From positions 11,619 to 75,618 of the forward strand of contig CAMVDV010000009.1 of assembly GCA_947166305.1 (NCBI GenBank): a stretch of 64,000 nucleotides of DNA, in the 5' to 3' direction. The notes under the pieces were generated by a model. The model searched no databases. It worked only from the letters and a program-made list of their open reading frames with translations, and had not been told where the DNA came from. Shown piece by piece: positions 1-64,000 of this stretch (positions are counted from its first letter, which is position 1; each line of letters begins with the position of its first letter). The position numbers were made by a program, and so were the translations under genes. The DNA comes from an uncultured Prevotellaceae bacterium. Its GTDB lineage: Bacteria; Bacteroidota; Bacteroidia; Bacteroidales; Bacteroidaceae.

Positions 1-76
1 AACGTGCCGAGGTTGCTGTTCTCGTGGTCGAGCACGGCGATGGCGTCGTAGGCAACGTAGGTTTTGTGCGTATTCA
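1..76 (-). CDS. 5' end of an unidentified CDS that runs out of the window (MNTHKTYVAYDAIAVLDHENSNLGT...)
   Basis: ATG (plus-strand cat 74-76) lies 36 nt downstream of a minus-strand -7 box. The frame is open to the window edge. It is too short to assign a family. Confidence 0.35.
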
Positions 77-111
77 TGGGGATTTTTAGCGAATTTATGT
101 TCCTTTGCTTG

Positions 112-119
112 CAAAGTTA
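112..119 (-). promoter_or_regulatory. Bacteroidota-type -7 box (TAACTTTG on minus strand)
   Basis: Plus strand reads caaagtta, matching the TAnnTTTG consensus, upstream of the CDS starting at 76. Confidence 0.45.
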
Positions 120-193
120 CGAAATATTTTTGGATTAGAGATGAGGGATTGGGGATTATTTTGTAATTTTGTACGTCAAACATAATATAATAA

Positions 194-221
194 TGTGTAT
201 GGATGCGCCGTGGCGTATCCG
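194..221. repeat. REP-like GC hairpin, degenerate copy (tgtgtatGGATGCGCCgtGGCGTATCCg)
   Basis: Same TGTAGGGAYGCGCCGTGGCGCGTCC motif as at 1245, 15763, 48493 and 52320. Confidence 0.6.
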
Positions 222-249
222 ATGAGATGTCCGCTTAAATGAAAAGAAT

Positions 250-1167
250 ATGATAAACCGCAGAACATTCCTTCGTGGCAGTCTGGCCGGAGCAGCCTTG
301 CTTGCCGCACCTTCCGCCCTTTCGGCCCGGGCCGAAACAAAGGCCGATGATGCCGACGACCGTAAGAACTCTACCGTCAAGCCGCAGGCCAAGGGCGACA
401 ACGGGGTGGGGGAGACGTTCCACCTCGGCATGGCTGGCTACACTTTCGTCAAGTTCGACATCGACCGCACCCTTGCCTTCATGAAGAAGATTGATGTCCA
501 CTATCTTTGCATCAAGGACTTCCACCTGCCGCTCAGTGCCGATGAGAGTCAGATAGCAAGCTTCAAGGCAAAACTTGCAGCCCACGACGTCGTGGGATAT
601 GCAGTCGGTCCCATCTATATGAAGGACGCGGCGGCCGTCGATGAGGCCTTTGCCTACGCCCAGCGTGTAGGAGTCAACCTCATTGTGGGCGTGCCTGGCG
701 TCTGGGGCGACAAGGCTCCGCGCATGGACGTGCTGGAGAGAGTGGAGCAAAAGGTCAGGGAGACCGACATACGCTACGCCATTCATCTGCACGGCCCCGA
801 CATGACGCTCTATCCCGACGCTACGTCCATCTGGAACGACATCAAGGATCGCGACCCTCGCCTCGGCATTTGCCTCGACATCGGCCATAACCTTCGCTAT
901 GGAGCCGACTCGATACGCGACCTGAAGCGCTACGCCAAGCGGGTCTTCGACATTCACCTCAAGGACGTCACCGCTGCCACGAAGGCCGGACACGCCGTGG
1001 AATTGGGCCGAGGCATCATCGACTTCCACCGCTTCGTCAAGATGCTTCGCAAGGTAGGCTACAGCGGTTCGGTCAGCCTGGAGTACGAGAAGGACATGAC
1101 CGACCCGTTCCTCGGCATCGCAGAGAGCGTCGGTTACTTCAAAGCCGTCATGGACGAAAAAGGTTAG
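250..1167 (+). CDS. Tat-signal sugar phosphate isomerase/epimerase (xylose-isomerase-like TIM barrel) family protein
   Basis: N-terminus MINRRTFLRGSLAGAALLAAPSALSARA has a twin-arginine motif. The body looks like AP_endonuc_2/xylose isomerase-like (HLHGPD, CLDIGH, SLEYE). Confidence 0.8.
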   Translation: MINRRTFLRGSLAGAALLAAPSALSARAETKADDADDRKNSTVKPQAKGDNGVGETFHLGMAGYTFVKFDIDRTLAFMKKIDVHYLCIKDFHLPLSADESQIASFKAKLAAHDVVGYAVGPIYMKDAAAVDEAFAYAQRVGVNLIVGVPGVWGDKAPRMDVLERVEQKVRETDIRYAIHLHGPDMTLYPDATSIWNDIKDRDPRLGICLDIGHNLRYGADSIRDLKRYAKRVFDIHLKDVTAATKAGHAVELGRGIIDFHRFVKMLRKVGYSGSVSLEYEKDMTDPFLGIAESVGYFKAVMDEKG

Positions 1168-1203
1168 AAAGTTGAAAAGTTGAAAAGTTAAAAGGTTGAA
1201 AAT
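1158..1203. repeat. Simple 8-9-nt tract (GTTGAAAAG type) overlapping the stop codon of the upstream gene
   Basis: Reads aaaggttagaaagttgaaaagttgaaaagttaaaaggttgaaaatg. Confidence 0.9.
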
Positions 1204-1244
1204 GAGTTCTCCGACTTCCCTTTCAGGGGGAAGAACAGGAGAAA

Positions 1245-1273
1245 TGTAGGGACGCTCCGTGGCGCGTCCGCCC
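1245..1273. repeat. REP-like GC hairpin
   Basis: Reads tgtagGGACGCTCCgtGGCGCGTCCgccc, with flank gcccaatcat shared with the 48493 copy. Confidence 0.8.
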
Positions 1274-1315
1274 AATCATGCGGGGGAAAAACTGAAAGAG
1301 GAAAAGCATGAACCC

Positions 1316-1403
1316 GAAAACCCTGCAGGATTATCGTGAAAACCCTGCAGGATTATTGCCATAACCCCACGGGATTATCGTGATAACCCTGTGGGATTAT
1401 AAC
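1316..1403. repeat. Tandem array, 4 x 22 bp (AACCCTGCAGGATTATCGTGAN)
   Basis: Four contiguous 22-bp units, each with a CCTGCAGG-like palindrome; 88 bp in total. Confidence 0.9.
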
Positions 1404-1450
1404 TTTTCAACCTTTTAACTTTTTAATTTTTTAACTTTTAACTTTTAACG
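1403..1450. repeat. Simple 8-nt tract (CTTTTAAC type), inverted relative to 1158-1203
   Basis: Reads cttttcaaccttttaactttttaattttttaacttttaacttttaacg. Confidence 0.9.
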
Positions 1451-1476
1451 CTCCTACAGGGTTTCTTTAATATCCC

Positions 1477-1564
1477 ATCAGCAAGCGTTCCTAAACGCAG
1501 CAGCAAACGTTCCTAAATGCAGCAGCAAGCGTTCCCAAACGCAGCAGCAAGCGTTTCATAACCC
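1477..1564. repeat. Tandem array, 4 x 22 bp (AGCAGCAAGCGTTCCTAAACGC)
   Basis: Four contiguous 22-bp units; 88 bp in total. Confidence 0.9.
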
Positions 1565-1593
1565 GGCAGCCTGCCCCTACTTTCCCGCGCTAT

Positions 1594-1628
1594 AACAAAG
1601 GAGAGAGCCCTCCGAAAGGACTCTCTCC
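1594..1628 (-). terminator. Intrinsic terminator after tRNA-Thr
   Basis: Minus strand reads GGAGAGAG-tcctttcggaggg-CTCTCTCC followed by TTTGTT. Confidence 0.6.
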
Positions 1629-1643
1629 AAATGCTCCCACCTG

Positions 1644-1716
<73 letters not shown>

Positions 1717-1727
1717 GTTTGCGGTTG

Positions 1728-1735
1728 CAAAGATA
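1728..1735 (-). promoter_or_regulatory. -7 box (TATCTTTG on minus strand) for tRNA-Thr
   Basis: Plus strand reads caaagata, 12 nt upstream of the tRNA 5' end. Confidence 0.55.
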
Positions 1736-1740
1736 CAACA

Positions 1741-1773
1741 AAAAGTGAAAAGTGAAAAGTGAAAAGAGAAAAA
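1741..1773. repeat. Simple tract (GTGAAAAG)n
   Basis: Reads aaaagtgaaaagtgaaaagtgaaaagagaaaaa. Confidence 0.9.
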
Positions 1774-1819
1774 TTATTGGCTCGGCAGTGTTTTTTTTGG
1801 ATTTTAACGCAAAAATGCG

Positions 1820-1827
1820 TACTTTTG
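1820..1827 (+). promoter_or_regulatory. -7 box TACTTTTG for mltG
   Basis: Matches TAnnTTTG, 26 nt upstream of the ATG at 1853. Confidence 0.55.
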
Positions 1828-1852
1828 CATACCGAAACAAACACTATCTACA

Positions 1853-2857
1853 ATGAATAGGAAGATTCTATGGCTTTTTGGAGCACTCGGTCTCGTGGCG
1901 GCAGGCGGCGCATTCCTCGTCTTCCTGCTGCTGGCGACTGAGGCTCCGGCAGGCGACGGCGAGCGTGGGCGGCTGATATATGTCGACCGCGACGACACGG
2001 CCGACAGCGTCAGAACGAAAAGCGGACTGGGCTGGAGATGGAACATATATAATAAGGTAGCAGACTATCAAGTGCGTACGGGACGCTATCGTGTCGCCCC
2101 CGGCACGAAATGCCTCAGCCTTTACCGACAACTGGCCCGAGGTATGCAGGAACCGATACAGCTCGTGGTGCCGACATCGCGAACGGTGGACAGGCTCGCA
2201 GCCGTGCTTTCGCAAAGCCTCATGGTGGACTCTGCCGAGATAGCCTCCGCGCTGACCGACAGCACCTACTGCGCCCATCGCGGCTACACAACGGCGAGCA
2301 TCCCGGCACTGTTCATCCCTAACACCTACGAGGTCTATTGGGACACGTCGGTGGACCAGTTCGTGGAGCGCATGGAGCGCGAGAACCTGCGCTTCTGGAC
2401 TGCCGAGCGGAAGCAGAAAGCCTTGGCCGTCGGGCTGACACACGAGGAGGTGGCAACCCTGGCAAGCATCGTGGACGAGGAGACCGCCAACGATGCGGAG
2501 AAACCCCTGATAGCCGGACTCTACATCAACCGCCTCCGTCGGGGAATGCCCTTGCAGGCTGACCCCACCGTGAAGTTTGCCGTGGGCGACTTCTCCCTGC
2601 GTCGCATCCTCAGCAAGCACTTGCGCATGGAAAGCCCCTACAACACCTATCTCCACCAGGGACTGCCGCCAGGACCCATCCGCATTGCAAGCATCGCAGG
2701 ACTCGAGGCCGTGCTGAACTGCGCAGAGCACAACTATCTGTATATGTGTGCCAAGGAAGACTTCTCGGGCACGCACAACTTCGCAGCAACGCTGCAGGAG
2801 CACTACAAGAACGCCCGCCGCTACGTCAAGGCACTCAACGAGCGTGGCATAAGATAA
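1853..2857 (+). CDS. mltG: Endolytic murein transglycosylase MltG (YceG-like)
   Basis: N-terminal TM helix followed by a YceG-like body (SPYNTYLHQGLPPGPIRIASIAGLEAVLN, HNFAATLQEH). Confidence 0.9.
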   Translation: MNRKILWLFGALGLVAAGGAFLVFLLLATEAPAGDGERGRLIYVDRDDTADSVRTKSGLGWRWNIYNKVADYQVRTGRYRVAPGTKCLSLYRQLARGMQEPIQLVVPTSRTVDRLAAVLSQSLMVDSAEIASALTDSTYCAHRGYTTASIPALFIPNTYEVYWDTSVDQFVERMERENLRFWTAERKQKALAVGLTHEEVATLASIVDEETANDAEKPLIAGLYINRLRRGMPLQADPTVKFAVGDFSLRRILSKHLRMESPYNTYLHQGLPPGPIRIASIAGLEAVLNCAEHNYLYMCAKEDFSGTHNFAATLQEHYKNARRYVKALNERGIR

Positions 2858-2858
2858 C

Positions 2859-2976
2859 GACCCCCCATCCCCCTTTAGGGGGAGGAAGGACCCTCTCTAA
2901 CTCCCCCCTTAAAGGGAGAGGACTCTGCGGCGGGAACTCCCCCTAAAAGGGGGGCGGGGGTCTGTAGTCGGGGGTC
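2859..2976. repeat. GC-rich multi-hairpin element, intergenic copy (about 1.3 units)
   Basis: Bounded by GACCCC...GGGGTC. Inner hairpins are CCCCCTTTAGGGGG, CTCCCCCCTTAAAGGGAGAG and CTCCCCCTAAAAGGGGGG. Confidence 0.9.
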
Positions 2977-3010
2977 TTTTATTAAAAATATAATACCTAA
3001 AAAAAACAAC

Positions 3011-4642
3011 ATGAGATTAAAGGCGACGGCCATCGTGCTGGCTTTCCTGACGACAGCAGGAGCATCAGCAGACATTGACAAAGCATTAGAAACCTTCGAC
3101 GAGCAGCCCGATGTGGCCACAGCCACTGGCTTCTTCGACGAACTCCTGAAGGAAGAATTCATCGACGAACAAGTTCGTTTCCCCATAGGCACACCCCCCG
3201 ACTCGCTGCAGCAGCAAGTGTGGTACTGGGCAGCCGAATGGTTCTACGACAAACAGCAGTATGAGAAGGCCGAAGCCTACGCCCTGAAAGCCCTGCCGAA
3301 GTACCATCCGTCCAATCCCGAGAAGGCCGACTGCCTCAACACCCTTGGCTGCATCTACGTCCGCCTCAGCGATTTCAAGCAGGCGGCAAGCTATGCCAGG
3401 CAAAGCGTGGAGATAGAAATGCAAGGAGGCAACCACGACCGCATATCCTCGAGCCTCAACACCCTGGCCGGCATTTACATGGCAGGATATCAGGCTAAAG
3501 AGGCAGAAGACATCATCCTCCAAGCCCTCGCACATGCAGAGCAAGCCGACAATCCGGGCCGTAAGGCTATCATCCTGGGCATGGCCTCAGAGATTTATCA
3601 CACGCTGGGTAACGACGAGAAGGCACTCTCCTACGCTGAGCAGGCCATCGAGCTGGAGAAACAACTGAACCGCCCCCAAAAGCTCCTGATACGCCTTTCG
3701 CAGAAAGGGTCGGCACTGCTCGGCCTTCATCGCTACGAGGAGGCAGAAGCCATCTACCGCCAGATAGCTCCACAGCTCAAGCAGATGGGCGACTATCATT
3801 CCTACGCTATCGCCCTCAACCACCTCGGCATGTCCCTTCTCTGCCAAGAACGGCAGCAGCAGGCCATACCTTATTACAGGGAAGCCGCCGACCTCTTCTC
3901 GCGCATGGGCGACCTCTACAACGAAATCCATTCGCACCGAGGACTCTACGAAAGCTACTGGGAACTGAATCCCGACTCGGCGAAGATAGAACTCGACCGC
4001 TTCGACTTGCTCAAGGACTCCCTCTACACGCACTCCACCGCCGAGGCTCTGTCGCGCTACAACGCCGAATTTAGCAACGACGTGTTGCAGCAGGAGAACA
4101 AGGAAGTGAGGCAAGCGCATCGCCGCACCATCATCCTCGGCACAGTCCTCTTGCTGCTGATAGCAGTCGGTGCGTGGCTTGCCATTCTCTACAGCCGTCG
4201 TCGCTGGCAGAGGCAGATGCAGGAACTGATAAAGGAAGTGGAAAAGACCCTCTCTAACTCTTCCTTAAAGAGAGAGGACTCAGCGAAGGAACTCCCCCTA
4301 AAGGGGGTCGGGGGGTCTGAAGAGTCTTTCCTCATGCGCGTCATCGAAGCCGTCAACGAAGCGATGCCTCAGGGCAACTTCGGCGTAGAGCAGATTGCTG
4401 CCGAGCTTGGCATGAGCGTGCAGACATTCCGTCGCCGTCTCTTTGACGCCGCAGGCGAGTCCCCGAAGTCCTTCATCCAAGCCATTCAGATGGAGCGAGC
4501 CGTAAAACTCCTTTCCGAAAAGCCCGACCTTTCCATCTCGCAGGTGGCAAATCTCTGCGGTTTCGACGAGGCAAGTTCCTTCGGACACACCTTCCGACGC
4601 ATCTACGGCTGTTCGCCTTCCGAATACAAAAAAACGCGATGA
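3011..4642 (+). CDS. Membrane-anchored TPR-repeat sensor with C-terminal AraC-type HTH
   Basis: Signal-like N-terminus, TPR-like repeats, TM helix TIILGTVLLLLIAVGAWLAILY, then an AraC HTH (SVQTFRRRLF..., ISQVANLCGFDEASSFGHTFRRIYGCSPSEY). Confidence 0.85.
   Translation: MRLKATAIVLAFLTTAGASADIDKALETFDEQPDVATATGFFDELLKEEFIDEQVRFPIGTPPDSLQQQVWYWAAEWFYDKQQYEKAEAYALKALPKYHPSNPEKADCLNTLGCIYVRLSDFKQAASYARQSVEIEMQGGNHDRISSSLNTLAGIYMAGYQAKEAEDIILQALAHAEQADNPGRKAIILGMASEIYHTLGNDEKALSYAEQAIELEKQLNRPQKLLIRLSQKGSALLGLHRYEEAEAIYRQIAPQLKQMGDYHSYAIALNHLGMSLLCQERQQQAIPYYREAADLFSRMGDLYNEIHSHRGLYESYWELNPDSAKIELDRFDLLKDSLYTHSTAEALSRYNAEFSNDVLQQENKEVRQAHRRTIILGTVLLLLIAVGAWLAILYSRRRWQRQMQELIKEVEKTLSNSSLKREDSAKELPLKGVGGSEESFLMRVIEAVNEAMPQGNFGVEQIAAELGMSVQTFRRRLFDAAGESPKSFIQAIQMERAVKLLSEKPDLSISQVANLCGFDEASSFGHTFRRIYGCSPSEYKKTR
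4246..4317. repeat. Multi-hairpin element copy inside the TPR/AraC CDS (72 bp, in frame)
   Basis: Reads gaccctctctaactcttccttaaagagagaggactcagcgaaggaactccccctaaagggggtcggggggtc and encodes TLSNSSLKREDSAKELPLKGVGGS. Confidence 0.85.
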
Positions 4643-4745
4643 AATGGGCAGAAAAGTGAATCTTCGGGTTCACTTTTCTGCATTTTGGAAGAAAATAACA
4701 AGTATTTTGGAAGATTTTATCAACTGACCCTTGGCAAAAAATTCG

Positions 4746-4753
4746 TAATTTTG
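4746..4753 (+). promoter_or_regulatory. -7 box TAATTTTG upstream of the sORF and giant gene
   Basis: Matches TAnnTTTG, 51 nt upstream of the ATG at 4804. No such box lies directly upstream of 5039. Confidence 0.45.
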
Positions 4754-4803
4754 CAACAGGAATCTATAATTTTCTTCATTTCTGCATTACTCATTTTTCT
4801 GTC

Positions 4804-4977
4804 ATGGCACTCTCAGAAAAACAACGAGCCGCTCACCAGCTCGCATCAGACTACCTCAGCTTCCTCGCTCAGCAGGAGGCTGTGGTGGACAGACTTTTCT
4901 GTCGCAAGTGGAAGGAAATAGAGCCTCAGATAGAACAACTCATCGAACGGAAGATCAAGGAATACCTCGCCTCGTAG
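4804..4977 (+). CDS. Candidate small protein, 57 aa (MALSEKQRAAHQLASDYLSFLAQQEAVVDRLFCRKWKEIEPQIEQLIERKIKEYLAS)
   Basis: The ORF is below the 60-aa track cutoff and was found by reading the sequence. GC and GC3 rise sharply at the ATG compared with the AT-rich flank. It looks helical and ends 62 nt before the giant gene. Confidence 0.45.
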   Translation: MALSEKQRAAHQLASDYLSFLAQQEAVVDRLFCRKWKEIEPQIEQLIERKIKEYLAS

Positions 4978-5038
4978 CGAAGCATCCTTGCCTATACATT
5001 ATTAATATATATATAATAAACAATAAAACTACACCACT

Positions 5039-8000
5039 ATGAAGACAAACCTAACATTTGCGAGAATCACAATGGCCCTGGCCATTGCATTGTTCCCGTT
5101 CTTGAAGGCCAATGCCTGGGATTGGGAGTGGACCGACACGTGGGGCGAAGCCGTTGCCTGGTGCGAAGAATGCGGAAACGAGTACATTATCTACGCCGAC
5201 AACTCTGCCGAGGCCGAGTCCGCTGCCGAAGACCTCTTCTGCAGCGACTGCGGCTGCTGCTCGGAAGATGTCAACATGGACTGCTATCGCGAGCACCATT
5301 GCCAGTTCTGCGATGGATGCATCGACAATGGAGAGTACCACGTAGGCATCTACAATCTGTTTGACGAGTACATACACTACGATTGTGCCATCGAACTCAT
5401 CGAATCCGGCGACGTCGATGCCTGCAGCTATTGCCACGAACTCTTCGGCGAAGGCGCCGTAGAGTGTGACTGCGGTGTGGGCGACAAGCACTGTACGGAC
5501 TGCTCCGAATCGAAGTGCGAGAAGTGCGGCAAGTGCTTGCTCATAGCCGGTGACGAGACCGATGCCGCATCGGGCGACGCCTGCATCGACCATGGCATTT
5601 GTGGCGAGTGCATGCCCGATGCCTCTGCCGATGACCAGACGCACTGTCGTATATGCTTCAACTGCGACGAGGACATCTGCGATGAGTGCGGCATGTGCGA
5701 GAGCTGTGCCGTATACGAGGAGCACTGCCCCGAATGCGGCTACTGCTTTGGCGACGAGGTGCAATGGTGCGCCGACGATGGGGAGCACTGCGTCAACTGT
5801 TGTAAAGACAACGGATGGTTATGCCCGGCTTGCGAAAGATGCGTGGACGGCGCAGGCATCTACATTTGCGACGACTGCGGCATGTGCGAAGAGTGCTGCC
5901 TGAGCGAGTCTGAGGGAGAAGGCTGCATACATGGCATTTGCACCGCCTCCTCAGAGTTCTACGACCACCTCTGCCCCGAGTGCGGCGAGTGTCCTCAGGA
6001 CGAGGAATGCGACTACTGCGGTCTCTGCATCAACTGTCAGACTGGCTATCACTGCGAGCACGAGCTCTGTCCAGACGGCTCTGAATGGGACGACCACGTC
6101 TGCCCCGACTGCGGTGAGTGCTTCGACGACGGCGAACTATGCGAGTTCTGCGGCCTCTGCGAAAACTGCCGCGAGCACTGCGAGCACGACTTCTGTCCTG
6201 AGAACGACGATGACAGCGACCACTTCATCTGCAACCAGTGCGGCGACTGCTTCGAGGCCATAGATCGTTGCGACGAGTGTGAGCTCTGTCTCGTCTGCTG
6301 TGACGACAACACTCAGTCCATGGGCTGCGACCACGGCTTCTGCGTCGTGAGCGACGACTTCGAAGAGCATTGGTGCTATGAGGACGATCAGTGCCTTGAA
6401 CTCTGCGAGCACGATCCGGAATGCACCCATTCGAATGTCACCTTGGACTACGCCATCAACGGCAATGCCCACTGGCGTGTCTGCGAAGACTGCGGACTCA
6501 CCGTCGACAAGGCACAGCACACAGGCGGCGAGCCTGTCACGTTGACGTCACCCAACGCTGCCACGCACACCAATGGCACAGCTCAGGTGAACTGCATCGT
6601 CTGCAACTACAAGATGGGCATCGTCCCCATCCCCTACGTTGAAGCACCCGCCGACGGCAGTCCGTACATTATTATACAGCCTACCGACTACACAGGCAAG
6701 ACCAACACCGCAGCATGGAAGGAGGAAGAAGATGACCGCTACGCCACCTTCAAGGTGAAGGCAGGCGGCGAAGGACTCTCCTATCAGTGGTATTGTCGCT
6801 ACGGCACCGGCAGCGGCACTAAACTCAGCGACGACAGCTACACACTAGGCACGCAGACGCCGACGCTCAAGACGCTGGTTTATGGCGAAGACTGCGAAAG
6901 GCAGAACCGCAACATCTATTGTATAGTAAGCAACAGCAAGGGCAGCGTCACCTCCGACGCCGCCTACTTCAAGGCAGAACATGTCTTCGGGCGCTACACC
7001 AAGAAGGACAATGAAACGCACGAGAACCACTGCTTCGGCGAAGGATGCAGCGTCGTGAAAGCCACCTCCAAGCACCGCTTCACGGAGTGGACGCTTGTAC
7101 GTCCTGCCACATCCTCCGAGACAGGATTGCGCGAGCAGCAGTGCATGGACTGCGCTTACAAGAAGAGCGAGAGCATCCCGATGGTTGAGCCCGACCACGT
7201 CCACAGCTACGACATAGCGAAGTACAATATGTCGCAGCACTGGTTCGTCTGCGCCTGCGGCATTGCCGGCCCCGATGCTGCCGTCGACCATGTATTCGAT
7301 GAGAGCGAGGTGGTTACCCCGGCAACCGAGACAAAGAGGGGCGAGAACAGGATTATCTGCAGCGCCTGCGGCTTCTTCAAGACAGAGAAGACCGACAAGC
7401 TGCCGCACGTACATGACTGGTACACGTTCGGAGAAATAAGTATTGTCTTGCCAAACGGTCATTCGGGTCCCGACCCGAAGAAGGGCAGCTACGGACCGAA
7501 CTCGCACACCATCAAGTGCAAGGGCTGCAATGAGAAGAAGACCGACCGACACGTTTGGGGTATGTTTGAATGCATGAGGGATGCCAAGGTTCAAGGCAAC
7601 GACACCATCGCCGGAAGGATTGTGCGCTACTGTGATATATGTTCCTACAAGGAAGAAAAGTTCTATCCCCTTGGCTCATGGCCCATCATGATTGCAGGCG
7701 GCACAGCTTACAAGGGACTCACTAACAGAGCTGGTCAGGTGATAAAATGGATTCCTGCCGCTTATGCCAAGAAGGGCGACAAGATAGAAGTTGCTTACGA
7801 TGCGCTTGCTGCCAGGTCGCTCGGGGACAATCAGCCTCAGAAGTTCGTAGAGTGGGTGGACGGCGCAAGCTGGATCGGCGAGACGAACATTCCTTGGGAC
7901 AATGGTCGGAGTAGCATCGACCTGCCTCGCCTTACCTTCCGCCTGAGCCGTACTACTCGCCGATATGGCTTCACGATGCCCGACGGCCCGGCCACCATCT

Positions 8001-9631
8001 TTGCCGTCACCGAGGCATGCGACCACAGCGGCAGCACGAAGCAAACCGCTCGCGTGGAGCCTACTTGCAGCAGCCACGGCTACGAGCCCAGCACGCTCTG
8101 CGCTGACTGCGACGAGGTTCTTGAGGAAGGCGCACGCATTCCTGCACTTGGGCACGACCTGCCCAGCACGCCTATCGCAGGAACCGAAGTCGTGGAGTAC
8201 TGCACGACATGGGTTCAGGATTATAATCAGTATGGAAAGCCGAACACCGCTACGCACGGCTACACGGGCGACTTCCTCTGCAACCGTTGCGGCCAGACGG
8301 TTAAGGGCGAGCCGACGCCCCTCCGCCATGGGAAACACGACAAGAACAATCAATACATAAGGCCTGGATATATTTGGACTAGCTATCAGAAATGGGTGGA
8401 GGCGACGAATCCCCCCACCTGCACCAAGGCTGGATACGAGGATGATCTCTATTGCATCTACTGCAACAAGCTTGTTCAGAAGGGCGAGCGCGTAGAAGCC
8501 CACGGGCATGACTGGGAGTCATGGTACGTAGTGCGCGAGGCCACGACGAAGGTGAAGGGCATGGAGCAGCGCGTCTGCGCCTACGACTATTCGCACGTCG
8601 AGACACGCATCACTGACTACAGCGGTCCGGACTACACGCTGAAGCCCGAAAGGCAGAAGCTCCGCTTCGAATGGACCTACGGAGAGCCTGTTCCGTCGCA
8701 GACCATCACGTTCAAGTCCACTGGCCGCGACAGCATCGGTTCCATTGAGTATGCCGAAGAGCCCAACGGTTACCTCGACGTGACCGTGGACGGCATGACC
8801 ATCACCGCCAAGCCTAATATCGACAATGTAAAATGGGAACGTAGCGACATGGAATACGACGTAGTAGTGACAGACCTTCTCACACCGGCAAACGAGACCA
8901 TCGAAAGCTTCACTGTTCCCGAGATTAAAGCCACCTGCATCATCAAGAAGACGCCCGAGAAGTACTTGCTGACCGTGGAAGACGGCTTGGCCACGACCTT
9001 CACCATGAGCAGACCCGAGTGGACTTACAGCACGGACAGGAGCAACATGCTGAAGGTGCGCGGCGGTGAGTTCGTAGAGCTGGAGCCTGAGGACGAATGG
9101 AAGCATGACTTCCTGCGTTGGGAGGTGATAAAAGGCTCCGACGACATACAGGAGGATGTGCATGAATCCAGGACGAAGAATACACGCTTCGTCATGTCGC
9201 CTGCCGACGTCACCATCCGCGCCATCTACAGGAAGAACGCTCCGACCATGAAGTTCAAGCAGACGGAAGTGACGGCAAGCGTGGAAGAGCCCTTCAAGGA
9301 GCCTGCACTCATCACGATACCGGGCAAGCTGCCTGTCACCTACAGCAGCTCCGACGAGAGGGTTGTACGGGTGAATCCCAAGACTGGCACCGTATCCTTC
9401 ATGGGAGCCGGCACCGCCGTCATCACGGCGACCTCTGCCGAGACCAACCACTATGCTTCCTCGGCAACGTCCTACACGCTCATCGTGCCGCAGGACTTCA
9501 TCACAGGAATAAAGACCCTCTCCGGCTCTCCCTTAAAGGGAGAGGGCATGTTCAACACTGGCGGCCAGCGCGTCGGCGACAGTTACCGTGGCATCGTCGT
9601 GACGAAGAACAAGAAGGAACTGAAGAAGTGA
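5039..9631 (+). CDS. Secreted 1530-aa cysteine-rich repeat protein with a C-terminal Big_2-like Ig domain and a short T9SS-like tail
   Basis: Signal peptide MKTNLTFARITMALAIALFPFLKANA. About 80 Cys fall in residues 42-462 as CxxC modules, with further His/CxxC modules after that. A Big_2-like segment (VTYSSSDERVVRVNPKTGTVSFMGAGTAVITATS) precedes the tail MFNTGGQRVGDSYRGIVVTKNKKELKK. Confidence 0.85.
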   Translation: MKTNLTFARITMALAIALFPFLKANAWDWEWTDTWGEAVAWCEECGNEYIIYADNSAEAESAAEDLFCSDCGCCSEDVNMDCYREHHCQFCDGCIDNGEYHVGIYNLFDEYIHYDCAIELIESGDVDACSYCHELFGEGAVECDCGVGDKHCTDCSESKCEKCGKCLLIAGDETDAASGDACIDHGICGECMPDASADDQTHCRICFNCDEDICDECGMCESCAVYEEHCPECGYCFGDEVQWCADDGEHCVNCCKDNGWLCPACERCVDGAGIYICDDCGMCEECCLSESEGEGCIHGICTASSEFYDHLCPECGECPQDEECDYCGLCINCQTGYHCEHELCPDGSEWDDHVCPDCGECFDDGELCEFCGLCENCREHCEHDFCPENDDDSDHFICNQCGDCFEAIDRCDECELCLVCCDDNTQSMGCDHGFCVVSDDFEEHWCYEDDQCLELCEHDPECTHSNVTLDYAINGNAHWRVCEDCGLTVDKAQHTGGEPVTLTSPNAATHTNGTAQVNCIVCNYKMGIVPIPYVEAPADGSPYIIIQPTDYTGKTNTAAWKEEEDDRYATFKVKAGGEGLSYQWYCRYGTGSGTKLSDDSYTLGTQTPTLKTLVYGEDCERQNRNIYCIVSNSKGSVTSDAAYFKAEHVFGRYTKKDNETHENHCFGEGCSVVKATSKHRFTEWTLVRPATSSETGLREQQCMDCAYKKSESIPMVEPDHVHSYDIAKYNMSQHWFVCACGIAGPDAAVDHVFDESEVVTPATETKRGENRIICSACGFFKTEKTDKLPHVHDWYTFGEISIVLPNGHSGPDPKKGSYGPNSHTIKCKGCNEKKTDRHVWGMFECMRDAKVQGNDTIAGRIVRYCDICSYKEEKFYPLGSWPIMIAGGTAYKGLTNRAGQVIKWIPAAYAKKGDKIEVAYDALAARSLGDNQPQKFVEWVDGASWIGETNIPWDNGRSSIDLPRLTFRLSRTTRRYGFTMPDGPATIFAVTEACDHSGSTKQTARVEPTCSSHGYEPSTLCADCDEVLEEGARIPALGHDLPSTPIAGTEVVEYCTTWVQDYNQYGKPNTATHGYTGDFLCNRCGQTVKGEPTPLRHGKHDKNNQYIRPGYIWTSYQKWVEATNPPTCTKAGYEDDLYCIYCNKLVQKGERVEAHGHDWESWYVVREATTKVKGMEQRVCAYDYSHVETRITDYSGPDYTLKPERQKLRFEWTYGEPVPSQTITFKSTGRDSIGSIEYAEEPNGYLDVTVDGMTITAKPNIDNVKWERSDMEYDVVVTDLLTPANETIESFTVPEIKATCIIKKTPEKYLLTVEDGLATTFTMSRPEWTYSTDRSNMLKVRGGEFVELEPEDEWKHDFLRWEVIKGSDDIQEDVHESRTKNTRFVMSPADVTIRAIYRKNAPTMKFKQTEVTASVEEPFKEPALITIPGKLPVTYSSSDERVVRVNPKTGTVSFMGAGTAVITATSAETNHYASSATSYTLIVPQDFITGIKTLSGSPLKGEGMFNTGGQRVGDSYRGIVVTKNKKELKK
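9514..9546. repeat. Partial multi-hairpin element (first hairpin) inside the giant CDS tail
   Basis: Reads gaccctctccggctctcccttaaagggagaggg and encodes TLSGSPLKGEG in the same phase as the other coding copies. Confidence 0.75.
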
Positions 9632-9726
9632 CGCCAAGGAAAGTCCCATTCTCCATCACCCAAAGTGGTGGGGGAGGGGACTTCCGCACGAAGACCCCCT
9701 GACCTCCTTTAGGGGGAATTCAGAAC

Positions 9727-9805
9727 ACCGCACGCGGGGATTGGCATCGCCGCACGCGGAAATGACAAACGCCGCACGCGAGAATCGCAATCTCCGCGTG
9801 CGGCG
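9727..9805. repeat. 22-bp-period tandem array, CGCCGCACGCG family (~3.6 units)
   Basis: Reads accgcacgcggggattggcat/cgccgcacgcggaaatgacaaa/cgccgcacgcgagaatcgcaat/ctccgcgtgcggcg. The last unit is inverted. Confidence 0.9.
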
Positions 9806-9814
9806 TTTCTTTTT
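9770..9814 (+). terminator. Intrinsic terminator of the giant gene, formed by the last two array units
   Basis: CGCCGCACGCG-loop-CGCGTGCGGCG followed by TTTCTTTTT. Confidence 0.65.
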
Positions 9815-9857
9815 CACCTTTTCACTTTTTCACCTTTTAGAGAGGGTCTTTACCTCT

Positions 9858-12377
9858 CTACAGTCTTCCCGAGCGTGAGATGAGGGAGTGTAGGCGGTCG
9901 GTCAGTGTGTCGGCCGAGAGCAGGCGCGAGATGGGCAGGTGCATCCTGTAGCGCCAGTAGTTCTTGGGATTGGCTGGTACGTTGATACGCTCCTCTTCCG
10001 GATGCGGATTTCGCAGGTCTTTATCCACCGAAAGCCAGTCCTGCAGACTGATGAGGCAAAGCATTGAGGGACTGCCGAGGTGCTGTGCCACGACTTCCTC
10101 GCAAAGCTCTGGGGTGAGGTCGGCCGGGGCTTCGCCGTCGTGCCCAAGCACATTGTTGTAGAAAAGCTGTGAGCGACGGACGTTCTCTCTCCACCAGAGG
10201 CGCAGCGTCGGCATGTCGTGGGTGAAGATGGTGTCGACGCTCTGATAGGGATTCTCCTGCAACGAGGCGAATGGGACGCCGTAGGCTTTCGGCATAGCCT
10301 GTATCTCGAGGCTCAGGATGCCGAGCTTCTGCATGACGGGGCCGACGCAGGCCGGCACCATTCCCAAGTCCTCGCCGCACACCAGCATGTTCGTTGCGTC
10401 GATGAGGGCGGGCAGTTTCTTCATGGCCTCAGCAGCCCAGAAGTCGTTGTGGCGGCGGAAGAAGTAGTCTTCGTAGAGGCGGATGAAGGCATTCTGCTCG
10501 TAGCTTCCGAGAGCATTCCATGCGTCCCGGCCAATCACGCCGATGCGGGGGTGGAAGAGTCCTGGCTGACAGTGCGGCACGAACAGTTCGTCGCGGAAGG
10601 TCACGCCGTAGGAAGCGATTTCTTCCTTCGTGAGAGGCAAGGCAGGAGAGAACTGTCCGAGCAGTGCATCGGGGTTCCCCTTGGGAATCTGCCAAATGCG
10701 GAAGAAGCCCAGGATGTGGTCGATGCGATAAGCACCGAAGTACTGTGCCATGCCTTGCAGCCGTTTCCTCCACCACTGATAGCCGTCGGCTGCCATGCGT
10801 TCCCAGTTGTAAGTGGGGAAACCCCAGTTCTGTCCGGACGGGGAGAAATCGTCGGGGGGAGCACCAGCCGTCATGTTCATGTTGAAGAGATGCGGCTCGT
10901 GCCATGCCTCCACGCTCTGTTGGCTGATACCGATGGGCAAGTCGCCTTTCAGGAAAATGCGTAGGCGGCGGGCATGGTCGGCGGCTTCGGCAAGCTGGCT
11001 GTGCAGCAGATGTTGCACGAAAGCATAGTAGCCGACTTCATGTCTGTGCCTTTCGACGTAGGCATCCACCTCGTCGCTGTTATAGGCAGACAGTTCGGGC
11101 CACTCGCTGAAGCGTGCCGTGCCATAAGTGTCGCGCAGGTGGCAGAAGACTTGATAGGGTTTGAGCCAAGACCAAGACCCCCCAACTACAGACCCCCCAT
11201 CCCCCTTTAGGGGGAGTTCCGCCGCTGAGTCCTCTCCCTTTAAGGGAGAGTTAGAGAGGGTCTCCTCCTCATAGAGCAGATGCAGGTACTCCTCCTTCAT
11301 TTTGATGACCTCCACATAGTCGAGGGCAGGCAATGCGTTCAGCTTCTGCCAGCGCTTCTTGAACTTTTCGAGCATCTTGGCATCGCGAAGAGGCAGTCTG
11401 CGCAGGTCGATGTAGATGGGATGCAGGGCATGGACGCTGATGGCATTATAGGGATAGCTGTCGGTCGGCGTGCGATTCTGCGTGGTGTCATTGATGGGAA
11501 GGAGCTGCACGGCGTGCATTCCGGCACGGGCTGCCCAGTCGCACATCTCTTTCAGGTCGCCGAAATCGCCTACGCCTTGGCTGCCTTCCGACTTCAAAGA
11601 GAACAGAGGAACGACCAGTCCCGCTGCCTTCCAAGGCGATGACGACAGACGGACCTCGCCATCCATCATGCAGACGACGTGGTTCTGCTCTGGCACGACG
11701 GACGGACATTGTCGATTGTCGCCTTCTTCCCACCTTGCCGAATGCTTCTCTCCTGTCACAACATATTTATATTGGAAAGGCAGACGCAGGCCGTCGGCAC
11801 TGATGGAGAGCAGCCATTCCTGCTGACTCGACGGCGTCATGGGCAAGGCGCGACGCACATCCCAGGCTCCGAGCGAAGGCTGGTCGCCGACGAGGGCAAC
11901 CCTTTCGCCTGCAGAAAGATGGGGAGCCTGCACGCGGAAAAGGAACGTGCGGGGGAAAAGGGCCACTCCTGCCGCCTGTCTCACCTCCATTCCCGACGCA
12001 ATCTGATAGGCTGCCGTGTAGCGATAAGAGTCGTCGGGCCTGTCGCGCCAGTGGTCGTAGAGGAAATAGGTGCGGGCATCGTCGGCAGGGAAGAGCCTCG
12101 GCACGGCATCCCATTCGCGTCGAAGCACACGCATCTGTTCCGTTTCGCCCCACGCCGACTGGCCCTTCGATGGACTCGACGGCACGATATTGTAGGAATA
12201 TCTGAACTGTTCGCCGCGAGCACGGAGGATGCTGATGCCTTTCCACATGAGTCCATCCGACGTTTCCAAGGGGATGCGATGCCGGTAGGCCTTGCCATCC
12301 GCAGAAAGGAAGCAAAGTTCCACCTCAAGGCTCTCTCCCCAATTCGTTCTGTATTCAATCGAAAAATGTAAAGTCAT
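9858..12377 (-). CDS. malQ: 4-alpha-glucanotransferase (GH77 amylomaltase) with N-terminal CBM20-like starch-binding modules
   Basis: GH77-like body (GDLPIGIS, DDFSPSGQNWGFPTYNW, YRIDHILGFFRIW, CGEDLGMVP). The N-terminus looks like CBM20. I chose the start at MTLHFSIEY because a -7 box lies 28 nt upstream; the ORF-track TTG at 12407 is unlikely. Confidence 0.9.
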   Translation of the reverse strand: MTLHFSIEYRTNWGESLEVELCFLSADGKAYRHRIPLETSDGLMWKGISILRARGEQFRYSYNIVPSSPSKGQSAWGETEQMRVLRREWDAVPRLFPADDARTYFLYDHWRDRPDDSYRYTAAYQIASGMEVRQAAGVALFPRTFLFRVQAPHLSAGERVALVGDQPSLGAWDVRRALPMTPSSQQEWLLSISADGLRLPFQYKYVVTGEKHSARWEEGDNRQCPSVVPEQNHVVCMMDGEVRLSSSPWKAAGLVVPLFSLKSEGSQGVGDFGDLKEMCDWAARAGMHAVQLLPINDTTQNRTPTDSYPYNAISVHALHPIYIDLRRLPLRDAKMLEKFKKRWQKLNALPALDYVEVIKMKEEYLHLLYEEETLSNSPLKGEDSAAELPLKGDGGSVVGGSWSWLKPYQVFCHLRDTYGTARFSEWPELSAYNSDEVDAYVERHRHEVGYYAFVQHLLHSQLAEAADHARRLRIFLKGDLPIGISQQSVEAWHEPHLFNMNMTAGAPPDDFSPSGQNWGFPTYNWERMAADGYQWWRKRLQGMAQYFGAYRIDHILGFFRIWQIPKGNPDALLGQFSPALPLTKEEIASYGVTFRDELFVPHCQPGLFHPRIGVIGRDAWNALGSYEQNAFIRLYEDYFFRRHNDFWAAEAMKKLPALIDATNMLVCGEDLGMVPACVGPVMQKLGILSLEIQAMPKAYGVPFASLQENPYQSVDTIFTHDMPTLRLWWRENVRRSQLFYNNVLGHDGEAPADLTPELCEEVVAQHLGSPSMLCLISLQDWLSVDKDLRNPHPEEERINVPANPKNYWRYRMHLPISRLLSADTLTDRLHSLISRSGRL
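11176..11262. repeat. Multi-hairpin element copy inside malQ (87 bp, in frame)
   Basis: It is the reverse complement of the 2889-2976 copy, so it has the same orientation relative to its host gene. It encodes TLSNSPLKGEDSAAELPLKGDGGSVVGGS. Confidence 0.9.
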
Positions 12378-12404
12378 GGTTGCTTTTTCTAATAATTTCC
12401 ATAA

Positions 12405-12412
12405 CAAAATTA
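12405..12412 (-). promoter_or_regulatory. -7 box (TAATTTTG on minus strand) for malQ
   Basis: Plus strand reads caaaatta. Confidence 0.5.
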
Positions 12413-12714
12413 GGGATAATTAAAGAAAATGGCAAGAACTGAGGAAGAAAAATGCTAAAATGCTTGCATAATCCGTCAAGAATGCCTAAATTTGCATTAT
12501 CAAATAAGTCCGAGATGGTCTTGGAGCGTCAAGACATTGACATCATAAGGGCGTGCTGGTCAGATCGGGATACTCATCAATTTACACTTCATTACCGAGA
12601 AATGTTTCGTATGCTAATGGCGTGCCATCCCATTCGTGGTTAGGTGGATTACAAAGGCAGCGAACCCTCAAAACCTGTTTTTCGGAGTTTCATCACATCG
12701 CCAGTGCGCCCCTT

Positions 12715-13821
12715 TTATTTTCCCTTCAACACGTGTTCCACTTCTTCGTCGCTGTCGGTCAGGCAGAGGATGAGGTTTTTGTATGTACCGTCGTCGACGA
12801 GCCTCATGAGCAAGGGCCAGATGGGTATTTTCTCTGTCCAGAAGTGTGTGTCGAGGAATATCATTGGCGATGCATAGCCGAAGGTGAGGTAGTGGTTCTG
12901 CACTGCCTCCTGGAAGATTTCCTGCAGGGTTCCGGCGCTGCCGGGTGTGTAGATGATGCCACCCTTGGCGATGGTGAGGATGCCGTCCTCGCGGATGCTG
13001 TTGTCGAAGTACTTTGCGATGTGTGTGGCGAAAGGCGTGGATGGTTCATGTCCATAGAGCCAAGTGGGGACGCCGAGGCTTGTGTAGCCCAGATTGGGGT
13101 ACTTGTTGTGTACTTGCCAAGCGGTGGAGAGCCAGAGAGGGTGAGTGTAGAGCGGTGCAACGCGCAGCATGTCGAGCGCTTCCTGCAGTTCGTCCGAGCT
13201 TCTTCCGGCCATCCATGCGCCCAGATGTGTTGCCTCCATTGCCCCCGGGCCTCCGCCGGTGATCATGAGGAAGCCTGCCTCGGTGAGTCGTTTGCTGAGC
13301 TTTGCCACCATTTCATACGAGATGTCGCAGCGCGAGATGCTGTGGCCGCCCATCACTCCGACGAGCCTGTGTTCGTCGAAGTCCTCAAGGAAGTCGTTCA
13401 GACAGTCTGTGATGGAGTGGTCATGCAAAGCCCTTGCCAGTGTTTCCTTCACGTCGGTGGCGTGCTTTCCCTTCTTCAGGTAGTGTCGATAGACGCGTCC
13501 GTCGAAGCATTGTTCGTAGCTTTCCGGCTGGTCGGGACGGTAGCCTTCGTAGAGTTCTTCGGGCGAATAGAGGTGATTGGGAAAGTCGAATGTCTCGCCC
13601 ATGTTGGGGAGGAAGAGGCAATCCCTTGACCGTCGTTTGAGTCCCATCGGCAGTCGGCAGCTCAGGAAGAGGCATTCGCGATAGGTATGGGAGAGTGCCT
13701 GCTCGGGAAACTCCGTGAAGTCTGTGCTCTGGAAGGCAACGTGGCGGAGTTCCTCCTCGGGCTGTGCGAGCTGGCAGGACAGTTCCTGCTGGTTTCTTAT
13801 CTGTAGGTATTTGTCTTTCAT
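12715..13821 (-). CDS. LOG-family / PpnN-like nucleotide 5'-monophosphate nucleosidase family protein
   Basis: Motifs GGGPGAMEATHLGAW and TPGSAGTLQEIFQ (LOG PGGxGTxxE-like). Its start overlaps the smpB stop as TGATG. Confidence 0.75.
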   Translation of the reverse strand: MKDKYLQIRNQQELSCQLAQPEEELRHVAFQSTDFTEFPEQALSHTYRECLFLSCRLPMGLKRRSRDCLFLPNMGETFDFPNHLYSPEELYEGYRPDQPESYEQCFDGRVYRHYLKKGKHATDVKETLARALHDHSITDCLNDFLEDFDEHRLVGVMGGHSISRCDISYEMVAKLSKRLTEAGFLMITGGGPGAMEATHLGAWMAGRSSDELQEALDMLRVAPLYTHPLWLSTAWQVHNKYPNLGYTSLGVPTWLYGHEPSTPFATHIAKYFDNSIREDGILTIAKGGIIYTPGSAGTLQEIFQEAVQNHYLTFGYASPMIFLDTHFWTEKIPIWPLLMRLVDDGTYKNLILCLTDSDEEVEHVLKGK

Positions 13822-14300
13822 CAGTAGTTCTTCTTGAACTGACGGGATATGTCTCGGCGGTCTTCCTTTTCCTTTAGTGTCTCTCGCTTATCGTATTCCT
13901 TCTTGCCACGGGCTATGTGTATGTCGAGTTTGGCGAGCCCTCTTTCGTCGATGAACAGTAGGGTAGGGACGATGCTGAAGCCTGGTGACTTCACCGTCTG
14001 CTGCATCTTGCGTATTTCCTTGCGGTTGAGCAGTAGCTTGCGGTCGCGCCTTTCGACGTGGTTGTTGTAGGAACCTTGCTCATAGTGTGCGATGTACATG
14101 TTCTTGACCCACACCTCGCCGCCGATGATGTAGCAGTATGTGTCCACGAGGCTTGCTTTGCCCTTGCGGATGCTCTTTATCTCGGTGCCGGTGAGGACGA
14201 GGCCTGCCGTGTAATTGTCCATGAGGAGGTAGTCGAACTCGGCGCGCTTGTTCTTGATGTTTATCTTCGGTCCCTTGTTGGGGATAAGGGTCTTTGACAT
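13821..14300 (-). CDS. smpB: SsrA-binding protein SmpB
   Basis: [35 protein letters not shown]..., [12 protein letters not shown]. Confidence 0.95.
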
Positions 14301-14417
14301 ATTTTTCTTAGTTAAGAATGAAGAGTTAAGAGTTAAGAAAGTGTGAAACGCACCGAGGCGCGTCCGTCTGCTGGTGCCGACAGCTCGGCGAGGTCAGCGA
14401 GGAAGTGTATCCTTCCC

Positions 14418-14921
14418 TCAGGGCTGGACGCTGACGAACTGCCCGAGGTGGTCGTCCACGTAGTGGGCTATCCTGTCGGTCAGTTCTTCTTCCATCTCGA
14501 CGAAGGTGTCGTCGAGGTCGTCAAACTCAGGGAATCTCTCGAAGAGGGCCATGAAGTCCTCGTCGCTGCAGTCGGCCGTCAGCTCCGCCCCGTACTTCTC
14601 ATAGAGCTTTCGCCCCTTGTAGATGAGCTTGCTGAAGTCGTGGGCTCCCCACAGACGCATTGCTTTTGCGAAGGGGTTGAGAAAGATGAATGGGCCGTAA
14701 CCGTTGTGGATGAGCTGGATGAAGCCGCCGTCCATCACCTCCTGGCGCAGGATGAAGTAGGCCAAGAGGGTGACCTGCTCGCCGCTCAGGAGCGGCAGTG
14801 TCTCTGCGTTCAGCTCGCCTCCGATGGCCTCGGACACTGCGTCGTGTACTGCCCCGAGGAAGGCATCCGTGCCTTCTTGCGCGGCCTGACGGAGCTTCTC
14901 TTCTGCTATCTTGACTTCCAT
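14418..14921 (-). CDS. DUF4375 / DMP19-like domain protein
   Basis: 167 aa, acidic, with a GGFIQLIHNGYG motif typical of the DMP19 C-terminal domain family. The family call is from memory. Confidence 0.55.
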   Translation of the reverse strand: MEVKIAEEKLRQAAQEGTDAFLGAVHDAVSEAIGGELNAETLPLLSGEQVTLLAYFILRQEVMDGGFIQLIHNGYGPFIFLNPFAKAMRLWGAHDFSKLIYKGRKLYEKYGAELTADCSDEDFMALFERFPEFDDLDDTFVEMEEELTDRIAHYVDDHLGQFVSVQP

Positions 14922-14938
14922 TTCGTGCCTTTTTGCTG

Positions 14939-14946
14939 CAAAGTTA
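14939..14946 (-). promoter_or_regulatory. -7 box (TAACTTTG on minus strand)
   Basis: Plus strand reads caaagtta, 18 nt upstream of the start at 14921. Confidence 0.55.
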
Positions 14947-15067
14947 CGAATAAGAGATGGAAAAGCAAAGGAAAATCCTGTTTATTTTACTTTCCGCTGC
15001 CCTCGCAGAGGGCTTTCTGCTGTCTTTCGGCGGTGGATTCTTCGCCACGCCCCGTGCGACGTTCTTT

Positions 15068-15155
15068 GCATGGTCATGATGCTGCAATTGCAGGTTCATG
15101 ATGTTGCAATTGCACGGTCATGACCATGCAATCATAACCCTGCAGGGTTCTGTGA
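15068..15155. repeat. Tandem array, 4 x 22 bp (GCANGGTCATGANNNTGCAATT x3 plus ATAACCCTGCAGGGTTCTGTGA)
   Basis: Contiguous 22-bp units, 88 bp in total. Same family as 57081-57168. Confidence 0.9.
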
Positions 15156-15282
15156 ACCTTCGTCTGCCCTGCCGTCGCTCATCCTGCTTTGTCCCGTCTG
15201 ACAGGAAAGGCGGTTTCTCCATTTCAGGTGCGCGATGGGAGCGAAAACGGCAGGGAGAAAGTTAAGATGTGTTAAAGTTTAG

Positions 15283-15301
15283 TACCTTGCGATACAAGGT
15301 A
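15283..15301. promoter_or_regulatory. Perfect palindrome TACCTTG-cgata-CAAGGTA, candidate PadR operator
   Basis: A 7-bp inverted repeat that ends 14 nt upstream of the padR -7 box. Confidence 0.4.
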
Positions 15302-15314
15302 TCTTATAAATGCT

Positions 15315-15322
15315 TACCTTTG
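15315..15322 (+). promoter_or_regulatory. -7 box TACCTTTG for the padR-pspC pair
   Basis: Matches TAnnTTTG, 29 nt upstream of the ATG at 15351. Confidence 0.55.
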
Positions 15323-15350
15323 CACTGACAAACCATCAGAGCCAGTAACC

Positions 15351-15680
15351 ATGAATCCCGACAATTCGAAATCGCAGATGCGCAAGGGTATGCTCGAATA
15401 CTGCATCATGCTCTTGCTCCGACGGCAGCCTTGCTACGCCAACGACATCATCCAGAAGCTCCGCGAGGCCGAGATGATCGTGGTGGAGGGCACGCTCTAT
15501 CCGCTGCTGTCGCGCTTGAAACGCGACGGACTGCTCGGCTACGAGTGGCGGGAGAGCACGCAGGGACCGCCGAGGAAATACTACGTCCTGACTCCCGAAG
15601 GGCAGGATGCCCTCCAACAGCTCGATGCCGGATGGGAGGAAATCCAGCGCACGGTGGCCATCTTGAAAGTTAAGAATTAG
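15351..15680 (+). CDS. PadR family transcriptional regulator
   Basis: LEYCIMLLL...YANDIIQKL...GTLYPLLSRLKRDGLLGYEWRES...PRKYYVLTPEG. Confidence 0.9.
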   Translation: MNPDNSKSQMRKGMLEYCIMLLLRRQPCYANDIIQKLREAEMIVVEGTLYPLLSRLKRDGLLGYEWRESTQGPPRKYYVLTPEGQDALQQLDAGWEEIQRTVAILKVKN

Positions 15681-15752
15681 GAGTTAAGAGTTAAGAGTTG
15701 GAAGTTTTAGTTAAGAGTTAAGAATTAAGAGTTAAGAAAATATGAGTTAAGC
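15667..15752. repeat. Simple tract (GTTAAGAG)n overlapping the padR stop
   Basis: Reads aagttaagaattaggagttaagagttaagagttggaagttttagttaagagttaagaattaagagttaag... Confidence 0.9.
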
Positions 15753-15762
15753 GTTGATAGTA

Positions 15763-15790
15763 TGTAGGGACGCGCCGTGGCGCGTCCGCC
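15763..15790. repeat. REP-like GC hairpin (perfect stem GGACGCGCC/GGCGCGTCC)
   Basis: Reads tgtagGGACGCGCCgtGGCGCGTCCgcc. Confidence 0.85.
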
Positions 15791-15831
15791 AGCAAGGACT
15801 TAAGTAATCATTAAAATCAAACGATACGACT

Positions 15832-16620
15832 ATGAAGAAGAACATCAGCATCAACCTCTTCGGTACATTATATAATATCGACGAGGACGCCTACAATCTG
15901 CTCGAGAGCTACCTGAGGAGTATGCAACGCCAGTTCAGCAGGCAGGAAGGGGGTGCGGAGATTGCCGACGACATTGAGCATCGCGTGGCAGAACTGCTGT
16001 GGCAACGGCGCGAAGCGGGCATGACGGCCGTGGACATCAAGACGGTGAAGGACATCATCGACACTATCGGCGACGCCGAACAGATAGCGGGCGGCGAGCC
16101 AAGGACGGCGGGCGGCGCCAACAACCTCAAGGACGACCTCAAGCAATTCGCCGAGGATGCCGGACGCTTCGCACGCGACTCCTACGACAAGGGCAAGGAG
16201 CACGTCCGCACGCACCGCTTCTATCGCTGTGCCGACGACAAGGTCTTGGGCGGCGTATGCTCAGGATTGTCCATCTACTTCAACGCCGGAGAACCCGTCA
16301 TCTGGCGCCTCGCAGCCATTCTGCTCACGCTCATCGGCATCGGACTGCCTTTGCCTCTCGTCTATCTCGTGGTCTGGCTCGTCACTCCGGCAGCCATCAC
16401 TCCCGAAGACCGCCTTCGTCAGCAAGGCAAGGACATCACGCCCGACAACTTGGCGCAGCAGGTTGCGCGCGACGCGGAACCCGTCGTCGTCAGAAACGAG
16501 AACAAGGGATGCCTGAAGGCCATCCTCATCGTGCTCGGCATCTGCGTCGTGCTGCCGGTCATCGCACTCCTCTTCATCTGGCTCGGAGCGTTCGGAGGAA
16601 TACTCTTCGATATTTTTTAG
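15832..16620 (+). CDS. PspC domain-containing membrane protein
   Basis: FYRCADDKVLGGVCSGLSIYFNAGEPVIWRLAAILLTL plus TM helices. It follows padR, as in many Bacteroidota. Confidence 0.85.
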   Translation: MKKNISINLFGTLYNIDEDAYNLLESYLRSMQRQFSRQEGGAEIADDIEHRVAELLWQRREAGMTAVDIKTVKDIIDTIGDAEQIAGGEPRTAGGANNLKDDLKQFAEDAGRFARDSYDKGKEHVRTHRFYRCADDKVLGGVCSGLSIYFNAGEPVIWRLAAILLTLIGIGLPLPLVYLVVWLVTPAAITPEDRLRQQGKDITPDNLAQQVARDAEPVVVRNENKGCLKAILIVLGICVVLPVIALLFIWLGAFGGILFDIF

Positions 16621-16658
16621 GCGAAACACAAAGGAGTGTGTCATAATACAACCAAGAA

Positions 16659-16754
16659 CTTTTAACCACGAACCAGCACGAGTTGCACGAATTTCGAATA
16701 AACTTTTAATCAAAAGCTGAACGATTCGTGTGATTCGTGCAATTCGTGGTTAAG
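16659..16754. repeat. Inverted arrays of CACGAAT-type 9-10-mers (hairpin element)
   Basis: Left arm cttttaaccacgaaccagcacgagttgcacgaatttcg; right arm cgattcgtgtgattcgtgcaattcgtggttaag. Confidence 0.8.
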
Positions 16755-16799
16755 TCATAAAAGAGGCTGTGCCCGTTCTTTCTGTCACGGTTTCTCCTC

Positions 16800-16822
16800 A
16801 GCCCCTGTACGGGGGCTTTTTT
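16800..16822 (+). terminator. Intrinsic terminator (AGCCCC-tgtacg-GGGGCT + TTTTTT)
   Basis: Stem-loop followed by a T-run in the convergent gap between pspC and sprA. Confidence 0.5.
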
Positions 16823-16855
16823 CTTGGGCTTTCGTTTCTGCCGGACCTCCGTGCG

Positions 16856-19800
16856 CTATCTCGTCAGGGAGAACTTCATGGTCATGCCGAAGTCCTGCGT
16901 GATGGTGGGATAGCTGCTGCTGGAGAGGAGTGGGGCAGAGCGTTGGCGGTCGTAGTAAAGGCTCAGCGTGACCATACGGCTCAGCGTGTAGTCCACCTGC
17001 GCGCTCGTCTTGAAGGCTTTGCTGCCGCTTGTTGCCTCGCAAAGGTTCGTCTGGAGGTCGCGCTTGATGGCGCTCTGGTTGCGGATGCTAAAGTCGAAGC
17101 GCAGGTTCAGGTCGTGGGCTATCTTCTGTCGGCCCGAGTTCTTTCCCCTGGCACCGCCTTGCCTGTCGTTGTTGTCGAGGTCGCCGTTCAGGTTGCCGGC
17201 ATTCCCCTTTCCCTTAGCCTTGCTGCCAGCCGCCACCTTCTCGCTGGCCTTCCGCAGTCGCAGCACGTCGCTCAGCCGGAAGTCATTGATCTTGTAGCCC
17301 CATCCGATGACGAAGTCCTTGGAACCCGTCTCCGTTAGCTGCGCACTCGTCATGCTCAGGTTGAGCACACGCGACGTCTTGTATTCCACCTTGGCGGTCA
17401 TGTTGTTGTTCAGCGTAGCGTTGATGCCGATGAGTGGCGAGAAGTTCTCGTTGATGCTGACGGTGCTGACGTCGAAGAGGCTGCCCGGCAGATAGCCGCC
17501 CGTCGTGGTGTTCTGCACGAAGCCAAGGCCTCCGCTGCCCATACACTCTATCCATGAGCTGTAGGAGTGGTAGGAGCCGACCGCATAGATGCTCTTGTAG
17601 GCATGGGTGAGGTTGACGCTCTTGAAGTGATCGCGCACCCATGGCAGATTACTCAGTCCCTTGTAGTTGATACTCCAGTTGGGCAGCATCTTCCAGAGCG
17701 ACGGGAAGATGTCGAGACCGCTGCCTCCTGCATAGGCATTGAGGAAGGCCGGCACCATGACGTCGGCACTGTACTTGTTCACGGTGCCGTTCTCGGGATT
17801 GAACGTGCCGCTCATGCCCGTGCCTTGCGGATAGCGTATGCCATGATAGCGGGCTTCGACGCGTTGCTGATAGACGTCGAGGTTCTCCTGGAACTTCTGG
17901 AACGTGCGGCTGTAGTAGCCGTTGTCGGCAGAGCCAATGCTTGCGAAGGCAGAGCCAATGCTGATGGTCGTCATGTTGAACGAACCGCTGTGCGTGGGCG
18001 GAGTGCCGTACATGTATTGAATACTCTTGTTCCTGTTGTCTGTCCGACTCATGTTGAGGTCGATCTTGAGGTCAGTGAAAGGCTCAAGCGTCATCTTCAC
18101 TTGCACGTCTTCCGTCTTGCTTGTCGTGGCGGGAGTCGCCACGCTGTCGCTGCCAAGAAGCCACCCTCGCTCCTTAGCCTTGTCGAGATAGGAGTCGTCC
18201 ACAAAGCCGAATGCAAAGTCGAGGCCCGGCGTGAAGACTCCACCCAGTTTCCTTTGTCCGAGCATGTCGCCCACGTCTGGCAGGAAGCCCGGCACGGAGA
18301 GGTTGTAGGTGTTGCGGTAGGTGACGCTCACGTTGCGCACCATCATCAGGAAGCGTGCCGCCGTCTGTGCCAAACCGTACCACTTCTGTTCCGAAAGTTT
18401 GGGCAAGGCAACGACATTGAGCCTTACGCTCGTGGTGTCGACCGGTGTCTTTACAATCTTGATGCTGTTCTCGTCAACCTTCTTGAACTTGATGTTGTAG
18501 GCAAAGCCACTGCTGTCGCGAGCCGTCACGCGGACGCGCTTCGACTTCTGGCCGTGGTTTATCACGAGATCGGAGTCGGGGAAGAGCGTAATCTCCTGCA
18601 CGAAGCCCTTGTTCTCTGGTTTCTTCTTGGTGCTGACGCCTGCCACGTTGCTCTGCTTGGTGGTTCCCTTCTGTCCTCTTGCCAAGATGCTGTCCACGGG
18701 TTCGCCTGTCTCCATCGATTCTTGCTCTGCTTTCTTGCGTGCATCCTTCTCCTTCTCCTTTTCCGCCTTCTTGGCTTTGTCCTCTCGCTCCTTTTCCATA
18801 CGCTTCTGATTAGCTCCGGCTCGGGCATTAGAGGCAGAGAATCGCTTGTTAGCCTCCTGCAGGAACTTGCTATGGTTGTAGAGTTTCTCGAGGTCAATCC
18901 TTCCGTTGATGTTGACGGTGCGCTGGGTGTTGATGTTGTTGCCAAGCGACGGACGTCCCTGACGCTCGGCTCCACGCTTCCAAGTGTAGTTGGCAGAGTA
19001 GGAAGCATCGGCAGATACCCAGTCGAGCACAGGAATCTTCTCGAGCGGAAGCTTGTAGCTTAGCTGCGTATTCTGCGTGTAGTCGAGCGGACGGCCAAAG
19101 TGTCGCAGGCTCATCTTCACGGAGTCCTTCCACGCTTCGTAGCGGTCGGGATAGAGGTCCTTGTTGATTTGTGTATAAGGCTCTTCAATCTCAGCCCTCG
19201 TGCCGCTCTGGAAGGAGAAGTGCAGGGCCTTGAAGATGTCCCACTTGAGCGAGAAGTTGCGGTTCCAAGTCCAGTTCTGACTGAAGGTGGCAGGCAGGGA
19301 TGAGAAGTCGCCAGGGTTTTCGAGGTCGCGCTCTTGAAGCTCGTAGTAGTTACGATTCATGTCGGTGGAGAACGTAATGCTCTGCGGCGCAAAGGCGAGG
19401 TTCTGTGCCTTGATGATGTCCAGCCATTTGCTCTTTCCCTTAAGGTTCTTGAATGGCTCCCATGACTTCCAGTTCGGGCTCCAGGAATAGTTGATGTTTG
19501 CCTTCCAGTTCAGTTCGCGTTCATAGACCGTCGTTTGCCCTTCCGTGTATTGTGTGGAACGACTGAAGCCGAAGGTGAAGTTGGCAGGGTCGTAGGGCAT
19601 GGGGTGCTTGGTGGAACTGATGTTGAGTCTTACACCATTGAAGGAGAGGTTCTTGTTAGTCTCCGTATGATTAGTCAGGCTTTTGAGTGAGTCGCGCTGC
19701 TGTTGGTTGGCAAGTGCGTCGAGGGCATCACCGAGGAGCATGTCGGTGTCGAAGGGATTGTACTTTGGCGAAACCTTCTCCTTACTATAACTATAGTACA

Positions 19801-22800
19801 TCGGCACGGTAAGCTTTGCCTTTTCGGGAAGGAGTCGGCCGAGGTCGAAGTTGGTGGTGATGGCATAGTTGAGGTTATCCTCGTTCTTTCGTTGTGCCAC
19901 ACTTTGCTCGATGCCGCCGAAGCCGGACGTTATCATCTTGGCCGTGGCGTTGACCGAGCCGAGGTCGCTCAGTTGTACTTGCAGGCTTCCCTGTGCTGCC
20001 CAACCGCCGTTGTTGCTGAATTCTTGCAGACGGAGTTCGTTGGCCCAGACCTCGATGCTTTTCGTCTTGCCGCTGTTGTTGCGGATGCCTATCATGATGG
20101 TCTTCACTTCGCCGAGCGTCGGGTTGCCCATGATGGAGATACGGTTGTTGGGATGATTCTCGTCGTAGGTCGTGAAGAGTCGGTTCATGGAAGCTATGCC
20201 GAGACTTGCTTGTGAGTTGCGTTGCTTCTTGAGGTCTGTGAAGAGGTCGAAGTTGATGTCGACCATATTCTCTGAAGGCCATACTGCCAGACAGCCTGCT
20301 GCGCTGTAGGTGTCGTAGTTGCCTTCGGGCGTAATCCTCAAGGGTACTTCGTATTCATAGTAGTTACTCTTGTAGTCGGAGCCAAGACGGATGAAGACGC
20401 TGCACTCGCCGTCGGCAGTGTTGGTGATGTTCTCTGCCAAAGCATTGGCATGGACATACATCTGCAGATGTTTGTACTGCCGCATGTCGTAGTTGCAGTT
20501 CTTGTATACAGCCTTGGCTTCGCTTCCTCCAAGGTTGCGTGCCACCATGCACATGGCTTGCTCGTTAGCCTCGACGAGTTGCGACTGCGAAGGGTCGGTG
20601 ATGCGCGTGATGCCGGGAGGCAACACATAGTTGACGGGCTGCTTGTCGTTGTTCTCTTCGATGCAGACGGTGCTGACTTCGAGTGTGCCGTTTCCTGTCG
20701 AAGCGACGTTGCCGTTGTAGAGCGGTTGCTGATAAGTCCTCCAGTCGCCTTGCACGAGGTCGAGGGTGGCGAGGCGGAGGATGGTTTCTTCCTCGAAGCC
20801 CGTCATGAAGATACGCATGAAGCGGATGCTTGTGAAGTCGCGGATGCTGCCTTCCTTGCTTTCGTATTCTGTGAGAGGGATGCGGAAGAGATACCATGTG
20901 CAATCTTCTGTGTTGCCGTTACGAAGCTTAACGCTTGCTATGCGCTTGTCGGCGATGTGGTTTTGTCCCACAACCATGTCTTCGGGACGAATGCTGACGT
21001 GGTACTGATAGTATTTCTCGTATTCGTTGAGCGTGTAGTCTTGATTGATGTCTTCCACGTCGGGTGTCGACTTCCATGCTGTCTCGTAGGATTCCGGACT
21101 CGTGTCGGAGTCTGCGCTGTTGCCTTGCGGCATGTTGATGCGCTTGTAGCGGTTGAGGATGGAGGTCTGCAGTTGGTCGAAGTCTGTGCCGCGATAGTAA
21201 TGATAGTTGTCGTTGGCGGGGTCATTGTAGAGGCTGTCATAGACTGCGGGCGACACTTTGCTTTGCATCTGTTGGAGGTAGTCGGTGTAGAGGCTGAAGT
21301 TGCGTTCTTCCTCATCGTTCAGTCCGTTGAGGCCGACATCTTGGCGAGCGCGTGCTCCTGCTTCGTTGTTGAAGGCATAAGTCACACTGCTGCTGTTGGG
21401 GATGCGTCCCCAATACCCTTCGGTGAAGTATTGTGGATTGCCATCGACAGGCATTCCGCTTTCAAAGTATTTCTTTCCGTCCTTCAGGATATCTTCGGAT
21501 ACTTCGCCGAGATTGAAATAGAGGTCTCCTCCGTGATTGCCCGGCTGGTTGCGTTTGTAGATGAAGGGATCCATCATCCAGAACTCGATGTATTGGATGT
21601 TCTGTGCCTCGAAGTCTGTGTTGTCGAGCTTGCGCATCATGCCGCCCCATGTTTCCTGCGGATGCTTGAGGTGTCCGTCCTGGTCAACATCTGTGGAGAG
21701 ATTGTATGCACCACGTTCTTTTGGATAGAAGGCGAGGTTGAGAACGTTCAGTCCCGTGGCGCTGGTGTAGTTGTTCTGCGACTTTTGTGGATAGAGCTCG
21801 CGCTCATAGACTTCGCGGACGTAGTGGCTCGAGAGTTGGTCGAGGTCGCTTTTGATGTGGCTGGGAGTGAGTGTACTGCTGCGTCGCGTGAAAATGGGAT
21901 CTACGTAGTACCAAGCCAGGAGCGAGCGGTTGTAGCCGTAGGCAGCGTCGCCCGTCAGCTTGCTTTCGGCAAACATGCTTGGTGTGCTCGACATGCTCCA
22001 ATAGGTTGGTTGCGTCAGACTGTTCTTGATGCTGCTGCTCTCGAAGTCGTCGAGGTAGGAAGCATCGCCTTGTACGCTGTGGTTCTGACCAGCGATGAGC
22101 TGTGCGAACTCTCCGTTGAAGGCGATGAAGCTGGGCTGTGTACACTGGATGAGCGGCAGTTTGTCGATGATGTTGGTGAGCCATTGGCTTTCTTTCTTCC
22201 AGCTGATGTGGAAGCCCCAGAGTGTGTTCTTCAGCGGTTCGTTGCCCATGCTCACCTTTGTTGTGAGGGGTTGTTCGCTGAGATACATCAGCGTGCCGCC
22301 CACGGTGAAGTTCTTGTTGATTTCGTAGTCAAGGTTCAGTCCGAGCATCGTCTTGCGTTGCATGCCGTAGGTGTCGTTGCTTTCCACTGAAGCGCTGATG
22401 TTCGTGCCTGCTTCGATGAGGCTTTGGTTGATGATCGTGACGCGCCCCATGTTGTAGTCCACCGTGTAGTCTGTGTTCTCGGTGAGTGTAGTTCCGCCGG
22501 CAGTGACGACAACGGAGCCTCGCGCCACGTTGGTCACGCCGAGGTCTATCTCTCCTGCATTCGTGCCTTTGTAACGGCCGGTGAGCATGAACTTGTCGTG
22601 TTCGGAGATTTGTTTAGCTACGGTCTTCGTGCTGTCGTAGAGTTCGCGGAAGCAATACTTGTTGGCGAGAGCCGGGTCGCCTATCCATTTGGCCAGGTGT
22701 TCGCCGAAAGGTTCTGCCACGGGGAAGATGATGCGTCCCTTGCTGATGGTGTAGCCTTCCACGAAGTCGAACTGGCCGTTGGGATGCGGATTGTTCTTTG

Positions 22801-24682
22801 CGTCCAGTCGGTCGAGGTTCATGGCCCTGATGAGGATGGTGTTCTTGAGCTTTTCTTCGGGCAGATAGCTCAGATAGACACCAGTGGAGTCGCTCTGGTA
22901 CTTGATGTCGAGGCGGAACTTGTCGGCCATCACTTTCTGAGTGCCGAGGTAATAGACGTTCTTCATCATCAGTCGCCAAGTGGGAAGTGCGGGGCTGCCG
23001 GTGGTTCCTTTAAGCAGTTTGACGAAGAGAGCCTTCGAGTTGTCGGTGATGTCGCTGGCAAATTCGCCCACTTGGTACGTTGTGCCCATGTAGGTGTACT
23101 CGTAGGCCACGGCCAGCACGTCGTCCACCTGCAGTGTGCTGGTAAGGCTGACGTAGCCAAGGGCATTGTTGACGGTGTACTCCGACGTAGAGAGCTTCCT
23201 GGCAGCCTGCAGCTTTTCGTAGTCGACGCTTCCGTAGAACTTGTTGATGCCGTCCAGTATGTTTGTGGCTTGCGATATGTCGCGGGCGTCGGCGTAGTCA
23301 GTGACCATACGCTCGTATTCCGTGTTCGAGCGGTTGCTCGGCACGTTGATGCCGGCGTTCGTCCAGAGTCCTGTATTATAGATGTAAGAGGGTTCGCCGA
23401 GGTCGGCCAGTGCGATGACGTTGCGGTTGTTCTCAGTCTTGCCGCTTTTGTTCGTGACCCAAATCTCCACGCGCTTGATGTTGATGCCGCTCGAGATGGT
23501 GGGCAGCGACTCCATGTTCTTGTCGTAACGCTCGCGGAAGAAGTGGGAGAGGAAGAAGTGACGGTTCTCTTCGTAGTTGGTTGCACTGAACTCAAAGTTG
23601 GTGGTCTGCGAGCCGCCCTTGCTGTTTACGCTGGAGCTGGCGCTCTTCTTCTGGCTGACTACGGACTGAATCTTCAGCTTGCCGAACTGTACGTCAGTGC
23701 GCAGACCGAAGAGGCTGCTCACACCTGAGACGAGGCTTATGTTCGAGGGGAACGATACGTTGCCGGCTTCGATGAGCTTGACGATTTCGTCTTCCTTGCC
23801 GTCGTATTTGAGTTTGAGGTTCTGGGCGTCGTAGTCGAAGGTGGCCTGCGTGTTGTAGTTCAGGTTCATGTTGATTTTGTCGCCCACCTTACCGTTGAGG
23901 CTGAGGTTGATCTTCTCGTCGAAGTCGAAGCCGATGGTCTTGCGCCTGGATGCAGCGAGGGCAGGATTGTTCACCTTCTTCGAGTTGATGCCCATCTTGA
24001 GCTCGGCGCTGCCTTGTGTCTTTATCTGCACACCGCCCGGGCCGAATATCTTTTCTGCAGGGCCGAGGTCGAAGTGCATGTCGGTGAAGTCGAACTTGTT
24101 TTTGCCTTCGGCTTCAAAGGCTTCTGCATTCTTCTGCCGCCAGTATTGCTGCATGCTGTTCTGCAAGGACCACTGCTGATACTCTTCGGGCGTCATCAGC
24201 AGGGGAGCGTTGATGAATCCCGTGGCAGTGCCGAGCGTATATCCAGACCTTCCTGGCAGGATGCTTCCTGATGAAGCTCCGGCTGCTCCTGTCTGCGACG
24301 AGCTTGACGATGAAGTGCTTCCGCCGCGGGTGCTGCTTGTCTTGGGCATAGAGCTTTGCCCGCCTTTTGTGCCCTGACCCTTTCCTGCACCGCCGCCTTC
24401 GCCTTCGGCGAGCGTGGTGCCAATGGTGTAGGTGTTGTCCTTTTCGTCGTAGATGACCTCGGTCTTCAGGTTGTCGGGGTCTTTCAGATCGGCTGTTTTC
24501 TTGCGGAGGTTCTTTGTGTTGTCGGCACCGGTCTTGCGTACGGAGTAGCGAGGTTTGCCGTCGGGCACAGTGTCAGCAGGTACAGACTGTGCCTGCCACC
24601 CTGTACCTACCATAGAAGGTGCTGCCGGCACGATGATACACAGCAGCACCACGAGAGCTAATATGAATTTGCGCGCGCTCAT
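16856..24682 (-). CDS. sprA: T9SS translocon protein SprA
   Basis: 2608-aa outer-membrane protein with a signal peptide, an N-terminal low-complexity G/S region, and size and sequence typical of SprA. Recognised by overall similarity from memory. Confidence 0.9.
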   Translation of the reverse strand: MSARKFILALVVLLCIIVPAAPSMVGTGWQAQSVPADTVPDGKPRYSVRKTGADNTKNLRKKTADLKDPDNLKTEVIYDEKDNTYTIGTTLAEGEGGGAGKGQGTKGGQSSMPKTSSTRGGSTSSSSSSQTGAAGASSGSILPGRSGYTLGTATGFINAPLLMTPEEYQQWSLQNSMQQYWRQKNAEAFEAEGKNKFDFTDMHFDLGPAEKIFGPGGVQIKTQGSAELKMGINSKKVNNPALAASRRKTIGFDFDEKINLSLNGKVGDKINMNLNYNTQATFDYDAQNLKLKYDGKEDEIVKLIEAGNVSFPSNISLVSGVSSLFGLRTDVQFGKLKIQSVVSQKKSASSSVNSKGGSQTTNFEFSATNYEENRHFFLSHFFRERYDKNMESLPTISSGINIKRVEIWVTNKSGKTENNRNVIALADLGEPSYIYNTGLWTNAGINVPSNRSNTEYERMVTDYADARDISQATNILDGINKFYGSVDYEKLQAARKLSTSEYTVNNALGYVSLTSTLQVDDVLAVAYEYTYMGTTYQVGEFASDITDNSKALFVKLLKGTTGSPALPTWRLMMKNVYYLGTQKVMADKFRLDIKYQSDSTGVYLSYLPEEKLKNTILIRAMNLDRLDAKNNPHPNGQFDFVEGYTISKGRIIFPVAEPFGEHLAKWIGDPALANKYCFRELYDSTKTVAKQISEHDKFMLTGRYKGTNAGEIDLGVTNVARGSVVVTAGGTTLTENTDYTVDYNMGRVTIINQSLIEAGTNISASVESNDTYGMQRKTMLGLNLDYEINKNFTVGGTLMYLSEQPLTTKVSMGNEPLKNTLWGFHISWKKESQWLTNIIDKLPLIQCTQPSFIAFNGEFAQLIAGQNHSVQGDASYLDDFESSSIKNSLTQPTYWSMSSTPSMFAESKLTGDAAYGYNRSLLAWYYVDPIFTRRSSTLTPSHIKSDLDQLSSHYVREVYERELYPQKSQNNYTSATGLNVLNLAFYPKERGAYNLSTDVDQDGHLKHPQETWGGMMRKLDNTDFEAQNIQYIEFWMMDPFIYKRNQPGNHGGDLYFNLGEVSEDILKDGKKYFESGMPVDGNPQYFTEGYWGRIPNSSSVTYAFNNEAGARARQDVGLNGLNDEEERNFSLYTDYLQQMQSKVSPAVYDSLYNDPANDNYHYYRGTDFDQLQTSILNRYKRINMPQGNSADSDTSPESYETAWKSTPDVEDINQDYTLNEYEKYYQYHVSIRPEDMVVGQNHIADKRIASVKLRNGNTEDCTWYLFRIPLTEYESKEGSIRDFTSIRFMRIFMTGFEEETILRLATLDLVQGDWRTYQQPLYNGNVASTGNGTLEVSTVCIEENNDKQPVNYVLPPGITRITDPSQSQLVEANEQAMCMVARNLGGSEAKAVYKNCNYDMRQYKHLQMYVHANALAENITNTADGECSVFIRLGSDYKSNYYEYEVPLRITPEGNYDTYSAAGCLAVWPSENMVDINFDLFTDLKKQRNSQASLGIASMNRLFTTYDENHPNNRISIMGNPTLGEVKTIMIGIRNNSGKTKSIEVWANELRLQEFSNNGGWAAQGSLQVQLSDLGSVNATAKMITSGFGGIEQSVAQRKNEDNLNYAITTNFDLGRLLPEKAKLTVPMYYSYSKEKVSPKYNPFDTDMLLGDALDALANQQQRDSLKSLTNHTETNKNLSFNGVRLNISSTKHPMPYDPANFTFGFSRSTQYTEGQTTVYERELNWKANINYSWSPNWKSWEPFKNLKGKSKWLDIIKAQNLAFAPQSITFSTDMNRNYYELQERDLENPGDFSSLPATFSQNWTWNRNFSLKWDIFKALHFSFQSGTRAEIEEPYTQINKDLYPDRYEAWKDSVKMSLRHFGRPLDYTQNTQLSYKLPLEKIPVLDWVSADASYSANYTWKRGAERQGRPSLGNNINTQRTVNINGRIDLEKLYNHSKFLQEANKRFSASNARAGANQKRMEKEREDKAKKAEKEKEKDARKKAEQESMETGEPVDSILARGQKGTTKQSNVAGVSTKKKPENKGFVQEITLFPDSDLVINHGQKSKRVRVTARDSSGFAYNIKFKKVDENSIKIVKTPVDTTSVRLNVVALPKLSEQKWYGLAQTAARFLMMVRNVSVTYRNTYNLSVPGFLPDVGDMLGQRKLGGVFTPGLDFAFGFVDDSYLDKAKERGWLLGSDSVATPATTSKTEDVQVKMTLEPFTDLKIDLNMSRTDNRNKSIQYMYGTPPTHSGSFNMTTISIGSAFASIGSADNGYYSRTFQKFQENLDVYQQRVEARYHGIRYPQGTGMSGTFNPENGTVNKYSADVMVPAFLNAYAGGSGLDIFPSLWKMLPNWSINYKGLSNLPWVRDHFKSVNLTHAYKSIYAVGSYHSYSSWIECMGSGGLGFVQNTTTGGYLPGSLFDVSTVSINENFSPLIGINATLNNNMTAKVEYKTSRVLNLSMTSAQLTETGSKDFVIGWGYKINDFRLSDVLRLRKASEKVAAGSKAKGKGNAGNLNGDLDNNDRQGGARGKNSGRQKIAHDLNLRFDFSIRNQSAIKRDLQTNLCEATSGSKAFKTSAQVDYTLSRMVTLSLYYDRQRSAPLLSSSSYPTITQDFGMTMKFSLTR

Positions 24683-24840
24683 GTTATATAATTAACGTAG
24701 GCGCGCGTCCTTTTATTGTATATATAGGGCTCTTTTTTTGTCTTTGGCATCAAAAGCGTCCGGCAGAGAGGAGAAAGGACACTTCGCGCGGGAACTCCAA
24801 GTTGCGAATAATCAAGGCACTATAGGGTCGTCTGTGAATC

Positions 24841-24980
24841 TCGTGTGGAGTTTGCGAACTTCTCGTGTGGAGTTTGCGAACTTCTCGTGTGGAGTTTGCG
24901 AACTTCTCACGTTTAGTTTGCGAACTAACCACGTTTAGTTTGTTAATTAACCACGTTTAGTTTACGAACTAACCACGTTG
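24841..24980. repeat. Tandem array, ~6.3 x 22 bp (TCGTGTGGAGTTTGCGAACTTC x3, then CACGTTTAGTTTGCGAACTAAC x3)
   Basis: Contiguous units in the divergent sprA/ruvA intergenic region. Same family as 43794-43873. Confidence 0.9.
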
Positions 24981-25005
24981 TCCGCCCCCAGAACCACCTC
25001 TCCTT

Positions 25006-25036
25006 GTGGGGATGCACCGTGGCGCGTCGCCACGGG
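25006..25036. repeat. REP-like hairpin, degenerate copy
   Basis: Reads tgtggGGATGCACCgtGGCGCGTCgccacgg. Confidence 0.5.
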
Positions 25037-25106
25037 CAAAACGGCTTACATGAGCTTTGCCTTGATTTTTTGTCCGCTGGAAGCGTGTTTTTTCAGTTTT
25101 TTTTCT

Positions 25107-25114
25107 TATCTTTG
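25107..25114 (+). promoter_or_regulatory. -7 box TATCTTTG for ruvA
   Basis: Matches TAnnTTTG, 23 nt upstream of the ATG at 25137. Confidence 0.55.
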
Positions 25115-25136
25115 CACGGAAAAACTTTAGAAACGC

Positions 25137-25733
25137 ATGATAGAATATCTGAAAGGAACGCTTGCCGAGCTTAGTCCCGCACTTGCCGTTGTAGAGTGCC
25201 ACGGGGTGGGCTACGGCGTGAACATTTCCCTGAACACCTTTTCTGCCATTCAGGGAAAGCAGGAGGTGAAGCTCTGGATAAGCGAGTCCATCCGCGAGGA
25301 TGCCTACCAGCTCTGGGGCTTCGGCACGAAGTCCGAGCGCGAACTCTTCCTGCTCCTGCTCAGCGTTAGCGGCATTGGCGCTGCCACCTGCCGTGTGATT
25401 CTCTCCTCGATGACCGTTGGCGAACTGGCATCTGCCATCAGCGAAGGCAATGTGGGAATGCTGAAGACGGTGAAAGGCATCGGGCCAAAGGCGGCGCAAC
25501 GCATCATCGTGGAACTGCGCGACAAGATAGGTTCGCTGGGCATCGACGCAGCATCGCCCTCCGCTCCGCAGTCCGTACCCCTCAACAAAGAGGTGATGGA
25601 CGAGGCCGTGGCTGCACTCTCCATGCTCGGCTTCAGTCCGGCACCGGCACACAAAGCCGTGCAGAAGATTCTCACCGACGAGCCTGAAGCTCCCGTGGAA
25701 CGTGTCATCAAGTTGGCACTAAAGATGCTGTAG
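25137..25733 (+). CDS. ruvA: Holliday junction branch migration protein RuvA
   Basis: MIEYLKGTL..., HhH motifs ([26 protein letters not shown]), C-terminal domain III. Confidence 0.95.
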
Positions 25734-25736
25734 CAT

Positions 25737-26510
<774 letters not shown>

Positions 26511-26610
26511 GAGAGGGCATAAAGGACGCTTCGACACGAGAGTAGGAAGTAATCGACTACTGAACTTTTGAAACAGAAATCGCTTACTTACCGCGAATTG
26601 CTTGTTCCTT

Positions 26611-26740
26611 CACCACGAATTGCACGAATTACACGAATTCGGCATATTATGAACTACCACGAATTTCACGAATTACACTAATTCTTGACGCTTATATAGT
26701 GCGCAGCCAATTCGTGCAATTCGTGTAATTCGTGGTTAAG
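26611..26740. repeat. Inverted arrays of (N)CACGAATT 9-mers; 130-bp hairpin element
   Basis: Left arm caccacgaattgcacgaattacacgaattcgg; right arm ccaattcgtgcaattcgtgtaattcgtggttaag; an extra inner copy at 26655-26677. Confidence 0.85.
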
Positions 26741-26789
26741 TACAATATAATCCGTACAATCGTGGTTATAATAACCTCCGCGACTTAAA

Positions 26790-27422
26790 TCACTTTGCTT
26801 TCTCGGCTGTGAACTTCAAGTTGCCGTTCTTCAGCTTGGTTACGACGAAGACTTGTCGGCGAAGTTCGCCTTTTTCGTGGTCGAAGATGCGCGACGAGTC
26901 GAAGGCTTTGCCCTTGACACGCGTCTCAAAGTGCAGGTGATCGCCCGTGGCACGTCCTGTACGTCCTTCCAGTCCTACAGGGTCTCCGGGCTGAAGCCAC
27001 TGCCCGACTTTGACAAGATTGCGTGAATGATGGCTGTAGAGCGTCTCAAGTCCGTTGGCATGACGCAGGATGACACAGTTCCCGTAAGCATAAAAAGGCC
27101 CCGAGAGGATGACTTCTCCGGGAAAGGCAGCCCTGGTCGTGTCGCCGGCAAACGTCTTTAGGTCAGTCCCTCCGTGGTGTCTTTCTCCACCAAACGGGCT
27201 GTTCACCTTTGCCCCCGGCAGCGGATAGTGCCACTCCTCCTTTGTATAATTGACAAAGTTGATGGTGAACTGATTGCGATTGGCAAACGGGTCTTTGGCC
27301 GCCTCCACCTTCATCACCTGCCATTCATCAATGTCAACTCTGTCGCTCTGTGCGCGAATCATTGAACATTGACTATTGACCATTGACCATTGAAGCAACA
27401 GGCAAAGCAAGACTCTGTTCAT
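26790..27422 (-). CDS. M23 family metallopeptidase
   Basis: HHGGTDLK, GNCVILRHANGLETLYSHHS, GRATGDHLHFE; signal-like N-terminus. Confidence 0.85.
   Translation of the reverse strand: MNRVLLCLLLQWSMVNSQCSMIRAQSDRVDIDEWQVMKVEAAKDPFANRNQFTINFVNYTKEEWHYPLPGAKVNSPFGGERHHGGTDLKTFAGDTTRAAFPGEVILSGPFYAYGNCVILRHANGLETLYSHHSRNLVKVGQWLQPGDPVGLEGRTGRATGDHLHFETRVKGKAFDSSRIFDHEKGELRRQVFVVTKLKNGNLKFTAEKAK
27361..27395. repeat. Heptamer tract (ATTGAMN x5) inside the M23 signal-peptide codons
   Basis: Reads attgaac attgact attgacc attgacc attgaag and encodes LQWSMVNSQCSM on the minus strand. Confidence 0.85.
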
Positions 27423-27449
27423 CCCAAATTATGAATTATGAATTAAGAA

Positions 27450-28094
27450 TTATGAATTGATAAAGATTCCGTTGTAGTTTCGGCCGGTGTTGATGGTCTC
27501 ACGGCGCGCGCTGTAGAAGTTTTCGCTTGTCCTTGTGCACGTTCCTTGAACGTAGATGTCGGTGAGTCCTGCTTCTTCCAAGAGCCATCGGTTAGCGTCC
27601 CAAAGGTCGATGTGCCAGCGTTCCATCCTTCGTGCGATGCGACCGACGGGGAATCCTGCCGAGAGGAAAGCCTCATAGACCTCGTCGCCCACCTCGAAGC
27701 GACTGAGAGATATGCCCGGGCCGATGATGGCATGAAGGTCGGACGGGCTGTGAGGCTGCATCTCGAGAACTGTCTTCTGGACAATCCTGCTGACGGTTCC
27801 TCGCCATCCGGCATGGACTGCTGCTATGACGCGCTGCTTCGTGTCGTAGAGAAGGACTGGGATGCAGTCGGCAGTCTTCACGCAGACACAGAGCCCTGGA
27901 CGGTCTGCGATGACCGCATCGGTGTCCTCCGGCCGCCCGGCTTCCGTCACCCAACGGACATGGTCGCTGTGCGTCTGTCGCGGCAGGGCAAGTTCTTCCA
28001 GCCGAAGCCCCACGTCCTCCACACCGCTTCCCTTGCCCGTGGAGAACGCCGTGAGCCACGAGGGAGTGTCGTAGATGATTAAGTTCTTGTCCAT
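27450..28094 (-). CDS. pgeF: Peptidoglycan editing factor PgeF (YfiH / laccase-domain family)
   Basis: LPRQTHSDHV, ADCIPVLLYD, AAVHAGWRGT, CT..S..FYSARR. Confidence 0.85.
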   Translation of the reverse strand: MDKNLIIYDTPSWLTAFSTGKGSGVEDVGLRLEELALPRQTHSDHVRWVTEAGRPEDTDAVIADRPGLCVCVKTADCIPVLLYDTKQRVIAAVHAGWRGTVSRIVQKTVLEMQPHSPSDLHAIIGPGISLSRFEVGDEVYEAFLSAGFPVGRIARRMERWHIDLWDANRWLLEEAGLTDIYVQGTCTRTSENFYSARRETINTGRNYNGIFINS

Positions 28095-28146
28095 TGAAGT
28101 TTTAGCTCAACCATTTTCAATGTTGTCCGCAGAACATTGAACTCTT

Positions 28147-29328
28147 TCAATCCTCCTCTCCCGGAATGTCAGGGAGGTCTTCGTCCCACTCGTCCACGTC
28201 CTCGATGGCATCGGCATTCAGGATTTCAATCTCTTCGTCCTCGCCCTCGTCGAGCAGTTCCTGACGGAAAGCAGCGAGATCTTTGTTGCGATGGACAATG
28301 CTCTCCTGATGCGTGATGGCTGCCAACTTGTTGCTCTCGCTGTTGAGAGCCTTCCAGAGGAGGTCTTTCAGTTCGTCGAGTCCACTGCCAGTGACGGCAC
28401 TGATGAAGACGTGCGGCAGGTCGTCGGGCAGGTCGGCCGAGAGCATTTCCTGTAGCTCATCGTCCAGCAGGTCGCTCTTCGTGACGGCAAGCACTCTTTG
28501 CTTATCGAGCATCTCGGGATTGAAGTTGCGCAGCTCGCCGAGCAGAACCTCATATTCATGCTTGATGTCGTCCGTGTCGCCAGGCACCATGAAGAGCAGA
28601 AGCGAGTTGCGCTCGATGTGGCGAAGGAAGCGAAGTCCCAGGCCACGACCTTCGCTGGCACCTTCGATGATGCCTGGAATGTCGGCCATCACAAAGGATT
28701 GTCCGCCTCGATAAGGCACGATGCCAAGCGAAGGTTCCATCGTCGTGAAGGGATAGCCTGCTATCTTCGGCCTTGCACTCGACACAGAACTGAGCAACGT
28801 GCTCTTGCCTGCATTGGGAAATCCCACAAGACCGACGTCGGCAAGGAGCTTCAACTCAAGGATGACGGTACGCTCCACCATCGGCTCGCCCGGCTGAGCA
28901 TAACGCGGAGCCTGGTTGGTGGAAGTGGCGAAGTGCTTGTTGCCCATGCCGCCTCTGCCGCCTTTGAGAAGCATTACGACCTGTCCGTCTGTCGTAACGT
29001 CACAGATATATTCGCCAGTTTCGGCATCATAGACGACCGTTCCGCAAGGCACGTCGATGTATTTGTCCTCGCCGTCGGCACCAGTGCTGCCGCTTGGTCC
29101 GCCGTTTCCGCCGTGACCTGCGAAGACATGTCGCTCGTAGCGAAGGTGAAGGAGCGTCCAGTAGTTGTGGTTCCCGCGCAGATAAACGTGGCCACCACGC
29201 CCGCCGTCACCGCCATCCGGACCGCCATTGGGAACGTATTTTGCCCGATGCATGTGCATGGAACCACGTCCACCCTTGCCTGAGCGACAGCATATCTTGA
29301 CGTAATCTACGAAGTTGCTTTCAGCCAC
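28147..29328 (-). CDS. obg: GTPase Obg/CgtA
   Basis: Obg fold (FVDYVKI..GKGGRGS), G domain ([22 protein letters not shown]), acidic C-terminal tail. Confidence 0.95.
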
Positions 29329-29393
29329 CTTACATTTATCATTTAGTCATTCAACTAATTCCCGTTTGTTACCTAAAAGGAGACAAAGGGTGA

Positions 29394-29972
29394 TTACTTG
29401 ACGGTATCGAGGAACTTGAAGATGGAAGCAATCATATCTTCTTTGTTCGGGGTGTTGGCCCAATAGAAGGTGTGGCGGATGCCTTCCTTCTCGAACCATT
29501 CAATCAGCGGAGCCGTCTGTTTCTGATAAACCTCAAAGCGCTTCTTGATGGTTTCCTCGTTGTCGTCGGCCCGACCTTGCTCCTTTGCACGACGAAGCAG
29601 ACGGAACATGAGGATGTCTTCCTCCACCACAAGCTCAATCATGATGCCCAGTTCGTGGCCACGCTCCTGAAGCATCTTTTTCAAGGCCTCGGCCTGTGCG
29701 ATGGTACGGGGGAAGCCGTCGAAGATAACTCCCTTGCCTGCCGGCTGAGCATCGTAGGTCTTGGCCAGGATGTCAATCATGAGTTCGTCGGGGATGAGCT
29801 GGCCGTTGTTGATGTAGCCTTGGGCTATCTTGCCAAGCTCTGTTCCGTTCTTGATTTCGGCACGAAGCACGTCGCCCGTACTGATGTGCCCCATGCCATA
29901 ACGTTCTACAATCTCGTCGCTGTAGGTGCCTTTGCCGGAACCCGGGGCACCGAAAATGATGATGTTCTTCAT
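29394..29972 (-). CDS. adk: Adenylate kinase
   Basis: IIIFGAPGSGKGT, HISTGDVLR, short-lid form. Confidence 0.95.
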   Translation of the reverse strand: MKNIIIFGAPGSGKGTYSDEIVERYGMGHISTGDVLRAEIKNGTELGKIAQGYINNGQLIPDELMIDILAKTYDAQPAGKGVIFDGFPRTIAQAEALKKMLQERGHELGIMIELVVEEDILMFRLLRRAKEQGRADDNEETIKKRFEVYQKQTAPLIEWFEKEGIRHTFYWANTPNKEDMIASIFKFLDTVK

Positions 29973-29975
29973 TGT

Positions 29976-30518
29976 TTATATTAATGTATAAATGTCTTTC
30001 GTGTTACGTCCGAAGCCGTCGTAGTCGAGGCCGTAGCCAACGACGAAATCGTCGGGAATCTCTTTGCAGCAATACTTTATGTCGAGCTTTACCTGCAACT
30101 TGCTTGGCTTGAGCAGCAGTGTGCAAATGTCGATGCTCTGCGGATTGTGTCCTTTGAGGGTGTCGAGCATGTGGGCCATGGTCAATCCTGTATCGACGAT
30201 GTCCTCGACGATGATGACGGGTCGGCCTGTAATGTCGGTGTTCATGCCGATGATCTCGCGGACGTTGCCCGTGGTGGCCGTGCCTTCGTAGGAAGCAAGC
30301 TTGACGAATGAGATTTCGCAGGGCAGGTCGACTTCGCGCAAGAGGTCGGCTGCAAAGACAAACGAGCCGTTGAGCACGGCCAGGAAGACTGGCTGGCGGC
30401 CTTCGTAGTCGCGGGTTATTTCGGCGGCAACGCGCTGTACTTGTTGCCGGATTTCCTGTTCGGTGATGGAGACGGAGAAGGTCTTGTCCTTCACTTTGAT
30501 GGTTGGTTGTTGTTGCAT
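29976..30518 (-). CDS. hpt: Hypoxanthine phosphoribosyltransferase
   Basis: PRPP motif VIIVEDIVDTGLT, and GYGLDY. Confidence 0.9.
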   Translation of the reverse strand: MQQQPTIKVKDKTFSVSITEQEIRQQVQRVAAEITRDYEGRQPVFLAVLNGSFVFAADLLREVDLPCEISFVKLASYEGTATTGNVREIIGMNTDITGRPVIIVEDIVDTGLTMAHMLDTLKGHNPQSIDICTLLLKPSKLQVKLDIKYCCKEIPDDFVVGYGLDYDGFGRNTKDIYTLI

Positions 30519-30525
30519 GGTATTG

Positions 30526-31176
30526 TCAGTTCTTTGGGTTTGTGTTTGTCCACCAGGGGTCGTTCGTGTCGCGTGGTGCGTTCCGTGTCGTTCCTGTCAG
30601 GGCGGCACCGCGCACGCGGCTGAGCGTCTCTGGCGTCATTTGCAGGAAACTGGCTATGTGTACCATCGGCGCACGGAGTATGATTTCGGGTTTCTCGCGC
30701 AGCAGTCTGTCGTAGCGCTCTGCTGCGTTCTCGAATCGCTGGCTGTCGGCATGTTCCTGACTGCTGATGGCAACGTGTTCAAGTATCTTCCTGTAGAGCA
30801 TTTCCATCTCTTGGTTGCGCACCATGAGGCCGTGGAGTGCGTCGTAGGGGATGGCGTAGAGGGTGGTATTCTCCAGTGCTTCCACTATGAGGCGGCTTGG
30901 TTCTTGCTTGAGGAAGCTCTCGATGCAGAAGACAATGCGCCCCTCGAAGGAGAAGTGCTCCGTGACGTCCCTCTTGTTCTTGTAGTAGTATTGCCTGACC
31001 ATGCCTCTCTCGACGTAGTAGAGGGCACTGCACACCTTTCCCTCTTCGAGTATCGTGTCGCCCTTCTGGAACTTCATGGGGACGAGGATGCTGGCCAGTT
31101 TCTCCACTCCGAGCGGTGTCATTGGGCAATAGATGCGGGAGATGTCCCGCGCAATGTCGTGACATAGGTTCATCAT
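30526..31176 (-). CDS. Crp/Fnr family transcriptional regulator (cNMP-binding domain)
   Basis: cNMP-binding beta-roll (FQKGDTILEEGKVCSALYYVERGMVRQY) plus a C-terminal HTH (HIASFLQMTPETLSRVR). Confidence 0.8.
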   Translation of the reverse strand: MMNLCHDIARDISRIYCPMTPLGVEKLASILVPMKFQKGDTILEEGKVCSALYYVERGMVRQYYYKNKRDVTEHFSFEGRIVFCIESFLKQEPSRLIVEALENTTLYAIPYDALHGLMVRNQEMEMLYRKILEHVAISSQEHADSQRFENAAERYDRLLREKPEIILRAPMVHIASFLQMTPETLSRVRGAALTGTTRNAPRDTNDPWWTNTNPKN

Positions 31177-31222
31177 AGGACTTTCTCTTTCTACCTTAAT
31201 ATATATATGTATACTTGTCTCT

Positions 31223-33004
31223 TCAATCCAGTTTGAGCACTGCGAGGAATGCTTTCTGCGGCACCTGCACGTTGCCTATCTGCTTCATGCGCTTCTTTCC
31301 CTTCTTTTGTTTCTCGAGGAGTTTGCGCTTACGGCTGACGTCGCCGCCGTAACACTTGGCGAGCACGTCCTTGCGCACCTGCTTCACCGTCTCGCGGGCT
31401 ATTATCTTTGCGCCGATGGCGGCTTGGATGGCGATGTCGAACTGCTGGCGTGGCAGCAGCTCTTTGAGTTTCTCGCACATCCTTCGGCCGAAGGTTTCTG
31501 CATTGTCGAAATGGGTCAGAGTGGAAAGAGCGTCCACGGGTTCGCCATTGAGGAGGATGTCCATCTTGACGAGCTTGCTGGGTCGGAAGCCATCTTGGTG
31601 GTAGTCGAACGAGGCATATCCCTTGCTTATGCTCTTGAGCTTATCGTAGAAGTCGATGACAATCTCGCCCAGGGGCATGGCATACTGCAGCTCGACGCGG
31701 TTGCCGCTGATGTATTCCTGCTTGAGCAGTTCGCCTCGTTTGCCCAGACAGAGTGTCATGATGGGGCCGATGAAGTTGGCTGTGGTGATGACGGAAGCGC
31801 GGATGTAGGGTTCCTCAATGTGGTCGATGAGCGTCTGGTCGGGCATTCCGCTGGGATTGTGCACTTCCTGCACGTTTCCTTGCTTGTCGTAGACGAGATA
31901 GGAAACGTTGGGGACGGTGGTGATGACGTCCATGTTGAACTCGCGGTCGAGCCTTTCCTGAATGATTTCCATGTGGAGGAGTCCGAGGAATCCGCATCGG
32001 AAGCCGAAACCCAGTGCCACGGAGCTTTCGGGCTGGAAGGTGAGGCTGGCATCGTTGAGCTGCAGCTTCTCGAGCGAAGCGCGGAGGTTCTCGAAGTCCT
32101 CTGTCTCGATGGGATAGACGCCGGCAAAGACCATGGGCTTCACTTCTTCGAAACCTGCGATGGCCTCTTGGCATGGGTTCTCCACGGTGGTGATGGTGTC
32201 GCCCACCTTCACTTCTGTTGCGGTCTTGATGCCTGAGACGATGTAGCCAACGTCGCCGCATCGGAGCGTCTGGCGCGGCACCATGTCCATCTTGAGCACG
32301 CCTATCTCGTCGGCTTTGTATTCCTTTCCTGTGTTGATGAACTGGACGAGGTCGCCGCTGCGCATGGTTCCGTTCACAATCTTGAAGTATGCGATGATGC
32401 CTCGGAAGGAGTTGAACACGGAGTCGAAGATGAGTGCCTGTAGCGGAGCCTTCTCGTCGCCCTTGGGGCACGGGATGCGTTCCACCACGGCGCGCAGTAT
32501 TTCGTCCACGCCCATGCCCGTCTTGCCGCTGGCACGAATGATTTCTTCCCTCTTGCAGCCCAGCAGATCGACGATTTCGTCCTCCACTTCCTCGGGCATG
32601 GCGTTGGGCATGTCGCATTTGTTGATGACGGGGATGATTTCGAGGTCGTGGTCGATGGCCATATAGAGGTTGCTGATGGTCTGTGCCTGCACGCCTTGTG
32701 TGGCATCGACCACAAGCAATGCGCCCTCGCAGGCGGCGATGCTGCGGCTCACCTCGTAGCTGAAGTCCACATGTCCTGGGGTGTCGATGAGGTTGAGGAC
32801 GTACTTCTGTCCGTCCAGGCTGTATTCCATCTGTATGGCATGGCTTTTGATGGTGATGCCACGCTCTTGCTCCAGGTCCATATCGTCGAGCATCTGGCCC
32901 TTGGTCACAGTGATGGTCTTGGTCTGCTCCAGCAGGCGGTCGGCCAGAGTGCTCTTGCCGTGGTCGATGTGGGCAATGATGCAGAAGTTGCGTATGTTTT
33001 GCAT
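31223..33004 (-). CDS. lepA: Elongation factor 4 (LepA)
   Basis: [32 protein letters not shown], and the LepA C-terminal domain. Confidence 0.97.
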
Positions 33005-33063
33005 TGTTCGGTCTTGGTTTGAGGCCTCCCTTGCAGGGGAGTGAGGCGATAAGTTTCCGTGTG

Positions 33064-33071
33064 CAAAGTTA
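33064..33071 (-). promoter_or_regulatory. -7 box (TAACTTTG on minus strand) for lepA
   Basis: Plus strand reads caaagtta, 60 nt upstream of the start at 33004. Confidence 0.5.
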
Positions 33072-33162
33072 CGAAAAAAACTTCAAAACTCCTACTTCGT
33101 CGCTCATTATTTTTCCTTATCCAAGCAAAAGCACTTCGGCCTCCTGCCTCTATGAGACTCGG

Positions 33163-33190
33163 AGAAAAGGTGAAAAAGTGAAAAGGAGAA
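33163..33190. repeat. Simple tract (GTGAAAAG type)
   Basis: Reads agaaaaggtgaaaaagtgaaaaggagaa. Confidence 0.8.
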
Positions 33191-33250
33191 CAATCAGAAA
33201 AGAGGGAGAAAGGATGGCGCGACGAAATGGCTCGTGTCCGTGGCGTAAGA

Positions 33251-33331
33251 TTTCCGCGTGCGGCGTTGGCAATCCCCGCGTGCGGCGTTGGCAATCCCCG
33301 CGTGCTGCGATGGCAATCCCCGCGTGCTGCG
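33251..33331. repeat. 22-bp-period tandem array, CGCCGCACGCG family (reverse orientation, ~3.7 units)
   Basis: Reads tttccgcgtgcggcgttggcaa/tccccgcgtgcggcgttggcaa/tccccgcgtgctgcgatggcaa/tccccgcgtgctgcg. Confidence 0.9.
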
Positions 33332-33354
33332 TTTTAATTCTTTTTCAGTCCCAT

Positions 33355-33412
33355 TTTTACTTTTCTTTTTCACTTTTTAACCATTTCACTTTTTCACTTT
33401 TTCACTTTTTTT
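33355..33412. repeat. Simple tract (CTTTTTCA type), inverted relative to 33163-33190
   Basis: Reads ttttacttttctttttcactttttaaccatttcactttttcactttttcactttttttt. Confidence 0.85.
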
Positions 33413-33414
33413 TG

Positions 33415-33422
33415 TATCTTTG
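33415..33422 (+). promoter_or_regulatory. -7 box TATCTTTG only 8 nt before the ATG of the ABC binding protein
   Basis: Matches TAnnTTTG. The spacing implies a leaderless or near-leaderless mRNA. Confidence 0.4.
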
Positions 33423-33429
33423 CACCGCC

Positions 33430-34590
33430 ATGCAAGTAAAAACACATATTCTGTGCCTCTTTTCGCTTCTGCTGACGGCCTGCGGCGGCGGCAGAACCGA
33501 AGTCCCCGCCGCGACGGGCGACACGCTCGCCATGCGTCATGCCAAGAACCTCATCATCGTGCAGTACGCCGATCATGCGGAAGTGACGCTCCGTAATCCA
33601 TGGGACACGACGGGCGTGTTGGCAAAATACTGCCTTAGCCCCCTCCCGACCTCCCCCTTGGGGGAGGAGACCCGACGCGGAAGCCTCTCCTCCTCGGGGG
33701 AGAGGTTTGGAGAGGGGGCTGGAGAAGGACAGCTTGTCAGCGTCCCTCTGCAGAATGTGGCCGTCTTTGGCAGCGTACACGGTGCCCTGCTCTATGAACT
33801 GGGAGTGGGCGATGCCGTGGGCGGCGTGTGCGACCTCGAATACTTCAACCTGCCGTTCTACAAGAAAGGCGTGGCCGAAGGGCGCATAGCCAACCTCGGC
33901 AACAGCATCCAGCCAAGCCTCGAGAACATCATCAACCTTGGTCCGGATGCCCTGATGCCAAGCCCTTTCGAGAACAGCGGCGGCCTGGGGCGCGTGGAGC
34001 GACTGGGCATCCCCATCATCTGGTGTGCCGACTATATGGAACACACGCCCCTCGGTCGCGCCGAATGGATGCGGTTCTACGGACGGCTCTTTGGCCGTGG
34101 ACAGGAAGCCGACAGCATCTTCAGCCTCGTGGAGCAGCGCTACGAAGCACTCTGCACTCTGGCTAAAGAGGCAAAGACAAGGCCTCGGCTGCTGCCCGAG
34201 ATGCCTTGGAGCGGACAATGGACGCTCCCCGGAGCCGGAAGCAGTTCGACAAAGTTATATACGGACGCCGGAGCCGACTATCTCTTCGCCCATCTCGCCG
34301 GAGCCGGTGGCATTCCGCTCAGCACGGAGAAGGTTGTGGACAAGGGCATCAGTGCCGACATCTGGCTTATCAAGCATCATGGGCCGCTCATCCGCAGCCA
34401 GATGACGGCGGACACCCCGCTGTTGGAGGGCATCAAGGCGCCCATCTGGTGGTGCGACACCTCGCGTTCGCTCCTCTACGAAGAGACTCCCTTCCATCCC
34501 GAAAGGCTCTTGGAGAACCTCATCGCCATCCTTCATCCCGAACTCGGCATCGAGCCGGAGTACAAATACTTTGAAGAATTAAAAAGGTGA
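33430..34590 (+). CDS. ABC transporter substrate-binding lipoprotein (BtuF/FecB-like, iron-siderophore/cobalamin type)
   Basis: Lipoprotein signal MQVKTHILCLFSLLLTAC at an internal Met of the 33004 ORF; the upstream part of that ORF is repeat DNA. It is followed by a FecCD permease. Confidence 0.8.
   Translation: MQVKTHILCLFSLLLTACGGGRTEVPAATGDTLAMRHAKNLIIVQYADHAEVTLRNPWDTTGVLAKYCLSPLPTSPLGEETRRGSLSSSGERFGEGAGEGQLVSVPLQNVAVFGSVHGALLYELGVGDAVGGVCDLEYFNLPFYKKGVAEGRIANLGNSIQPSLENIINLGPDALMPSPFENSGGLGRVERLGIPIIWCADYMEHTPLGRAEWMRFYGRLFGRGQEADSIFSLVEQRYEALCTLAKEAKTRPRLLPEMPWSGQWTLPGAGSSSTKLYTDAGADYLFAHLAGAGGIPLSTEKVVDKGISADIWLIKHHGPLIRSQMTADTPLLEGIKAPIWWCDTSRSLLYEETPFHPERLLENLIAILHPELGIEPEYKYFEELKR
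33637..33720. repeat. Nested-palindrome element variant inside the binding-protein CDS (84 bp, in frame)
   Basis: Outer repeat AGCCCCCTC...GAGGGGGCT with inner hairpins CCTCCCCCttgGGGGAGG and CCTCTCCtcctcggGGAGAGG. Encodes SPLPTSPLGEETRRGSLSSSGERFGEGA. Confidence 0.85.
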
Positions 34591-34611
34591 AAAGTTGAAA
34601 AAGTGAAAAGG
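34581..34611. repeat. Simple tract (GTGAAAAG type) forming the whole spacer between the binding-protein and permease genes
   Basis: Reads aaaaaggTGAaaagttgaaaaaGTGaaaag and contains the TGA stop (34588-34590) and the GTG start (34603-34605). Confidence 0.9.
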
Positions 34612-35613
34612 TCGCTCATCTTACTCATCATCGCATTGTTGCTGCTTGCCATCGCCAACGTGTTGTGGGGATCGCTCTCCATTCCTGTAGGAGACGTGTG
34701 GCAAATCCTTTGCGGAAGCGAAGTGGAAGGGCATCCGGCATGGAGCGTTATTGTCCGCCAAGGGCGCGTCCCGCAGATGCTGACCGCTCTGCTCACCGGC
34801 TCAGCCCTTGGCACTTGCGGCCTATTGCTGCAGACTGCCTTCCGCAACCCCTTGGCCGGTCCGTCGATTCTCGGCATCGATTCGGGCGCAAACCTCGGCG
34901 TTGCCATCGTATTGCTGATGCTCGGCGGCACAGTCTCGATAGGAAGCATGACGCTCGGCGGGCACTTACTCGTGGTGGTGGCTGCGATGGCGGGAGCACT
35001 CGGCATCATGGCCTTGCTAATGGTGCTGAGCAGACTGCTCCGCAGCCAAGTGATGCTGCTCATCACGGGCGTCATCATCAGCTACGTCACAGGCAGTATC
35101 ATCCAATTGCTCAACTATTCTGCCACGGAACAAGGTGTCCACAACTTCGTCATCTGGGGCATGGGCAACTTCGCCTCCGTCGGCATCGAGCGTCTGCCCG
35201 TGTTCTGTTCGCTCTCCGTCGCCGGCCTGCTGCTGGCTTTGCTGCTCGTCAAGCCGCTCGACGCCCTGCTCTTGGGCGACCGCTACGCTGAGAATCTGGG
35301 CATCAGGATAGGCTATGTCCGGCAGATGCTCCTGCTCGTCACTGGTCTGCTCACTGCCACTACGACCGCCTTCTGCGGCCCCATTTCGTTCATCGGCCTT
35401 GCCGTACCGCATCTGGCCCGCCTTGCACTCGGCACATCGAGCCACAGAACCTTGATGCCCGCCACGATGCTCATCGGGGCAAACCTCGCCCTGATGTGCA
35501 ACCTGCTCAGCGCTTTGCCACGCGACGGCAGTCTCATCCCCATCAGCGTCATCACCCCTCTCATCGGAGCGCCCGTCGTTCTGCACGTCATACTGAAGCA
35601 AAGAACCAGTTAA
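34603..35613 (+). CDS. FecCD/BtuC-family ABC transporter permease
   Basis: Multi-TM protein with typical FecCD motifs (AFRNPLAGPSILGI, ISFIGLAVPHLARL). Confidence 0.9.
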   Translation: MKRSLILLIIALLLLAIANVLWGSLSIPVGDVWQILCGSEVEGHPAWSVIVRQGRVPQMLTALLTGSALGTCGLLLQTAFRNPLAGPSILGIDSGANLGVAIVLLMLGGTVSIGSMTLGGHLLVVVAAMAGALGIMALLMVLSRLLRSQVMLLITGVIISYVTGSIIQLLNYSATEQGVHNFVIWGMGNFASVGIERLPVFCSLSVAGLLLALLLVKPLDALLLGDRYAENLGIRIGYVRQMLLLVTGLLTATTTAFCGPISFIGLAVPHLARLALGTSSHRTLMPATMLIGANLALMCNLLSALPRDGSLIPISVITPLIGAPVVLHVILKQRTS

Positions 35614-35615
35614 TG

Positions 35616-35680
35616 TACAATTTAACTATTTACAATTTACAATTTACAATTTACAATTGATTTACTATTTAACTATTAAC
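35616..35680. repeat. Simple tract (TACAATTT)n
   Basis: Reads tacaatttaactatttacaatttacaatttacaatttacaattgatttactatttaactattaac. Confidence 0.9.
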
Positions 35681-35691
35681 AAATCTTACAT

Positions 35692-37284
35692 ATGAAGAAG
35701 CAAATCCTTTCCCTCCTTGTTGCAGCAATGAGCATGACCGCTGCTGCAGAAGTGAACTACCAAGTCGTTCCCCTGCCTCAGAAGATTGAAATCGAGCCGG
35801 GCGGCAAGTTCTTCACCCTCGTCCAGGGCTTGACCGTGGGCTATCCCGCCGATAATGCCTTGATGAAGCGCAACGCAGAGTTTGCAGAAGAGTACTTCGG
35901 CTTCCTCCCAAAAACAGCCGACAAGAAAGGTGCCGACGTGAGTCTTACACTCGGATTGAAGTCGGATAATCCCGATGCCTATGTCATAACAGTCGGGAAG
36001 AAAGGCATCAACATCCAAGGCGCAAGCGAAAGCGGCGTATTCTACGGCCTTCAGACGCTCCGCAAAAGTATCATGAACGAACAAGGCGAGGTTCGACTGC
36101 CCTTCGCAACCGTCAGTGCGGAGCCTCGATTCGCTTATCGCGGCACGGAACTCGACTGCGCCCGACACTTCTTCCCTGTCAGTTTCGTCAAGAAGTTCAT
36201 CGACATCCTTGCCCTCCACGGCATCAATCGCTTCCATTGGCACTTGACGGACGACCAAGGCTGGCGCTTCGAGGTGAAAGCCCTTCCCGAACTGGCTGAG
36301 AAGGCAAGCGTTCGTCCCCACACCATCATCGGCAGGAATGTTGGTCTCGCCGACCCTTCCAATGCCATCTTCGATGATACTCCCGAAACAGGATACTACA
36401 CGCAGCAGGAACTCCGCGACGTAGTGCGCTATGCTGCCGAACGCTTCATCACCATTGTCCCCGAGATTGACCTGCCAGGCCACATGGTGGCGGCGCTAAG
36501 CGTCTATCCCGAGCTCGGCTGCACAGGCGGTCCGTATGAAGTTTGGTGCACATGGGGCATTGCCGACGACGTGCTCTGTGCAGGCAACCCCAAGACGTTG
36601 GAGTTTCTCAAGACCGTCTATGGAGAACTTTGCGACGTCTTTCCCGGCGAACTGATTCACATCGGAGGCGACGAAAGCCCGCGTGTTCGGTGGAAGTCTT
36701 GCCCCAAGTGTCAGGCAAAGATGAAGGAGCTTGGGCTCGAGAAAGAGGCTCAGCTGCAGACCTATATAAATAAGGAGATGGAATCCTTCCTCCAGAAACG
36801 CGGACGACAGATTATTGGATGGGACGAGACGCTGGAGGGCGGACTGAGCGAGAAGGCTGCCGTGATGAGTTGGCGTGGCTATGAAGGCGGCAAGGCTGCG
36901 GCCAAGCTGCATCATCATGTGGTCATGACGCCCACCTCACATTGCTATATCGACTATTATCAGCTCAAGAATACCAATGCCCAGCCCCTTGCCATCGGTG
37001 GATACCTGCCCTTGAGCAAAGTTTACAGCATGGAGCCAGTCCCAGCAGACTTGACCGACGAGGAAGCCCAGTACATCATGGGGGCGCAATGCAATCTCTG
37101 GACGGAATATGTCGTCAGCCCTGACCACGCCGAGTACATGCTCCTGCCGCGTCTGGCAGCCATGAGTGAGGTGCAGTGGCTGCAGCCCGAGGCAAAGAAC
37201 TACGAGCAGTTCCTCGGCAGACTGGAAGGCTTGAAGGGATGCTACAAGAAGCTTGGCTACAAGTATTGCACGGGAAACGAATAA
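35692..37284 (+). CDS. Beta-N-acetylhexosaminidase (GH20)
   Basis: Signal peptide; RGTELDCARHFF, HWHLTDDQGWR, HIGGDE. Confidence 0.9.
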   Translation: MKKQILSLLVAAMSMTAAAEVNYQVVPLPQKIEIEPGGKFFTLVQGLTVGYPADNALMKRNAEFAEEYFGFLPKTADKKGADVSLTLGLKSDNPDAYVITVGKKGINIQGASESGVFYGLQTLRKSIMNEQGEVRLPFATVSAEPRFAYRGTELDCARHFFPVSFVKKFIDILALHGINRFHWHLTDDQGWRFEVKALPELAEKASVRPHTIIGRNVGLADPSNAIFDDTPETGYYTQQELRDVVRYAAERFITIVPEIDLPGHMVAALSVYPELGCTGGPYEVWCTWGIADDVLCAGNPKTLEFLKTVYGELCDVFPGELIHIGGDESPRVRWKSCPKCQAKMKELGLEKEAQLQTYINKEMESFLQKRGRQIIGWDETLEGGLSEKAAVMSWRGYEGGKAAAKLHHHVVMTPTSHCYIDYYQLKNTNAQPLAIGGYLPLSKVYSMEPVPADLTDEEAQYIMGAQCNLWTEYVVSPDHAEYMLLPRLAAMSEVQWLQPEAKNYEQFLGRLEGLKGCYKKLGYKYCTGNE

Positions 37285-37340
37285 AAAGGTGAAAAGGTTA
37301 AAAAGTGAAAAGGTGAAAAAGTGAAGAGTGAAGAATTTGC
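37284..37340. repeat. Simple tract (GTGAAAAG / GTGAAGA type) spanning the GH20 stop and the ATPase GTG start
   Basis: Reads aaaaaggtgaaaaggttaaaaagtgaaaaggtgaaaaagtgaagagtgaagaatttgc. Confidence 0.9.
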
Positions 37341-38121
37341 TGCCGCCAGGGGGCAGAGTCCCTTCCCCTTCGAGGGAGGTCGGGAGGAGGCCGGTTCTGT
37401 TGAGCTACGCCATCTCACCGTTGGCTACAGCCAGAGAGCCGTTCTTTCCGACATCAACCAGACGCTCCGGCCTGGCCGAATGGTCAGTCTGCTCGGGTCG
37501 AATGGTGTGGGCAAGAGCACGATTCTGCGGACGCTGTCGGGCTTCCAGCCGCCCCTTTCGGGCAAAGTGATGCTCGACGGCCGCGACCTCTCTGCTCTTT
37601 CTCTCTCTGAACGCAGCAAGACTGTCTCCGTGGTGCTGACCGAGCGTGTGGAGGTGCCGTACATGCGGGTCGCAGACCTCGTCGGCATGGGCCGCTCGCC
37701 CTATACAGGCTTCTTCGGAACTCTGACGGAGGCGGACAGGGAAATCGTTCGGGAGGCCATCGATATGGTGGGAATTAGCAGCCTTGCCGAGCGAACGGTG
37801 GACACACTGAGCGACGGCGAGCGGCAGAAGGCTTTGCTTGCCAAAGCGCTGGCACAGCAGACGCCGGTCATCCTCCTTGACGAGCCGACGGCTTTCCTTG
37901 ACTTCCATGCCAAGCTGTCCACGATGCGACTGATGCAGAAACTTGCCCACGAGACGTGCAAAGCCATCCTGCTGAGCACGCACGACGTGGGGATGGCCCT
38001 GCGGCTGAGCGACGAACTGTGGGTGGTGCAAGACGGTGTCATACACGCCGGCACGGCCGATTCGCTGCGAGCTGACGGTACGCTCGATGCCTTTCTGAAG
38101 GGCGAAGACAAGTACGTCTGA
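37321..38121 (+). CDS. ABC transporter ATP-binding protein (FecE/BtuD-like)
   Basis: Walker A GSNGVGKST, signature LSDGERQK, Walker B ILLDEP. The only in-frame start upstream of Walker A is GTG at 37321, which gives a ~25-aa repeat-derived leader. Confidence 0.85.
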   Translation: MKSEEFAAARGQSPFPFEGGREEAGSVELRHLTVGYSQRAVLSDINQTLRPGRMVSLLGSNGVGKSTILRTLSGFQPPLSGKVMLDGRDLSALSLSERSKTVSVVLTERVEVPYMRVADLVGMGRSPYTGFFGTLTEADREIVREAIDMVGISSLAERTVDTLSDGERQKALLAKALAQQTPVILLDEPTAFLDFHAKLSTMRLMQKLAHETCKAILLSTHDVGMALRLSDELWVVQDGVIHAGTADSLRADGTLDAFLKGEDKYV

Positions 38122-38147
38122 ACCTCCCGAACACAGGGATAAAAAAG

Positions 38148-38250
38148 TCCGCTCGCGACGCCTCTGATTTTCGCCTGCGACGTTTGCCATCGCCGCACGC
38201 GAAGATTCCCATCGTCGCACGCGAAAATCGGCATCGCCGCACGCGACGTT
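38148..38250. repeat. 22-bp-period tandem array, CGCCGCACGCG family
   Basis: Reads ...cgcctgcgacgtttgccat/cgccgcacgcgaagattcccat/cgtcgcacgcgaaaatcggcat/cgccgcacgcgacgttttc. Confidence 0.85.
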
Positions 38251-38352
38251 TTCAGCCGCCGTCAGCGATGCTCTCCGATGCCGATGGCAACGGCCTTTCC
38301 GAAGGAAGCGAGAAAAGCGCCCGACGCAGCCGCCGAGCCAGCTTCCTGGCCA

Positions 38353-39648
38353 TCAATCCTTAAAGTCCAGTTGCCAGAGTTTCGTGCCGTTACTGCCCTT
38401 GATGAGAATCGTCGTGTCCGTGATAGGCTCCTCCTTCAGGGCGGCCTTCACCTCATCGACGTTGCTGAAACAGCGCATCGTGCCCGTTGCCACCTTCCCG
38501 AACTCTTCGCCTACGAGCCATACGCGCTCCAGGTCCATGCCCATCAACTGCTCCACGATGCGTCGGTGCTCGGTCTGGCTTTCCTTGCCCAGCTCGCGCA
38601 TGTCGCCCAGCACCACCATCTTGTGAGCATCTTCAATAAAAGAGAAGTTCGTCAGGGCTGCCTTCATGCTCGATGGGTTGGCATTGTAAGCATCCACGAT
38701 GAGGCGATTGCTGCCCACTTCGCGCCACTCGCTGCGGCTGTTGGTGGGCCTGTATGCCTCCAGCGCATGGCAAATCTGCTCGGGAGCAATGCCGAAGTAG
38801 CGACCGACGCTGACGGCGGCCCTGAGATTGGCGATGTTGTAGGCGCCCACAAGGTGTGTCTGCACATCGTGCCAAACGCCATCGTCCTCTTCCTTCCACT
38901 GCATCTCGACAAAAGGCACTGCCTGAGCCACACGTCCCTCCACATAGGGCAAGGCATCCTCGTGGAGCGTAAAGCCACGATGCAAGGCCATCTCGAGCAG
39001 TTCCTCGTCGAAAGCATTCAGGAATATCTTGCAGCCACGGCTGTGAAGGTCGTCGTAGAGCTCACCCTTCGTCTGCTTCACGCCCTCGAATCCCCCAAAG
39101 CCCTCCAGATGAGCGCGGCCAACGTTGGTGATCAGTCCGTAGTCAGCTTGCACGATTCGGCAGAGGTCGGCTATCTCACCGGGGTGGTTGGCACCAGTTT
39201 CCACGATGGCAATGTCGTGTTCTGGCTTGATGCGAAGCAAGGTGAGGGGCACGCCGATGTGGTTGTTCAAGTTGCCTTCGGTGTAAAGCACATTCCTGCC
39301 CTCGGAAAGGACGGCGCTGATGAGTTCCTTCGTCGTGGTCTTGCCGTTGGTTCCCGTCACCTGGAGAACCGTACCGCCCCACGCCTTTCGATGATAGGCC
39401 GCGAGTTCCTGCAAGGCCTTCAATACGTCGGGTACAAGAATGAGGCGCTCGTCCTGCTTCGCTACTTCGGGATTATCGACCACGGCAAAAGCACAGCCCT
39501 TGGCAAGAGCCTGCACGGCATAGTCGTTTCCATCGAACGAAGCACCCTTCAGCGCAAAGAAGATGCTCCCTTCGGGGCATTGGCGGCTGTCGGTCGTCAC
39601 CTGCGGATGCGCCTTATACAAGGCATATAAATCTTCTGTTTTCATCAT
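38353..39648 (-). CDS. murF: UDP-N-acetylmuramoyl-tripeptide--D-alanyl-D-alanine ligase MurF
   Basis: VTTDSRQCPEGSIFFALKGASFDGNDYA, VTGTNGKTTTKE. I placed the start at the internal MMKTEDLY because a -7 box lies 21-24 nt upstream. Confidence 0.9.
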   Translation of the reverse strand: MMKTEDLYALYKAHPQVTTDSRQCPEGSIFFALKGASFDGNDYAVQALAKGCAFAVVDNPEVAKQDERLILVPDVLKALQELAAYHRKAWGGTVLQVTGTNGKTTTKELISAVLSEGRNVLYTEGNLNNHIGVPLTLLRIKPEHDIAIVETGANHPGEIADLCRIVQADYGLITNVGRAHLEGFGGFEGVKQTKGELYDDLHSRGCKIFLNAFDEELLEMALHRGFTLHEDALPYVEGRVAQAVPFVEMQWKEEDDGVWHDVQTHLVGAYNIANLRAAVSVGRYFGIAPEQICHALEAYRPTNSRSEWREVGSNRLIVDAYNANPSSMKAALTNFSFIEDAHKMVVLGDMRELGKESQTEHRRIVEQLMGMDLERVWLVGEEFGKVATGTMRCFSNVDEVKAALKEEPITDTTILIKGSNGTKLWQLDFKD

Positions 39649-39668
39649 TATGGTTCGTTTTTCCATTG

Positions 39669-39676
39669 CAAAGTTA
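39669..39676 (-). promoter_or_regulatory. -7 box (TAACTTTG on minus strand) for murF
   Basis: Plus strand reads caaagtta. Confidence 0.5.
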
Positions 39677-39718
39677 AATCTTTTTTCGCAAATCTTTGTC
39701 ATTTATATAAATAATGTG

Positions 39719-39726
39719 TACTTTTG
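39719..39726 (+). promoter_or_regulatory. -7 box TACTTTTG for folP-cdaA
   Basis: Matches TAnnTTTG. It overlaps the ORF-track TTG start at 39724, which is therefore unlikely to be used. Confidence 0.5.
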
Positions 39727-39747
39727 CATGACTTTTTCAAACAAATT

Positions 39748-40563
39748 GTGCTCTCAAGACCATCATACAGCATCAACGTAGGCGGCAAACTGCTCTCGCT
39801 GGAAGTTCCCATCGTGATGGGCATCCTCAATGCTACGCCCGACTCCTTTTATCAGCACGACGAGCAGGCTGATGCCATTCGGCAGCGTGCACGGAAGATG
39901 CTGGAGGAGGGAGCAACTATCCTCGACGTCGGTGCTTGCTCCACGCGTCCAGGCTCAGCACCTGTCGACGAGCAGGAAGAGATGCGTCGCCTCCGCAAAG
40001 CATTGGATGCCATCATAAACGAGGCTCCCGATGTCATCTTGAGCGTCGACACCTTCCGCGCGTCGGTAGCCAGGATGGCGGTCGAGGAGTTTGGCGTGCA
40101 GATAGTCAACGATATCAGCGGCGGCGAGCTTGATAAGGAGATGTTCAAAACTGTAGCAGAACTCGGCGTACCGTATGTCTTGACACATAACAGTCCCTTT
40201 GTCGAAGGGACTTTCCTTCGGGAGATGGGCAGCAAGGCAGAAACGCTTCACGAACTTGGTGTCTGCGACATCATTCTTGACCCGGGCTTTGGTTTCAACA
40301 AGACATTGGAACAAAACTATGCCATCATGCAGAACCTCGAAGTGTTGCACGAACTTGGTTTGCCTCTGCTCGTAGGCATCAGTCACAAGAGCATGATATA
40401 CAAACTGCTTGGCACATCGCCCGATGAGGCTCTGAACGGCACGACCGTCCTCAACACCATCGCATTGATGAAGGGTGCGCACATCCTCCGCGTCCACGAA
40501 GTAAGAGAAGCGATGGAGTGCATCAGGATAACCTCGAAATTAAATATGGTAAATGGTAATTGA
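39748..40563 (+). CDS. folP: Dihydropteroate synthase
   Basis: VMGILNATPDSF, ILDVGACSTRPG, NDISGG. I placed the start at the in-frame GTG at 39748 (uncertain). The last codons (KLNMVNGN) lie in a simple tract. Confidence 0.88.
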   Translation: MLSRPSYSINVGGKLLSLEVPIVMGILNATPDSFYQHDEQADAIRQRARKMLEEGATILDVGACSTRPGSAPVDEQEEMRRLRKALDAIINEAPDVILSVDTFRASVARMAVEEFGVQIVNDISGGELDKEMFKTVAELGVPYVLTHNSPFVEGTFLREMGSKAETLHELGVCDIILDPGFGFNKTLEQNYAIMQNLEVLHELGLPLLVGISHKSMIYKLLGTSPDEALNGTTVLNTIALMKGAHILRVHEVREAMECIRITSKLNMVNGN

Positions 40564-40581
40564 TTAAAATTGTAAATAAAG
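40537..40581. repeat. Simple tract (AAATGGTA/AAATTGTA type) covering the folP 3' end and the folP-cdaA spacer
   Basis: Reads aaattaaatatggtaaatggtaattgattaaaattgtaaataaag. Confidence 0.8.
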
Positions 40582-41361
40582 TTGCCCAACATTAGTTTCA
40601 AAGACATAGTAGACATTTTCCTTGTGGCAATGGCTCTCTTCTATTGCTACAAGCTGATGAAGCAGTCGCGCTCGGTGAACATCTTCTACGGCGTATTGCT
40701 CTTCATCAGTTGTTGGGTCATCATCAGCAAAGTGCTGGAGATGAAGTTGCTTGGCGGCATCCTCGACCAGCTTGTCAGCGTAGGCGCACTTGCCATCATC
40801 GTGCTCTTCCAAGAAGACATTCGTCGCTTCTTCTACTATCTTGGCGCACGCAAACAGGCACATCGCTTCTTGCGCTTCTTCAGGCTCGACAGACACAAGA
40901 ACGTCGGCGAGTTCCGCAACGAACGTGAAACCATCTTCCCCATCGTCATGGCTTGCATGAACATGAGCAAGCAACGCGTCGGCGCACTCATCGTCTTGCA
41001 GAACGACTTGCCGCTCACCGAGTTCATCCGTACAGGCGAGGAGGTCGATGCCAAGATAACACAACGCCTCATTGAGAACATCTTCTTCAAGAACAGTCCC
41101 CTGCACGACGGCGCCATGATTGTCGTGAAGGGACGCATTGCTGCTGCATCGTGCATCCTGCCCATCAGTCACGACCTCGACATTCCCAAAGAATATGGTC
41201 TTCGCCATCGTGCTGCGAAAGGAATCAGCAAAGAGACCGACGCCCTTGCAATAGTGGTGAGTGAAGAAACAGGCAACATCAGTGCCGCATACGCCGATAT
41301 GCTCCGCTCGCATCTCTCTGCCGAAGAACTTGAAACGCTGCTCATGAAGGGAAAGTTCTGA
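40582..41361 (+). CDS. cdaA: Diadenylate cyclase CdaA (DisA_N domain)
   Basis: N-terminal TM helices; GALIVL, SPLHDGAMIV, GLRHRAAKGISKETDALAIVVSEETG. Apparent TTG start. Confidence 0.88.
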   Translation: MPNISFKDIVDIFLVAMALFYCYKLMKQSRSVNIFYGVLLFISCWVIISKVLEMKLLGGILDQLVSVGALAIIVLFQEDIRRFFYYLGARKQAHRFLRFFRLDRHKNVGEFRNERETIFPIVMACMNMSKQRVGALIVLQNDLPLTEFIRTGEEVDAKITQRLIENIFFKNSPLHDGAMIVVKGRIAAASCILPISHDLDIPKEYGLRHRAAKGISKETDALAIVVSEETGNISAAYADMLRSHLSAEELETLLMKGKF

Positions 41362-41438
41362 AGAACGAAGAATGAAGAATTTGCTTCCGCATTGCAAATA
41401 AATAGTAAATAGTAAATCGTCAAATAGTAAATCTCATT

Positions 41439-42452
41439 ATGACATTAATGGAACAAATCATCGCTCGCGCCAAGTCGCAAAAGCAGCGCATCGTGCTGCC
41501 GGAAAGCTTGGAGGAGCGAACCATCACGGCTGCAGACAAAGCGCTGGCAGACGACCTTGCCGACATCATCCTCATCGGCAACGAGAGTGAAATCCTGGCT
41601 TATGCCGATAAGTTGGGACTGAAGTACATCAATAAGGCAACCATCATCGACCCTGCCACAAACCCGAAGACAGAGGCTTACGTCCAGCTTCTCTACAATC
41701 TTCGCAAGAACAAGGGCATGACCGAAGAGCAAGCACGCGAGAAGGTGAAAGATCCGCTCTATTATGGTTGCCTCATCATCAAGAACGGCGATGCCGACGG
41801 ACAGATTTCGGGAGCACTCTCCACCACTGGCGACACGCTTCGGCCGGCACTCCAAATCATCAAATGTGCCCCAGGCATCAGTTGCGTGAGCGGTGCGATG
41901 TTGATGATAACTCAAGCCAAGGAGTATGGCGAGGACGGCGTACTGGTGATGGGCGACGTGGCAGTAACTCCGATGCCCGATGCAAACCAGTTGGCACAGA
42001 TAGCTGTCTGCACAGCTCAGACGGCGCGAAGCGTGGCCGGATTCAAAGAGCCGCGTGTTGCCATGCTCAGCTTCAGCACGAAGGGAAGTGCAAGCCACGA
42101 GGTGGTGGACAAAGTGGTTGAAGCCACGAAGAAGGCTCAGGAGATGGACCCCACGCTTCAGATCGACGGCGAGCTGCAGGCAGATGCAGCCCTCGTGCCG
42201 AGCGTAGGCATGAAGAAGGCTCCCGGCAGTCACATCGCTGGCAAAGCAAACGTTTTGGTTGTACCTTGCCTCGAGGTTGGCAACATCGGCTATAAGCTCG
42301 TGCAACGTCTTGCCGGAGCAGAAGCCATCGGCCCCATCCTGCAAGGCATCGCCCGCCCCGTCAACGACCTCAGCCGCGGATGCTCTGTGGACGACATCTA
42401 CAAGATGATTGCCATCACCGCGTGCCAGGCTCAGCAGGCAAAAGCATGCTGA
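41439..42452 (+). CDS. pta: Phosphate acetyltransferase
   Basis: RIVLPES.EERT, DGQISGALSTTGDTLRPALQIIK, PILQGIARPVNDLSRGCS. Confidence 0.95.
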   Translation: MTLMEQIIARAKSQKQRIVLPESLEERTITAADKALADDLADIILIGNESEILAYADKLGLKYINKATIIDPATNPKTEAYVQLLYNLRKNKGMTEEQAREKVKDPLYYGCLIIKNGDADGQISGALSTTGDTLRPALQIIKCAPGISCVSGAMLMITQAKEYGEDGVLVMGDVAVTPMPDANQLAQIAVCTAQTARSVAGFKEPRVAMLSFSTKGSASHEVVDKVVEATKKAQEMDPTLQIDGELQADAALVPSVGMKKAPGSHIAGKANVLVVPCLEVGNIGYKLVQRLAGAEAIGPILQGIARPVNDLSRGCSVDDIYKMIAITACQAQQAKAC

Positions 42453-42457
42453 AAAAC

Positions 42458-42547
42458 TTTCACATTTCACAATTTTACAATTTCACAATTTTACAATTTA
42501 ACCCGGAACCTGAGACCTCATAACCCGGAACCTGAGACCTCATAACC
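42458..42547. repeat. Simple tract (TTTCACAA/TTTTACAA) followed by 2 x 22 bp (CCGGAACCTGAGACCTCATAAC)
   Basis: Read directly from the sequence. Confidence 0.9.
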
Positions 42548-42561
42548 TTCTTCACTAAAAT

Positions 42562-43752
42562 ATGAAAATACTTGTTCTTAACTGCGGAAGCAGTTCTATT
42601 AAGTATGCACTTTATGACATGGACAGCCACGACGTCGTGACGAGCGGCGGCATTGAGAAGATTGGCTTGCCCGATTCGTTTATTACCGTCAAGCTCCACG
42701 GCGAGAAGCACAAGATGGAGCACCCCATCCGCGAGCACACCGAGGGCGTTCAGCTCATCTTCAAGGTGCTGACGGAAGGCGACTATGCTGTGCTTGGGAG
42801 CCTCAGCGAGATTGATGCCGTGGGCCATCGCATGGTGCATGGAGGCGAGAAGTTTAACCAGTCGGTGCGCCTCACGCCCGAAGTGATGGAGGCCTTTGCC
42901 GAGTGCAACGACTTGGCACCCTTGCACAACCCTGCCAACATTAAAGGTGTGAACGCAGTCAAGGCGCTTTTGCCCGACATTCCTCAGGTGGGTGTGTTCG
43001 ACACCGCTTTCCATCAGACCATGCCCGACTACGCTTACATGTACGCACTGCCTTACGAACTCTACAAGAAGTATGGCGTGCGTCGCTACGGTTTCCACGG
43101 CACGAGCCATCGCTACGTCAGTCAGCGCGTCTGCGAGTTCCTTGGAGTGAAGCCCGAAGGCAAGCGTATCATCACTTGCCACATTGGCAACGGAGCCTCG
43201 ATTGCTGCCGTGAAGGATGGCAAGTGCATTGACACTTCGATGGGACTGACGCCTCTCGAGGGTCTCATCATGGGCACACGAAGCGGCGACATTGATGCCG
43301 GTGCCGTCACTTACCTGATGGACAAGTTCCAACTCGACACGCATGGTATCTCCGACCTTCTGAACAAGAAGTCGGGACTGGCAGGTGTGAGCGAGCTGAG
43401 CAGCGACTTCCGCGACATCCTGGCAGGCATCGCAGCCGGCAACGACAAGGCTCGTCTGGCAAAAGAGATGTACACGTATCGCATCAAGAAGTACATCGGA
43501 GCCTACGCAGCCGCTATGGGAGGCGTCGACATCATCCTCTTCACGGGCGGAGCAGGCGAGAACCAATGGGAAGTGCGCGAGGGCGCGACGACCGGCTTGG
43601 AGTATATGGGCGTCAAGATGGACCAGGCGCGCAACCGCAGTTGCCGTGCCACGGAAGCCATCCTCTCGGCCGACGACAGCAAGGTCACCGTTTGCTGCAT
43701 TCCCACGGACGAGGAGCTGATGATTGCCCTCGACACTCAAGCGCTCTGCTGA
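42562..43752 (+). CDS. ackA: Acetate kinase
   Basis: MKILVLNCGSSSIKY, GHRMVHGG, RRYGFHGTSH, FTGGAGEN. Confidence 0.95.
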   Translation: MKILVLNCGSSSIKYALYDMDSHDVVTSGGIEKIGLPDSFITVKLHGEKHKMEHPIREHTEGVQLIFKVLTEGDYAVLGSLSEIDAVGHRMVHGGEKFNQSVRLTPEVMEAFAECNDLAPLHNPANIKGVNAVKALLPDIPQVGVFDTAFHQTMPDYAYMYALPYELYKKYGVRRYGFHGTSHRYVSQRVCEFLGVKPEGKRIITCHIGNGASIAAVKDGKCIDTSMGLTPLEGLIMGTRSGDIDAGAVTYLMDKFQLDTHGISDLLNKKSGLAGVSELSSDFRDILAGIAAGNDKARLAKEMYTYRIKKYIGAYAAAMGGVDIILFTGGAGENQWEVREGATTGLEYMGVKMDQARNRSCRATEAILSADDSKVTVCCIPTDEELMIALDTQALC

Positions 43753-43793
43753 AAACAGTCGGCCGAGCCATCGTCCCGAGTCCTTCGGGCGAA

Positions 43794-43873
43794 CGCGACA
43801 CGTTTAATTCGACAACTAAACACGTTTAGTTCGCCAACTAAACACGTTTAGATTGCCAACTAAACGTGTCGCG
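43794..43873. repeat. 22-bp-period array (CTAAACACGTTTAGTTCGCCAA family) with inverted outer ends CGCGACACGTTTA / TAAACGTGTCGCG
   Basis: About 3.6 units. Same family as the second half of 24841-24980. Confidence 0.9.
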
Positions 43874-43943
43874 TTTGGCTATGCTTTTGGTTATGACTTT
43901 CCCTTTTTCATGAAAAGCGTCCGCATCAAATCGATTTGGGGAG

Positions 43944-45467
43944 TTACTTTGTAATCTCGTAGTCGAAATTGTCAAAGTGGGCGATGCCCCCGTTGCCGTA
44001 ACAAAAGAGGCCGAGGCGGACGCCTTTCCAGTTGGCTTCGCGCATCTGGAACGGTTCGCCTGCCGAGACGAAGCGTTTGCCATCGGTGCTGTACAGGAAC
44101 TGATAGCGATTGTCGGGCACGCTGATTGTCAGCCGCAGGTGGATGCGCTTCGTTTTCTTTGTGCTGACGACGGTTCGCTCGCCGTTTACCTCCGTGTAGA
44201 TGCCTTCGGGACAAAGCCCCATGCCACGGAAATCGCGCCCCATGCAGACGAGTCCCGCGCTGGCCTTGTCGAGCTGTGAACCGTCGAGCAGAGCGGTCGC
44301 CACGCCTTCGTAGCCCATCGTCATCTGCGTGAGCGTGCCCCTGGCTTCCTTCAGTTTGTCGGCTGGTAGGGCTTTGAGAGAGAGGAACCCTTTGCGAAGT
44401 CCGAGGCTCCACTGCCCTTCGACGGGATTGTGATTCCATTGCCATTGCAGGCCGAGCCCATTCTCTTCGTCGAACGAATCGCTCGTTTGGGGCAAGGAAG
44501 GCTGTTCGGCCGACGCCGTTTTCGGCTTTGTCCAAACCTCCACAGGCTCGCCGATGCCGTTGCCGTCGATGTCAACGCCGATGAGCGGCCAGTCGTCGCG
44601 CCATCGGGCAGGCTGCAAGTGAAGCACTCTGCCAAGTTGCTGTGTCTGCTGAAAGTTGTAGAACCACCACTCGCCATCGGGCGTGTTGACGAGCGCACCT
44701 TGATGCGGTCCGTTGAAACGTGTACTGCCTTGTTCCATGACGACACGCTTCTCGTAAGGGCCGTAGATGTTCTTCGAGCGAAGGATGGTCTGCCATCCGC
44801 TGCCTACGCCGCCTTCGGGGATGATGAGATAGTAATACCCGCCACGCTTGAGCCACTTTGTTCCCTCTGCCACAGGGCCTGTATAGATGGTCACGCCGTC
44901 ATCGAGCAACTCCTTTCCGTCGGCAGACATACGGTGCAGAATGATGGGGCCGGCACCAAGCTGACTGCGCCCCATGTACGCTTTGCCGTCTTCGTCCCAA
45001 AAGGGACACGGGTCTTCCCAGCCGCTCACTTCCCAGACATGATGCGGTTTCGTCCAAGGCCCGCGGGCATCTGTTGCCGTGGAGACGAAGAGCCCTTCAT
45101 CGGGCGTGCAGTAATAGACAAAGAACTTGCCGTCGTGATGGCGTATGCTCGGAGCCCAGGCTCCACGGCTGTAGTGCTTCATCTCGTCCCAACCCGGCAG
45201 GTCGTAGCGACTGAAGACGTGGCTGATGAAGTGCCAGTTGACCATGTCTTTGCTTTCGAGAACCTGCATACCGAGATGGTTGAAGTTGCTCGAGACCATG
45301 AAATAGCGGTCGCCGACACGGATGACGTCGGGGTCGCTGTAGTCGGCGTTGAGGACAGGATTGCAGTAAGTGCCGTTCCCTTGGTCGCCCCAAACGAGTT
45401 TGTTCTGGGGCGACGCGAGGGAACTATGAAGCAGGAATGATGCAATCAGCAGCAGGATGTTTCTCAT
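43944..45467 (-). CDS. GH43 family glycoside hydrolase (beta-xylosidase/arabinofuranosidase-like) with a C-terminal beta-sandwich
   Basis: Signal peptide; NPVLNADYSDPDVIRVGDRYFMV, WAPSIRHHDGKFFVYY. Confidence 0.85.
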   Translation of the reverse strand: MRNILLLIASFLLHSSLASPQNKLVWGDQGNGTYCNPVLNADYSDPDVIRVGDRYFMVSSNFNHLGMQVLESKDMVNWHFISHVFSRYDLPGWDEMKHYSRGAWAPSIRHHDGKFFVYYCTPDEGLFVSTATDARGPWTKPHHVWEVSGWEDPCPFWDEDGKAYMGRSQLGAGPIILHRMSADGKELLDDGVTIYTGPVAEGTKWLKRGGYYYLIIPEGGVGSGWQTILRSKNIYGPYEKRVVMEQGSTRFNGPHQGALVNTPDGEWWFYNFQQTQQLGRVLHLQPARWRDDWPLIGVDIDGNGIGEPVEVWTKPKTASAEQPSLPQTSDSFDEENGLGLQWQWNHNPVEGQWSLGLRKGFLSLKALPADKLKEARGTLTQMTMGYEGVATALLDGSQLDKASAGLVCMGRDFRGMGLCPEGIYTEVNGERTVVSTKKTKRIHLRLTISVPDNRYQFLYSTDGKRFVSAGEPFQMREANWKGVRLGLFCYGNGGIAHFDNFDYEITK

Positions 45468-45488
45468 GGTTTCATGGATGTTTGGGGG

Positions 45489-46373
45489 CTATTTCTTCAG
45501 AAAACCTTCGGCAGTGAAGTATTTGCTCTTGCTCAGAGGCTCGATGCTTCCGAATTTGCTCCATTCGCTGTCGGCCTTGAACTGGGCAAGGAAGGCATCG
45601 GGAACATAGAGCGTGCAGCCCTGATTCGGGGTGCAGTTCTTGGGCATTGCGTAGTATTCGGTGCTGAGCAGGTAGATTTTCTTCCATTTGTCAGCCGAGG
45701 GCACGAGGCCGAACATACGGTTCTTGAAGTCGTTGGGCACGGAGAACTCCTCGATGCCTGTGCATCCTTCGAAGGCTTCGTCCTCGAGTTTCTGCATCGT
45801 GATGGCCATCAGGACGCTGCGCAACTTGCGGCAACCGCCGAAAGCGCCGTTGCGAATCCAATAGATGTGCTCGCCGAATCGTGCTGTCTCAAGCGACGTG
45901 CAGCCCTTGAAGGCATCGAGACCTATCGTGTAAACATCTACATAGAGGTTCTTCAGGGCAGAGCATCCCATGAACGACTCGTCGTTGATGACCGGCATTT
46001 CGCCCTGGAAATGTACCTTCTCGAGCGACGTACAACCCTCGAAGGCATTGTTGGCTATGTGCTTAATCTTAGGGCTTACCCACACTTCCTTTATGTTCTT
46101 GTTTCCCTTGAACTCATCGGTGTTAATACTCTGGATTTGAGAACCGAATCCCATCTTTTCTTCTGTCGGCGCATACTTGTCGGCACGATGCTTGCTTGTG
46201 TAGAAAAAGATGTCGCTTGCCGGTGTTTCGGTGGCTTCGGTGTCGGTCACGACTTTTGTTTCCTGCGTCGTCTGTTTCTTGTCGCAACTGCTTAAGCCCA
46301 TCAGCACGAAGAATGCTGCAAAGGCAAATGAAAGTTTAGATTTCATAGTGGATAGAGTTTGTTTGGTTATCAA
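45489..46373 (-). CDS. BspA-type leucine-rich-repeat (LRR_5) lipoprotein
   Basis: Lipobox LMGLSSC; repeated AFEGCTSLE / AFKGCTSLE / AFGGCRKL / AFEGCTGIE units. Confidence 0.8.
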   Translation of the reverse strand: MITKQTLSTMKSKLSFAFAAFFVLMGLSSCDKKQTTQETKVVTDTEATETPASDIFFYTSKHRADKYAPTEEKMGFGSQIQSINTDEFKGNKNIKEVWVSPKIKHIANNAFEGCTSLEKVHFQGEMPVINDESFMGCSALKNLYVDVYTIGLDAFKGCTSLETARFGEHIYWIRNGAFGGCRKLRSVLMAITMQKLEDEAFEGCTGIEEFSVPNDFKNRMFGLVPSADKWKKIYLLSTEYYAMPKNCTPNQGCTLYVPDAFLAQFKADSEWSKFGSIEPLSKSKYFTAEGFLKK

Positions 46374-46396
46374 TTTGTTTTTGTCATTTCTTTGTG

Positions 46397-46404
46397 CAAA
46401 TTTA
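46397..46404 (-). promoter_or_regulatory. -7 box (TAAATTTG on minus strand) for the LRR-GH43 pair
   Basis: Plus strand reads caaattta, 24 nt upstream of the start at 46373. Confidence 0.5.
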
Positions 46405-46417
46405 CAAATAATTCTTT

Positions 46418-46495
46418 ATTCATCAACCTTTTCATTCCTCCATTTCTTCATTTCTTTTATTTTTCATTCTTTCGTTTCTTCATTTTTCATTTTAT
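46418..46495. repeat. Simple tract (TTCATTTC type)
   Basis: Reads ttcatcaaccttttcattcctccatttcttcatttcttttatttttcattctttcgtttcttcatttttcatttt. Confidence 0.85.
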
Positions 46496-46498
46496 TCG

Positions 46499-46506
46499 TA
46501 CCTTTG
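46499..46506 (+). promoter_or_regulatory. -7 box TACCTTTG for the ABC-F gene
   Basis: Matches TAnnTTTG, 11 nt upstream of the ATG at 46517. Confidence 0.5.
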
Positions 46507-46516
46507 CAGTCGATTT

Positions 46517-48430
46517 ATGGTATCAATAGACAATTTAAGCGTAGAGTTTAGCTCCAAGCCGCTTTTCAACGACATCAGCTACGTCATCAACGACCACGAC
46601 CGTATTGCGCTCGTCGGCAAGAACGGTGCAGGCAAGAGCACGATGCTCAAGATCATTGCCGGCATCCAAGAGCCGACAAGCGGAACGGTGAGTGTGCCGC
46701 GTGATGCCACGATAGCCTACCTGCCGCAAGTGATGGTGCTCACCGACGAACGTACCGTCCGCGAGGAAGCAGAACGTGCATTCGCCGGCATCACAGAGAT
46801 AGAAGAAGAACTCAATAGCCTCAACAGGCAACTTGCTGAACGTACAGATTACGAGAGCGATGAGTATATGTCGCTCGTGGAACGCTTCACGCATCTCAAC
46901 GAGCACTTCCAGATGATGGGAGGCATGAATTATCAGGCTGAATTGGAGCGGACGCTACAGGGACTTGGCTTCAAAAGAGAAGACCTCGATCGGCCTACGA
47001 GCGAGTTCAGCGGCGGTTGGCGAATGCGCATCGAGCTGGCAAAACTGCTGCTGCAGCATCCCGACGTCCTGCTTCTCGACGAGCCCACCAACCATCTCGA
47101 CATCGAGAGCATCCAATGGCTCGAGAACTTCCTTCAGACAAGCGCTAAGGCCGTGGTGCTCGTCAGCCACGACCGTGCATTTATAAATAATGTAACAAAC
47201 CGCACCATCGAGATTACCTGTGGTCGCATCTACGACTACAAGGTGAAGTATGACGAGTACGTCAGCCTTCATGCCGAGCGACGCGAGCAGCAACTTCGTG
47301 CCCTCGAGAATCAGCAAAAGGAGATTGCCGACGCCAAGGCCTTCATCGAACGCTTCCGCTATCAAGCCACGAAAGCCATCCAGGTGCAGCAGAAGATTAG
47401 GCAACTGGAGAAGATAGTGCCCATCGAAGTGGACGAGGTGGACAACAGCGCTTTGCGACTGAAGTTCACCTGCTCGATGCGAAGCGGCGACTTCCCCGTC
47501 ATCTGCGACGAGGTGGGCAAAAGCTACGGCGAGCACATCGTGTTCAAAGGCGTGAACCTAACCATCCGCCGAGGCGAGAAAGTGGCTTTCGTCGGCAGAA
47601 ACGGCGAGGGCAAAACGACGCTCGTGAAATGCATCATGGGCGAGATTCCTTTCGACGGGAGCCTCAAGATTGGGCACAACGTGCAGATAGGCTACTTTGC
47701 ACAGAATCAGGCACAAATGCTCGATGGTGAGCTGACCGTCTTCGACACCATCGACCGCGTGGCACGAGGCGACATCCGACTCAAAATCCGCGACATCCTG
47801 GGCGCATTCATGTTTGGCGGCGAGGCGAGCGAGAAGAAGGTGAAATTCCTTTCGGGAGGCGAACGCACCCGATTGGCGATGATAAAGCTGCTGCTCGAAC
47901 CCGTGAACTGCCTTATCCTCGACGAGCCGACCAACCATCTGGACATGCGCTCGAAGGACGTGCTGAAGGCTGCCATCCGCGATTTCGACGGCACGGTCAT
48001 CGTGGTGAGCCACGACCGCGAATTCCTCGATGGCCTTGTGACGAAAGTCTATGAATTTGGTGGCGGCAAGGTGAGAGAGCACCTTGGAGGCATCTACGAT
48101 TACCTAGCAGCAAGTCGCCCCGCCGCTACCCTCTTGGCTGAAAGCCCAATAAGCAATGAAACAGCGGGAATGAAGCCTTTCCCAAAAGGAGGAAGCGAGG
48201 GAGCCGCCTCTTATGCCGAGCAGAAAGCCTTGGCTCGCGAACAGAAGCGAAAGGAGAAGGCGTTGGCGGAAGCAGAGGAAAAGGTGACGCAGCTGGAAGC
48301 AGCCATCAAGATCCTCGAGGACCAGATGTCAACACCCGAAGGCAGCCAGGACGCCTCGCTCTACGAGAAGCATGGCCGACTGAAAGCTCAGCTCAAACAA
48401 GCCGAGGAAGAATGGGAGGCGCTGATATAA
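46517..48430 (+). CDS. ABC-F family ATPase (two ABC domains, C-terminal coiled coil)
   Basis: Two Walker A sites (GKNGAGKST, GRNGEGKTT), two signature motifs (FSGGWRMR, LSGGERTR), and an interdomain linker. Confidence 0.9.
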   Translation: MVSIDNLSVEFSSKPLFNDISYVINDHDRIALVGKNGAGKSTMLKIIAGIQEPTSGTVSVPRDATIAYLPQVMVLTDERTVREEAERAFAGITEIEEELNSLNRQLAERTDYESDEYMSLVERFTHLNEHFQMMGGMNYQAELERTLQGLGFKREDLDRPTSEFSGGWRMRIELAKLLLQHPDVLLLDEPTNHLDIESIQWLENFLQTSAKAVVLVSHDRAFINNVTNRTIEITCGRIYDYKVKYDEYVSLHAERREQQLRALENQQKEIADAKAFIERFRYQATKAIQVQQKIRQLEKIVPIEVDEVDNSALRLKFTCSMRSGDFPVICDEVGKSYGEHIVFKGVNLTIRRGEKVAFVGRNGEGKTTLVKCIMGEIPFDGSLKIGHNVQIGYFAQNQAQMLDGELTVFDTIDRVARGDIRLKIRDILGAFMFGGEASEKKVKFLSGGERTRLAMIKLLLEPVNCLILDEPTNHLDMRSKDVLKAAIRDFDGTVIVVSHDREFLDGLVTKVYEFGGGKVREHLGGIYDYLAASRPAATLLAESPISNETAGMKPFPKGGSEGAASYAEQKALAREQKRKEKALAEAEEKVTQLEAAIKILEDQMSTPEGSQDASLYEKHGRLKAQLKQAEEEWEALI

Positions 48431-48491
48431 AAATGAGAAAATGAGAAAATGAGAAAATGAAAAAATAAGAAAATAAGAAAAGCTGAAAAGA
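48429..48491. repeat. Simple tract (GAGAAAAT / AAGAAAAT)n
   Basis: Reads aaaaatgagaaaatgagaaaatgagaaaatgaaaaaataagaaaataagaaaagctgaaaaga. Confidence 0.9.
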
Positions 48492-48492
48492 G

Positions 48493-48527
48493 TGTAGGGA
48501 TGCGCCGTGGCGCGTCCGCCCAATCAT
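48493..48527. repeat. REP-like GC hairpin with conserved flank
   Basis: Reads tgtagGGATGCGCCgtGGCGCGTCCgcccaatcat. Confidence 0.85.
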
Positions 48528-48534
48528 ACTGAAA

Positions 48535-48572
48535 GGGTGAAAAGGTTAAAAAGTTAAAGAGCTGAAAATAAA
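48535..48572. repeat. Simple tract (GTTAAAAG type)
   Basis: Reads gggtgaaaaggttaaaaagttaaagagctgaaaataaa. Confidence 0.85.
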
Positions 48573-48611
48573 GAAGAGTAATTTCTAAAACAATCAAATA
48601 AAGTATAGAAA

Positions 48612-50657
48612 ATGAAGAAGAATCATCTCATGATGGCCTTTGCTTTTGCTGCAATGGCTGCTGCTTGCACCCCGGGGAGCAAGCAATTGGCTTCGGGCAT
48701 CGACCTGGCCAATCTGGACTCTACCTATCTGCCCGGGACGGATTTCTACATGTTTGCCACGGGCGGCTGGCAGAAGGCACATCCGCTGAAGGCTGAATAC
48801 AGCCGCTTCGGCTCGTTCGACGTGCTGCAGGAGGACAACAACGAACGCCTGCGCTCGCTCATCGACAGCGTGTCGGCACAGCAGAACGAGAAGGGAAGCA
48901 TCGAGCAGAAGATTGCCGACTTCTACAAGAGTGCAATGGACAGCACCAATCTGAACGAACACTATTGGGGCGCGCTGGAGGAGTTCCTGCTCTGCGACGG
49001 CTATCAGAGCTCGCCCGAGGTGACGGCAGATTGGCTGAAGAACGTCTGGCCGCGCATGCAGCGACAGGGCGTGCCGGGACTCTTCGGCATGTATATCGGT
49101 GCCGACGAGAAGGACTCGAAGAACAACCTCGTGAGCATCTATCAGGGCGGACTGACGCTCGGGCAGAAGGACTACTATGTGGACCAAGACCCTAAGACAC
49201 AGGAAATCCGAAAGGCTTACAGGCAGTACATTTCCGACCTCTGCCATCTGCAGGGCTTCAGCGAGAAGGATGCCCAGCGCATCAGCGACGACGTGCTGCG
49301 CATCGAGACGCGGCTGGCCGTCAGCAGCAAGAGCCGCACCGAGCTGCGCGACCCCGAAGCCAACTACAACAAGCTCTCTTATGCTGAGCTGAAGGAGCAG
49401 TTTGCGGGCATCGACTGGGATGCCTACTTCAGCAACTTCGGCATGGAGGGCGTGAAAGAGGTTTGTCTGGGCCAGCCCGTAGCCATTCATGAGGTGGAGA
49501 AGGTGCTGAAAGAGGAGACACCCGAGGCGCTGCAGAACCTCTACCTTTGGCACGCTCTCGACATGGCCTCGTCCTTCATCGACGACAAGAGCCGCGCCCT
49601 CAACTTCAATTTCTACGGCAAGGTGATGAGCGGCAAGGAGGAAGACCGTCCGCGCTGGAAGCGTGCCGTGGATGCCGTGGGCGGCGGACTTGGCGAAGCG
49701 CTCGGACAGCTCTATGTGGCAAAGTATTTCCCGCCAGAAGCTAAGGAGCGCATGGAGAAGCTCGTGGCCAACTTGCAGGTGGCGCTCGGCGAGCGCATCG
49801 ACGTGCAGGACTGGATGAGCGACGAGACGAAGAAGGTGGCGCACGAGAAGCTCGATGCCTTCTACGTCAAGGTGGGCTATCCCAATAAGTGGAAGGACTA
49901 CAGCGACCTGGAAATCGTTGCCGACAGCTATCTGCGCAACGTGCTTGCCGTGGGCGAATGGGAGCTGAAGGACATGGTGAAGACCAAGTTCAACAAGCCC
50001 GTAGACCGCGACGAATGGTTCATGACGCCGCAAACGGTGAATGCCTACTACAACCCCACGACCAATGAAATCTGTTTCCCTGCCGGCATCCTGCAGCCGC
50101 CCTTCTTCGACATGCAGGCCGACGATGCCTTCAACTACGGTGCCATCGGCGTGGTCATCGGGCATGAGATGACGCATGGCTTCGACGACCAGGGCTCGAA
50201 GTACGACAAGACGGGCAATCTGGTGACGTGGTGGAGCGAAGAGGACACGAAGCGGTTTGAGGAGCGCATCGAGGTGATGCGTGCTTTCCACGACAGCATC
50301 GAGGTGATGCCCGGGCTCCATGCCAACGGCTCGCTCACGCTCGGCGAGAACATGGCCGACCACGGAGGTCTGATGGTAGCTTTCCAAGCCTTCAAGAATG
50401 CAACGAAGAGCCATCCTCTCGGCGTCATCGACGGCTTCACGCCCGAGCAGCGTTTCTTCCTTGCCTACGCTAACGTATGGGGTCAGAACATCCGCGACGA
50501 GGAAATCCAGAAGCGCGTGAAGAGCGACCCGCATCAGCTGGGTATGTGGCGCGTGAACGGCCAGCTGCCGCATATCGATGCCTGGTACGATGCCTTCGGC
50601 ATCTCGGAGAGCGACCCGATGTTCGTTCCGAAGGCCGAGCGCGTCACCATCTGGTAG
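48612..50657 (+). CDS. M13 family metalloendopeptidase (PepO-like) lipoprotein
   Basis: Lipobox AMAAAC; NAYYNPTTNEI, VIGHEMTHGFDDQG, GENMADHGG. Confidence 0.9.
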   Translation: MKKNHLMMAFAFAAMAAACTPGSKQLASGIDLANLDSTYLPGTDFYMFATGGWQKAHPLKAEYSRFGSFDVLQEDNNERLRSLIDSVSAQQNEKGSIEQKIADFYKSAMDSTNLNEHYWGALEEFLLCDGYQSSPEVTADWLKNVWPRMQRQGVPGLFGMYIGADEKDSKNNLVSIYQGGLTLGQKDYYVDQDPKTQEIRKAYRQYISDLCHLQGFSEKDAQRISDDVLRIETRLAVSSKSRTELRDPEANYNKLSYAELKEQFAGIDWDAYFSNFGMEGVKEVCLGQPVAIHEVEKVLKEETPEALQNLYLWHALDMASSFIDDKSRALNFNFYGKVMSGKEEDRPRWKRAVDAVGGGLGEALGQLYVAKYFPPEAKERMEKLVANLQVALGERIDVQDWMSDETKKVAHEKLDAFYVKVGYPNKWKDYSDLEIVADSYLRNVLAVGEWELKDMVKTKFNKPVDRDEWFMTPQTVNAYYNPTTNEICFPAGILQPPFFDMQADDAFNYGAIGVVIGHEMTHGFDDQGSKYDKTGNLVTWWSEEDTKRFEERIEVMRAFHDSIEVMPGLHANGSLTLGENMADHGGLMVAFQAFKNATKSHPLGVIDGFTPEQRFFLAYANVWGQNIRDEEIQKRVKSDPHQLGMWRVNGQLPHIDAWYDAFGISESDPMFVPKAERVTIW

Positions 50658-50773
50658 GCGAGGGCGACGGGTTCGCCTGTGTTTCAGTAATTCAAAGACA
50701 TTTTTTTGTTTGGGATAAGGATGTACCGCTGTGCATCCTTATTTCGTATGTGGTGTGCCGCTGGGGGCTGAAT

Positions 50774-50871
50774 GAAAGTTGAAAAATTGAAAAGTTAAAA
50801 AGTTGACGTGTCGATTTTGCTGAACCGACGTGTTGACTTTGCTGAATCGACGTGTAGATTTGGCCGTGTCT
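50774..50871. repeat. Simple tract (GTTGAAAA type) followed by 3 x 22 bp (ACGTGTCGATTTTGCTGAACCG)
   Basis: Read directly from the sequence. Confidence 0.85.
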
Positions 50872-50921
50872 TCGCGTCGCGTTGCAGCAGGGCTTTTGCC
50901 GTGTTCCGCCTTTTCACGATG

Positions 50922-50929
50922 CAAAGTTA
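50922..50929 (-). promoter_or_regulatory. Orphan -7 box (TAACTTTG on minus strand) with no CDS downstream
   Basis: Plus strand reads gatgCAAAGTTAcgac, identical in style to the promoters of real genes here. Downstream on the minus strand lie only the 22-mer array and the simple tract. Confidence 0.35.
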
Positions 50930-51025
50930 CGACATCTGGCGGCCGCGCTGTCTGTCTTTGTCTATTATTGTCTGAAATTGTCTGAAAAAGTTGCGGTTCT
51001 GCTTGCATAAGTCGCAGATTTTTCG

Positions 51026-51033
51026 TAACTTTG
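51026..51033 (+). promoter_or_regulatory. -7 box TAACTTTG for the DUF4248-like gene
   Basis: Matches TAnnTTTG, 19 nt upstream of the ATG at 51052. Confidence 0.5.
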
Positions 51034-51051
51034 TAGAAAAAAGGAGGAACG

Positions 51052-51240
51052 ATGAAAAGCATGTACAAATGTGAGTTGGCCATGGCCGCCGGTGTGAACT
51101 ACCGCACCTTCCAGCGCTGGCTGAGCAGGAACCGCGAGCAGCTGGAAGCGCTTGGTGCAAAGCCTCGCGGACAGATCCTGCCGCCCAAGGCCGTGAAATG
51201 GGTGTGCGACGAATACGGCATCGACTACCCCGCCGCCTGA
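51052..51240 (+). CDS. DUF4248-like small protein (62 aa)
   Basis: MKSMYKCELAMAAGVNYRTFQRWLSRNREQLEALGAKPRGQILPPKAVKWVCDEYGIDYPAA resembles the Bacteroidales DUF4248 family (from memory). It has its own promoter box. Confidence 0.55.
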   Translation: MKSMYKCELAMAAGVNYRTFQRWLSRNREQLEALGAKPRGQILPPKAVKWVCDEYGIDYPAA

Positions 51241-51316
51241 AGCCCTCCTGCCGTATGCGGGAGGCTTCAGCATTACGGCGCAAATAAACATCTTTGCGGA
51301 AACGTGCAAGAAAAAT

Positions 51317-51488
51317 CGAAGCAGACGAAGCAGGCGAAGCAACATTTTTTTTGAGGGGTGTGCTGCTATTATATTAATAATATAGGCATACTTTAGCTAA
51401 TATATTAGTGATATACAGCGACTTGTGTGTCATTTTCGCCCGCTTCGCCCGCTTCGGTTGCTTCGGTTGCTTCGGTTGCTTCGTTTCG
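51317..51488. repeat. Inverted 9-mer tracts (CGAAGCANN ... GCTTCGGTT x4) flanking an AT-rich core
   Basis: Left tract cgaagcagacgaagcaggcgaagcaac; right tract gcccgcttcgcccgcttcggttgcttcggttgcttcggttgcttcgtttcg. Confidence 0.8.
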
Positions 51489-51765
51489 TTTTCCCTGCGT
51501 TTCCCTGCAAGCCACTCCACAATCAAAAAATGCCCATTTCATCGCGTATTTTGGCATTTTGTTGGAAAAGAATTTAGCCCTCCGGAAGAACACCGAAGCA
51601 AGCGAAACAGCATGAGAAATGACATCCGATATTCATGTATCGGACTTTCAGAAGGCCACGGATGCACGGGTTGCTTGGATTGCACCGTCTTTCAGAGCAT
51701 TTCGTCGGCAGACTGTTCCGTTCGGTGCACTTCGGGTGGTCAGCCTTGTCCAAGAGGCATTCCGC

Positions 51766-52230
51766 CTACTGCAAGTTGTGATGCAGGAGGCGGAAGCGGG
51801 CCATTTCCTCGTACGTCGTGCCCGGTCGTCCGTAGTTGGCGAAGGGATAGATGCTGATGCCTCCACGGGGCACAAAGATGCCAGTCACCTCGATGTACTT
51901 AGGGTCCATTAGTCGGATGAGGTCTTTCATGATGACGTTGACGCAGTCTTCGTGGAAGCTGCCGTGATTTCTGAACGAGAAGAGGTAGAGCTTCAGGCTC
52001 TTGCTCTCTACCATCCGACGGTCGGGCAGGTAGCTGATGCGAATCTCTGCGAAGTCGGGCTGTCCGGTGATTGGGCAGAGCGCCGTGAATTCTGGGCAGT
52101 TGAAGCGCACCCAGTAGTCGTTTTCCGGGTGCTTGTTCTCGAATGTCTCGAGCACCTCCGGCGCATAGTCCTGCCGGTAGTCCGTCTTCTTGCCAAGGGC
52201 TTTGAGGCCCTCTTGTTTTCTGTCTTCCAT
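51766..52230 (-). CDS. queF: NADPH-dependent 7-cyano-7-deazaguanine reductase QueF
   Basis: [25 protein letters not shown]; FRNHGSFHE. Confidence 0.95.
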
Positions 52231-52319
52231 AGGATAAGGTTAAAGTGAATAGTTAGCAAGCGAGCTTTTGAATTTTGATTAGCGGACGAAATTTTGAATT
52301 TATTTTGTTTCTTCGTTGA

Positions 52320-52346
52320 GCGGACGCGCCACGGCGCGTCCCTACA
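52320..52346. repeat. REP-like GC hairpin (reverse orientation) between queC and queF
   Basis: Reads gcGGACGCGCCacGGCGCGTCCctaca, flanked on both sides by aaattttgaatttatt. Confidence 0.85.
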
Positions 52347-52378
52347 TTTCGCCATGACAGCGTCCCGAAATTTTGAAT

Positions 52379-53032
52379 TTATTCCTTTCGGCTTAGGTAT
52401 CTTTTCAGTCCTTCGCGTCGGAGCTTGCACGAGGGGCAGTGTCCGCATCCGTCGCCCACGATGCCGTTGTAGCAGGTGAGGGTGCGGTGGCGAATGATGT
52501 CGAGCACGCCGAGCTCGTCGGCAAGAGCCCACGTCTGCGCCTTGTCGAGCCACATGAGCGGGGTGTGCAGGCGGAACTGCTCGTCCATGGCGAGATTGAG
52601 CGTCGTGTTGAGGCTCTTGATGAAGCCGTCGCGGCAGTCGGGATAGCCGCTGAAGTCGGCTTGTCCCACGCCCGTGATGATGTCGTAGATGCCATGGTTG
52701 CGTGCATAGATGGCAGCTATGGAGATGAAGAAGAGGTTGCGGCCGGGCACGAAGGTGGTGGGATAGGGCGTGCCTTCCTGCTTCTCCTCCTCGATGTCGA
52801 GGTTTGGGTTGGTGAGGCTGCACGAAGGGCTGAGCTGCGAGATGAAGCTGATGTCCATGCAGTCCCACTCGACGCCAGCCTCCTGGCAGAGCTGCCGGGC
52901 TATCTCGACTTCCTTTTCGTGTCTCTGCCCATAGCGGAAGCTGAGGGCGCGCACCTCGTCGAAGTGCTTCAATGCCCAGTAGAGGCAGGTGGTGGAGTCT
53001 TGTCCGCCGGAAAGAACTACGAGAGATTTCAC
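52379..53032 (-). CDS. queC: 7-cyano-7-deazaguanine synthase QueC
   Basis: [12 protein letters not shown]; C-terminal Cys cluster CYNG...GCGHCPSC. Apparent GTG start. Confidence 0.95.
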
Positions 53033-53033
53033 G

Positions 53034-53106
53034 TTATTTACTTTATTTACGATTTGACAATTTACAATTTACTATTTATTTACGATTTGTTGTTATTTAC
53101 GATTTT
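53034..53106. repeat. Simple tract (ATTTACGA/ATTTACAA type)
   Basis: Reads ttatttactttatttacgatttgacaatttacaatttactatttatttacgatttgttgttatttacgatttt. Confidence 0.85.
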
Positions 53107-53211
53107 GGGAGATAGAAGAAGATAGAGGGAGATAGAAGACGATACCGCTTACAGCTAAAGCATTTGTCCTCTATCTTCGTCGCTGAAAGCGACATATCTT
53201 CTTCTATCTTC
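53107..53211. repeat. Inverted GATAGAAGA-type tracts (long imperfect hairpin) with an inner hairpin GTCGCtgaaaGCGAC
   Basis: Left arm gggagatagaagaagatagagggagatagaagacgata; right arm tcctctatcttcgtcgctgaaagcgacatatcttcttctatcttc. Confidence 0.75.
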
Positions 53212-53224
53212 TTTTTTCTTCATT

Positions 53225-54043
53225 CTATTTCTCACCAATCGCCTTCTGGTATTCTTCCCAAAGGGCATCGGTGGTGTTCTGCGGCTTGTCGCCGAGGATG
53301 TGCTTCATGGCCTTGTCCCACGACCAGGGCTTGAGCTCAACGGCCGAGCGGTTGAACTTTCGCAGGAAGTCCTTGTCCTTGTTGAGCATGAGCCAATAGA
53401 GGAAATAGCCCGTCACGCGGTAGCCCTTGCGCCACGAGTCGCCACGGGTGCGGTCCTTGCCCTGAAAGTCTTGGTCGAAGCATCCGCAAGCCACGCGGAC
53501 GGCATCGGCCAGTCCTTCGATGAAGAGCCAGTATTCGCTCTTCCCGTCATACTCGCCGCATCCTTCGGGCGAGAGCTGATAGGCGTGGGTCAGTTCGTGG
53601 TAGAGCACGCCGCGCGTCTCGTAGTCGAGTCGAAGGGTGTCGCTGCCGGCAAAGCAACGTTCTATCCAGTTTGTGCTGTAGCGGATGCCGACGTAGTCGC
53701 CAGCGCCGTATTTCTCACTGATGCCGTTGTAGTCCTTGATGGTGTAGACGATGCGTTTGAGGCGCGGCACGTTGGGGTCTTTGGGGCCCCAATAGAGGGT
53801 CTGAAGGACGCGGAGGGCATTCTCCTGGATGTAGGGTGCGGGATTGGGGATGATGCTGTGGTAGATTCTGGAGCCTTCGCTTGCGGGTGCTTCGTCGTGG
53901 AACTCCACGTCGCCCGGATTGTAGTTCTTCCACTTCTTCTCCACCTTGATGGGGGCGTGGTACTTGGTGTCCTTGTAGACGGCTTGCGCCTGAATGCCGA
54001 GGGCTATCGCTGCTGCGGCGACGAATGTGAATGTACGCTTCAT
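53225..54043 (-). CDS. Secreted basic-secretory-protein (BSP)-like putative metallopeptidase
   Basis: Signal peptide; HELTHAYQ zinc-motif region followed by FIEGLADAVR. The family assignment is from memory. Confidence 0.6.
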   Translation of the reverse strand: MKRTFTFVAAAAIALGIQAQAVYKDTKYHAPIKVEKKWKNYNPGDVEFHDEAPASEGSRIYHSIIPNPAPYIQENALRVLQTLYWGPKDPNVPRLKRIVYTIKDYNGISEKYGAGDYVGIRYSTNWIERCFAGSDTLRLDYETRGVLYHELTHAYQLSPEGCGEYDGKSEYWLFIEGLADAVRVACGCFDQDFQGKDRTRGDSWRKGYRVTGYFLYWLMLNKDKDFLRKFNRSAVELKPWSWDKAMKHILGDKPQNTTDALWEEYQKAIGEK

Positions 54044-54045
54044 AT

Positions 54046-54250
54046 TAAAAGGTTAAAAGGTTAAAAGGTTAAAAAGTTAAAAGGTTTTGAGGTTATGGGG
54101 TTATGAGGTTATGGGGTTTTGAGGTTATGAGGTTATGGGGTTATGAGGTTATGGGGTTATGAGGTTATGGGGTTATGAGGTTATGGGGTTATGAGGTTAT
54201 GGGGTTTGAGGTTATGAGGTTAAAAAGTTAAAGGGTTAAAAGGTGAAAAT
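54046..54250. repeat. 205-bp simple-repeat block: (GGTTAAAA)n, then about 14 x GGTTATGR, then (GGTTAAAA)n
   Basis: It fills the entire gap between the BSP-like start codon and the SbcC-like stop codon. It is the longest tract in the window. Confidence 0.95.
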
Positions 54251-54254
54251 GTTA

Positions 54255-56819
54255 TCAGGCGAGGTTTGCTTCGGGGGCGGCGGAGTTGCGTTCGGCGGCA
54301 AGGGCTTTTTCGTGGTCCTCGAGCTGCACGGAGAGTCGCGCTATCTGCATGAGGGTGTCGCTGAGCTGCTTGGAGAGTGTCTGCTGCTTGGCGGCGATGC
54401 TTTCCTGAATGTCGGGCACGGCCACGTTGCAATGCCCGTCTTCCGTGTCGAGGGCAATGAGGCGGCTGTTCAAATCCTCCACCTTGGCTTGGCAGAGCAG
54501 CAGGTCGGTGCTTATCTGCTTGAGCTTGCTGCGTATCTGGCTCCAGTCCTTTCCGTCGGCAAAGACTTCGTCGAGCTCGTTTTGCTGCACGGGCGGATGC
54601 TGAAGGTTGAAGGCATGCATCCAGAGGTCGAGCTTCTCGCCGAGCCCGCTGCGTTCGCCTTCGAGCTGGGCGATGTGGTTCTTGTAGTAGTCGTGCCTGC
54701 CCTGCATGATGTCGTCGGCGTGGCGAATGTCGCTCAGCCGCTCTCGTTCCTCGTCGAAGCGTTCGCGAGTGCCAACGACGTTTTGCAGCCGTTTCTGCAG
54801 GAGCGTCTTTGCGTCGCGTTCGGGAATCATGCGGTCGTAGGCCTTGAGGTTCTCGGCTTTGCGTCCCTCGATGTCTTCGGTGTGCTTCGTGACGGTGGCC
54901 GTGGTGCGCTGGAGCGAGCTGCGGAGGGCTGTCATGCCTTCGAGGTTGGCTTTTTCCACTTGGAGTGCTGCGCTTTCGGCGCTGATTTCCTTCTCCACGG
55001 CCTGCCAGTCGGCTATGAGCTTCTGCATCTTCTCGTAGAGTTGCTCGGGAGCTTTCTGCCAAATGGCGTACCAGTCCTTGAGCGTAATGCTTTGCTGCAT
55101 GTTCTCATAGATGCGGGTGAACTGCTTTGATGTGCTTTCCAGTCGCAAACTCACTTGCTCTACTTCGCGGCTGAGCACTTGGCATCCCGTGTTTAGTTCG
55201 CCCAAACGGACGCCAAGCTCGCTCTTCTTCTGCTCTATCTTCTGCAGTTTTTCGCTGAGGCCTGCGATGCTGCTCTGATGGAAGGTGAATGTCTCGAGTT
55301 CCTTCTCGGCCGTCTCTGCATCTCGGCTGACGTTCTCGATGAACTGTCGCAGCATCGCGGTGCGGGCGTCGAGGTTGGTGCTCTCGGAGCATTCGGCGAA
55401 GGTGGAATCGAGGCTGGCATAGAGTTTCCACTCCTGCACGTCTTCGTTCTGACGGATGCGGATGGTGTTGAGGGCTTCTTCCTCTGCGCTCAAGGCGCCT
55501 TTTCTTGTGGCAAGCTCGACCCGCATCTCGGCAAGCTGCTGAGTGCCGGCGGTGGCTTCGGAGGCAAGGAGTTCGTAGTCCGTCTTCATCTGTCCGATGA
55601 GTTTACTCTGGTCGAGCATGGTGTCGCTGTGGTAGGGATGATGCGTAGCCCCGCAGACTGAGCAGGCCGTGCCTTCCCTCAAGTCTGCGCGAAGCTGTAT
55701 GACATCCTGCCCTTTGCTCAGCAAGTAGGTGTATTCCTTTTCCTTGCATAGCCGATGGGCCTTTCCTACTTCCTCTTCGAGCTGTCGGACGCCGTCTTCG
55801 AGGTGTTGGATGTCGAGCCGCAGGGCCGTCACCTTTCGGCTTTTCTCCTCGATGCTTTCGTATCCTGTGCTGATGCGTTTCCAGAGAGAGAGTGCTGAGA
55901 GGAGCGTCTGCCGTCGGCCTTTGAGCATGAGGGCGCGCTCCTGGAGCATGAGGCCGTCTTGTCCCTGGATGTAGGAGCGGTGCATGGCAAGCTCGGCCTC
56001 CGTGCTTTCGGTCTGCTGCACGAGGTCCTGGAACTGGGCGAATGCTTTGCCCAGATGCTCGTTCTCTTCGTTCTGCCGCTTGATGGCCTGCATCCGCTTC
56101 TGCACAAGCTCGTTGCGGAGCTTGTCGGTCTCTTCCATGCTGCCCAATTGGACGAGGATTGCCTCGCCATGCCTTATCATGTTCTCGTGTATCTCCATGC
56201 TTTGCCTGCGGGAATTCAGGCGGTCGAGCTGTGACTGATGTGCCGCTACGCTCTTTTCCTTTTCGGCGATGAGCGAGGAGAGCGCGTCGGTCTCTTCTTT
56301 TACCTTGTTATAATAGTCATGGAGGAAGGCGGCTTCTATGTCGAGCACGTCGTTTGCGCCCGTAAGCCTGTAGGCTGAGCAGACGGGGTCGAAGGAGTCG
56401 GTGAGGCTCAGCGCGGCGTTCTTGTAGGCTTCGCGTGCCTGCTGCAGCCTTTTCTCTGCGTCGGTCACTTGCTGCCTGCCGCCTTCTGCCTCTCTCTCCA
56501 GCAGGCTCAGCCCGCGCTTGTCTTCGCCGAGCTGACGGGAGAGCACGGAGAGCTTCTGATAGATGCCGTGTATGCCCTCGAAGAGGTCGTAGCGTTCCAG
56601 CATGGCGGCTTCTCTCTCCATGGTCGCCTTCTGCTTGCCGAGCTCGAAGAGGCGGGTCTTCTCGCGCTGCAGGAGCATACTTGTCTCCTGATACCTGCGC
56701 AGCCAGAGGCTTTGTGCCTTGACGCGTTCCAGACTCTCCTCGAGCCCTCGCAGCTTTGTCTCTGCCAGACGCTTGGCATCCTTCACGTGCTCGAGCTGTG
56801 TGCTGTTGAGTATTCTCAT
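54255..56819 (-). CDS. SbcC/Rad50-like coiled-coil protein with a zinc hook but no ATPase head domains (truncated gene or headless paralog)
   Basis: 854 aa, heptad-rich throughout, with CSVCGATHHPY at residues 386-396 (CxxC hook). There is no Walker A at the N-terminus, and no signature or Walker B at the C-terminus. Confidence 0.65.
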   Translation of the reverse strand: MRILNSTQLEHVKDAKRLAETKLRGLEESLERVKAQSLWLRRYQETSMLLQREKTRLFELGKQKATMEREAAMLERYDLFEGIHGIYQKLSVLSRQLGEDKRGLSLLEREAEGGRQQVTDAEKRLQQAREAYKNAALSLTDSFDPVCSAYRLTGANDVLDIEAAFLHDYYNKVKEETDALSSLIAEKEKSVAAHQSQLDRLNSRRQSMEIHENMIRHGEAILVQLGSMEETDKLRNELVQKRMQAIKRQNEENEHLGKAFAQFQDLVQQTESTEAELAMHRSYIQGQDGLMLQERALMLKGRRQTLLSALSLWKRISTGYESIEEKSRKVTALRLDIQHLEDGVRQLEEEVGKAHRLCKEKEYTYLLSKGQDVIQLRADLREGTACSVCGATHHPYHSDTMLDQSKLIGQMKTDYELLASEATAGTQQLAEMRVELATRKGALSAEEEALNTIRIRQNEDVQEWKLYASLDSTFAECSESTNLDARTAMLRQFIENVSRDAETAEKELETFTFHQSSIAGLSEKLQKIEQKKSELGVRLGELNTGCQVLSREVEQVSLRLESTSKQFTRIYENMQQSITLKDWYAIWQKAPEQLYEKMQKLIADWQAVEKEISAESAALQVEKANLEGMTALRSSLQRTTATVTKHTEDIEGRKAENLKAYDRMIPERDAKTLLQKRLQNVVGTRERFDEERERLSDIRHADDIMQGRHDYYKNHIAQLEGERSGLGEKLDLWMHAFNLQHPPVQQNELDEVFADGKDWSQIRSKLKQISTDLLLCQAKVEDLNSRLIALDTEDGHCNVAVPDIQESIAAKQQTLSKQLSDTLMQIARLSVQLEDHEKALAAERNSAAPEANLA

Positions 56820-56974
56820 TTCTTCTGTTCTTCTGTCTTTTTCTTGTTAACCATGAAGACCACTTCCATGCAGCGTTGCTGCTGGAAAGGCCTGCCGTTG
56901 GAGCCGATGCTTTCGGGGGGTGGTCGCAAGGACTGTACCGATGTCGGGAAACGTCGGCTCCTTTCTGTGCGGTG

Positions 56975-56982
56975 CAAAGGTA
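56975..56982 (-). promoter_or_regulatory. -7 box (TACCTTTG on minus strand) upstream of the SbcC-like gene
   Basis: Plus strand reads caaaggta, 156 nt upstream of the ATG at 56819, which is a long leader. Confidence 0.35.
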
Positions 56983-57080
56983 CGAAAAGATGTGCGAAAA
57001 AGCAAATTTATTGCATTATTTCCGTCCGTCAATGCTTCCGCGGCGTGCCGTGCGAGGAAGATCGGCGCGCCGAGGTCTGC

Positions 57081-57168
57081 AGAACCCTGTAGGGTTTTGT
57101 TTGCAGGGTCATGACCATGCAATTGCAGCATCATGACCCTGCAATTGAATGGTCATGATGCTGCAATC
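57081..57168. repeat. Tandem array, 4 x 22 bp (AGAACCCTGTAGGGTTTTGTTT plus GCANNNTCATGANNNTGCAATT x3)
   Basis: 88 bp in total. Same family as 15068-15155, with the CCCTGNAGGG unit at the opposite end. Confidence 0.9.
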
Positions 57169-57187
57169 AACACGGCACGCGGTGTTG

Positions 57188-58852
57188 TCAGTCGGAAAGT
57201 AGGACGACGCCGGAAAGGGCAGGCAAGCTGATGCGCAAGGGCTGGGCAGAAGTGATGCCGAGGCTCAGCTTGCGGCCGCTCAGGGCATCGGTCAGTCTCC
57301 GTCGCGCCCTTTCGCGGATGCCGGTATGCTCAAAGAAGTGGCGGGGGAGGGAGAGCGATATGTCCTCGTCCGAAGCAGAGAAGTTGCTGACAATGAGTGC
57401 GAACTTCCCTCCAGAGTGACGCACAAATGCGTACTGACGATGGAGGTGTGGGTTGACATACATCAGGTCGTAGAAGCCATCGCCACAGCATGGTTCCTGC
57501 TGCCGAAGCGCGAGGATGCGGCAATAGAGTTCCCTGAGCGCCGCCTCGCCGCTGCTCAGGAGCTTGCCGTCAAAGCGTCCGCCGTTCCTCCAGCGTCGGA
57601 TGGTGGGGACAGACCAGTAGTCGAAGATGCTTGTACGCCCGTCCTGTCCGCTGAAACCCTCGGCGTCCATGCCCCGTTCGCCCAGCTCTTGTCCGAAGTA
57701 GAGCATGAAGGGAGAGGGCATGAGGCTGCTCACGAGTAGTGCCGGGACAGCCGCCTCGCCGCTACCAAGCAGGAAATTGCTTGCCAGACGCTGTTCGTCG
57801 TGGTTCTCAAGGAAGTTGAGCATCTGCCCTCGGATATCGTCCACTGCCTGCCAACAGCCTGTGATGCTCTGTGCCGACTGCCCCCTTGTCACGGCCAGGA
57901 GCGTGTCGTAGAGCCCCACCTTATCGTAGAGGTAGTCGAAATGGCCGCGCCGTATGTAGTCACGATAAAGGGCTGGATTATAGACTTCGGCAATGAAGAT
58001 GATGCCCGGGAAGCGCTCCTTCACCTGTGGCAACGCCCACTCCCAGAACTCCACGGGCACCATTTCTGCCATATCGACACGGAATCCGTCGATGCCCTTC
58101 GCTGCCCAGTGGAGCAGAATGTGCAGCATCTTGTGCCATGTGGCAGGGGTGGGGGAGAAGTGACCCGTTCTTCCTCCCACGACATCGACGCCATAGTTCA
58201 GCTTAACGGTCTCGTACCAGTCGCATCGCCCCGGGCGTGGAGAGAAACAATCGTTGCCCGTGGCGCGTGCCGGAGCCTCGGTGTAGGTGCTGCAGGGCAC
58301 GATGTCGTCGAGGCAAAGGCTTTGGCCGGGAAGGTAGTAGAAGTTGTTCTGCGGCGAGAAGGCACAGGACTTGTCGTCGTCCTCGCCAAGGTCGCGTACG
58401 TCGGAGGGCTTGGCAAGCGAGCGATACTGCCGTGATACATGGTTGGGCACGAAGTCGATGATGACTTTCAGGCCTGCCTTGTGCGTCCTCTCCACGAGCA
58501 GTTCGAACTCATGGACACGCCTCGATGGGTCGTGGGCAATGTCGGGATCGACATCATAGTAGTCTCTGATGGCATACGGGCTGCCGGCTTCGCCCTTCAC
58601 CACATCGGGGTTGTCGATGGGAAGGCCCAGGGCGGAGTGGTCCGTCCGCGTGGCATGTGCTATGATGCCTGTGTACCATATATGCGTACAGCCAAGGCTT
58701 CGGATATTTTCCAATGCCTTGGCTGTGAAGTCCTGCATCGTTCCGCACCCATTCTGCTGCTTCGTGCCGAAGGGGACAAGGCCCTTCCTGTCGTTGCCAA
58801 AGAGCCGGGTGAAGACTTGATAGACGGTTGGGGACAATTTGCTATACGTCAA
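57188..58852 (-). CDS. GH13 alpha-amylase family protein (no signal peptide seen)
   Basis: DFVPNHV, GFRVDMAEMVP, FIAEVY, FLENHDEQR. Confidence 0.85.
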   Translation of the reverse strand: MTYSKLSPTVYQVFTRLFGNDRKGLVPFGTKQQNGCGTMQDFTAKALENIRSLGCTHIWYTGIIAHATRTDHSALGLPIDNPDVVKGEAGSPYAIRDYYDVDPDIAHDPSRRVHEFELLVERTHKAGLKVIIDFVPNHVSRQYRSLAKPSDVRDLGEDDDKSCAFSPQNNFYYLPGQSLCLDDIVPCSTYTEAPARATGNDCFSPRPGRCDWYETVKLNYGVDVVGGRTGHFSPTPATWHKMLHILLHWAAKGIDGFRVDMAEMVPVEFWEWALPQVKERFPGIIFIAEVYNPALYRDYIRRGHFDYLYDKVGLYDTLLAVTRGQSAQSITGCWQAVDDIRGQMLNFLENHDEQRLASNFLLGSGEAAVPALLVSSLMPSPFMLYFGQELGERGMDAEGFSGQDGRTSIFDYWSVPTIRRWRNGGRFDGKLLSSGEAALRELYCRILALRQQEPCCGDGFYDLMYVNPHLHRQYAFVRHSGGKFALIVSNFSASDEDISLSLPRHFFEHTGIRERARRRLTDALSGRKLSLGITSAQPLRISLPALSGVVLLSD

Positions 58853-58933
58853 TTTGCTATATACTATATATATAATGTAGGAATGGCAAAGGCTGAGTGG
58901 TCAAAAAGGCTGTCGTGGCTCGTCAACCTTTAG

Positions 58934-58990
58934 CCTTTCAACTTTTAACGTTTTAACGTTTTAACCTTTTCACCTTTTAACCTTTTCACC
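58934..58990. repeat. Simple tract (CTTTTAAC/CTTTTCAC)n abutting the fabD stop
   Basis: Reads cctttcaacttttaacgttttaacgttttaaccttttcaccttttaaccttttcacc. Confidence 0.9.
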
Positions 58991-59887
58991 TCAGATGCCT
59001 TGGATTGTGATGCCTTCCAAGCCCTTTGCGATCTTAACTATCATGCCTTGCAGTGCTTTGCCTGGGCCGCATTCGGTGAAATCCGTGGCTCCGACGGCAA
59101 TCATGTTCTGCACTTCTGCCGTCCAGCGCACGCTTGCCGTGAGCTGACTGATGAGGTTTTGCTTTATCTCGGCAGCATCTGTGTGTGCTTTTCCATCGAC
59201 GTTCTGATAGACAGGGCATACGGGTGTGTGGAACTCCGTCTGCTCTATGGCTGCCTGAAGCTCGTCCTTGGCCGGCTGCATGAGTGGGCTGTGGAACGCA
59301 CCGCCTACGGGTAGTACCAGAGCGCGCTTGGCTCCGGCTTCTTTCAGCCTTTCGCAAGCGGCATTAACCCCTTCCATGCTGCCGCTGATGACCAGCTGTC
59401 CGGGGCAATTGTAGTTGGCTGGCACGACAACTCCCTTTCCTTCTTCGCTCACCTGCTTGCACACTTGCTCCACGGCTTCGTCGGGCAGGCCGATGATGGC
59501 TGCCATTGTGCCGGGAACGGCCTCGCATGCTTTCTGCATGGCAAGGGCTCGGGCGTGGACAAGGCGCAGCCCATCCTCGAAGGAGAGTGCTCCAGCTGCC
59601 ACAAGTGCGCTGAATTCGCCCAGGCTGTGACCGCCCACCATGTCGGGACGGAACGCCTCGCCCATGCAGAGGGCGGTGCATACGCTGTGAAGGAAGACGG
59701 CTGGCTGTGTCACCTTCGTTTGCTTCAGCTCGTCGGCGTCGCCCTCGAACATAATATCGGTGATGCGAAAACCGAGAATATCGTTTGCTTTTTCAAAAAG
59801 TTCCTTTGCCTTCGGGTTGGTGTCGTAGAGTTCTTTGCCCATACCCGTGAACTGTGCTCCCTGACCGGGAAATACAAATGCTTTCAT
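58991..59887 (-). CDS. fabD: Malonyl CoA-ACP transacylase FabD
   Basis: FVFPGQGAQ, GHSLGEFSAL, AFHSPLM. Confidence 0.95.
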   Translation of the reverse strand: MKAFVFPGQGAQFTGMGKELYDTNPKAKELFEKANDILGFRITDIMFEGDADELKQTKVTQPAVFLHSVCTALCMGEAFRPDMVGGHSLGEFSALVAAGALSFEDGLRLVHARALAMQKACEAVPGTMAAIIGLPDEAVEQVCKQVSEEGKGVVVPANYNCPGQLVISGSMEGVNAACERLKEAGAKRALVLPVGGAFHSPLMQPAKDELQAAIEQTEFHTPVCPVYQNVDGKAHTDAAEIKQNLISQLTASVRWTAEVQNMIAVGATDFTECGPGKALQGMIVKIAKGLEGITIQGI

Positions 59888-59921
59888 TGTCCTTTTGTTG
59901 TTTATGTTATCTTAGCGCGTG

Positions 59922-59929
59922 CAAAGGTA
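59922..59929 (-). promoter_or_regulatory. -7 box (TACCTTTG on minus strand) for fabD
   Basis: Plus strand reads caaaggta, 35 nt upstream of the start at 59887. Confidence 0.5.
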
Positions 59930-60090
59930 CGACAAAAAGTTGAAACGCGGAAAGGATAAAGGGCTAAAGTTGTAATTTTAGCCCTTTGTCCCTTCGTTCC
60001 TCAGCTCTGATGCCGTCAGGCTGACGGATTTGTGTCCAACTTCCTCTGCTCCGACTCTCGGAAGCGTCGGCTCCTGACTCTCAACTTCCC

Positions 60091-64000
<3,910 letters not shown>

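Follow-up and report, generated by a model that had tools for sequence, protein, structure and literature searches.

Cysteine is generally excluded from the exported proteins of Firmicutes (PMC2823432). The locus described here, part of a 64,000-nucleotide stretch of DNA from an uncultured Prevotellaceae bacterium that was analysed as a whole (the window), raises the question of what is formed by a region of a secreted protein in which nearly one residue in five is Cys. The answer towards which the evidence leans, without settling the matter, is that residues about 27-470 of this protein would be an array of small metal-stabilised domains belonging to an undescribed family.

The gene, its protein and its surroundings

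The protein is encoded by an ORF at 5039..9631(+). Its overall Cys content is 7.3%, against at most about 2.8% for every other real ORF in the window, and the exact 1530-aa protein is present in NCBI/ENA/Logan assemblies. The gene is divided as follows.

5039..9631 (+): whole gene for a giant secreted surface protein of 1530 aa with 111 Cys (ORF list)
5039..5116 (+): Sec-type signal peptide (MKTNLTFARITMALAIALFPFLKANA/WDW cleavage), seen in the sequence itself
5117..5629 (+): Cys-rich tip at the N-terminus (residues 27-197), with irregular CxxC units behind a small beta/alpha cap
5630..6373 (+): tandem Cys/His modules that form the conserved core, residues 198-445 (module HMM, AF2, dN/dS)
5813-5971, 5963-6100, 6092-6226 and 6221-6373 (+): canonical modules (module HMM)
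6374..6448 (+): terminal partial module, CYEDDQCLELCEHDPEC... (sequence)
6449..9334 (+): protein body with nine more CxxC pairs in zinc-ribbon-like units, (H/C)...CxxC...H (CxxC map)
9335..9454 (+): Big_2, bacterial Ig-like domain, group 2 (PF02368 at 25.5 bits, cut-off 22.8)
9485..9628 (+): C-terminal tail similar to T9SS sorting domains, ...DFITGI...MFNTGGQRVGDSYRGIVVTKNKKELKK (motif likeness)

The initial annotation had claimed about 79 Cys between residues 42 and 462 (about 19%) in an acidic background, and a signal peptide that places the protein outside the cytoplasm. Both claims held. Residues 42-462, which correspond exactly to 5162-6424, contain 79 Cys in 421 residues (18.8%) and 21 His, and their 113 Asp+Glu far outnumber their 10 Lys+Arg. 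Of the 78 gaps between successive Cys, 37 are exactly 2 residues long, and 11 CxxCG knuckles lie within the region. The Sec-type signal seen in the sequence carries neither a twin-arginine motif nor a lipobox Cys by our reading.

In the body, the zinc-ribbon-like units alternate with Ig-like or beta regions, some units following the pattern ...TCxxxGY...CxxC...IPALGH. The body matched no Pfam model; only DUF7128, Zn_ribbon_Elf1 and DZR_2 appeared, all below threshold. When the whole protein was scanned, Big_2 (residues 1433-1472) was the sole Pfam match, PHROGs matched the Ig region only, and NCBIfam gave 0 matches at E<=1; the Big_2 score listed above was obtained by scanning a C-terminal fragment. 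The motif of the C-terminal tail is common to Bacteroidales relatives (P0006, P0007 and P0010) and to a giant neighbour protein at a further locus (L014). A T9SS component is present in the host, ORF 16856..24682(-) of the same window matching SprA_N at E = 1e-234. The only support in the tail for the protein being T9SS cargo is a motif-level resemblance of the last ~30 residues to the neighbouring giant proteins. The T9SS tail models, which we take to be TIGR04183 and PF18962, gave no NCBIfam match at E<=10 with the last 120 aa or with the tails of two relatives, and no Pfam match. A T9SS C-terminal domain is thus not confirmed by HMM.

The protein was compared with its strain variants. Nine of the 13 other members of its cluster are near-full-length (1364-1538 aa) at >=90% identity. 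The module core, residues 198-445, varies less than any other part of the protein, with 0-2% variable columns among 10 strain variants, and its dN/dS against strain L084 is 0.033, showing that it is under strong purifying selection. The N-terminal tip varies between strains: residues 27-197 gave dN 0.17 and dS 0.44 against L084, and residues 51-150 are a variable hot spot. Even there almost all Cys are kept, residue 73 being the one variable Cys column, and 110 of the 111 Cys of the protein are retained in L084. The initial annotation would also have been refuted by an ORF that is not expressed and is degraded in closely related strains; in related strains it is instead undamaged and evolves under purifying selection. 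A role of the near-invariant core beyond a structural one is conceivable.

The surroundings of the gene contain three further features.

3011..4642 (+): membrane-spanning TPR + AraC-HTH regulator, SusR-like (Pfam TPR_12, HTH_18, HTH_AraC)
4804..4977 (+): 57-aa ORF directly upstream of the gene (gene call in L083 and L084)
9765..9815 (strand not assigned): GC-rich hairpin with a T-run behind it, where the genes for the Cys-rich protein and GH77 converge (sequence reading)

The 57-aa ORF has no signal peptide and no family match. Using tblastn, it was found at 62-71% identity in L008, L009, L010, L011 and L013, where it ends roughly 60 bp before the start of the orthologue. The regulator, which also has a weak TPR_SusR match in a precomputed annotation, also precedes the homologue in L013 (68% identity), L015 (44%) and L084, and might regulate the Cys-rich protein gene. 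Apart from the 57-aa ORF and, in certain lineages, this regulator, no conserved operon was found. The GH77 neighbour is not conserved beside more distant homologues, and neither a metal transporter nor a metal-responsive regulator was found near the gene. The hairpin is likely to be a terminator, an inference made from sequence alone.

The Cys/His module and its family

The module HMM recognised four full modules, at residues 259-311, 309-354, 352-396 and 395-445, and more degenerate CxxCxxC units can be seen in the sequence upstream of them, at about residues 203-261. The consensus is xHxC-x2-CGxC-x6-C-x2-CGxC-x2-C(C)-x8-C-x-[C/H/D/E]-x2-C-x8-H. The initial annotation had described roughly five tandem modules, which are now four canonical modules and several degenerate ones, and about 8 Cys in each, which we correct to 9-11 Cys plus His at 12 ligand positions. 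Its three quoted peptide modules were all found in the translation. The repeat that it saw in the DNA held for short motifs only: the quoted strings were located at 5726, 5972 and 6101 (0 expected in shuffles), and Tandem Repeats Finder detected no repeat of module length (~130-150 bp), only two short arrays with periods of 9 and 18. Because nothing beyond short motifs is detectable at the DNA level, the module duplications are probably old. The claim that the Cys spacing is unlike that of ferredoxins held in part, as a ferredoxin-spaced CxxCxxCxxxC is embedded in three modules of the window, never with Pro next to it.

The ligand pattern was derived from 313 full modules of the family. The twelve ligand positions are C4, C7, C10, C17, C20, C23, C26, C27-or-H35, C36, [C/H/D/E]38, C41 and H50. 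Conservation is about 100% at C4, C17 and C23, 98-99% at C7, C26 and H50, 94-95% at C20 and C41, and 91% at C36. C27 alone was present in 266 modules, H35 alone in 35, both in 1 and neither in 11, a mutual exclusion with r = -0.85 (Fisher p = 1.6e-35, which is overstated, modules and proteins being non-independent). Position 38 is occupied by Cys in 110, His in 115, Asp in 32 and Glu in 27 modules. Exactly 12 Cys/His are found at the ligand positions in 196 modules; 49 modules contain 9 Cys, 122 contain 10, 103 contain 11 and 28 contain 12. About half of the modules (152/313) therefore have an odd count of 9 or 11, so that not all Cys can be in intramodule disulfides.

This pattern and the Cys-to-His swaps are real. 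The C27/H35 swap, the tolerance of Cys, His, Asp or Glu at position 38 and the odd Cys counts favour metal over disulfide, the two alternatives between which the initial annotation had not chosen. The general criterion for a tetrahedral Cys/His zinc-binding domain, conserved Cys/His ligands in sets of four with CxxC knuckles among them, is satisfied by the 12 conserved ligand positions and the 11 CxxCG knuckles. That the modules bind metal, and that the metal is zinc, is nonetheless an inference, as no metal has been measured.

A profile search found 197 clusters related to the Cys-rich region at E<=1e-3. An exhaustive profile search was needed, since a word-index search with residues 27-470 gave 5 matches and understated the family; the clusters, about 200, are defined at the 50% identity level. 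A genome scan, run with a 6-sequence alignment, found carriers only among rumen/gut Clostridia, other Bacillota and Bacteroidales, nearly all of them MAGs, in agreement with the anaerobic host that the initial annotation had assumed. One culturable carrier is Murdochiella sp. Marseille-P8839 (L055). Family members are typically secreted proteins of 1-3 kaa with 60-180 Cys near the signal peptide, the Cys-rich span mostly starting close to it. Among 133 N-termini of the family, only 7 carry any RRx-hydrophobic motif. Of the 151 proteins retrieved, roughly one in three has a C-terminal ending of SLH, dockerin, TM-tail or T9SS-like type by simple motifs; the likeness of these endings to anchors is shown at the motif level.

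No named domain was recognised in the initial annotation, and a match to a well-characterised one would have refuted it. No such match was found. Over residues 27-470, none of the curated families in Pfam-A 2025, NCBIfam 20.0 and PHROGs reached threshold; 83 single modules scanned against Pfam gave nothing above threshold; and no PDB sequence matched across the Cys region, the weak matches including Complex-I TYKY/NuoI. The relatives are annotated at source only as 'Ig-like domain-containing', 'S-layer homology domain-containing' or 'hypothetical', and the literature that we searched on CXXCXXC/cysteine-rich extracellular bacterial proteins and on extracellular zinc fingers does not describe the family. 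Taken together, these data show that the family of Cys/His modules is real and establish it as an undescribed domain family, the function of which is inferred.

Predicted fold, rival explanations and known systems

AF2 was run twice. The first run, with 6 sequences, was poor (pLDDT 56), apart from residues 27-86 (model positions 1-60), where pLDDT was 83-91; Foldseek with this model was uninformative and gave weak megalin/LDL-receptor matches. With a 64-sequence alignment, residues 198-400 were predicted at pLDDT 92.5 and pTM 0.75, with a short helix directly after the CxxCGxC triplet (AF2 does not model metals). Foldseek of the confident model against the PDB found nothing at E<1e-3, the best matches having E>=0.04 and TM<=0.39. 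The weak top 50 were almost all eukaryotic Zn-binding domains (C2H2, LIM, PHD, RING and TRAF), and contained no ferredoxin, no EGF/LDLa-type or other disulfide-rich domain and no CXXC domain. Nothing meaningful was found in BFVD (TM<=0.2 in long alignments). The fold, as predicted by the model, is thus confident and without a known relative. As a separate observation, the core is compact, at 248 residues, and is predicted with high confidence.

Four other explanations were weighed against a metal-stabilised array. The array could be a surface metal sink, metallothionein-like, that buffers, scavenges or detoxifies Zn, Cu, Cd or Fe and is not primarily structural. In its favour are about 100 Cys+His ligands in 420 residues, the excess of acidic over basic residues (113 vs 10) and a density of 12 ligands per roughly 48 residues, which is in the metallothionein range. 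However, the fold is ordered and confident, with conserved Gly and aromatic residues, both of which are missing in classical metallothioneins; in every case the array is attached to a very large adhesin-like body that carries a cell-surface anchor, albeit one recognised by motif; and the neighbour is a TPR/AraC regulator, with no metal transporter or metal-responsive regulator nearby. We consider this explanation unlikely, and rank below it a disulfide-knotted stalk, a rigid extracellular spacer with EGF, TNFR or LDLa-like pairing. The protein is extracellular and very Cys-rich, as eukaryotic Cys-rich repeats are, and the first, low-confidence model gave weak matches to megalin and the LDL receptor. 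Against a stalk stand the odd Cys count of about half of the modules, the exchange of ligand Cys for residues incapable of disulfide formation (His, Asp or Glu), the offsetting of one Cys by a His eight residues away, the 99% conservation of H50, and the lack of any disulfide-rich domain among the top 50 structural matches of the high-confidence model. Moreover, all carriers are gut or rumen anaerobes, which live at very low redox potential, and Firmicutes generally avoid exported Cys (PMC2823432).

An extracellular iron-sulfur array, with [4Fe-4S]/[2Fe-2S] clusters in each module and a ferredoxin-like redox chain at the surface, is very unlikely, although the sequence does not exclude it. CxxCGLCxxCC holds the CxxCxxCxxxC spacing, which occurs in 3 modules of the window and in 449 family instances; Fer4/Fer4_6 were the commonest Pfam matches, all sub-threshold (10/83 modules, best Fer4_6 E 0.011); TYKY/NuoI is among the weak PDB-sequence matches; and the carriers live in anoxic surroundings where Fe(II) and sulfide abound. 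But no Fer4 threshold was reached, CxxCxxCxxxCP occurs 0 times in the window and in 28 of the 449 family instances, ferredoxin is absent among the structural neighbours, and Zn sites typically show such CxxCG knuckles and such substitutions by His, Asp and Glu. Fer4-type domains receive their cofactor in the cytoplasm and so either stay there or are exported by Tat, but the signal peptides here are Sec-type, and to our knowledge there is no extracytoplasmic Fe-S assembly system. A bolder version, in which Fe-S or mixed Fe/Zn-thiolate centres self-assemble outside the cell from the Fe(II) and sulfide of the anoxic gut, is equally improbable; if it were true, about 25 close centres per protein would form a redox-active wire or an oxidant-scavenging shield on strict anaerobes, an extracellular Fe-S system without known precedent and distinct from multihaem cytochromes. 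Finally, the modules could be diverged homologues of the eukaryotic CXXC-type zinc finger (MLL/DNMT1/CFP1; PF02008), the spacing of which we take to be CxxCxxC-x4-5-CxxCxxC-x8-14-C-x4-C. Module 2 (residues 312-344), CPECGEC-x5-CDYCGLC-x8-C-x4-C, matches this spacing exactly, the other modules having x6-x8 between the triplets, and the family consensus is C-x2-C-x2-C-x6-C-x2-C-x2-C-x12-C-x4-C. This explanation is all but excluded: comparing the module profile with the CXXC domain of MLL1 by hhalign (query sequence verified against PDB 2jyi, 2kkf, 2j2s and 4nw3) gave a probability of 7.6% over only 12 aligned columns, PF02008 was matched by 2 of 83 modules at E = 6.5, no such finger is among the Foldseek PDB top 50, and the module lacks KFGG, conserves four additional ligands and is acidic and extracellular where the finger is basic and nuclear.

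Membership of several known families was rejected: EGF/LDLa/TNFR-like or Myxococcus cysteine-rich repeats (Cys uneven and replaceable, no NCBIfam/Pfam match), ferredoxins of the Fer4 type (at HMM and motif level), CXXC-type zinc fingers (by HMM, profile-profile and fold comparison) and multihaem c-type cytochromes, the whole 1530-aa protein having a single CxxCH and the family a median of 1.

The modules nevertheless share traits with known systems. Like LIM, PHD, RING, TRAF-type and C2H2 domains, they are about 45-60 residues long, with several tetrahedral Cys/His sites expected, CxxC(G) knuckles and an often tandem arrangement; they differ in lacking any significant sequence or structure match, in having 12 ligands, probably in 3 sites rather than 2, and in being bacterial, Sec-exported, displayed at the cell surface and extremely acidic. 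With metallothioneins they have in common a very high Cys density and an expected metal-thiolate chemistry, whereas the repeat is ordered, conserves His, Gly and aromatics, and has a confidently predicted fold within a 1530-aa anchored surface protein. The CxxCGxCxxxC sub-motif of many modules and the short helix after the triplet recall Fer4 2x[4Fe-4S] ferredoxins, but the modules lack the conserved Pro, their first triplet is not completed by a fourth Cys, the spacer between the triplets is only 6 residues long and export is by Sec. What the modules share with CXXC fingers is a pair of CxxCxxC triplets, separated by a few residues, and then a C-x4-C. The protein as a whole resembles the giant Ig-like surface adhesins of Bacteroidales and Clostridia (T9SS-, SLH- or dockerin-anchored) in its signal peptide, modular Ig-like/Big_2 body and C-terminal anchor; its N-terminal Cys/His array, with 60-180 Cys across the family, is not a described adhesin domain.

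A proposed metal-stabilised array at the cell surface

In the metal-stabilised array that we favour, the giant surface protein would be exported unfolded through Sec and its modules would acquire metal, most likely Zn(II), after export. The twelve ligands of each 45-50-residue module would suffice for three tetrahedral metal sites. Two of these are probably Cys4 sites, made by the eight Cys that are nearly invariant, and the other is probably of mixed Cys/His type, made by the four positions that vary more. Both the number of about three sites and the grouping of ligands into them are inferred; an attempt to group the ligands by co-loss gave only a weak C10/X38 association (r = 0.24), from which shared sites could not be derived. 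Bridging thiolates or another stoichiometry may replace three separate sites. Three sites in 45-50 residues would be unusually dense for zinc fingers and closer to metallothionein-like clusters.

The array, being at the N-terminus, would be the cell-distal tip of the protein, provided that the C-terminal anchor assignments are right, and we infer that it serves as the structural or binding head of an adhesin-like protein. The array would then be a rod or head that is rigid, very acidic and resistant to proteases without any need for disulfide bonds, which fits the reducing rumen/gut habitat of every carrier of the family.

The family is a counter-example to the avoidance of Cys in exported bacterial proteins, especially those of Firmicutes (PMC2823432). 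Small extracellular Cys-rich repeat domains have been considered eukaryotic and disulfide-based, whereas the pattern of this family indicates metal sites. If confirmed, the modules would add a new fold to the repertoire of zinc domains, could be, in the gut, an extracellular sink of some size for zinc or other thiophilic metals, and would be the anaerobe counterpart of disulfide-stabilised extracellular modules.

The protein and its family

The cysteine-rich region lies within one long gene:

5039..9631, + strand, long ORF encoding 1530 aa

Window positions 5162-6424 correspond exactly to residues 42-462 of this protein. These 421 residues contain 79 Cys (18.8%), 113 Asp+Glu, 21 His and only 10 Lys+Arg, and 37 of the 78 Cys-to-Cys gaps are of exactly two residues; the other 1068 residues hold 32 further Cys, largely as isolated CxxC pairs, and Cys content is at most ~2.8% in every other credible ORF of the window. 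The initial annotation had described a Cys-dense tandem region here, and the residue and Cys counts, the Cys gaps and the ORF comparison bore this out. The peptide modules that it quoted were found in the translation, and its three DNA strings were located at 5726, 5972 and 6101, none being expected by chance. Its figure of about 8 Cys per module is corrected to 9-11, and its claim of a repeat visible in the DNA held only in part: Tandem Repeats Finder reported no module-length repeat, just two short arrays of period 9 and 18.

The protein starts with a classical Sec signal peptide (MKTNLTFARITMALAIALFPFLKANA/WDW) that has neither a twin-arginine motif nor a lipobox. No Pfam or NCBIfam model matched residues 1-1400, and the sole domain found, Big_2 (Ig-like), lies at residues 1433-1472; PDB sequences searched with the protein gave no match, and the literature searched held no description of the Cys-module family. 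The initial annotation had not recognised the modules as a named bacterial domain, and this held across these sources. The protein body (window 6449-9334, residues 471-1432) was seen to carry repeated zinc-ribbon-like units, H-x-W...CxxCG...H and ...TCxxxGY...CxxC...IPALGH, which also occur in Clostridial relatives; no Pfam model covers them, DUF7128, Zn_ribbon_Elf1 and DZR_2 matching only below threshold.

A word-indexed homology search returned five relatives only; when 1.84 billion cluster representatives were searched exhaustively with a profile, 197 passed E<=1e-3, 62 of them E<=1e-30. A typical retrieved member has 1000-2900 aa, and most begin with a signal peptide closely followed by a Cys-rich span of 60-180 Cys. 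Simple motif matching placed a cell-surface-anchor-like C-terminus in roughly a third of 151 retrieved proteins (SLH repeats, dockerins or a hydrophobic tail plus KRK in Clostridia, a T9SS-like tail in Bacteroidales). If these assignments are correct, the Cys array forms the tip farthest from the cell. Scanning the species genomes of GTDB gave 78 loci, nearly all in MAGs of rumen, omasum, caecum or faecal origin; the taxa were Prevotella/Bacteroidaceae/Muribaculaceae/Salinivirgaceae, together with Oscillospiraceae, Ruminococcaceae, Lachnospiraceae, Acutalibacteraceae and Anaerovoracaceae, and the single isolate was a Murdochiella sp. Some carrier MAGs had two or three paralogues. The nearest species-level relatives are Prevotella/Prevotellaceae MAGs (~72% identity), and source annotations of relatives read only 'Ig-like domain-containing protein', 'S-layer homology domain-containing protein' or 'hypothetical protein'. 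There is little doubt that the Cys modules are a genuine, unnamed domain family, one that is real, conserved, widespread and so far undescribed.

In an Oscillibacter sp. MAG (L001, 8001-11877), the product of P0005, the Clostridial homologue, was seen to be 283 aa long; it was found on 20 contigs, and a 966-aa ORF starts 125 bp after it. The 90% cluster of P0005 also contains a 1381-aa full-length member, and in this lineage, which is widespread, the gene therefore appears to have been interrupted by a frameshift or nonsense mutation. Directly upstream there is a two-component system.

Strain variation and genomic surroundings

Independent assemblies contain the exact protein, and nine near-full-length variants (1364-1538 aa) share its 90%-identity cluster; eight of these have 109-111 Cys. 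Against L084, a strain variant with identical synteny, dN/dS was 0.30 for the whole gene and 0.033 for the module core (residues 198-445), and 110 of 111 Cys were kept. The ORF is clearly maintained. Degradation of the gene in close strains, which the initial annotation had named as a refutation, was not seen; the ORF is intact and under purifying selection.

Among ten variants, 0-2% of columns varied at residues 151-500 (core), and variation was concentrated at residues 51-150 (the extreme tip), 551-700 and 1051-1200. Against L084, dS and dN were both raised at residues 1-200 and 1001-1200, where dS was 0.26-0.46; elsewhere it was mostly 0.03-0.10 (range 0-0.10), and 0.21 in the last 30 codons. 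Because dS is raised alongside dN, recombinational mosaicism, with exchange of allelic cassettes, is suggested rather than relaxed constraint. The divergent segments lie at window 5039-5640, 6690-7140 and 8040-8640 (residues 1-200, 551-700 and 1001-1200); residues 551-700 stand out in the ten-variant comparison, not against L084.

The following neighbouring features were considered:

3011..4642, membrane-spanning TPR + AraC-HTH regulator, SusR-like, upstream of the Cys-rich gene
4804..4977, 57-aa ORF between this regulator and the Cys-rich gene
16856-24682, - strand, SprA, the T9SS translocon, 2608 aa (SprA_N E = 1e-234)
2859-2974, 4245-4319 and 11189-11263, copies of a palindromic element
9513-9545 and 9692-9717, partial copies of the same element

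The regulator also lies directly upstream of homologues in three other loci (L013, L015, L084). The 57-aa ORF occupies the same position, at 62-71% identity, in L008-L011 and L013. It has no family match and could conceivably encode a dedicated partner, chaperone or regulator. We also noticed that at least six related loci keep it directly in front of the Cys-rich gene, that it lacks a signal peptide and that its sequence looks helical. A GH77/CBM20 amylomaltase downstream of and convergent with the Cys-rich gene is not conserved beside more distant homologues. Neighbours vary in other loci, and in two the neighbour is another giant surface protein. In those two Bacteroidaceae MAGs (L014, 638-4279; L017, 27-4643), a gene for a giant secreted repeat protein lies upstream of the Cys-rich homologue and ends in a T9SS-like tail and dockerin-like repeats, respectively, suggesting clusters of surface-protein genes.

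The presence of SprA indicates that the organism has a type IX secretion system. The final ~45 residues of the Cys-rich protein (DFITGI...MFNTGGQRVGDSYRGIVVTKNKKELKK) resemble those of further giant secreted proteins encoded at related Bacteroidales loci, yet no T9SS tail model was detected in it; T9SS sorting is thus plausible but unproven.

The palindromic element, ~72 nt with two hairpins (GACCCTCTCTAACTCTCCCTTAAAGGGAGAGG...CTCCCCCTAAAGGGGGA...), occurs in intergenic DNA of the window and also in L084 and L016; its core 17-mer had 4 matches against 0 expected. It lies in-frame within the TPR/AraC regulator and GH77 ORFs, translated as ...SPLKGEDSAAELPLKGDGGS..., and a 33-nt piece forms part of the 3' end of the Cys-rich gene (SGSPLKGEG). 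This in-frame repeat recalls the Rickettsia palindromic elements.

Module anatomy and predicted structure

A module HMM was seeded with the canonical modules of the window, four in number (residues 259-311, 309-354, 352-396 and 395-445); after iteration on the family it had recovered 634 instances, each protein carrying a median of 4 and at most 21. Its consensus spans 51 positions and reads x-H2-x-C4-xx-C7-G-x-C10-x6-C17-xx-C20-G-x-C23-xx-C26-C27-x8-C36-x-X38-xx-C41-x8-H50-x, in which H2 of a module is H50 of the preceding one.

Conservation of consensus positions in the module HMM
C4, C17, C23: about 100%
C7, C26, H50: 98-99%
C20, C41: 94-95%
C36: 91%
C10: 84%

Ligand statistics were taken from 313 full-length modules. 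C27 and His35 were mutually exclusive (Cys only 266, His only 35, both 1, neither 11; r = -0.85, Fisher p = 1.6e-35, inflated because modules are related); the window's two short modules, CINC-QTGYH-C and CENC-REH-C, belong to the His35 type. At position 38, 110 modules had Cys, 115 His, 32 Asp and 27 Glu, each a metal ligand. There were 9, 10, 11 and 12 Cys in 49, 122, 103 and 28 modules, about half being odd. The C27/His35 exclusion, the residues at position 38 and the odd counts favour metal ligation over disulfides. Exactly 12 Cys/His occupied ligand positions in 196 modules and 11 in 72, and twelve ligands suggest three tetrahedral sites. The eight near-invariant Cys may form two Cys4 sites, and C10, C27/H35, X38 and H50 perhaps a third, mixed one; both groupings are inferred, without metal data, and co-loss analysis was too weak to establish them.

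AF2 with six sequences performed poorly (pLDDT 56); with a 64-sequence alignment the conserved core (residues 198-400) reached a mean pLDDT of 92.5 and pTM of 0.75, 171 of 203 residues being at >=90. The model is largely irregular, with short helices directly after the CxxCGxC triplets. Foldseek against 350,542 PDB chains found nothing at E<=1e-3, and against BFVD nothing useful. The weak top 50 against PDB (TM-scores <=0.39) consisted almost entirely of eukaryotic Zn-binding domains (C2H2 arrays, LIM, PHD, RING, TRAF6), with no ferredoxins or EGF/LDLa/TNFR-type domains. The confident model and lack of a PDB match suggest a predicted fold that is well defined, without a recognisable solved relative.

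Competing readings of the array

The module at residues 312-344 (CPECGEC-x5-CDYCGLC-x8-C-x4-C) shows the Cys spacing of a CXXC-type zinc finger. PF02008 matched only 2 of 83 modules (E = 6.5), comparing the module profile with the MLL1 CXXC domain (sequence verified against PDB entries) by hhalign gave a probability of 7.6% over 12 columns, and no CXXC structure was among the Foldseek neighbours of the core; the module is not a member. A multihaem cytochrome is excluded because CxxCH occurs once.

An extracellular Fe-S array would be categorically new if true, and we consider it very unlikely. Fer4 models were the commonest sub-threshold matches (10 of 83 modules), since CxxCGLCxxCC embeds CxxCxxCxxxC. 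The initial claim that the spacing is not that of ferredoxin failed in part: three window modules show CxxCxxCxxxC, owing to the CC doublet, never with a following Pro. With this hallmark Pro the motif occurs 0 times in the window and in 28 of 449 cases in the family; moreover, the first triplet of the module lacks a fourth Cys, and the family is exported by Sec, any RR motif occurring in only 7 of 133 N-termini. A disulfide-linked array is unlikely, as the odd Cys counts, the C27/His35 swap and the C/H/D/E choice at position 38 speak against it, and a role of the array as a metal sink also seems improbable.

We lean, without strong conviction, towards a zinc-stabilised array. The protein would be exported unfolded by Sec, and its modules would fold around metal, most likely Zn(II), at an inferred ~3 per module and ~25 for the whole array. 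This would give the N-terminus of an adhesin-like surface protein a rigid, strongly acidic rod or head that does not depend on disulfides, located at the distal end if the protein is C-terminally anchored. In the rumen and hindgut, where redox potential is low, thiolate-metal sites are stable and disulfides are not; metal-thiolate chemistry would suit this habitat, the family being seen only in such anaerobes. Firmicutes otherwise tend to keep cysteine out of their exported proteins (PMC2823432). That the core is extremely conserved and the tip varies between strains suggests, speculatively, that the array might do more than act as a spacer and perhaps serve as a binding platform.

No new mechanism has been demonstrated, and the modules are a variant on the metal-thiolate mini-domain theme, combining a novel fold confidently predicted by the model with a ligand pattern that points to dense extracellular metal binding.

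Follow-up and report, generated by a model that had tools for sequence, protein, structure and literature searches.

Short palindromic repeats lying in frame within housekeeping genes are best known from Rickettsia, where they are often explained by weak selection in small intracellular populations. Repeated motifs can also spread through coding DNA by recombination rather than transposition, as do the DNA uptake sequences (USS/DUS) of Haemophilus and Neisseria; these are 9–12 bp long (~29 bp when extended), arise by point mutation, are over-represented at thousands of copies and occur in genes in tolerated frames, often as inverted pairs. Nearly half of the Rickettsia palindromic elements (RPEs) of R. 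conorii are genic (PMC10969869), REP units end on one side in a conserved tetranucleotide, GTAG or CGTC (PMC3733652), and ~90% of bacterial MITEs are intergenic (bioRxiv 10.1101/2024.01.18.576219). Our analysis of a 64,000-nucleotide stretch of Prevotellaceae DNA (the window) concerns an 87-bp segment within the GH77 (amylomaltase) gene, for starch metabolism, of a rumen bacterium resembling Prevotella. This segment is probably a copy of a non-autonomous palindromic repeat that has become coding sequence at a permissive, hypervariable loop of an enzyme that remains functional.

The segment forms a palindromic repeat with two hairpins inside an otherwise intact CBM20-GH77 gene (Table 1). The preliminary description gave its DNA limits exactly, with a trivial one-base offset from the codon register, and correctly placed its peptide between LLYEEE and WSWLKPYQVFCHLRD. 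It had treated the element as a plain complete copy, which does not hold, as the element is a hybrid of two unit types with a duplicated tail. Against the intergenic copy at 2889-2976, read as its reverse complement, the claimed near-identity amounts to 79 of 86 positions (92%), and the copy in the regulator gene matches at 70 of 77 (91%). The latter lies in its gene in the orientation and frame that the GH77 copy has in its own, within the linker that runs from the membrane helix to the HTH domain. The preliminary description had cited the intergenic copy (+), and to this are now added the AraC-regulator copy, a half copy in the 1530-aa ORF and a second relic in the GH77 gene itself (-). A further family of the same architecture, with inverted ends GCCCCCTC/GAGGGGGC and two CCTCCC-type hairpins, lies in frame in a lipoprotein gene.

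Table 1. Repeat copies, their component parts and the GH77 host gene, in window coordinates
Feature	Position	Strand	Sequence or remarks
Host gene, CBM20 + GH77 4-alpha-glucanotransferase	9858..12377	(-)	839 aa from ATG at 12377
Palindromic repeat inside the GH77 gene	11176-11262	(-)	87 bp; codons 11175-11261(-), read as TLSNSPLKGEDSAAELPLKGDGGSVVGGS
GH77 copy, left unit	11227-11262	(-)	GACCCTCTCTAAC + hairpin TCTCCC-TTAAA-GGGAGA + GGACTC
GH77 copy, spacer	11221-11226	(-)	
GH77 copy, right unit	11191-11220	(-)	GGAAC + hairpin TCCCCC-TAAA-GGGGGA + TGGGGGGTC
GH77 copy, duplicated tail	11176-11190	(-)	15 nt, TGTAGTTGGGGGGTC
Second extra segment of the GH77 gene	12138..12179	(-)	SSPSKGQSAWGETE
In-frame copy in TPR-TM-AraC/HTH regulator gene (3011-4642)	4246..4322	(+)	read as TLSNSSLKREDSAKELPLKGVGGSEE
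Intergenic composite copy between YceG gene and regulator gene	2860..2976	(+)	subfamily-2 unit 2860-2886, then two-unit element 2889-2976
Single in-frame unit close to the C-terminus of the 1530-aa ORF	9514..9547	(+)	KTLSGSPLKGEG
Single subfamily-2-like unit, intergenic, downstream of the 1530-aa ORF	9690..9722	(+)	GACCCCCTGACCTCCTTTAGGGGGAA
Element of a further family, in frame in lipoprotein gene (ATG 33431)	33636..33720	(+)	read as SPLPTSPLGEETRRGSLSSSGERFGEGA

Chance is excluded as the origin of the repeat likeness, because the 36-nt left unit has two matches in the window at up to three mismatches where 0.00 are expected (100 shuffles), and the 14-nt hairpin core has six where 0.16 are expected. 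The same GH77 position bears this element in an independently assembled relative of ~97% identity (L049), and the element is therefore not an assembly artefact. Its predicted RNA fold is stable (-47.7 kcal/mol) with a z-score of only -1.7, since shuffles of like composition also fold well. Rfam contains no family covering the element, and neither a terminator-like nor a promoter-like signal was found there.

The gene around the element is intact, its ORF running without a break over 9858..12407(-) as previously described. The listed frame reaches a TTG at 12407, and comparison with orthologs places the real start at the ATG of 12377 (MTLHF...). The GH77 domain is recognised by Pfam (PF02446, 2e-136), the catalytic motifs RIDH, GEDLG and HD are invariant across 65 sequences, and the predicted fold is that of a normal GH77 enzyme when compared with amylomaltase structures (TM 0.83-0.85). 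Outside the element the gene is under strong purifying selection, with a pN/pS of 0.07; the value for the element codons is 2.4, and no constraint seems to act on this copy as it evolves. These observations uphold the view that an enzyme carries a hairpin-element peptide with its frame kept, and with it the earlier interpretation as a whole. We infer that the segment is translated and harmless.

Most of 81 orthologs share a conserved 19-aa segment at the element site, which represents the ancestral state. The preliminary description had asked whether the extra residues form a clean indel among GH77 orthologs. They do not, as 31 residues stand in place of the 19-residue loop. It had also allowed that the segment might be ancestral, and here the odd segments of orthologs prove to come from different repeat families and to be scattered over the tree, a pattern that marks the loop as a recurrent hot spot. 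The second extra segment of the gene is a clean 14-aa insertion relative to P0020, a minimal ortholog whose alignment with the query has three gaps only, and its site is another hot spot at which orthologs bear SPSKGR...EGEVW-type repeat peptides. No empty GH77 site was found among close relatives, the sole close one (98% identity) being filled and the next standing at 71%. Nor was there any presence/absence polymorphism relative to L049, in which all copies occupy the same sites.

The AlphaFold model of the protein has a mean pLDDT of 87.5 and a pTM of 0.88, with values below 50 only at residues 71-80 and 377-400. The disordered stretch 377-400 is predicted to sit between helices 354-375 and 405-418, and the second extra segment is the sole other disordered stretch. 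The model is thus consistent with the surface loop proposed earlier, low pLDDT being a prediction of disorder rather than proof of exposure. An ordinary lineage-specific loop with an incidental likeness to the repeats would be in keeping with the variable length and sequence of this loop among orthologs. It has next to no probability left, however, given that two further copies in the window match the element at 91-92% over 77-86 nt and that related species carry the 36-nt unit in dozens of genes unrelated to one another. A pseudogene or misassembly is refuted in the same way by the open frame, the selection on the gene and the agreement of an independent assembly.

Members of the family are built from two inverted units of ~30-36 nt, each with a GACCC-type end and a 6-7-bp GC-rich hairpin; units begin GACCC(T/C)C, and the terminal inverted repeats are (A)GACCCTCTCTAA / TTAGAGGGGTC(T). 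Units are found as doublets, in some cases separated by a 12-nt spacer, as hybrids of two unit types and as singletons, and many copies have been cut to one unit or partly deleted. Across 23 copies the outer stem formed by the inverted ends and the two inner hairpins are paired in 91.5% of cells, as against 37-66% when the partners are slid, and double-sided changes number 23 versus 9.7 +/- 2.2 in shuffles; the hairpins are kept through compensatory changes. The right-hand unit of the window copy recovered only 9 loci in a metagenome scan and defined subfamily 2, too few for a census. No target-site duplication was detected in 25 full copies as a direct repeat of 2-9 nt at boundary offsets of -3 to +3, and no transposase was identified, so that movement by transposition would be hypothetical.

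Elements measure 66, 78 or 87 nt, all multiples of three, and each orientation has exactly one stop-free frame. Only copies in that frame therefore survive in genes, and for the same reason an identical peptide recurs in unrelated ones. With genic defined as an open frame of at least 45 aa on both sides, 46 of 55 classifiable copies (~84%) are genic compared with 74% of random 78-nt segments; the fraction is 18 of 23 among copies not picked by the search word. Host genes include LeuRS, YidC, ClpB, MetH, RNase R, GcvT, Lpd, GH77 and the AraC regulator. By alignment to solved homologues the LeuRS insert falls at a 5-residue linker of T. thermophilus LeuRS and the GcvT insert in a variable loop, such placements being predictions and alignments rather than structures of element-bearing proteins. 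The family occurs in rumen Prevotellaceae and resides mostly inside protein-coding genes, essential ones included.

All 46 genic copies occupy the stop-free frame of their orientation. This bears on whether the segment escapes translation, either by excision from the mRNA or by ribosomal bypassing of the kind seen with the GC-rich 'byp' elements of Magnusiomyces mitochondria. A coding region with a stable, GC-rich hairpin in it would suit such a process, and the case for translation is indirect. Bypass is nevertheless exceedingly improbable, as neither the open frames nor the lengths in multiples of three would be needed unless the copies were read through, and the same peptides recur across hosts. 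No copy splitting a gene in a closed frame was seen either, although the scoring would class such a copy as non-genic. The read-through product is predicted to yield the junction peptides LLYEEETLSNSPLK, GDGGSVVGGSWSWLK and GDGGSVVGGSWSWLKPYQVFCHLR, whereas skipping would join LLYEEE directly to WLKPY.

Protein-level searches returned little. A 50-aa concatenated element peptide found nothing in a large protein collection, in which only 41 candidates had words in common with it. An exhaustive run of HMMER with the 33-aa window segment against 1.84 billion representatives found only two unrelated repeat proteins, the query being too short and clusters at 50% identity hiding decorated members. 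Bacteroidetes O-glycosylation uses the motif D-(S/T)-(A/I/L/V/M/T). A site of this kind in the element peptide was considered and rejected; EDSAAE fits, but most other copies have DSK, DSG or DSS and the host protein looks cytoplasmic. The 188-bp repeat of Prevotella intermedia/nigrescens (PMC4755523) is intergenic and a different thing.

Orthologous copies of the main subfamily are far better conserved across species than their surroundings, with 9 differences in 271 nt versus 40 expected from flanking coding DNA (P = 5e-10), a count that leaves out the 17-mer by which the copies were found. Among the 78-nt windows of a transglutaminase-like gene, none is as well conserved as the element (1.00 versus a maximum of 0.90 in 742 windows), and identity falls off exactly at the element ends. 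The spacer is locus-specific and differs among copies of one genome, which makes intragenomic homogenisation unlikely. Assembler smoothing of repeats was rejected as an unlikely source of the excess conservation, because the conserved spacer is unlike that of other copies in the MAG. Such conservation of orthologous copies elsewhere fits poorly with tolerated junk, and the GH77 copy behaves in the opposite way.

Together with the compensatory hairpin changes, this pattern is what would be expected if the element were a functional nucleotide-level signal, such as a structured RNA or DNA motif or a protein-binding site, with the peptide as a by-product. We regard this explanation as unlikely. 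Both window copies diverge faster than their flanks, the GH77 copy with 12 differences in 87 nt (13.8% versus 3.0%) and the intergenic copy at 6.0% versus 1.7%. The modest fold z-score and the negative Rfam, terminator and promoter searches also count against a signal, as do the many truncated copies, and its function cannot be named.

Exchange between lineages offers a further view of the family. In the transglutaminase-like gene, element-bearing orthologs are polyphyletic and yet identical in peptide and boundaries. In P0124 and P0125 a stretch of 75 nt is wholly different, while the ~500 nt to each side of it match at ~100%; here a ~120-nt patch swaps element for non-element, and extra SNPs less than ~20 nt from both junctions are a co-conversion signature. 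A second filled and unfilled pair, P0127/P0131, has flanks of 60-90% identity, too diverged to reveal a patch. These features, and the lack of depletion of the family from coding DNA, are compatible with a driven allele whose short patches are preferentially taken up or fixed by recombination, in the manner of uptake signals or homing. This would account for interleaved lineages that share one copy at an identical site. Such drive is very unlikely. Between more distant species the 20 nt directly flanking the element are ~14% diverged, so that there is no co-converted tract, and ordinary recombination in a polymorphic population suffices for P0124/P0125, whichever way the exchange ran. Moreover, no nuclease or competence bias is known, and uptake signals are far shorter and formed by point mutation. 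Less doubtful but still improbable, and put forward tentatively, is a palindromic element class that is more than passively tolerated junk, being adapted to coding-sequence life in free-living gut bacteria with large populations, found in protein loops at or above random frequency, near-invariant in DNA across species despite at least 20% flank divergence and exchanged between lineages as ~120-nt recombination patches that replace a loop without changing its length. If true, dozens of essential genes would harbour a function at the nucleotide level, or else the family would be driven by recombination.

Our preferred reading remains that a small non-autonomous palindromic repeat came to lie at a structurally permissive, hypervariable loop of GH77. 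The ribosome would read through it, and the ~30-residue, disordered loop so added, rich in Gly, Ser, Pro and Lys, would link two helices of the helical subdomain at a distance from the conserved catalytic motifs, such that the enzyme would still function. Because the ancestral 19-residue loop is gone, two arrival routes can be proposed. The repeat may have inserted and neighbouring codons then been lost, or a short recombination patch carrying the element may have replaced the loop, as for P0124/P0125 in another host gene. About four-fifths of copies are found in genes such as LeuRS, YidC, ClpB and MetH. The repeats make otherwise conserved proteins vary in length and give them unusual loops of low complexity, with effects on how proteins from gut and rumen metagenomes are annotated, aligned and predicted in structure. 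They also mark permissive loops that could take engineered insertions, while the excess DNA conservation and the patch exchange provide testable handles on whether such repeats are junk, signals or drivers.

The closest analogues are the Rickettsia palindromic elements and intragenic REP dimers. Like RPEs (Ogata et al. 2000, as summarised in PMC10969869), the family consists of short palindromic repeats in frame in many unrelated housekeeping genes, encoding a conserved peptide that the host-protein fold tolerates, and no mobilising enzyme has been identified. It shares with them long hairpins and, by prediction, fold-compatible sites. It differs in its length (66-87 bp versus ~100-150 bp), in its Bacteroidota rather than alphaproteobacterial hosts, which live freely in the rumen and are not obligate intracellular parasites, in an apparently higher genic fraction, and in replacing loops rather than simply extending them. 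The sequence is probably unrelated, the consensus not being known to resemble any RPE. By analogy the family may be said to work like an RPE without being filed as a member.

REP dimers and REPINs (Di Nocera et al. 2013, PMC3733652; Bertels and Rainey 2011, PMC3116915) are likewise imperfect palindromes, of 20-40 nt as against ~30-36 nt in the present units, common as inverted pairs but also single, with several unit types per genome, and intragenic REP dimers encode 20-30 aa within ORFs. Unlike REPs, which are mostly extragenic, the present family is mostly genic even against its random baseline. The alignment contains no GTAG or CGTC tag beside the stems, a lone GTAG being confined to the duplicated tail that the window copies carry, and no RAYT was identified in the 64 kb of genome and 8-kb loci of relatives that the analysis covered. 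Since Bacteroidetes do have Y1 HUH subclasses 2.4 and 2.6 (PMC6006769), a mechanism of REP type would be possible. Bacterial MITEs such as Coxiella QMITE1 (PMC5896051) are similarly small and non-autonomous with terminal inverted repeats and occasional in-frame fusions to host ORFs; the family departs from them in its genic habit and in having no detectable target-site duplication. With USS/DUS it shares over-representation in genes in tolerated frames and frequent inverted pairs, differing in the size of its 30-36-nt blocks. On these comparisons the family is best seen as a new instance of a kind already known from RPEs and REP dimers, and its occurrence in abundant rumen Prevotellaceae shows that the phenomenon is not confined to reduced genomes.

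The GH77 4-alpha-glucanotransferase gene carries an element-derived peptide in frame. Its ORF runs without interruption and encodes a CBM20 starch-binding domain followed by the GH77 domain (Pfam 2e-136); ortholog comparison places the true start at the ATG at 12377 (MTLHF...), giving 839 residues. The element peptide, TLSNSPLKGEDSAAELPLKGDGGSVVGGS, is flanked by LLYEEE and WSWLKPYQVFCHLRD. At the DNA level the element matches the reverse complement of the intergenic copy at 79/86 positions (92%) and the copy in a TPR-TM-AraC regulator gene at 70/77 (91%). With up to three mismatches allowed, the 36-nt left unit has two matches in the window against 0.00 expected from shuffles, and the 14-nt hairpin core has six against 0.16; chance resemblance between the copies is excluded. 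In L049, the locus of a ~97% identical relative from an independent assembly, the identical site holds the same GH77 element sequence. The open frame, the identity to the intergenic copy and the recurrence in L049 bear out the preliminary description of an in-frame element in an intact gene. That description left the regulator-gene copy uncited, and the GH77 gene, decorated as described, is one of several such genes. Directly upstream of the GH77 gene, in divergent orientation, lies a Bacteroidales-1 (6S-like) RNA (Rfam, 128.6 bits).

Coordinates of elements, host genes and other repeats (window positions unless a locus of a relative is named)
Feature	Position	Strand	Remark
GH77 ORF	9858..12407	-	
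Element peptide codons	11175-11261	-	GH77 gene
DNA element limits	11176-11262	-	GH77 gene
Intergenic copy	2889-2976		
In-frame copy	4246-4322		TPR-TM-AraC regulator gene; TLSNSSLKREDSAKELPLKGVGGS
1530-aa ORF	5039-9631	+	
Single unit in frame	near C-terminus		1530-aa ORF; KTLSGSPLKGEG
Bacteroidales-1 RNA	12549-12717	+	
Different palindromic family, same architecture	33636-33720	+	lipoprotein gene starting 33431, fourth decorated window gene
Intergenic repeat-packed regions	1142-1563, 9707-9838, 14308-14346, 15062-15134, 15666-15745, 24832-24994		
Intergenic repeat-packed regions, further	33165-33418, 37275-37358, 38172-38295, 54034-54288, 58930-58994		
P0124/P0125 genes	L059 1526-4024 and L060 2501-4999		one lineage
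GH18 and alpha-2-macroglobulin ORF	L006 622-7338	-	2239 aa
Acetyltransferase and aminotransferase frame	L041 2265-4445	-	727 aa

The family was sought by scanning one genome per species with the 17-mer TTAAAGGGAGAGGACTC, which returned 48 loci; about 31 belong to MAGs of rumen Prevotellaceae or 'Bacteroidaceae', which hold several copies each, and the others are single chance matches in unrelated phyla. The aligned copies yield a consensus of ~78 nt, AGACCCTCTCTAAC-TCTCCCTTAAAGGGAGA-GGACTC-(12-nt spacer)-TCTCCCCTTTAAGGGGAGA-TTTAGAGGGGTCT, laid out as imperfect terminal inverted repeats with two internal hairpins; the spacer is missing from a 66-nt form. Across 23 copies, 91.5% of cells are paired in the proposed structure; sliding the partners lowers this to 37-66%. 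Double-sided changes number 23, where shuffles give 9.7 +/- 2.2. A second subfamily, which is perfectly palindromic (GACCCCCCATCCCCCTTTAGGGGGAG...GGAACTCCCCCTAAAGGGGGATGGGGGGTC), came to light in a metagenome scan. The GH77 copy takes its left unit from subfamily 1 and its right unit from this subfamily 2, and it also has a duplicated tail of 15 nt; it is therefore a hybrid and not the plain copy first described. Doublets, hybrids and singletons all occur, which makes the 30-36-nt unit the building block.

Element lengths are multiples of three, and the consensus has a single stop-free frame in each orientation, translating to TLSNSPLKGEDS..SPLRGDLEGS forward and DPSKSPLKGE..SSPFKGELERV in reverse. 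Copies that persist within genes must occupy the stop-free frame and so give alike peptides in different genes. The same frame is used in three window genes, encoding GH77, the TPR-TM-AraC regulator and the 1530-aa ORF. The last has a very Cys-rich N-terminal half with many CxxC pairs, and is nearly matchless in Pfam beyond a weak Big_2 hit. An in-frame indel of 18 nt, near position 8230, separates it from its ortholog in L049.

The preliminary description took the peptide for an insertion and proposed alignment with GH77 orthologs to see whether it is a clean indel. The peptide is indeed in frame and derived, but the alignment points to replacement. At the element site most of 81 orthologs share a conserved segment of 19 residues (e.g. 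RESVSQKADYQSFMKDNAE), bounded by ...LLYEEQ and WLQPY; in the window protein this ancestral segment is gone and 31 residues stand in its place. A rough pattern classifier finds 29/82 sequences deviating from the ancestral loop type. In a neighbour-joining tree, clearly repeat-derived loops (SPSKGR..SLPIEGEVW, PPLKGE..PFKGDLEG, LPLWGRAERQ..., or translated 8-nt repeats) are dispersed among ancestral-type sequences, two of which (P0020 and P0078) adjoin the window protein and the ortholog P0001. The element is therefore derived and the loop a recurrent hot spot. The protein has three or four further hot spots, one of which (model residues 67-80) holds a clean 14-residue extra segment, SSPSKGQSAWGETE, in the window enzyme.

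An AlphaFold2 model of the GH77 protein (65 sequences; mean pLDDT 87.5, pTM 0.88) superimposes on solved amylomaltases with TM 0.83-0.85, and the RIDH, GEDLG and HD motifs are invariant. Its pLDDT falls below 50 in just two stretches, 71-80 and 377-400, which are exactly the two extra segments. The element segment joins helices 354-375 and 405-418, and the low-confidence 377-400 stretch between them supports the loop first suggested, as a predicted feature. Compared with L049, the window gene has a pN/pS of 0.07 outside the element and of 2.4 in the element codons (11.3 nonsynonymous and 1.7 synonymous changes). By these sequence comparisons the enzyme is under purifying selection and the inserted loop appears free of constraint at the protein level.

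Across species, orthologous main-subfamily copies differ at 9 of 271 nt, where 40 differences would be expected (P = 5e-10), counted over five independent ortholog groups with the ascertainment 17-mer left out and the expectation taken from flanking coding DNA. Within a transglutaminase-like gene no other 78-nt stretch is as well conserved as the element, and identity drops exactly at the element ends. The spacer is locus-specific and varies between copies of one MAG, so that intragenomic homogenisation, independent insertion and assembler smoothing are disfavoured as sources of the excess conservation. The window copies show the opposite pattern: the GH77 copy differs from L049 at 12/87 positions against 3% in its flanks (P = 1e-5), with the differences clustered in the tail, and the intergenic copy at 6.0% against 1.7%. 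A constraint on the main subfamily, whatever its nature, therefore does not act on the hybrid GH77 copy. The tail cluster (11176-11190) consists of substitutions at equal length, SVVGGSWSW vs SWSWEGWSW, and has the look of a single templated multi-nucleotide change, not of separate point mutations.

In 25 full copies, whatever the boundary offset, no target-site duplication was detectable. The aligned copies lack a GTAG or CGTC tag, and there are no empty sites in L049, where every copy occupies the same site. The clearest picture of an arrival comes from the transglutaminase-like gene, where a 25-26-residue element stands in place of an ancestral loop of equal length (WADxxTGxWHDVLFGSAQExTAPQG), and the orthologs with the element are polyphyletic. 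The closest filled/unfilled pair, P0124 and P0125, has flanks ~100% identical over ~500 nt on each side of 75 nt that are wholly different, with added SNPs at most ~20 nt from both junctions, an exceptional patch of ~120 nt. The element is present in one allele; in the other, a half-loop of ancestral type is followed by (CAATGTT)x3.5 and an element-like end (GAGGGGGTCT). Whole-gene identity is 94.5% owing to a few other diverged patches. The difference between these two alleles is a short patch of recombination and does not reflect transposition into an empty site.

Searching the window and the related loci with a profile recovered 57 distinct copies. Taking as genic any copy flanked on each side by 45 or more codons of open frame, 46/55 classifiable copies (84%) are genic, as are 18/23 (78%) of those that the search word did not select, compared with 74% of random 78-nt segments from the same loci. 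Among the host genes are those for LeuRS, YidC, ClpB, MetH (two copies), RNase R, GcvT, dihydrolipoyl dehydrogenase, M16 peptidase, GH3, ketoacyl synthase and alpha-2-macroglobulin (five copies). In LeuRS, 26 element residues sit in a linker that is 5 residues long in the T. thermophilus enzyme; in GcvT, element residues take the place of ~9 loop residues. Over all related loci, 34 genic copies are sense and 12 antisense, a bias that could reflect a better-tolerated peptide or a strand bias of insertion. One GH18 and alpha-2-macroglobulin ORF (L006) holds five in-frame copies or fragments, all sense. At L041, a single open frame spans a GNAT acetyltransferase (174-302) and a DegT/DnrJ aminotransferase (377-722) with an antisense copy at residues 336-361; here two neighbours may have been fused by the stop-free element.

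The copy in the lipoprotein gene belongs to a family with inverted ends GCCCCCTC/GAGGGGGC and two CCTCCC-type hairpins, and is translated in frame as SPLPTSPLGEETRRGSLSSSGERFGEGA. Tandem 8-nt repeats (AAAAGGTT / GTGAAAAG types) crowd the intergenic regions of the window, together with 22-nt hairpin arrays from several families. In-frame translations of such intergenic-type repeats occur in some GH77 orthologs, for example KNEERRVKNK...SSLFTLHSS in P0045.

The literature consulted contains no description of a family like this from Prevotella or Bacteroidota; the 188-bp Prevotella intermedia repeat is intergenic and a different thing. The family combines a genic majority, excess conservation and patch-wise exchange, an unusual and testable behaviour at family level. 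While ~90% of bacterial MITEs, small non-autonomous elements, are intergenic (bioRxiv 10.1101/2024.01.18.576219) and the short palindromic REPs are largely extragenic (PMC3733652), this family is 84% genic. Its closest analogues are the Rickettsia palindromic elements (PMC10969869) and intragenic REP dimers, which encode 20-30 residues in several phyla (PMC3733652). The element works like both and is placed in neither class. Its sequence appears unrelated, it is devoid of the GTAG/CGTC tag and mostly genic, and it is hosted by free-living rumen Bacteroidota.

Follow-up and report, generated by a model that had tools for sequence, protein, structure and literature searches.

A long-standing question about Rad50 and SbcC is what their long arms and zinc hook contribute beyond holding two ATPase heads. 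Structures of Mre11-Rad50 and SbcCD place the attachment site of the Mre11 or SbcD nuclease at the base of the arm. The full-length SbcC proteins closest to the gene described here come from Bacteroidaceae, Prevotellaceae and Alloprevotella and are named AAA family ATPase or exonuclease SbcC. They carry the AAA_23 and SbcC_Walker_B domains with intact Walker A, LSGGE and DEGF motifs, and in the active relatives sbcD lies immediately upstream. In Rad50 and in E. coli SbcCD, the hook is a constitutive dimerisation module (PMC6969161), and a Rad50-like zinc-hook coiled coil is also part of the ABC ATPase RloC (PMC2610378, PMC3458546). In the literature, we found no description of a natural SbcC that is headless or catalytically dead.

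The window (the whole 64-kb stretch of DNA analysed) contains a gene of this kind (Table 1). The first-pass annotation had described a heptad-rich ORF of 854 aa with a hook and no head at either end, and the ORF list, the AlphaFold2 (AF2) model and the Pfam and NCBIfam scans all agree with that description. The Pfam scan returned zero domains for the protein, with AAA_23, AAA_29, SMC_N and SbcC_Walker_B all absent, and in NCBIfam the SMC and Rad50 models gave no more than weak coiled-coil hits below threshold, none of them on the head regions. The Walker A pattern (GxxGxGK[ST]) of an N-terminal ATPase lobe is missing from the protein, as are the LSGGE signature and Walker B motifs of a C-terminal lobe. 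A PADLOC scan of the protein gave no match.

Table 1. Features of the headless gene and its upstream region, with the evidence for each.
Feature	Position (nt)	Strand	Basis
Headless, probable SbcC derivative, complete gene, 854 aa	54255..56819	-	ATG 56819-56817, TGA 54257-54255; ORF list
N-terminal (ascending) coiled-coil arm, residues 1-385	55665..56819	-	AF2 helices, boundary mapping, profile match
Zinc-hook motif CSVCGATHHPYH, residues 386-397, predicted hairpin apex	55629..55664	-	Invariance, AF2 loop
C-terminal (descending) coiled-coil arm, residues 398-854	54258..55628	-	AF2 helices, boundary mapping
Candidate Bacteroidetes-type -7 promoter box TAAATTTG	57003..57010	-	~185 nt upstream of start codon; read from sequence

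AF2 modelled the protein with a mean pLDDT of 83 as helix from residue 6 to residue 845 with eight short breaks. The N-terminal arm is made of helices 6-66, 68-140, 144-216, 218-284 and 289-368, and the C-terminal arm of helices 399-470, 483-577, 591-660, 683-740, 759-790 and 804-845, separated by loops at 471-482, 578-590, 661-682, 741-758 and 791-803. The C-terminal arm is about 70 residues longer than the N-terminal arm because of these loop insertions, and once the loops are discounted the two arms agree in helical length. A Foldseek search against the PDB returned the arms of MukB, condensin, JetC, Smc5/6 and Rad50 as top matches, with TM-scores of 0.1-0.2. Since these matches are of a generic SMC type, they confirm the fold class and do not discriminate between families. 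The all-helical model and the SMC/Rad50 arms among the matches both point to a long intramolecular antiparallel coiled coil.

The hook lies within the only long loop between the two arms (residues 369-398 in the AF2 model), at the apex of the arm as in SbcC and Rad50. Cys386 and Cys389 are encoded, as had been annotated, at nt 55664-55653 in a motif that reads CSVCGATHHPY(H), flanked by arms of 385 and 465 residues. An alignment of 67 sequences, genuine SbcC among them, shows no variation at C386, C389, G390, H393, H394, P395 and Y396, and these hook residues are constant whether the SbcC relative is headless, degenerate or active. When the protein is compared with E. coli SbcC by BLASTP, the best segment pairs hook with hook (CPLCGSTSHP in E. 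coli). The three invariant histidines of the hook (THHPYH) might form an intramolecular Cys2His2 site instead of an intermolecular Cys4 site.

A profile of the family matched SbcC proteins of 1205-1289 aa over the whole arm, with E-values from 1e-108 to 1e-28, and profile positions ~20-875 correspond to SbcC residues ~200-1070. Boundary mapping aligned the window protein to residues ~215-1078 of P0174, one of these full-length proteins. The N-terminal arm aligns to P0174 residues ~215-609, starting just past the end of the N-terminal ATPase lobe, and the C-terminal arm stops ~15-20 residues short of the start of the C-terminal ATPase lobe in full-length relatives. In neighbour-joining (NJ) trees, which use fast-evolving coiled-coil columns and have 75-85% support at the key nodes, the headless proteins form one monophyletic group (bootstrap 85%) whose sister is P0172, P0174 and P0188 (75%), and this group is nested among full-length SbcC. 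The profile matches and this nesting establish homology to bona fide SbcC/Rad50, and they bear out the suggestion in the first-pass annotation that this is a genuine protein of hook and coiled coil without heads, now placed as an SbcC derivative. Judged from these sequence comparisons, the gene very probably descends from a Prevotellaceae SbcC of about 1250 aa. That both ATPase half-domains were removed cleanly at the boundaries between head and arm, and that adjacency to sbcD was lost, is well supported.

The window protein is one of many. We collected 379 homologues, the best 120 of which are 855-918 aa long where complete, and the members listed are 43-99% identical to the window protein. 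Among Prevotellaceae species-representative genomes, proteins of the same architecture (836-937 aa, identity down to 31%) occur at 119 loci; we kept 80 of these for analysis, nearly all of which span close to the whole query; a few are truncated where a contig ends. Loci L058, L083 and L084 belong to Paraprevotella genomes, and the family member P0013 is carried by assembly GCA_017445035.1. The block EKEYTYLLSKGQ..IQLRADL.EG..CSVCGATHHPYHSDT around the hook is invariant in the headless family and is present in the window protein, which falls within the length range, consists of arm and hook only, lacks any Pfam domain and lies inside the clade. The relatives are annotated as 'hypothetical protein' or with COG-style labels such as 'SbcCD ATPase subunit', and none of these labels places them in a known family of other function. 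Conservation along the arm is 0.296 in the headless proteins versus 0.254 in active SbcC, with identical hot spots, and at the base of the arm (the first ~100 and last ~90 residues) the headless and active proteins are equally conserved. It is well supported that the headless family is a conserved set of Prevotellaceae proteins that has so far gone unannotated.

About half of the representative clusters (26 of 50) and 67 of 106 close homologues begin with a short peptide, M-x-[FLI]-[FW]-x-[KRS], followed by a low-complexity linker of 30-70 aa. The window copy starts directly at M-RILN and has neither, so the peptide and linker cannot be essential. An alignment of the 5'-end DNA with two relatives, aimed at dating the loss of this extension, found the sequences too diverged.

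The genomic position of the family is conserved. A divergent hisS lies upstream at 61 of the 80 loci, and genes for an AraC-type protein, peptidase M49, DNA-alkylation repair, Fur and purA lie downstream. A convergent RecQ gene was seen at 19 of the 80. The synteny of these loci revealed no operon or functional partner, and tblastn, with closer and degenerate SbcD queries included, found no remnant of heads or of SbcD within 8 kb on either side of them. An SbcD/Mre11 nuclease as operon partner was likewise found neither in the window nor within this distance of the 80 loci.

Loss of catalysis is not confined to the headless clade, and related lineages display states in between. Eroded ATPase motifs were found in eleven full-size SbcC clusters; full-size proteins of this type include P0172, P0179, P0193 and the clade of P0212, P0218 and P0230, in which the P0212 cluster numbers 82 members. 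The neighbouring SbcD is intact beside an active SbcC (locus L087) and beside the partly eroded P0230, and has dead nuclease motifs beside the degenerate P0172 (L086), P0179 (L088) and P0193, where the dead SbcD-like neighbours persist as intact ORFs. The heads of degenerate pairs are 27-44% identical, down from 56-78% in active pairs, and arm identity stays steady at 35-44%. The repeated erosion of ATPase motifs, and in some lineages of SbcD nuclease motifs, together with constraint on the arm and hook, suggests that the arm and hook have a selectable role of their own.

A second headless family of 33 clusters (P0235 and 32 more) encodes proteins of 847-882 aa with no Pfam domain. Its nearest relative is the active SbcC P0222 (87% bootstrap), and sbcD is not nearby. 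Its N-terminus (MQQN-YIT...), its hook (CPVCGSAHHPY) and its neighbourhood (nrdD ... GH20, mutS) are its own, and by its tree position this family is of independent origin.

We consider that the module left in the headless proteins would act as a structural tether or scaffold, not as an enzyme. This module is predicted to be an antiparallel arm of ~385 paired residues, ~55 nm long and tipped by the CxxC zinc hook. By analogy with Rad50/SbcC, two chains would be joined at the hook by four cysteines around one zinc ion, giving a dimer in the form of a long rod or V-shape that needs no ATP. Other components would bind at the arm base (residues ~1-100 paired with ~760-845) and, in most family members, also at the N-terminal M-x-F-F-x-K-K peptide on its disordered linker. 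We prefer this reading because the catalytic motifs erode independently in relatives while the arm and hook stay constrained. In this specific form, a zinc-hook-dimerised, ATP-independent coiled-coil scaffold or tether, the proposal is tentative and falls somewhat short of an even chance.

Instead of acting by itself, the headless protein could regulate or poison a canonical SbcCD encoded elsewhere in the genome. Heterodimers formed through the hook or by zipping of the arms would then yield one-headed or blocked complexes, in which hairpin and end cleavage would be tuned or inhibited. Headless proteins and their active relatives have a near-identical hook (C[SP]VCGATHHPYH), the headless gene occupies a locus other than that of its relatives' sbcDC operons, as expected of a duplicated paralogue, and an engineered human Rad50 hook fragment without the ATPase and Mre11-binding region is dominant-negative on MRN (PMC4782334). 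However, neither the window nor the 8 kb on either side of the 80 headless loci contains an active SbcC or SbcD. The active sister group, moreover, comprises three 50%-identity clusters as against about 50 headless clusters, which is not the pattern expected of a paralogue that all those species had kept together with the headless gene. The complete loss of SbcC ATPase and SbcD nuclease motifs in independent lineages points to an enzyme that was abandoned, not regulated. We regard a regulatory role as unlikely, if worth keeping in view.

The conservation of the arm base raises another alternative, namely that the protein is a nuclease scaffold without an ATPase. An SbcD/Mre11-type nuclease encoded elsewhere, or its catalytically dead descendant, would attach to the base through its C-terminal helix-loop-helix and be tethered in dimeric form where the long rod ends. 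The equal conservation of the base in headless and active proteins fits this, given that Mre11/SbcD attaches there in the structures mentioned above. Furthermore, degenerate SbcC retains its SbcD-like ORF neighbour after the catalytic motifs have died, which suggests that the interaction itself is under selection. Yet an SbcD-like gene is found near none of the headless loci, even with the closer and degenerate SbcD queries, and we think a nuclease scaffold quite improbable.

The first-pass annotation had also considered a doubly truncated pseudogene whose ORF survived, and had named an assembly or sequencing error as a way for head-coding sequence to be missed. We weighed both a decaying pseudogene with an ORF surviving by chance and an artefact of assembly or gene calling that conceals the heads. 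The absence of both catalytic lobes would fit either. So would the flanks of the gene, where an 8/16-mer microsatellite (54045-54254) directly abuts the stop codon and an out-of-frame MVNKKKTEEQKK* just upstream of the ORF is a remnant of an older N-terminus. The codon differences speak against decay. An independent metagenome contig carries a 99%-identical homologue (P0001) with the same 854-aa ORF extent and the same upstream sequence, and comparison of the two genes gave 30 synonymous and 8 non-synonymous codon differences, for a dN/dS of 0.075 (dN 0.0043, dS 0.057). It is thus well supported that the arm and hook module of the window gene is under purifying selection. The headless form persists in over 100 genomes at species level, its arm is no less conserved than that of active SbcC, and intact ORFs of the same extent, with an invariant hook region, occur at 80 independent loci at identities down to 31%; these loci also exclude an assembly error hiding the heads. 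Finally, the flanks contain no head remnant in any frame. The first-pass annotation had noted the lack of head remnants and of an adjacent sbcD, and tblastn with the N- and C-terminal head lobes of P0174 and four SbcD proteins indeed found nothing across the 64-kb window. We rejected the pseudogene and the artefact on these grounds (dN/dS, 80 independent loci and remnant-free flanks), and consider them very improbable.

In the window, an alpha-amylase-like gene lies upstream of the gene and one of the BSP family lies downstream, and sbcD is not among these neighbours. The upstream spacer of 368 bp was said to hold a 22-mer array and a possible -7 box, and both were located. The array (57101-57158) lies just past the stop of the alpha-amylase-like gene and folds into a hairpin of -45 kcal/mol. 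The putative box (Table 1) fits the Bacteroidetes -7 consensus, TAnnTTTG.

A generic coiled coil unrelated to SbcC with a chance mid-protein CxxC would account for the lack of above-threshold Pfam and NCBIfam matches, for a family profile that found nothing among PDB sequences at E<=1 and for the low TM-scores to SMC-type arms, but it can be dismissed with near certainty, because the profile hits genuine SbcC from one end of the arm to the other (E down to 1e-108), the family and SbcC have the extended hook motif in common, and the best BLASTP segment with E. coli SbcC pairs the two hooks.

Taken together, the best overall explanation, to which we give a probability of about 0.6, is an SbcC-derived arm and hook that is maintained by selection and acts as a zinc-hook-dimerised scaffold or tether. 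A broader proposal is that the SbcC arm and hook have an autonomous function that needs neither ATP hydrolysis nor nuclease, such as DNA tethering or scaffolding. It would have been exposed repeatedly in Prevotellaceae, where at least two lineages dropped the heads and sbcD and several others let the ATPase motifs, in some cases also those of the SbcD nuclease, decay with arm and hook still under selection, and carriers would lack any active SbcCD. We put this forward as a possibility to which we would not quite give even odds. The family amounts to a natural deletion experiment, carried out at least twice and spanning more than 100 gut and rumen species, in which the heads and nuclease are gone (or dead in sister lineages) and the arm and hook are selected. 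If carriers lack active SbcCD, they would be direct evidence that a Rad50-type arm has a role independent of catalysis, and would offer a simple natural system in which to examine hook dimerisation, arm zipping and interactions at the arm base. If they keep it, the protein would be, to our knowledge, the first natural hook-only modulator of a Mre11-Rad50-type complex. In both cases, a large family whose members are called 'hypothetical protein', or wrongly 'SbcCD ATPase subunit', gains a defined origin.

Of the known systems, the SbcC of about 1250 aa in Prevotellaceae (e.g. P0174 and P0321) is the most similar. The whole arm is homologous (E down to 1e-108), and the hook C-x-V-C-G-A-T-H-H-P-Y-H, the conserved interruptions of the arm and the antiparallel coil of ~55 nm are shared. 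It has, however, a Walker A lobe and a C-terminal lobe with signature, Walker B and H-loop, both of which the window protein lacks, and it lies beside sbcD, whereas the headless gene is at a different locus with no sbcD adjacent. Most headless members have in addition gained the new short N-terminal peptide and disordered linker. The degenerate full-size SbcC proteins (P0172, P0179, P0193 and the P0212/P0218/P0230 clade) belong to the same lineage and have also lost catalysis while keeping hook and arm, but they retain the head folds and an sbcD-like gene as ORFs, both of which are lost here. The second headless family has the same hook-plus-arms architecture and differs in its independent origin, N-terminus, hook and neighbourhood.

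Engineered Rad50 hook and coiled-coil fragments are also hook-bearing coiled coils without heads, but they are artificial, with a dominant-negative effect on endogenous MRN, and not an evolved gene (PMC4782334). RloC shares the long antiparallel coil and the CxxC hook, but keeps a working ABC ATPase head. The SMC arms of MukB, condensin, Smc5/6 and JetC share the long antiparallel coil, but belong to proteins with a working ABC ATPase head that dimerise through a hinge domain and not through a zinc hook.

The first-pass annotation described the ORF, the hook cysteines and the arm lengths of the headless gene in agreement with the minus-strand reading frame (see the table). A Pfam scan of the encoded protein returned zero domains, and the only NCBIfam matches, to SMC and Rad50 models, were coiled-coil ones below threshold. 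In an AlphaFold2 model built from a 67-sequence alignment (mean pLDDT 83), residues 6-845 are helical with eight short breaks, and the hook sits in the sole long loop (residues 369-398). Loops of the C arm take up ~70 residues, making the two arms equal in helical length, and the N-terminus should, according to the model, pair with the C-terminus at the arm base. The hook (residues 386-397, window 55629-55664 on the minus strand) reads THHPYH after the two cysteines. In both headless and active relatives of the lineage, His393 and His394 never vary and His397 hardly ever does, whereas one His stands at this position in E. coli SbcC. The zinc site might therefore not be a classical intermolecular Cys4 hook, and the three histidines might let zinc be held within one chain.

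Features of the window and of related loci
Feature	Location	Strand	Description
Headless gene	54255-56819	-	ORF, 854 aa
Cys386 and Cys389 of the hook	55664-55653	-	inside CSVCGATHHPYH; 385 residues before, 465 after
Microsatellite, 8-mer/16-mer	54045-54254		directly after the headless-gene stop; (CCTCATAACCCCATAA)n flanked by TTAAAAGG-type units
22-mer array	57101-57158 (in 57090-57190)	-	nested palindrome; hairpin on the minus strand
Short out-of-frame ORF	56816-56854	-	ATG GTT AAC AAG AAA AAG ... = MVNKKKTEEQKK*
sbcD-sbcC pair	L086 (contig of P0172) 4842-6011 with 6001-9639		intact overlapping ORFs
sbcD-sbcC pair	L088 (contig of P0179) 4737-6011 with 6001-9744		intact overlapping ORFs
sbcD-sbcC pair	L092		dead motifs, intact overlapping ORFs
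Second headless family	L093 4328-6871; L094 5554-8097

A family profile search covered 1.84 billion representative proteins. The top matches were ~50 clusters of 836-937 aa, aligned end-to-end, and from E=1e-108 downward came proteins of 1205-1289 aa in which the match runs from residue ~200-230 to ~1050-1080, leaving ~200 extra residues at each end. These ends correspond to the domains AAA_23 and SbcC_Walker_B, and their Walker A, LSGGE and DEGF motifs are intact; the proteins, from Bacteroidaceae, Prevotellaceae and Alloprevotella, are named AAA family ATPase or exonuclease SbcC in the source databases, and an intact sbcD immediately precedes one active full-length sbcC relative. Aligned to the full-length active SbcC P0174, the window protein covers residues ~215-1078, beginning just past the N lobe and ending just short of the C lobe. 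The best BLASTP segment against E. coli SbcC pairs hook with hook, RADLREGTACSVCGATHHP against RAQLQAGQPCPLCGSTSHP. In distance (NJ) trees computed on arm columns of the fast-evolving coiled coil, the headless clade was monophyletic in 85/100 bootstrap replicates and, nested among active SbcC, was sister to P0172, P0174 and P0188 in 75/100. The profile matches and the tree nesting show that the window protein descends from SbcC, having lost both heads and the sbcD linkage while keeping the hook intact at the predicted apex and the arm and hook under purifying selection; of the two options first proposed, the real headless hook-plus-coiled-coil protein is thus the one borne out.

The other option, a doubly truncated, decaying pseudogene, is excluded because dN/dS between the window gene and a copy 99% identical to it, from a separate metagenome contig, is 0.075 (30 synonymous versus 8 non-synonymous codon differences) and because a large conserved family has intact homologues across species. 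The protein database holds 379 homologues of the window protein; the top 120 bear the label 'hypothetical protein', come from Bacteroidaceae or Prevotellaceae MAGs, mostly of ruminant gut, and carry no Pfam domain, the complete ones measuring 855-918 aa at identities down to 43%. A genome scan, with one genome per species, gave 119 loci, of which 80 were kept for analysis; nearly all of these span almost the full query, a few being cut by contig ends, and identity falls as low as 31%, Paraprevotella included. A near-invariant block, EKEYTYLLSKGQ..IQLRADL.EG..CSVCGATHHPYHSDT, marks the family, nearly all members of which come from MAGs or metagenome contigs. Taken together, the codon and homology data indicate that the window gene is a real, selected member of a large family.

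The headless-gene locus differs from the sbcDC operon locus of relatives. In 61 of the 80 loci hisS lies divergent from the headless gene, ~330 bp apart, with AraC-type, peptidase M49, DNA-alkylation-repair, Fur and purA genes downstream; recQ converges on the 3' end in 19/80. The window and its closest relatives have BSP, queC and queF downstream, and on the rearranged upstream side of the window an alpha-amylase-like gene replaces hisS. No functional partner was indicated by the context of the 80 loci and the window. The window itself comes from a Bacteroidales chromosome and carries genes for SprA and numerous glycoside hydrolases, queC and queF, and no sbcCD; tblastn of the whole 64 kb with the head lobes of a related SbcC and with four SbcD proteins gave zero matches. 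A 1530-aa ORF (5039-9631, plus strand) had no Pfam match at E<=1e-5, and the nine other large ORFs scanned had clear family matches.

The flanks, too, are as first described, with a microsatellite, a 22-mer array, no head remnants and no sbcD. The microsatellite occupies the entire spacer from the headless-gene stop to the start codon (ATG at 54043) of the BSP-family gene downstream, and its 16-mer unit has no further copy within the window. The same spacer in L089, the contig with the 99%-identical copy, is only ~50 bp and has no array, suggesting that the microsatellite either expanded recently or was collapsed in the L089 assembly; it could change expression of the BSP gene. The 368-bp upstream spacer contains the 22-mer array and a TAAATTTG box. 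The hairpin of the array (-45 kcal/mol, z = -5.4 versus shuffles) lies a few bases past the stop (57188) of the alpha-amylase-like gene and for this reason looks like a terminator or extragenic palindrome, not part of a headless-gene promoter. The short out-of-frame ORF overlaps the headless-gene start codon by ATGA, an arrangement shared with L089, and because its product looks like the N-terminus that most homologues have (MNFFGKK...), a deletion or frameshift may have cost the window lineage its N-terminal peptide and linker.

Relatives grade from the active enzyme down to the headless arm. ATPase motifs are eroded in eleven full-size clusters, among them P0172, whose Walker A loop is deleted and which reads LSSSA for LSGGE and FEYS for DEGF. 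P0172 pairs with active P0174 (92% bootstrap), P0228 with active P0195 (94%), and P0212, P0218 and P0230 cluster with active P0224 (99%); the degenerate forms arose independently. An SbcD-like gene is retained as an ORF upstream of the degenerate sbcC in every checkable case, in varying states: intact beside partly eroded P0230, without motifs II, III and V beside P0172, without any metal-binding motif beside P0179, and without motif V in the visible part beside P0193, where a contig end cuts the gene. In L086, L088 and L092, contigs of related Prevotellaceae, SbcC ATPase and SbcD metal-binding motifs are mutated within intact overlapping ORFs, with changes such as DWHLG to SWCLG, GNHD to GACD and GHIH to SRVG; these pairs look like catalytically dead SbcCD complexes. 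With the very diverged P0232-P0219 pair left aside, heads are 56-78% identical versus 35-42% for the arm in active pairs, and 27-44% versus 38-44% in degenerate pairs. Arm conservation is 0.296 in the headless clade versus 0.254 in active SbcC, with the same hot spots.

A second headless SbcC family, independently derived, comprises P0235 and 32 further clusters (P0499-P0530; 33 in all) of 847-882 aa. Active SbcC proteins of 1250 aa are most closely related to it, P0222 being the nearest (87% bootstrap, 40% identity). The family stands alone, with no sbcD or head remnants nearby; nrdD plus a 161-aa ORF flank it to one side, a GH20 gene plus mutS to the other. Partly truncated relatives also occur: P0221, P0240 and P0242 (974-1049 aa; P0242 at L095 8001-11024) open with ~90-125 aa of non-head sequence, starting MK[ILF].FF or MKLFSF, and a C-lobe stub survives in two of the three. 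P0242 is surrounded by genes for LRR proteins, and sbcD is absent there.

Rad50 and E. coli SbcCD dimerise constitutively through the hook (PMC6969161). By analogy, the headless protein is most likely a hook-dimerised, ATP-independent tether or scaffold: two chains joined at the hook would form a rod or V-shaped dimer whose arms are ~55 nm long. The conserved arm base would contact other components, and so would the M-x-F-F-x-K-K peptide that most relatives carry at the N-terminus on a disordered linker and that the window copy is missing. Alternatively, the protein might modulate, through its hook, an active SbcCD encoded elsewhere, much as an engineered hook-only Rad50 is dominant negative (PMC4782334), or might scaffold an SbcD-type protein whose gene lies elsewhere. 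Both alternatives hinge on whether carrier genomes keep an active SbcCD, and indirect evidence leans against that: the active sister group has three clusters versus ~50 headless ones, and other lineages give up catalysis altogether. Full-text literature searches found no published description of a natural headless SbcC or of catalytically dead SbcCD pairs. As comparative genomics, the headless derivation is solid; the tether or scaffold role is inferred. Compared with SbcC/Rad50, the window protein has the hook, the antiparallel arm and the sequence homology but lacks both ATPase lobes and the sbcD linkage. For that reason it should not be classed as an SbcC ATPase, the label that some annotation pipelines give its relatives, but as a headless SbcC derivative.
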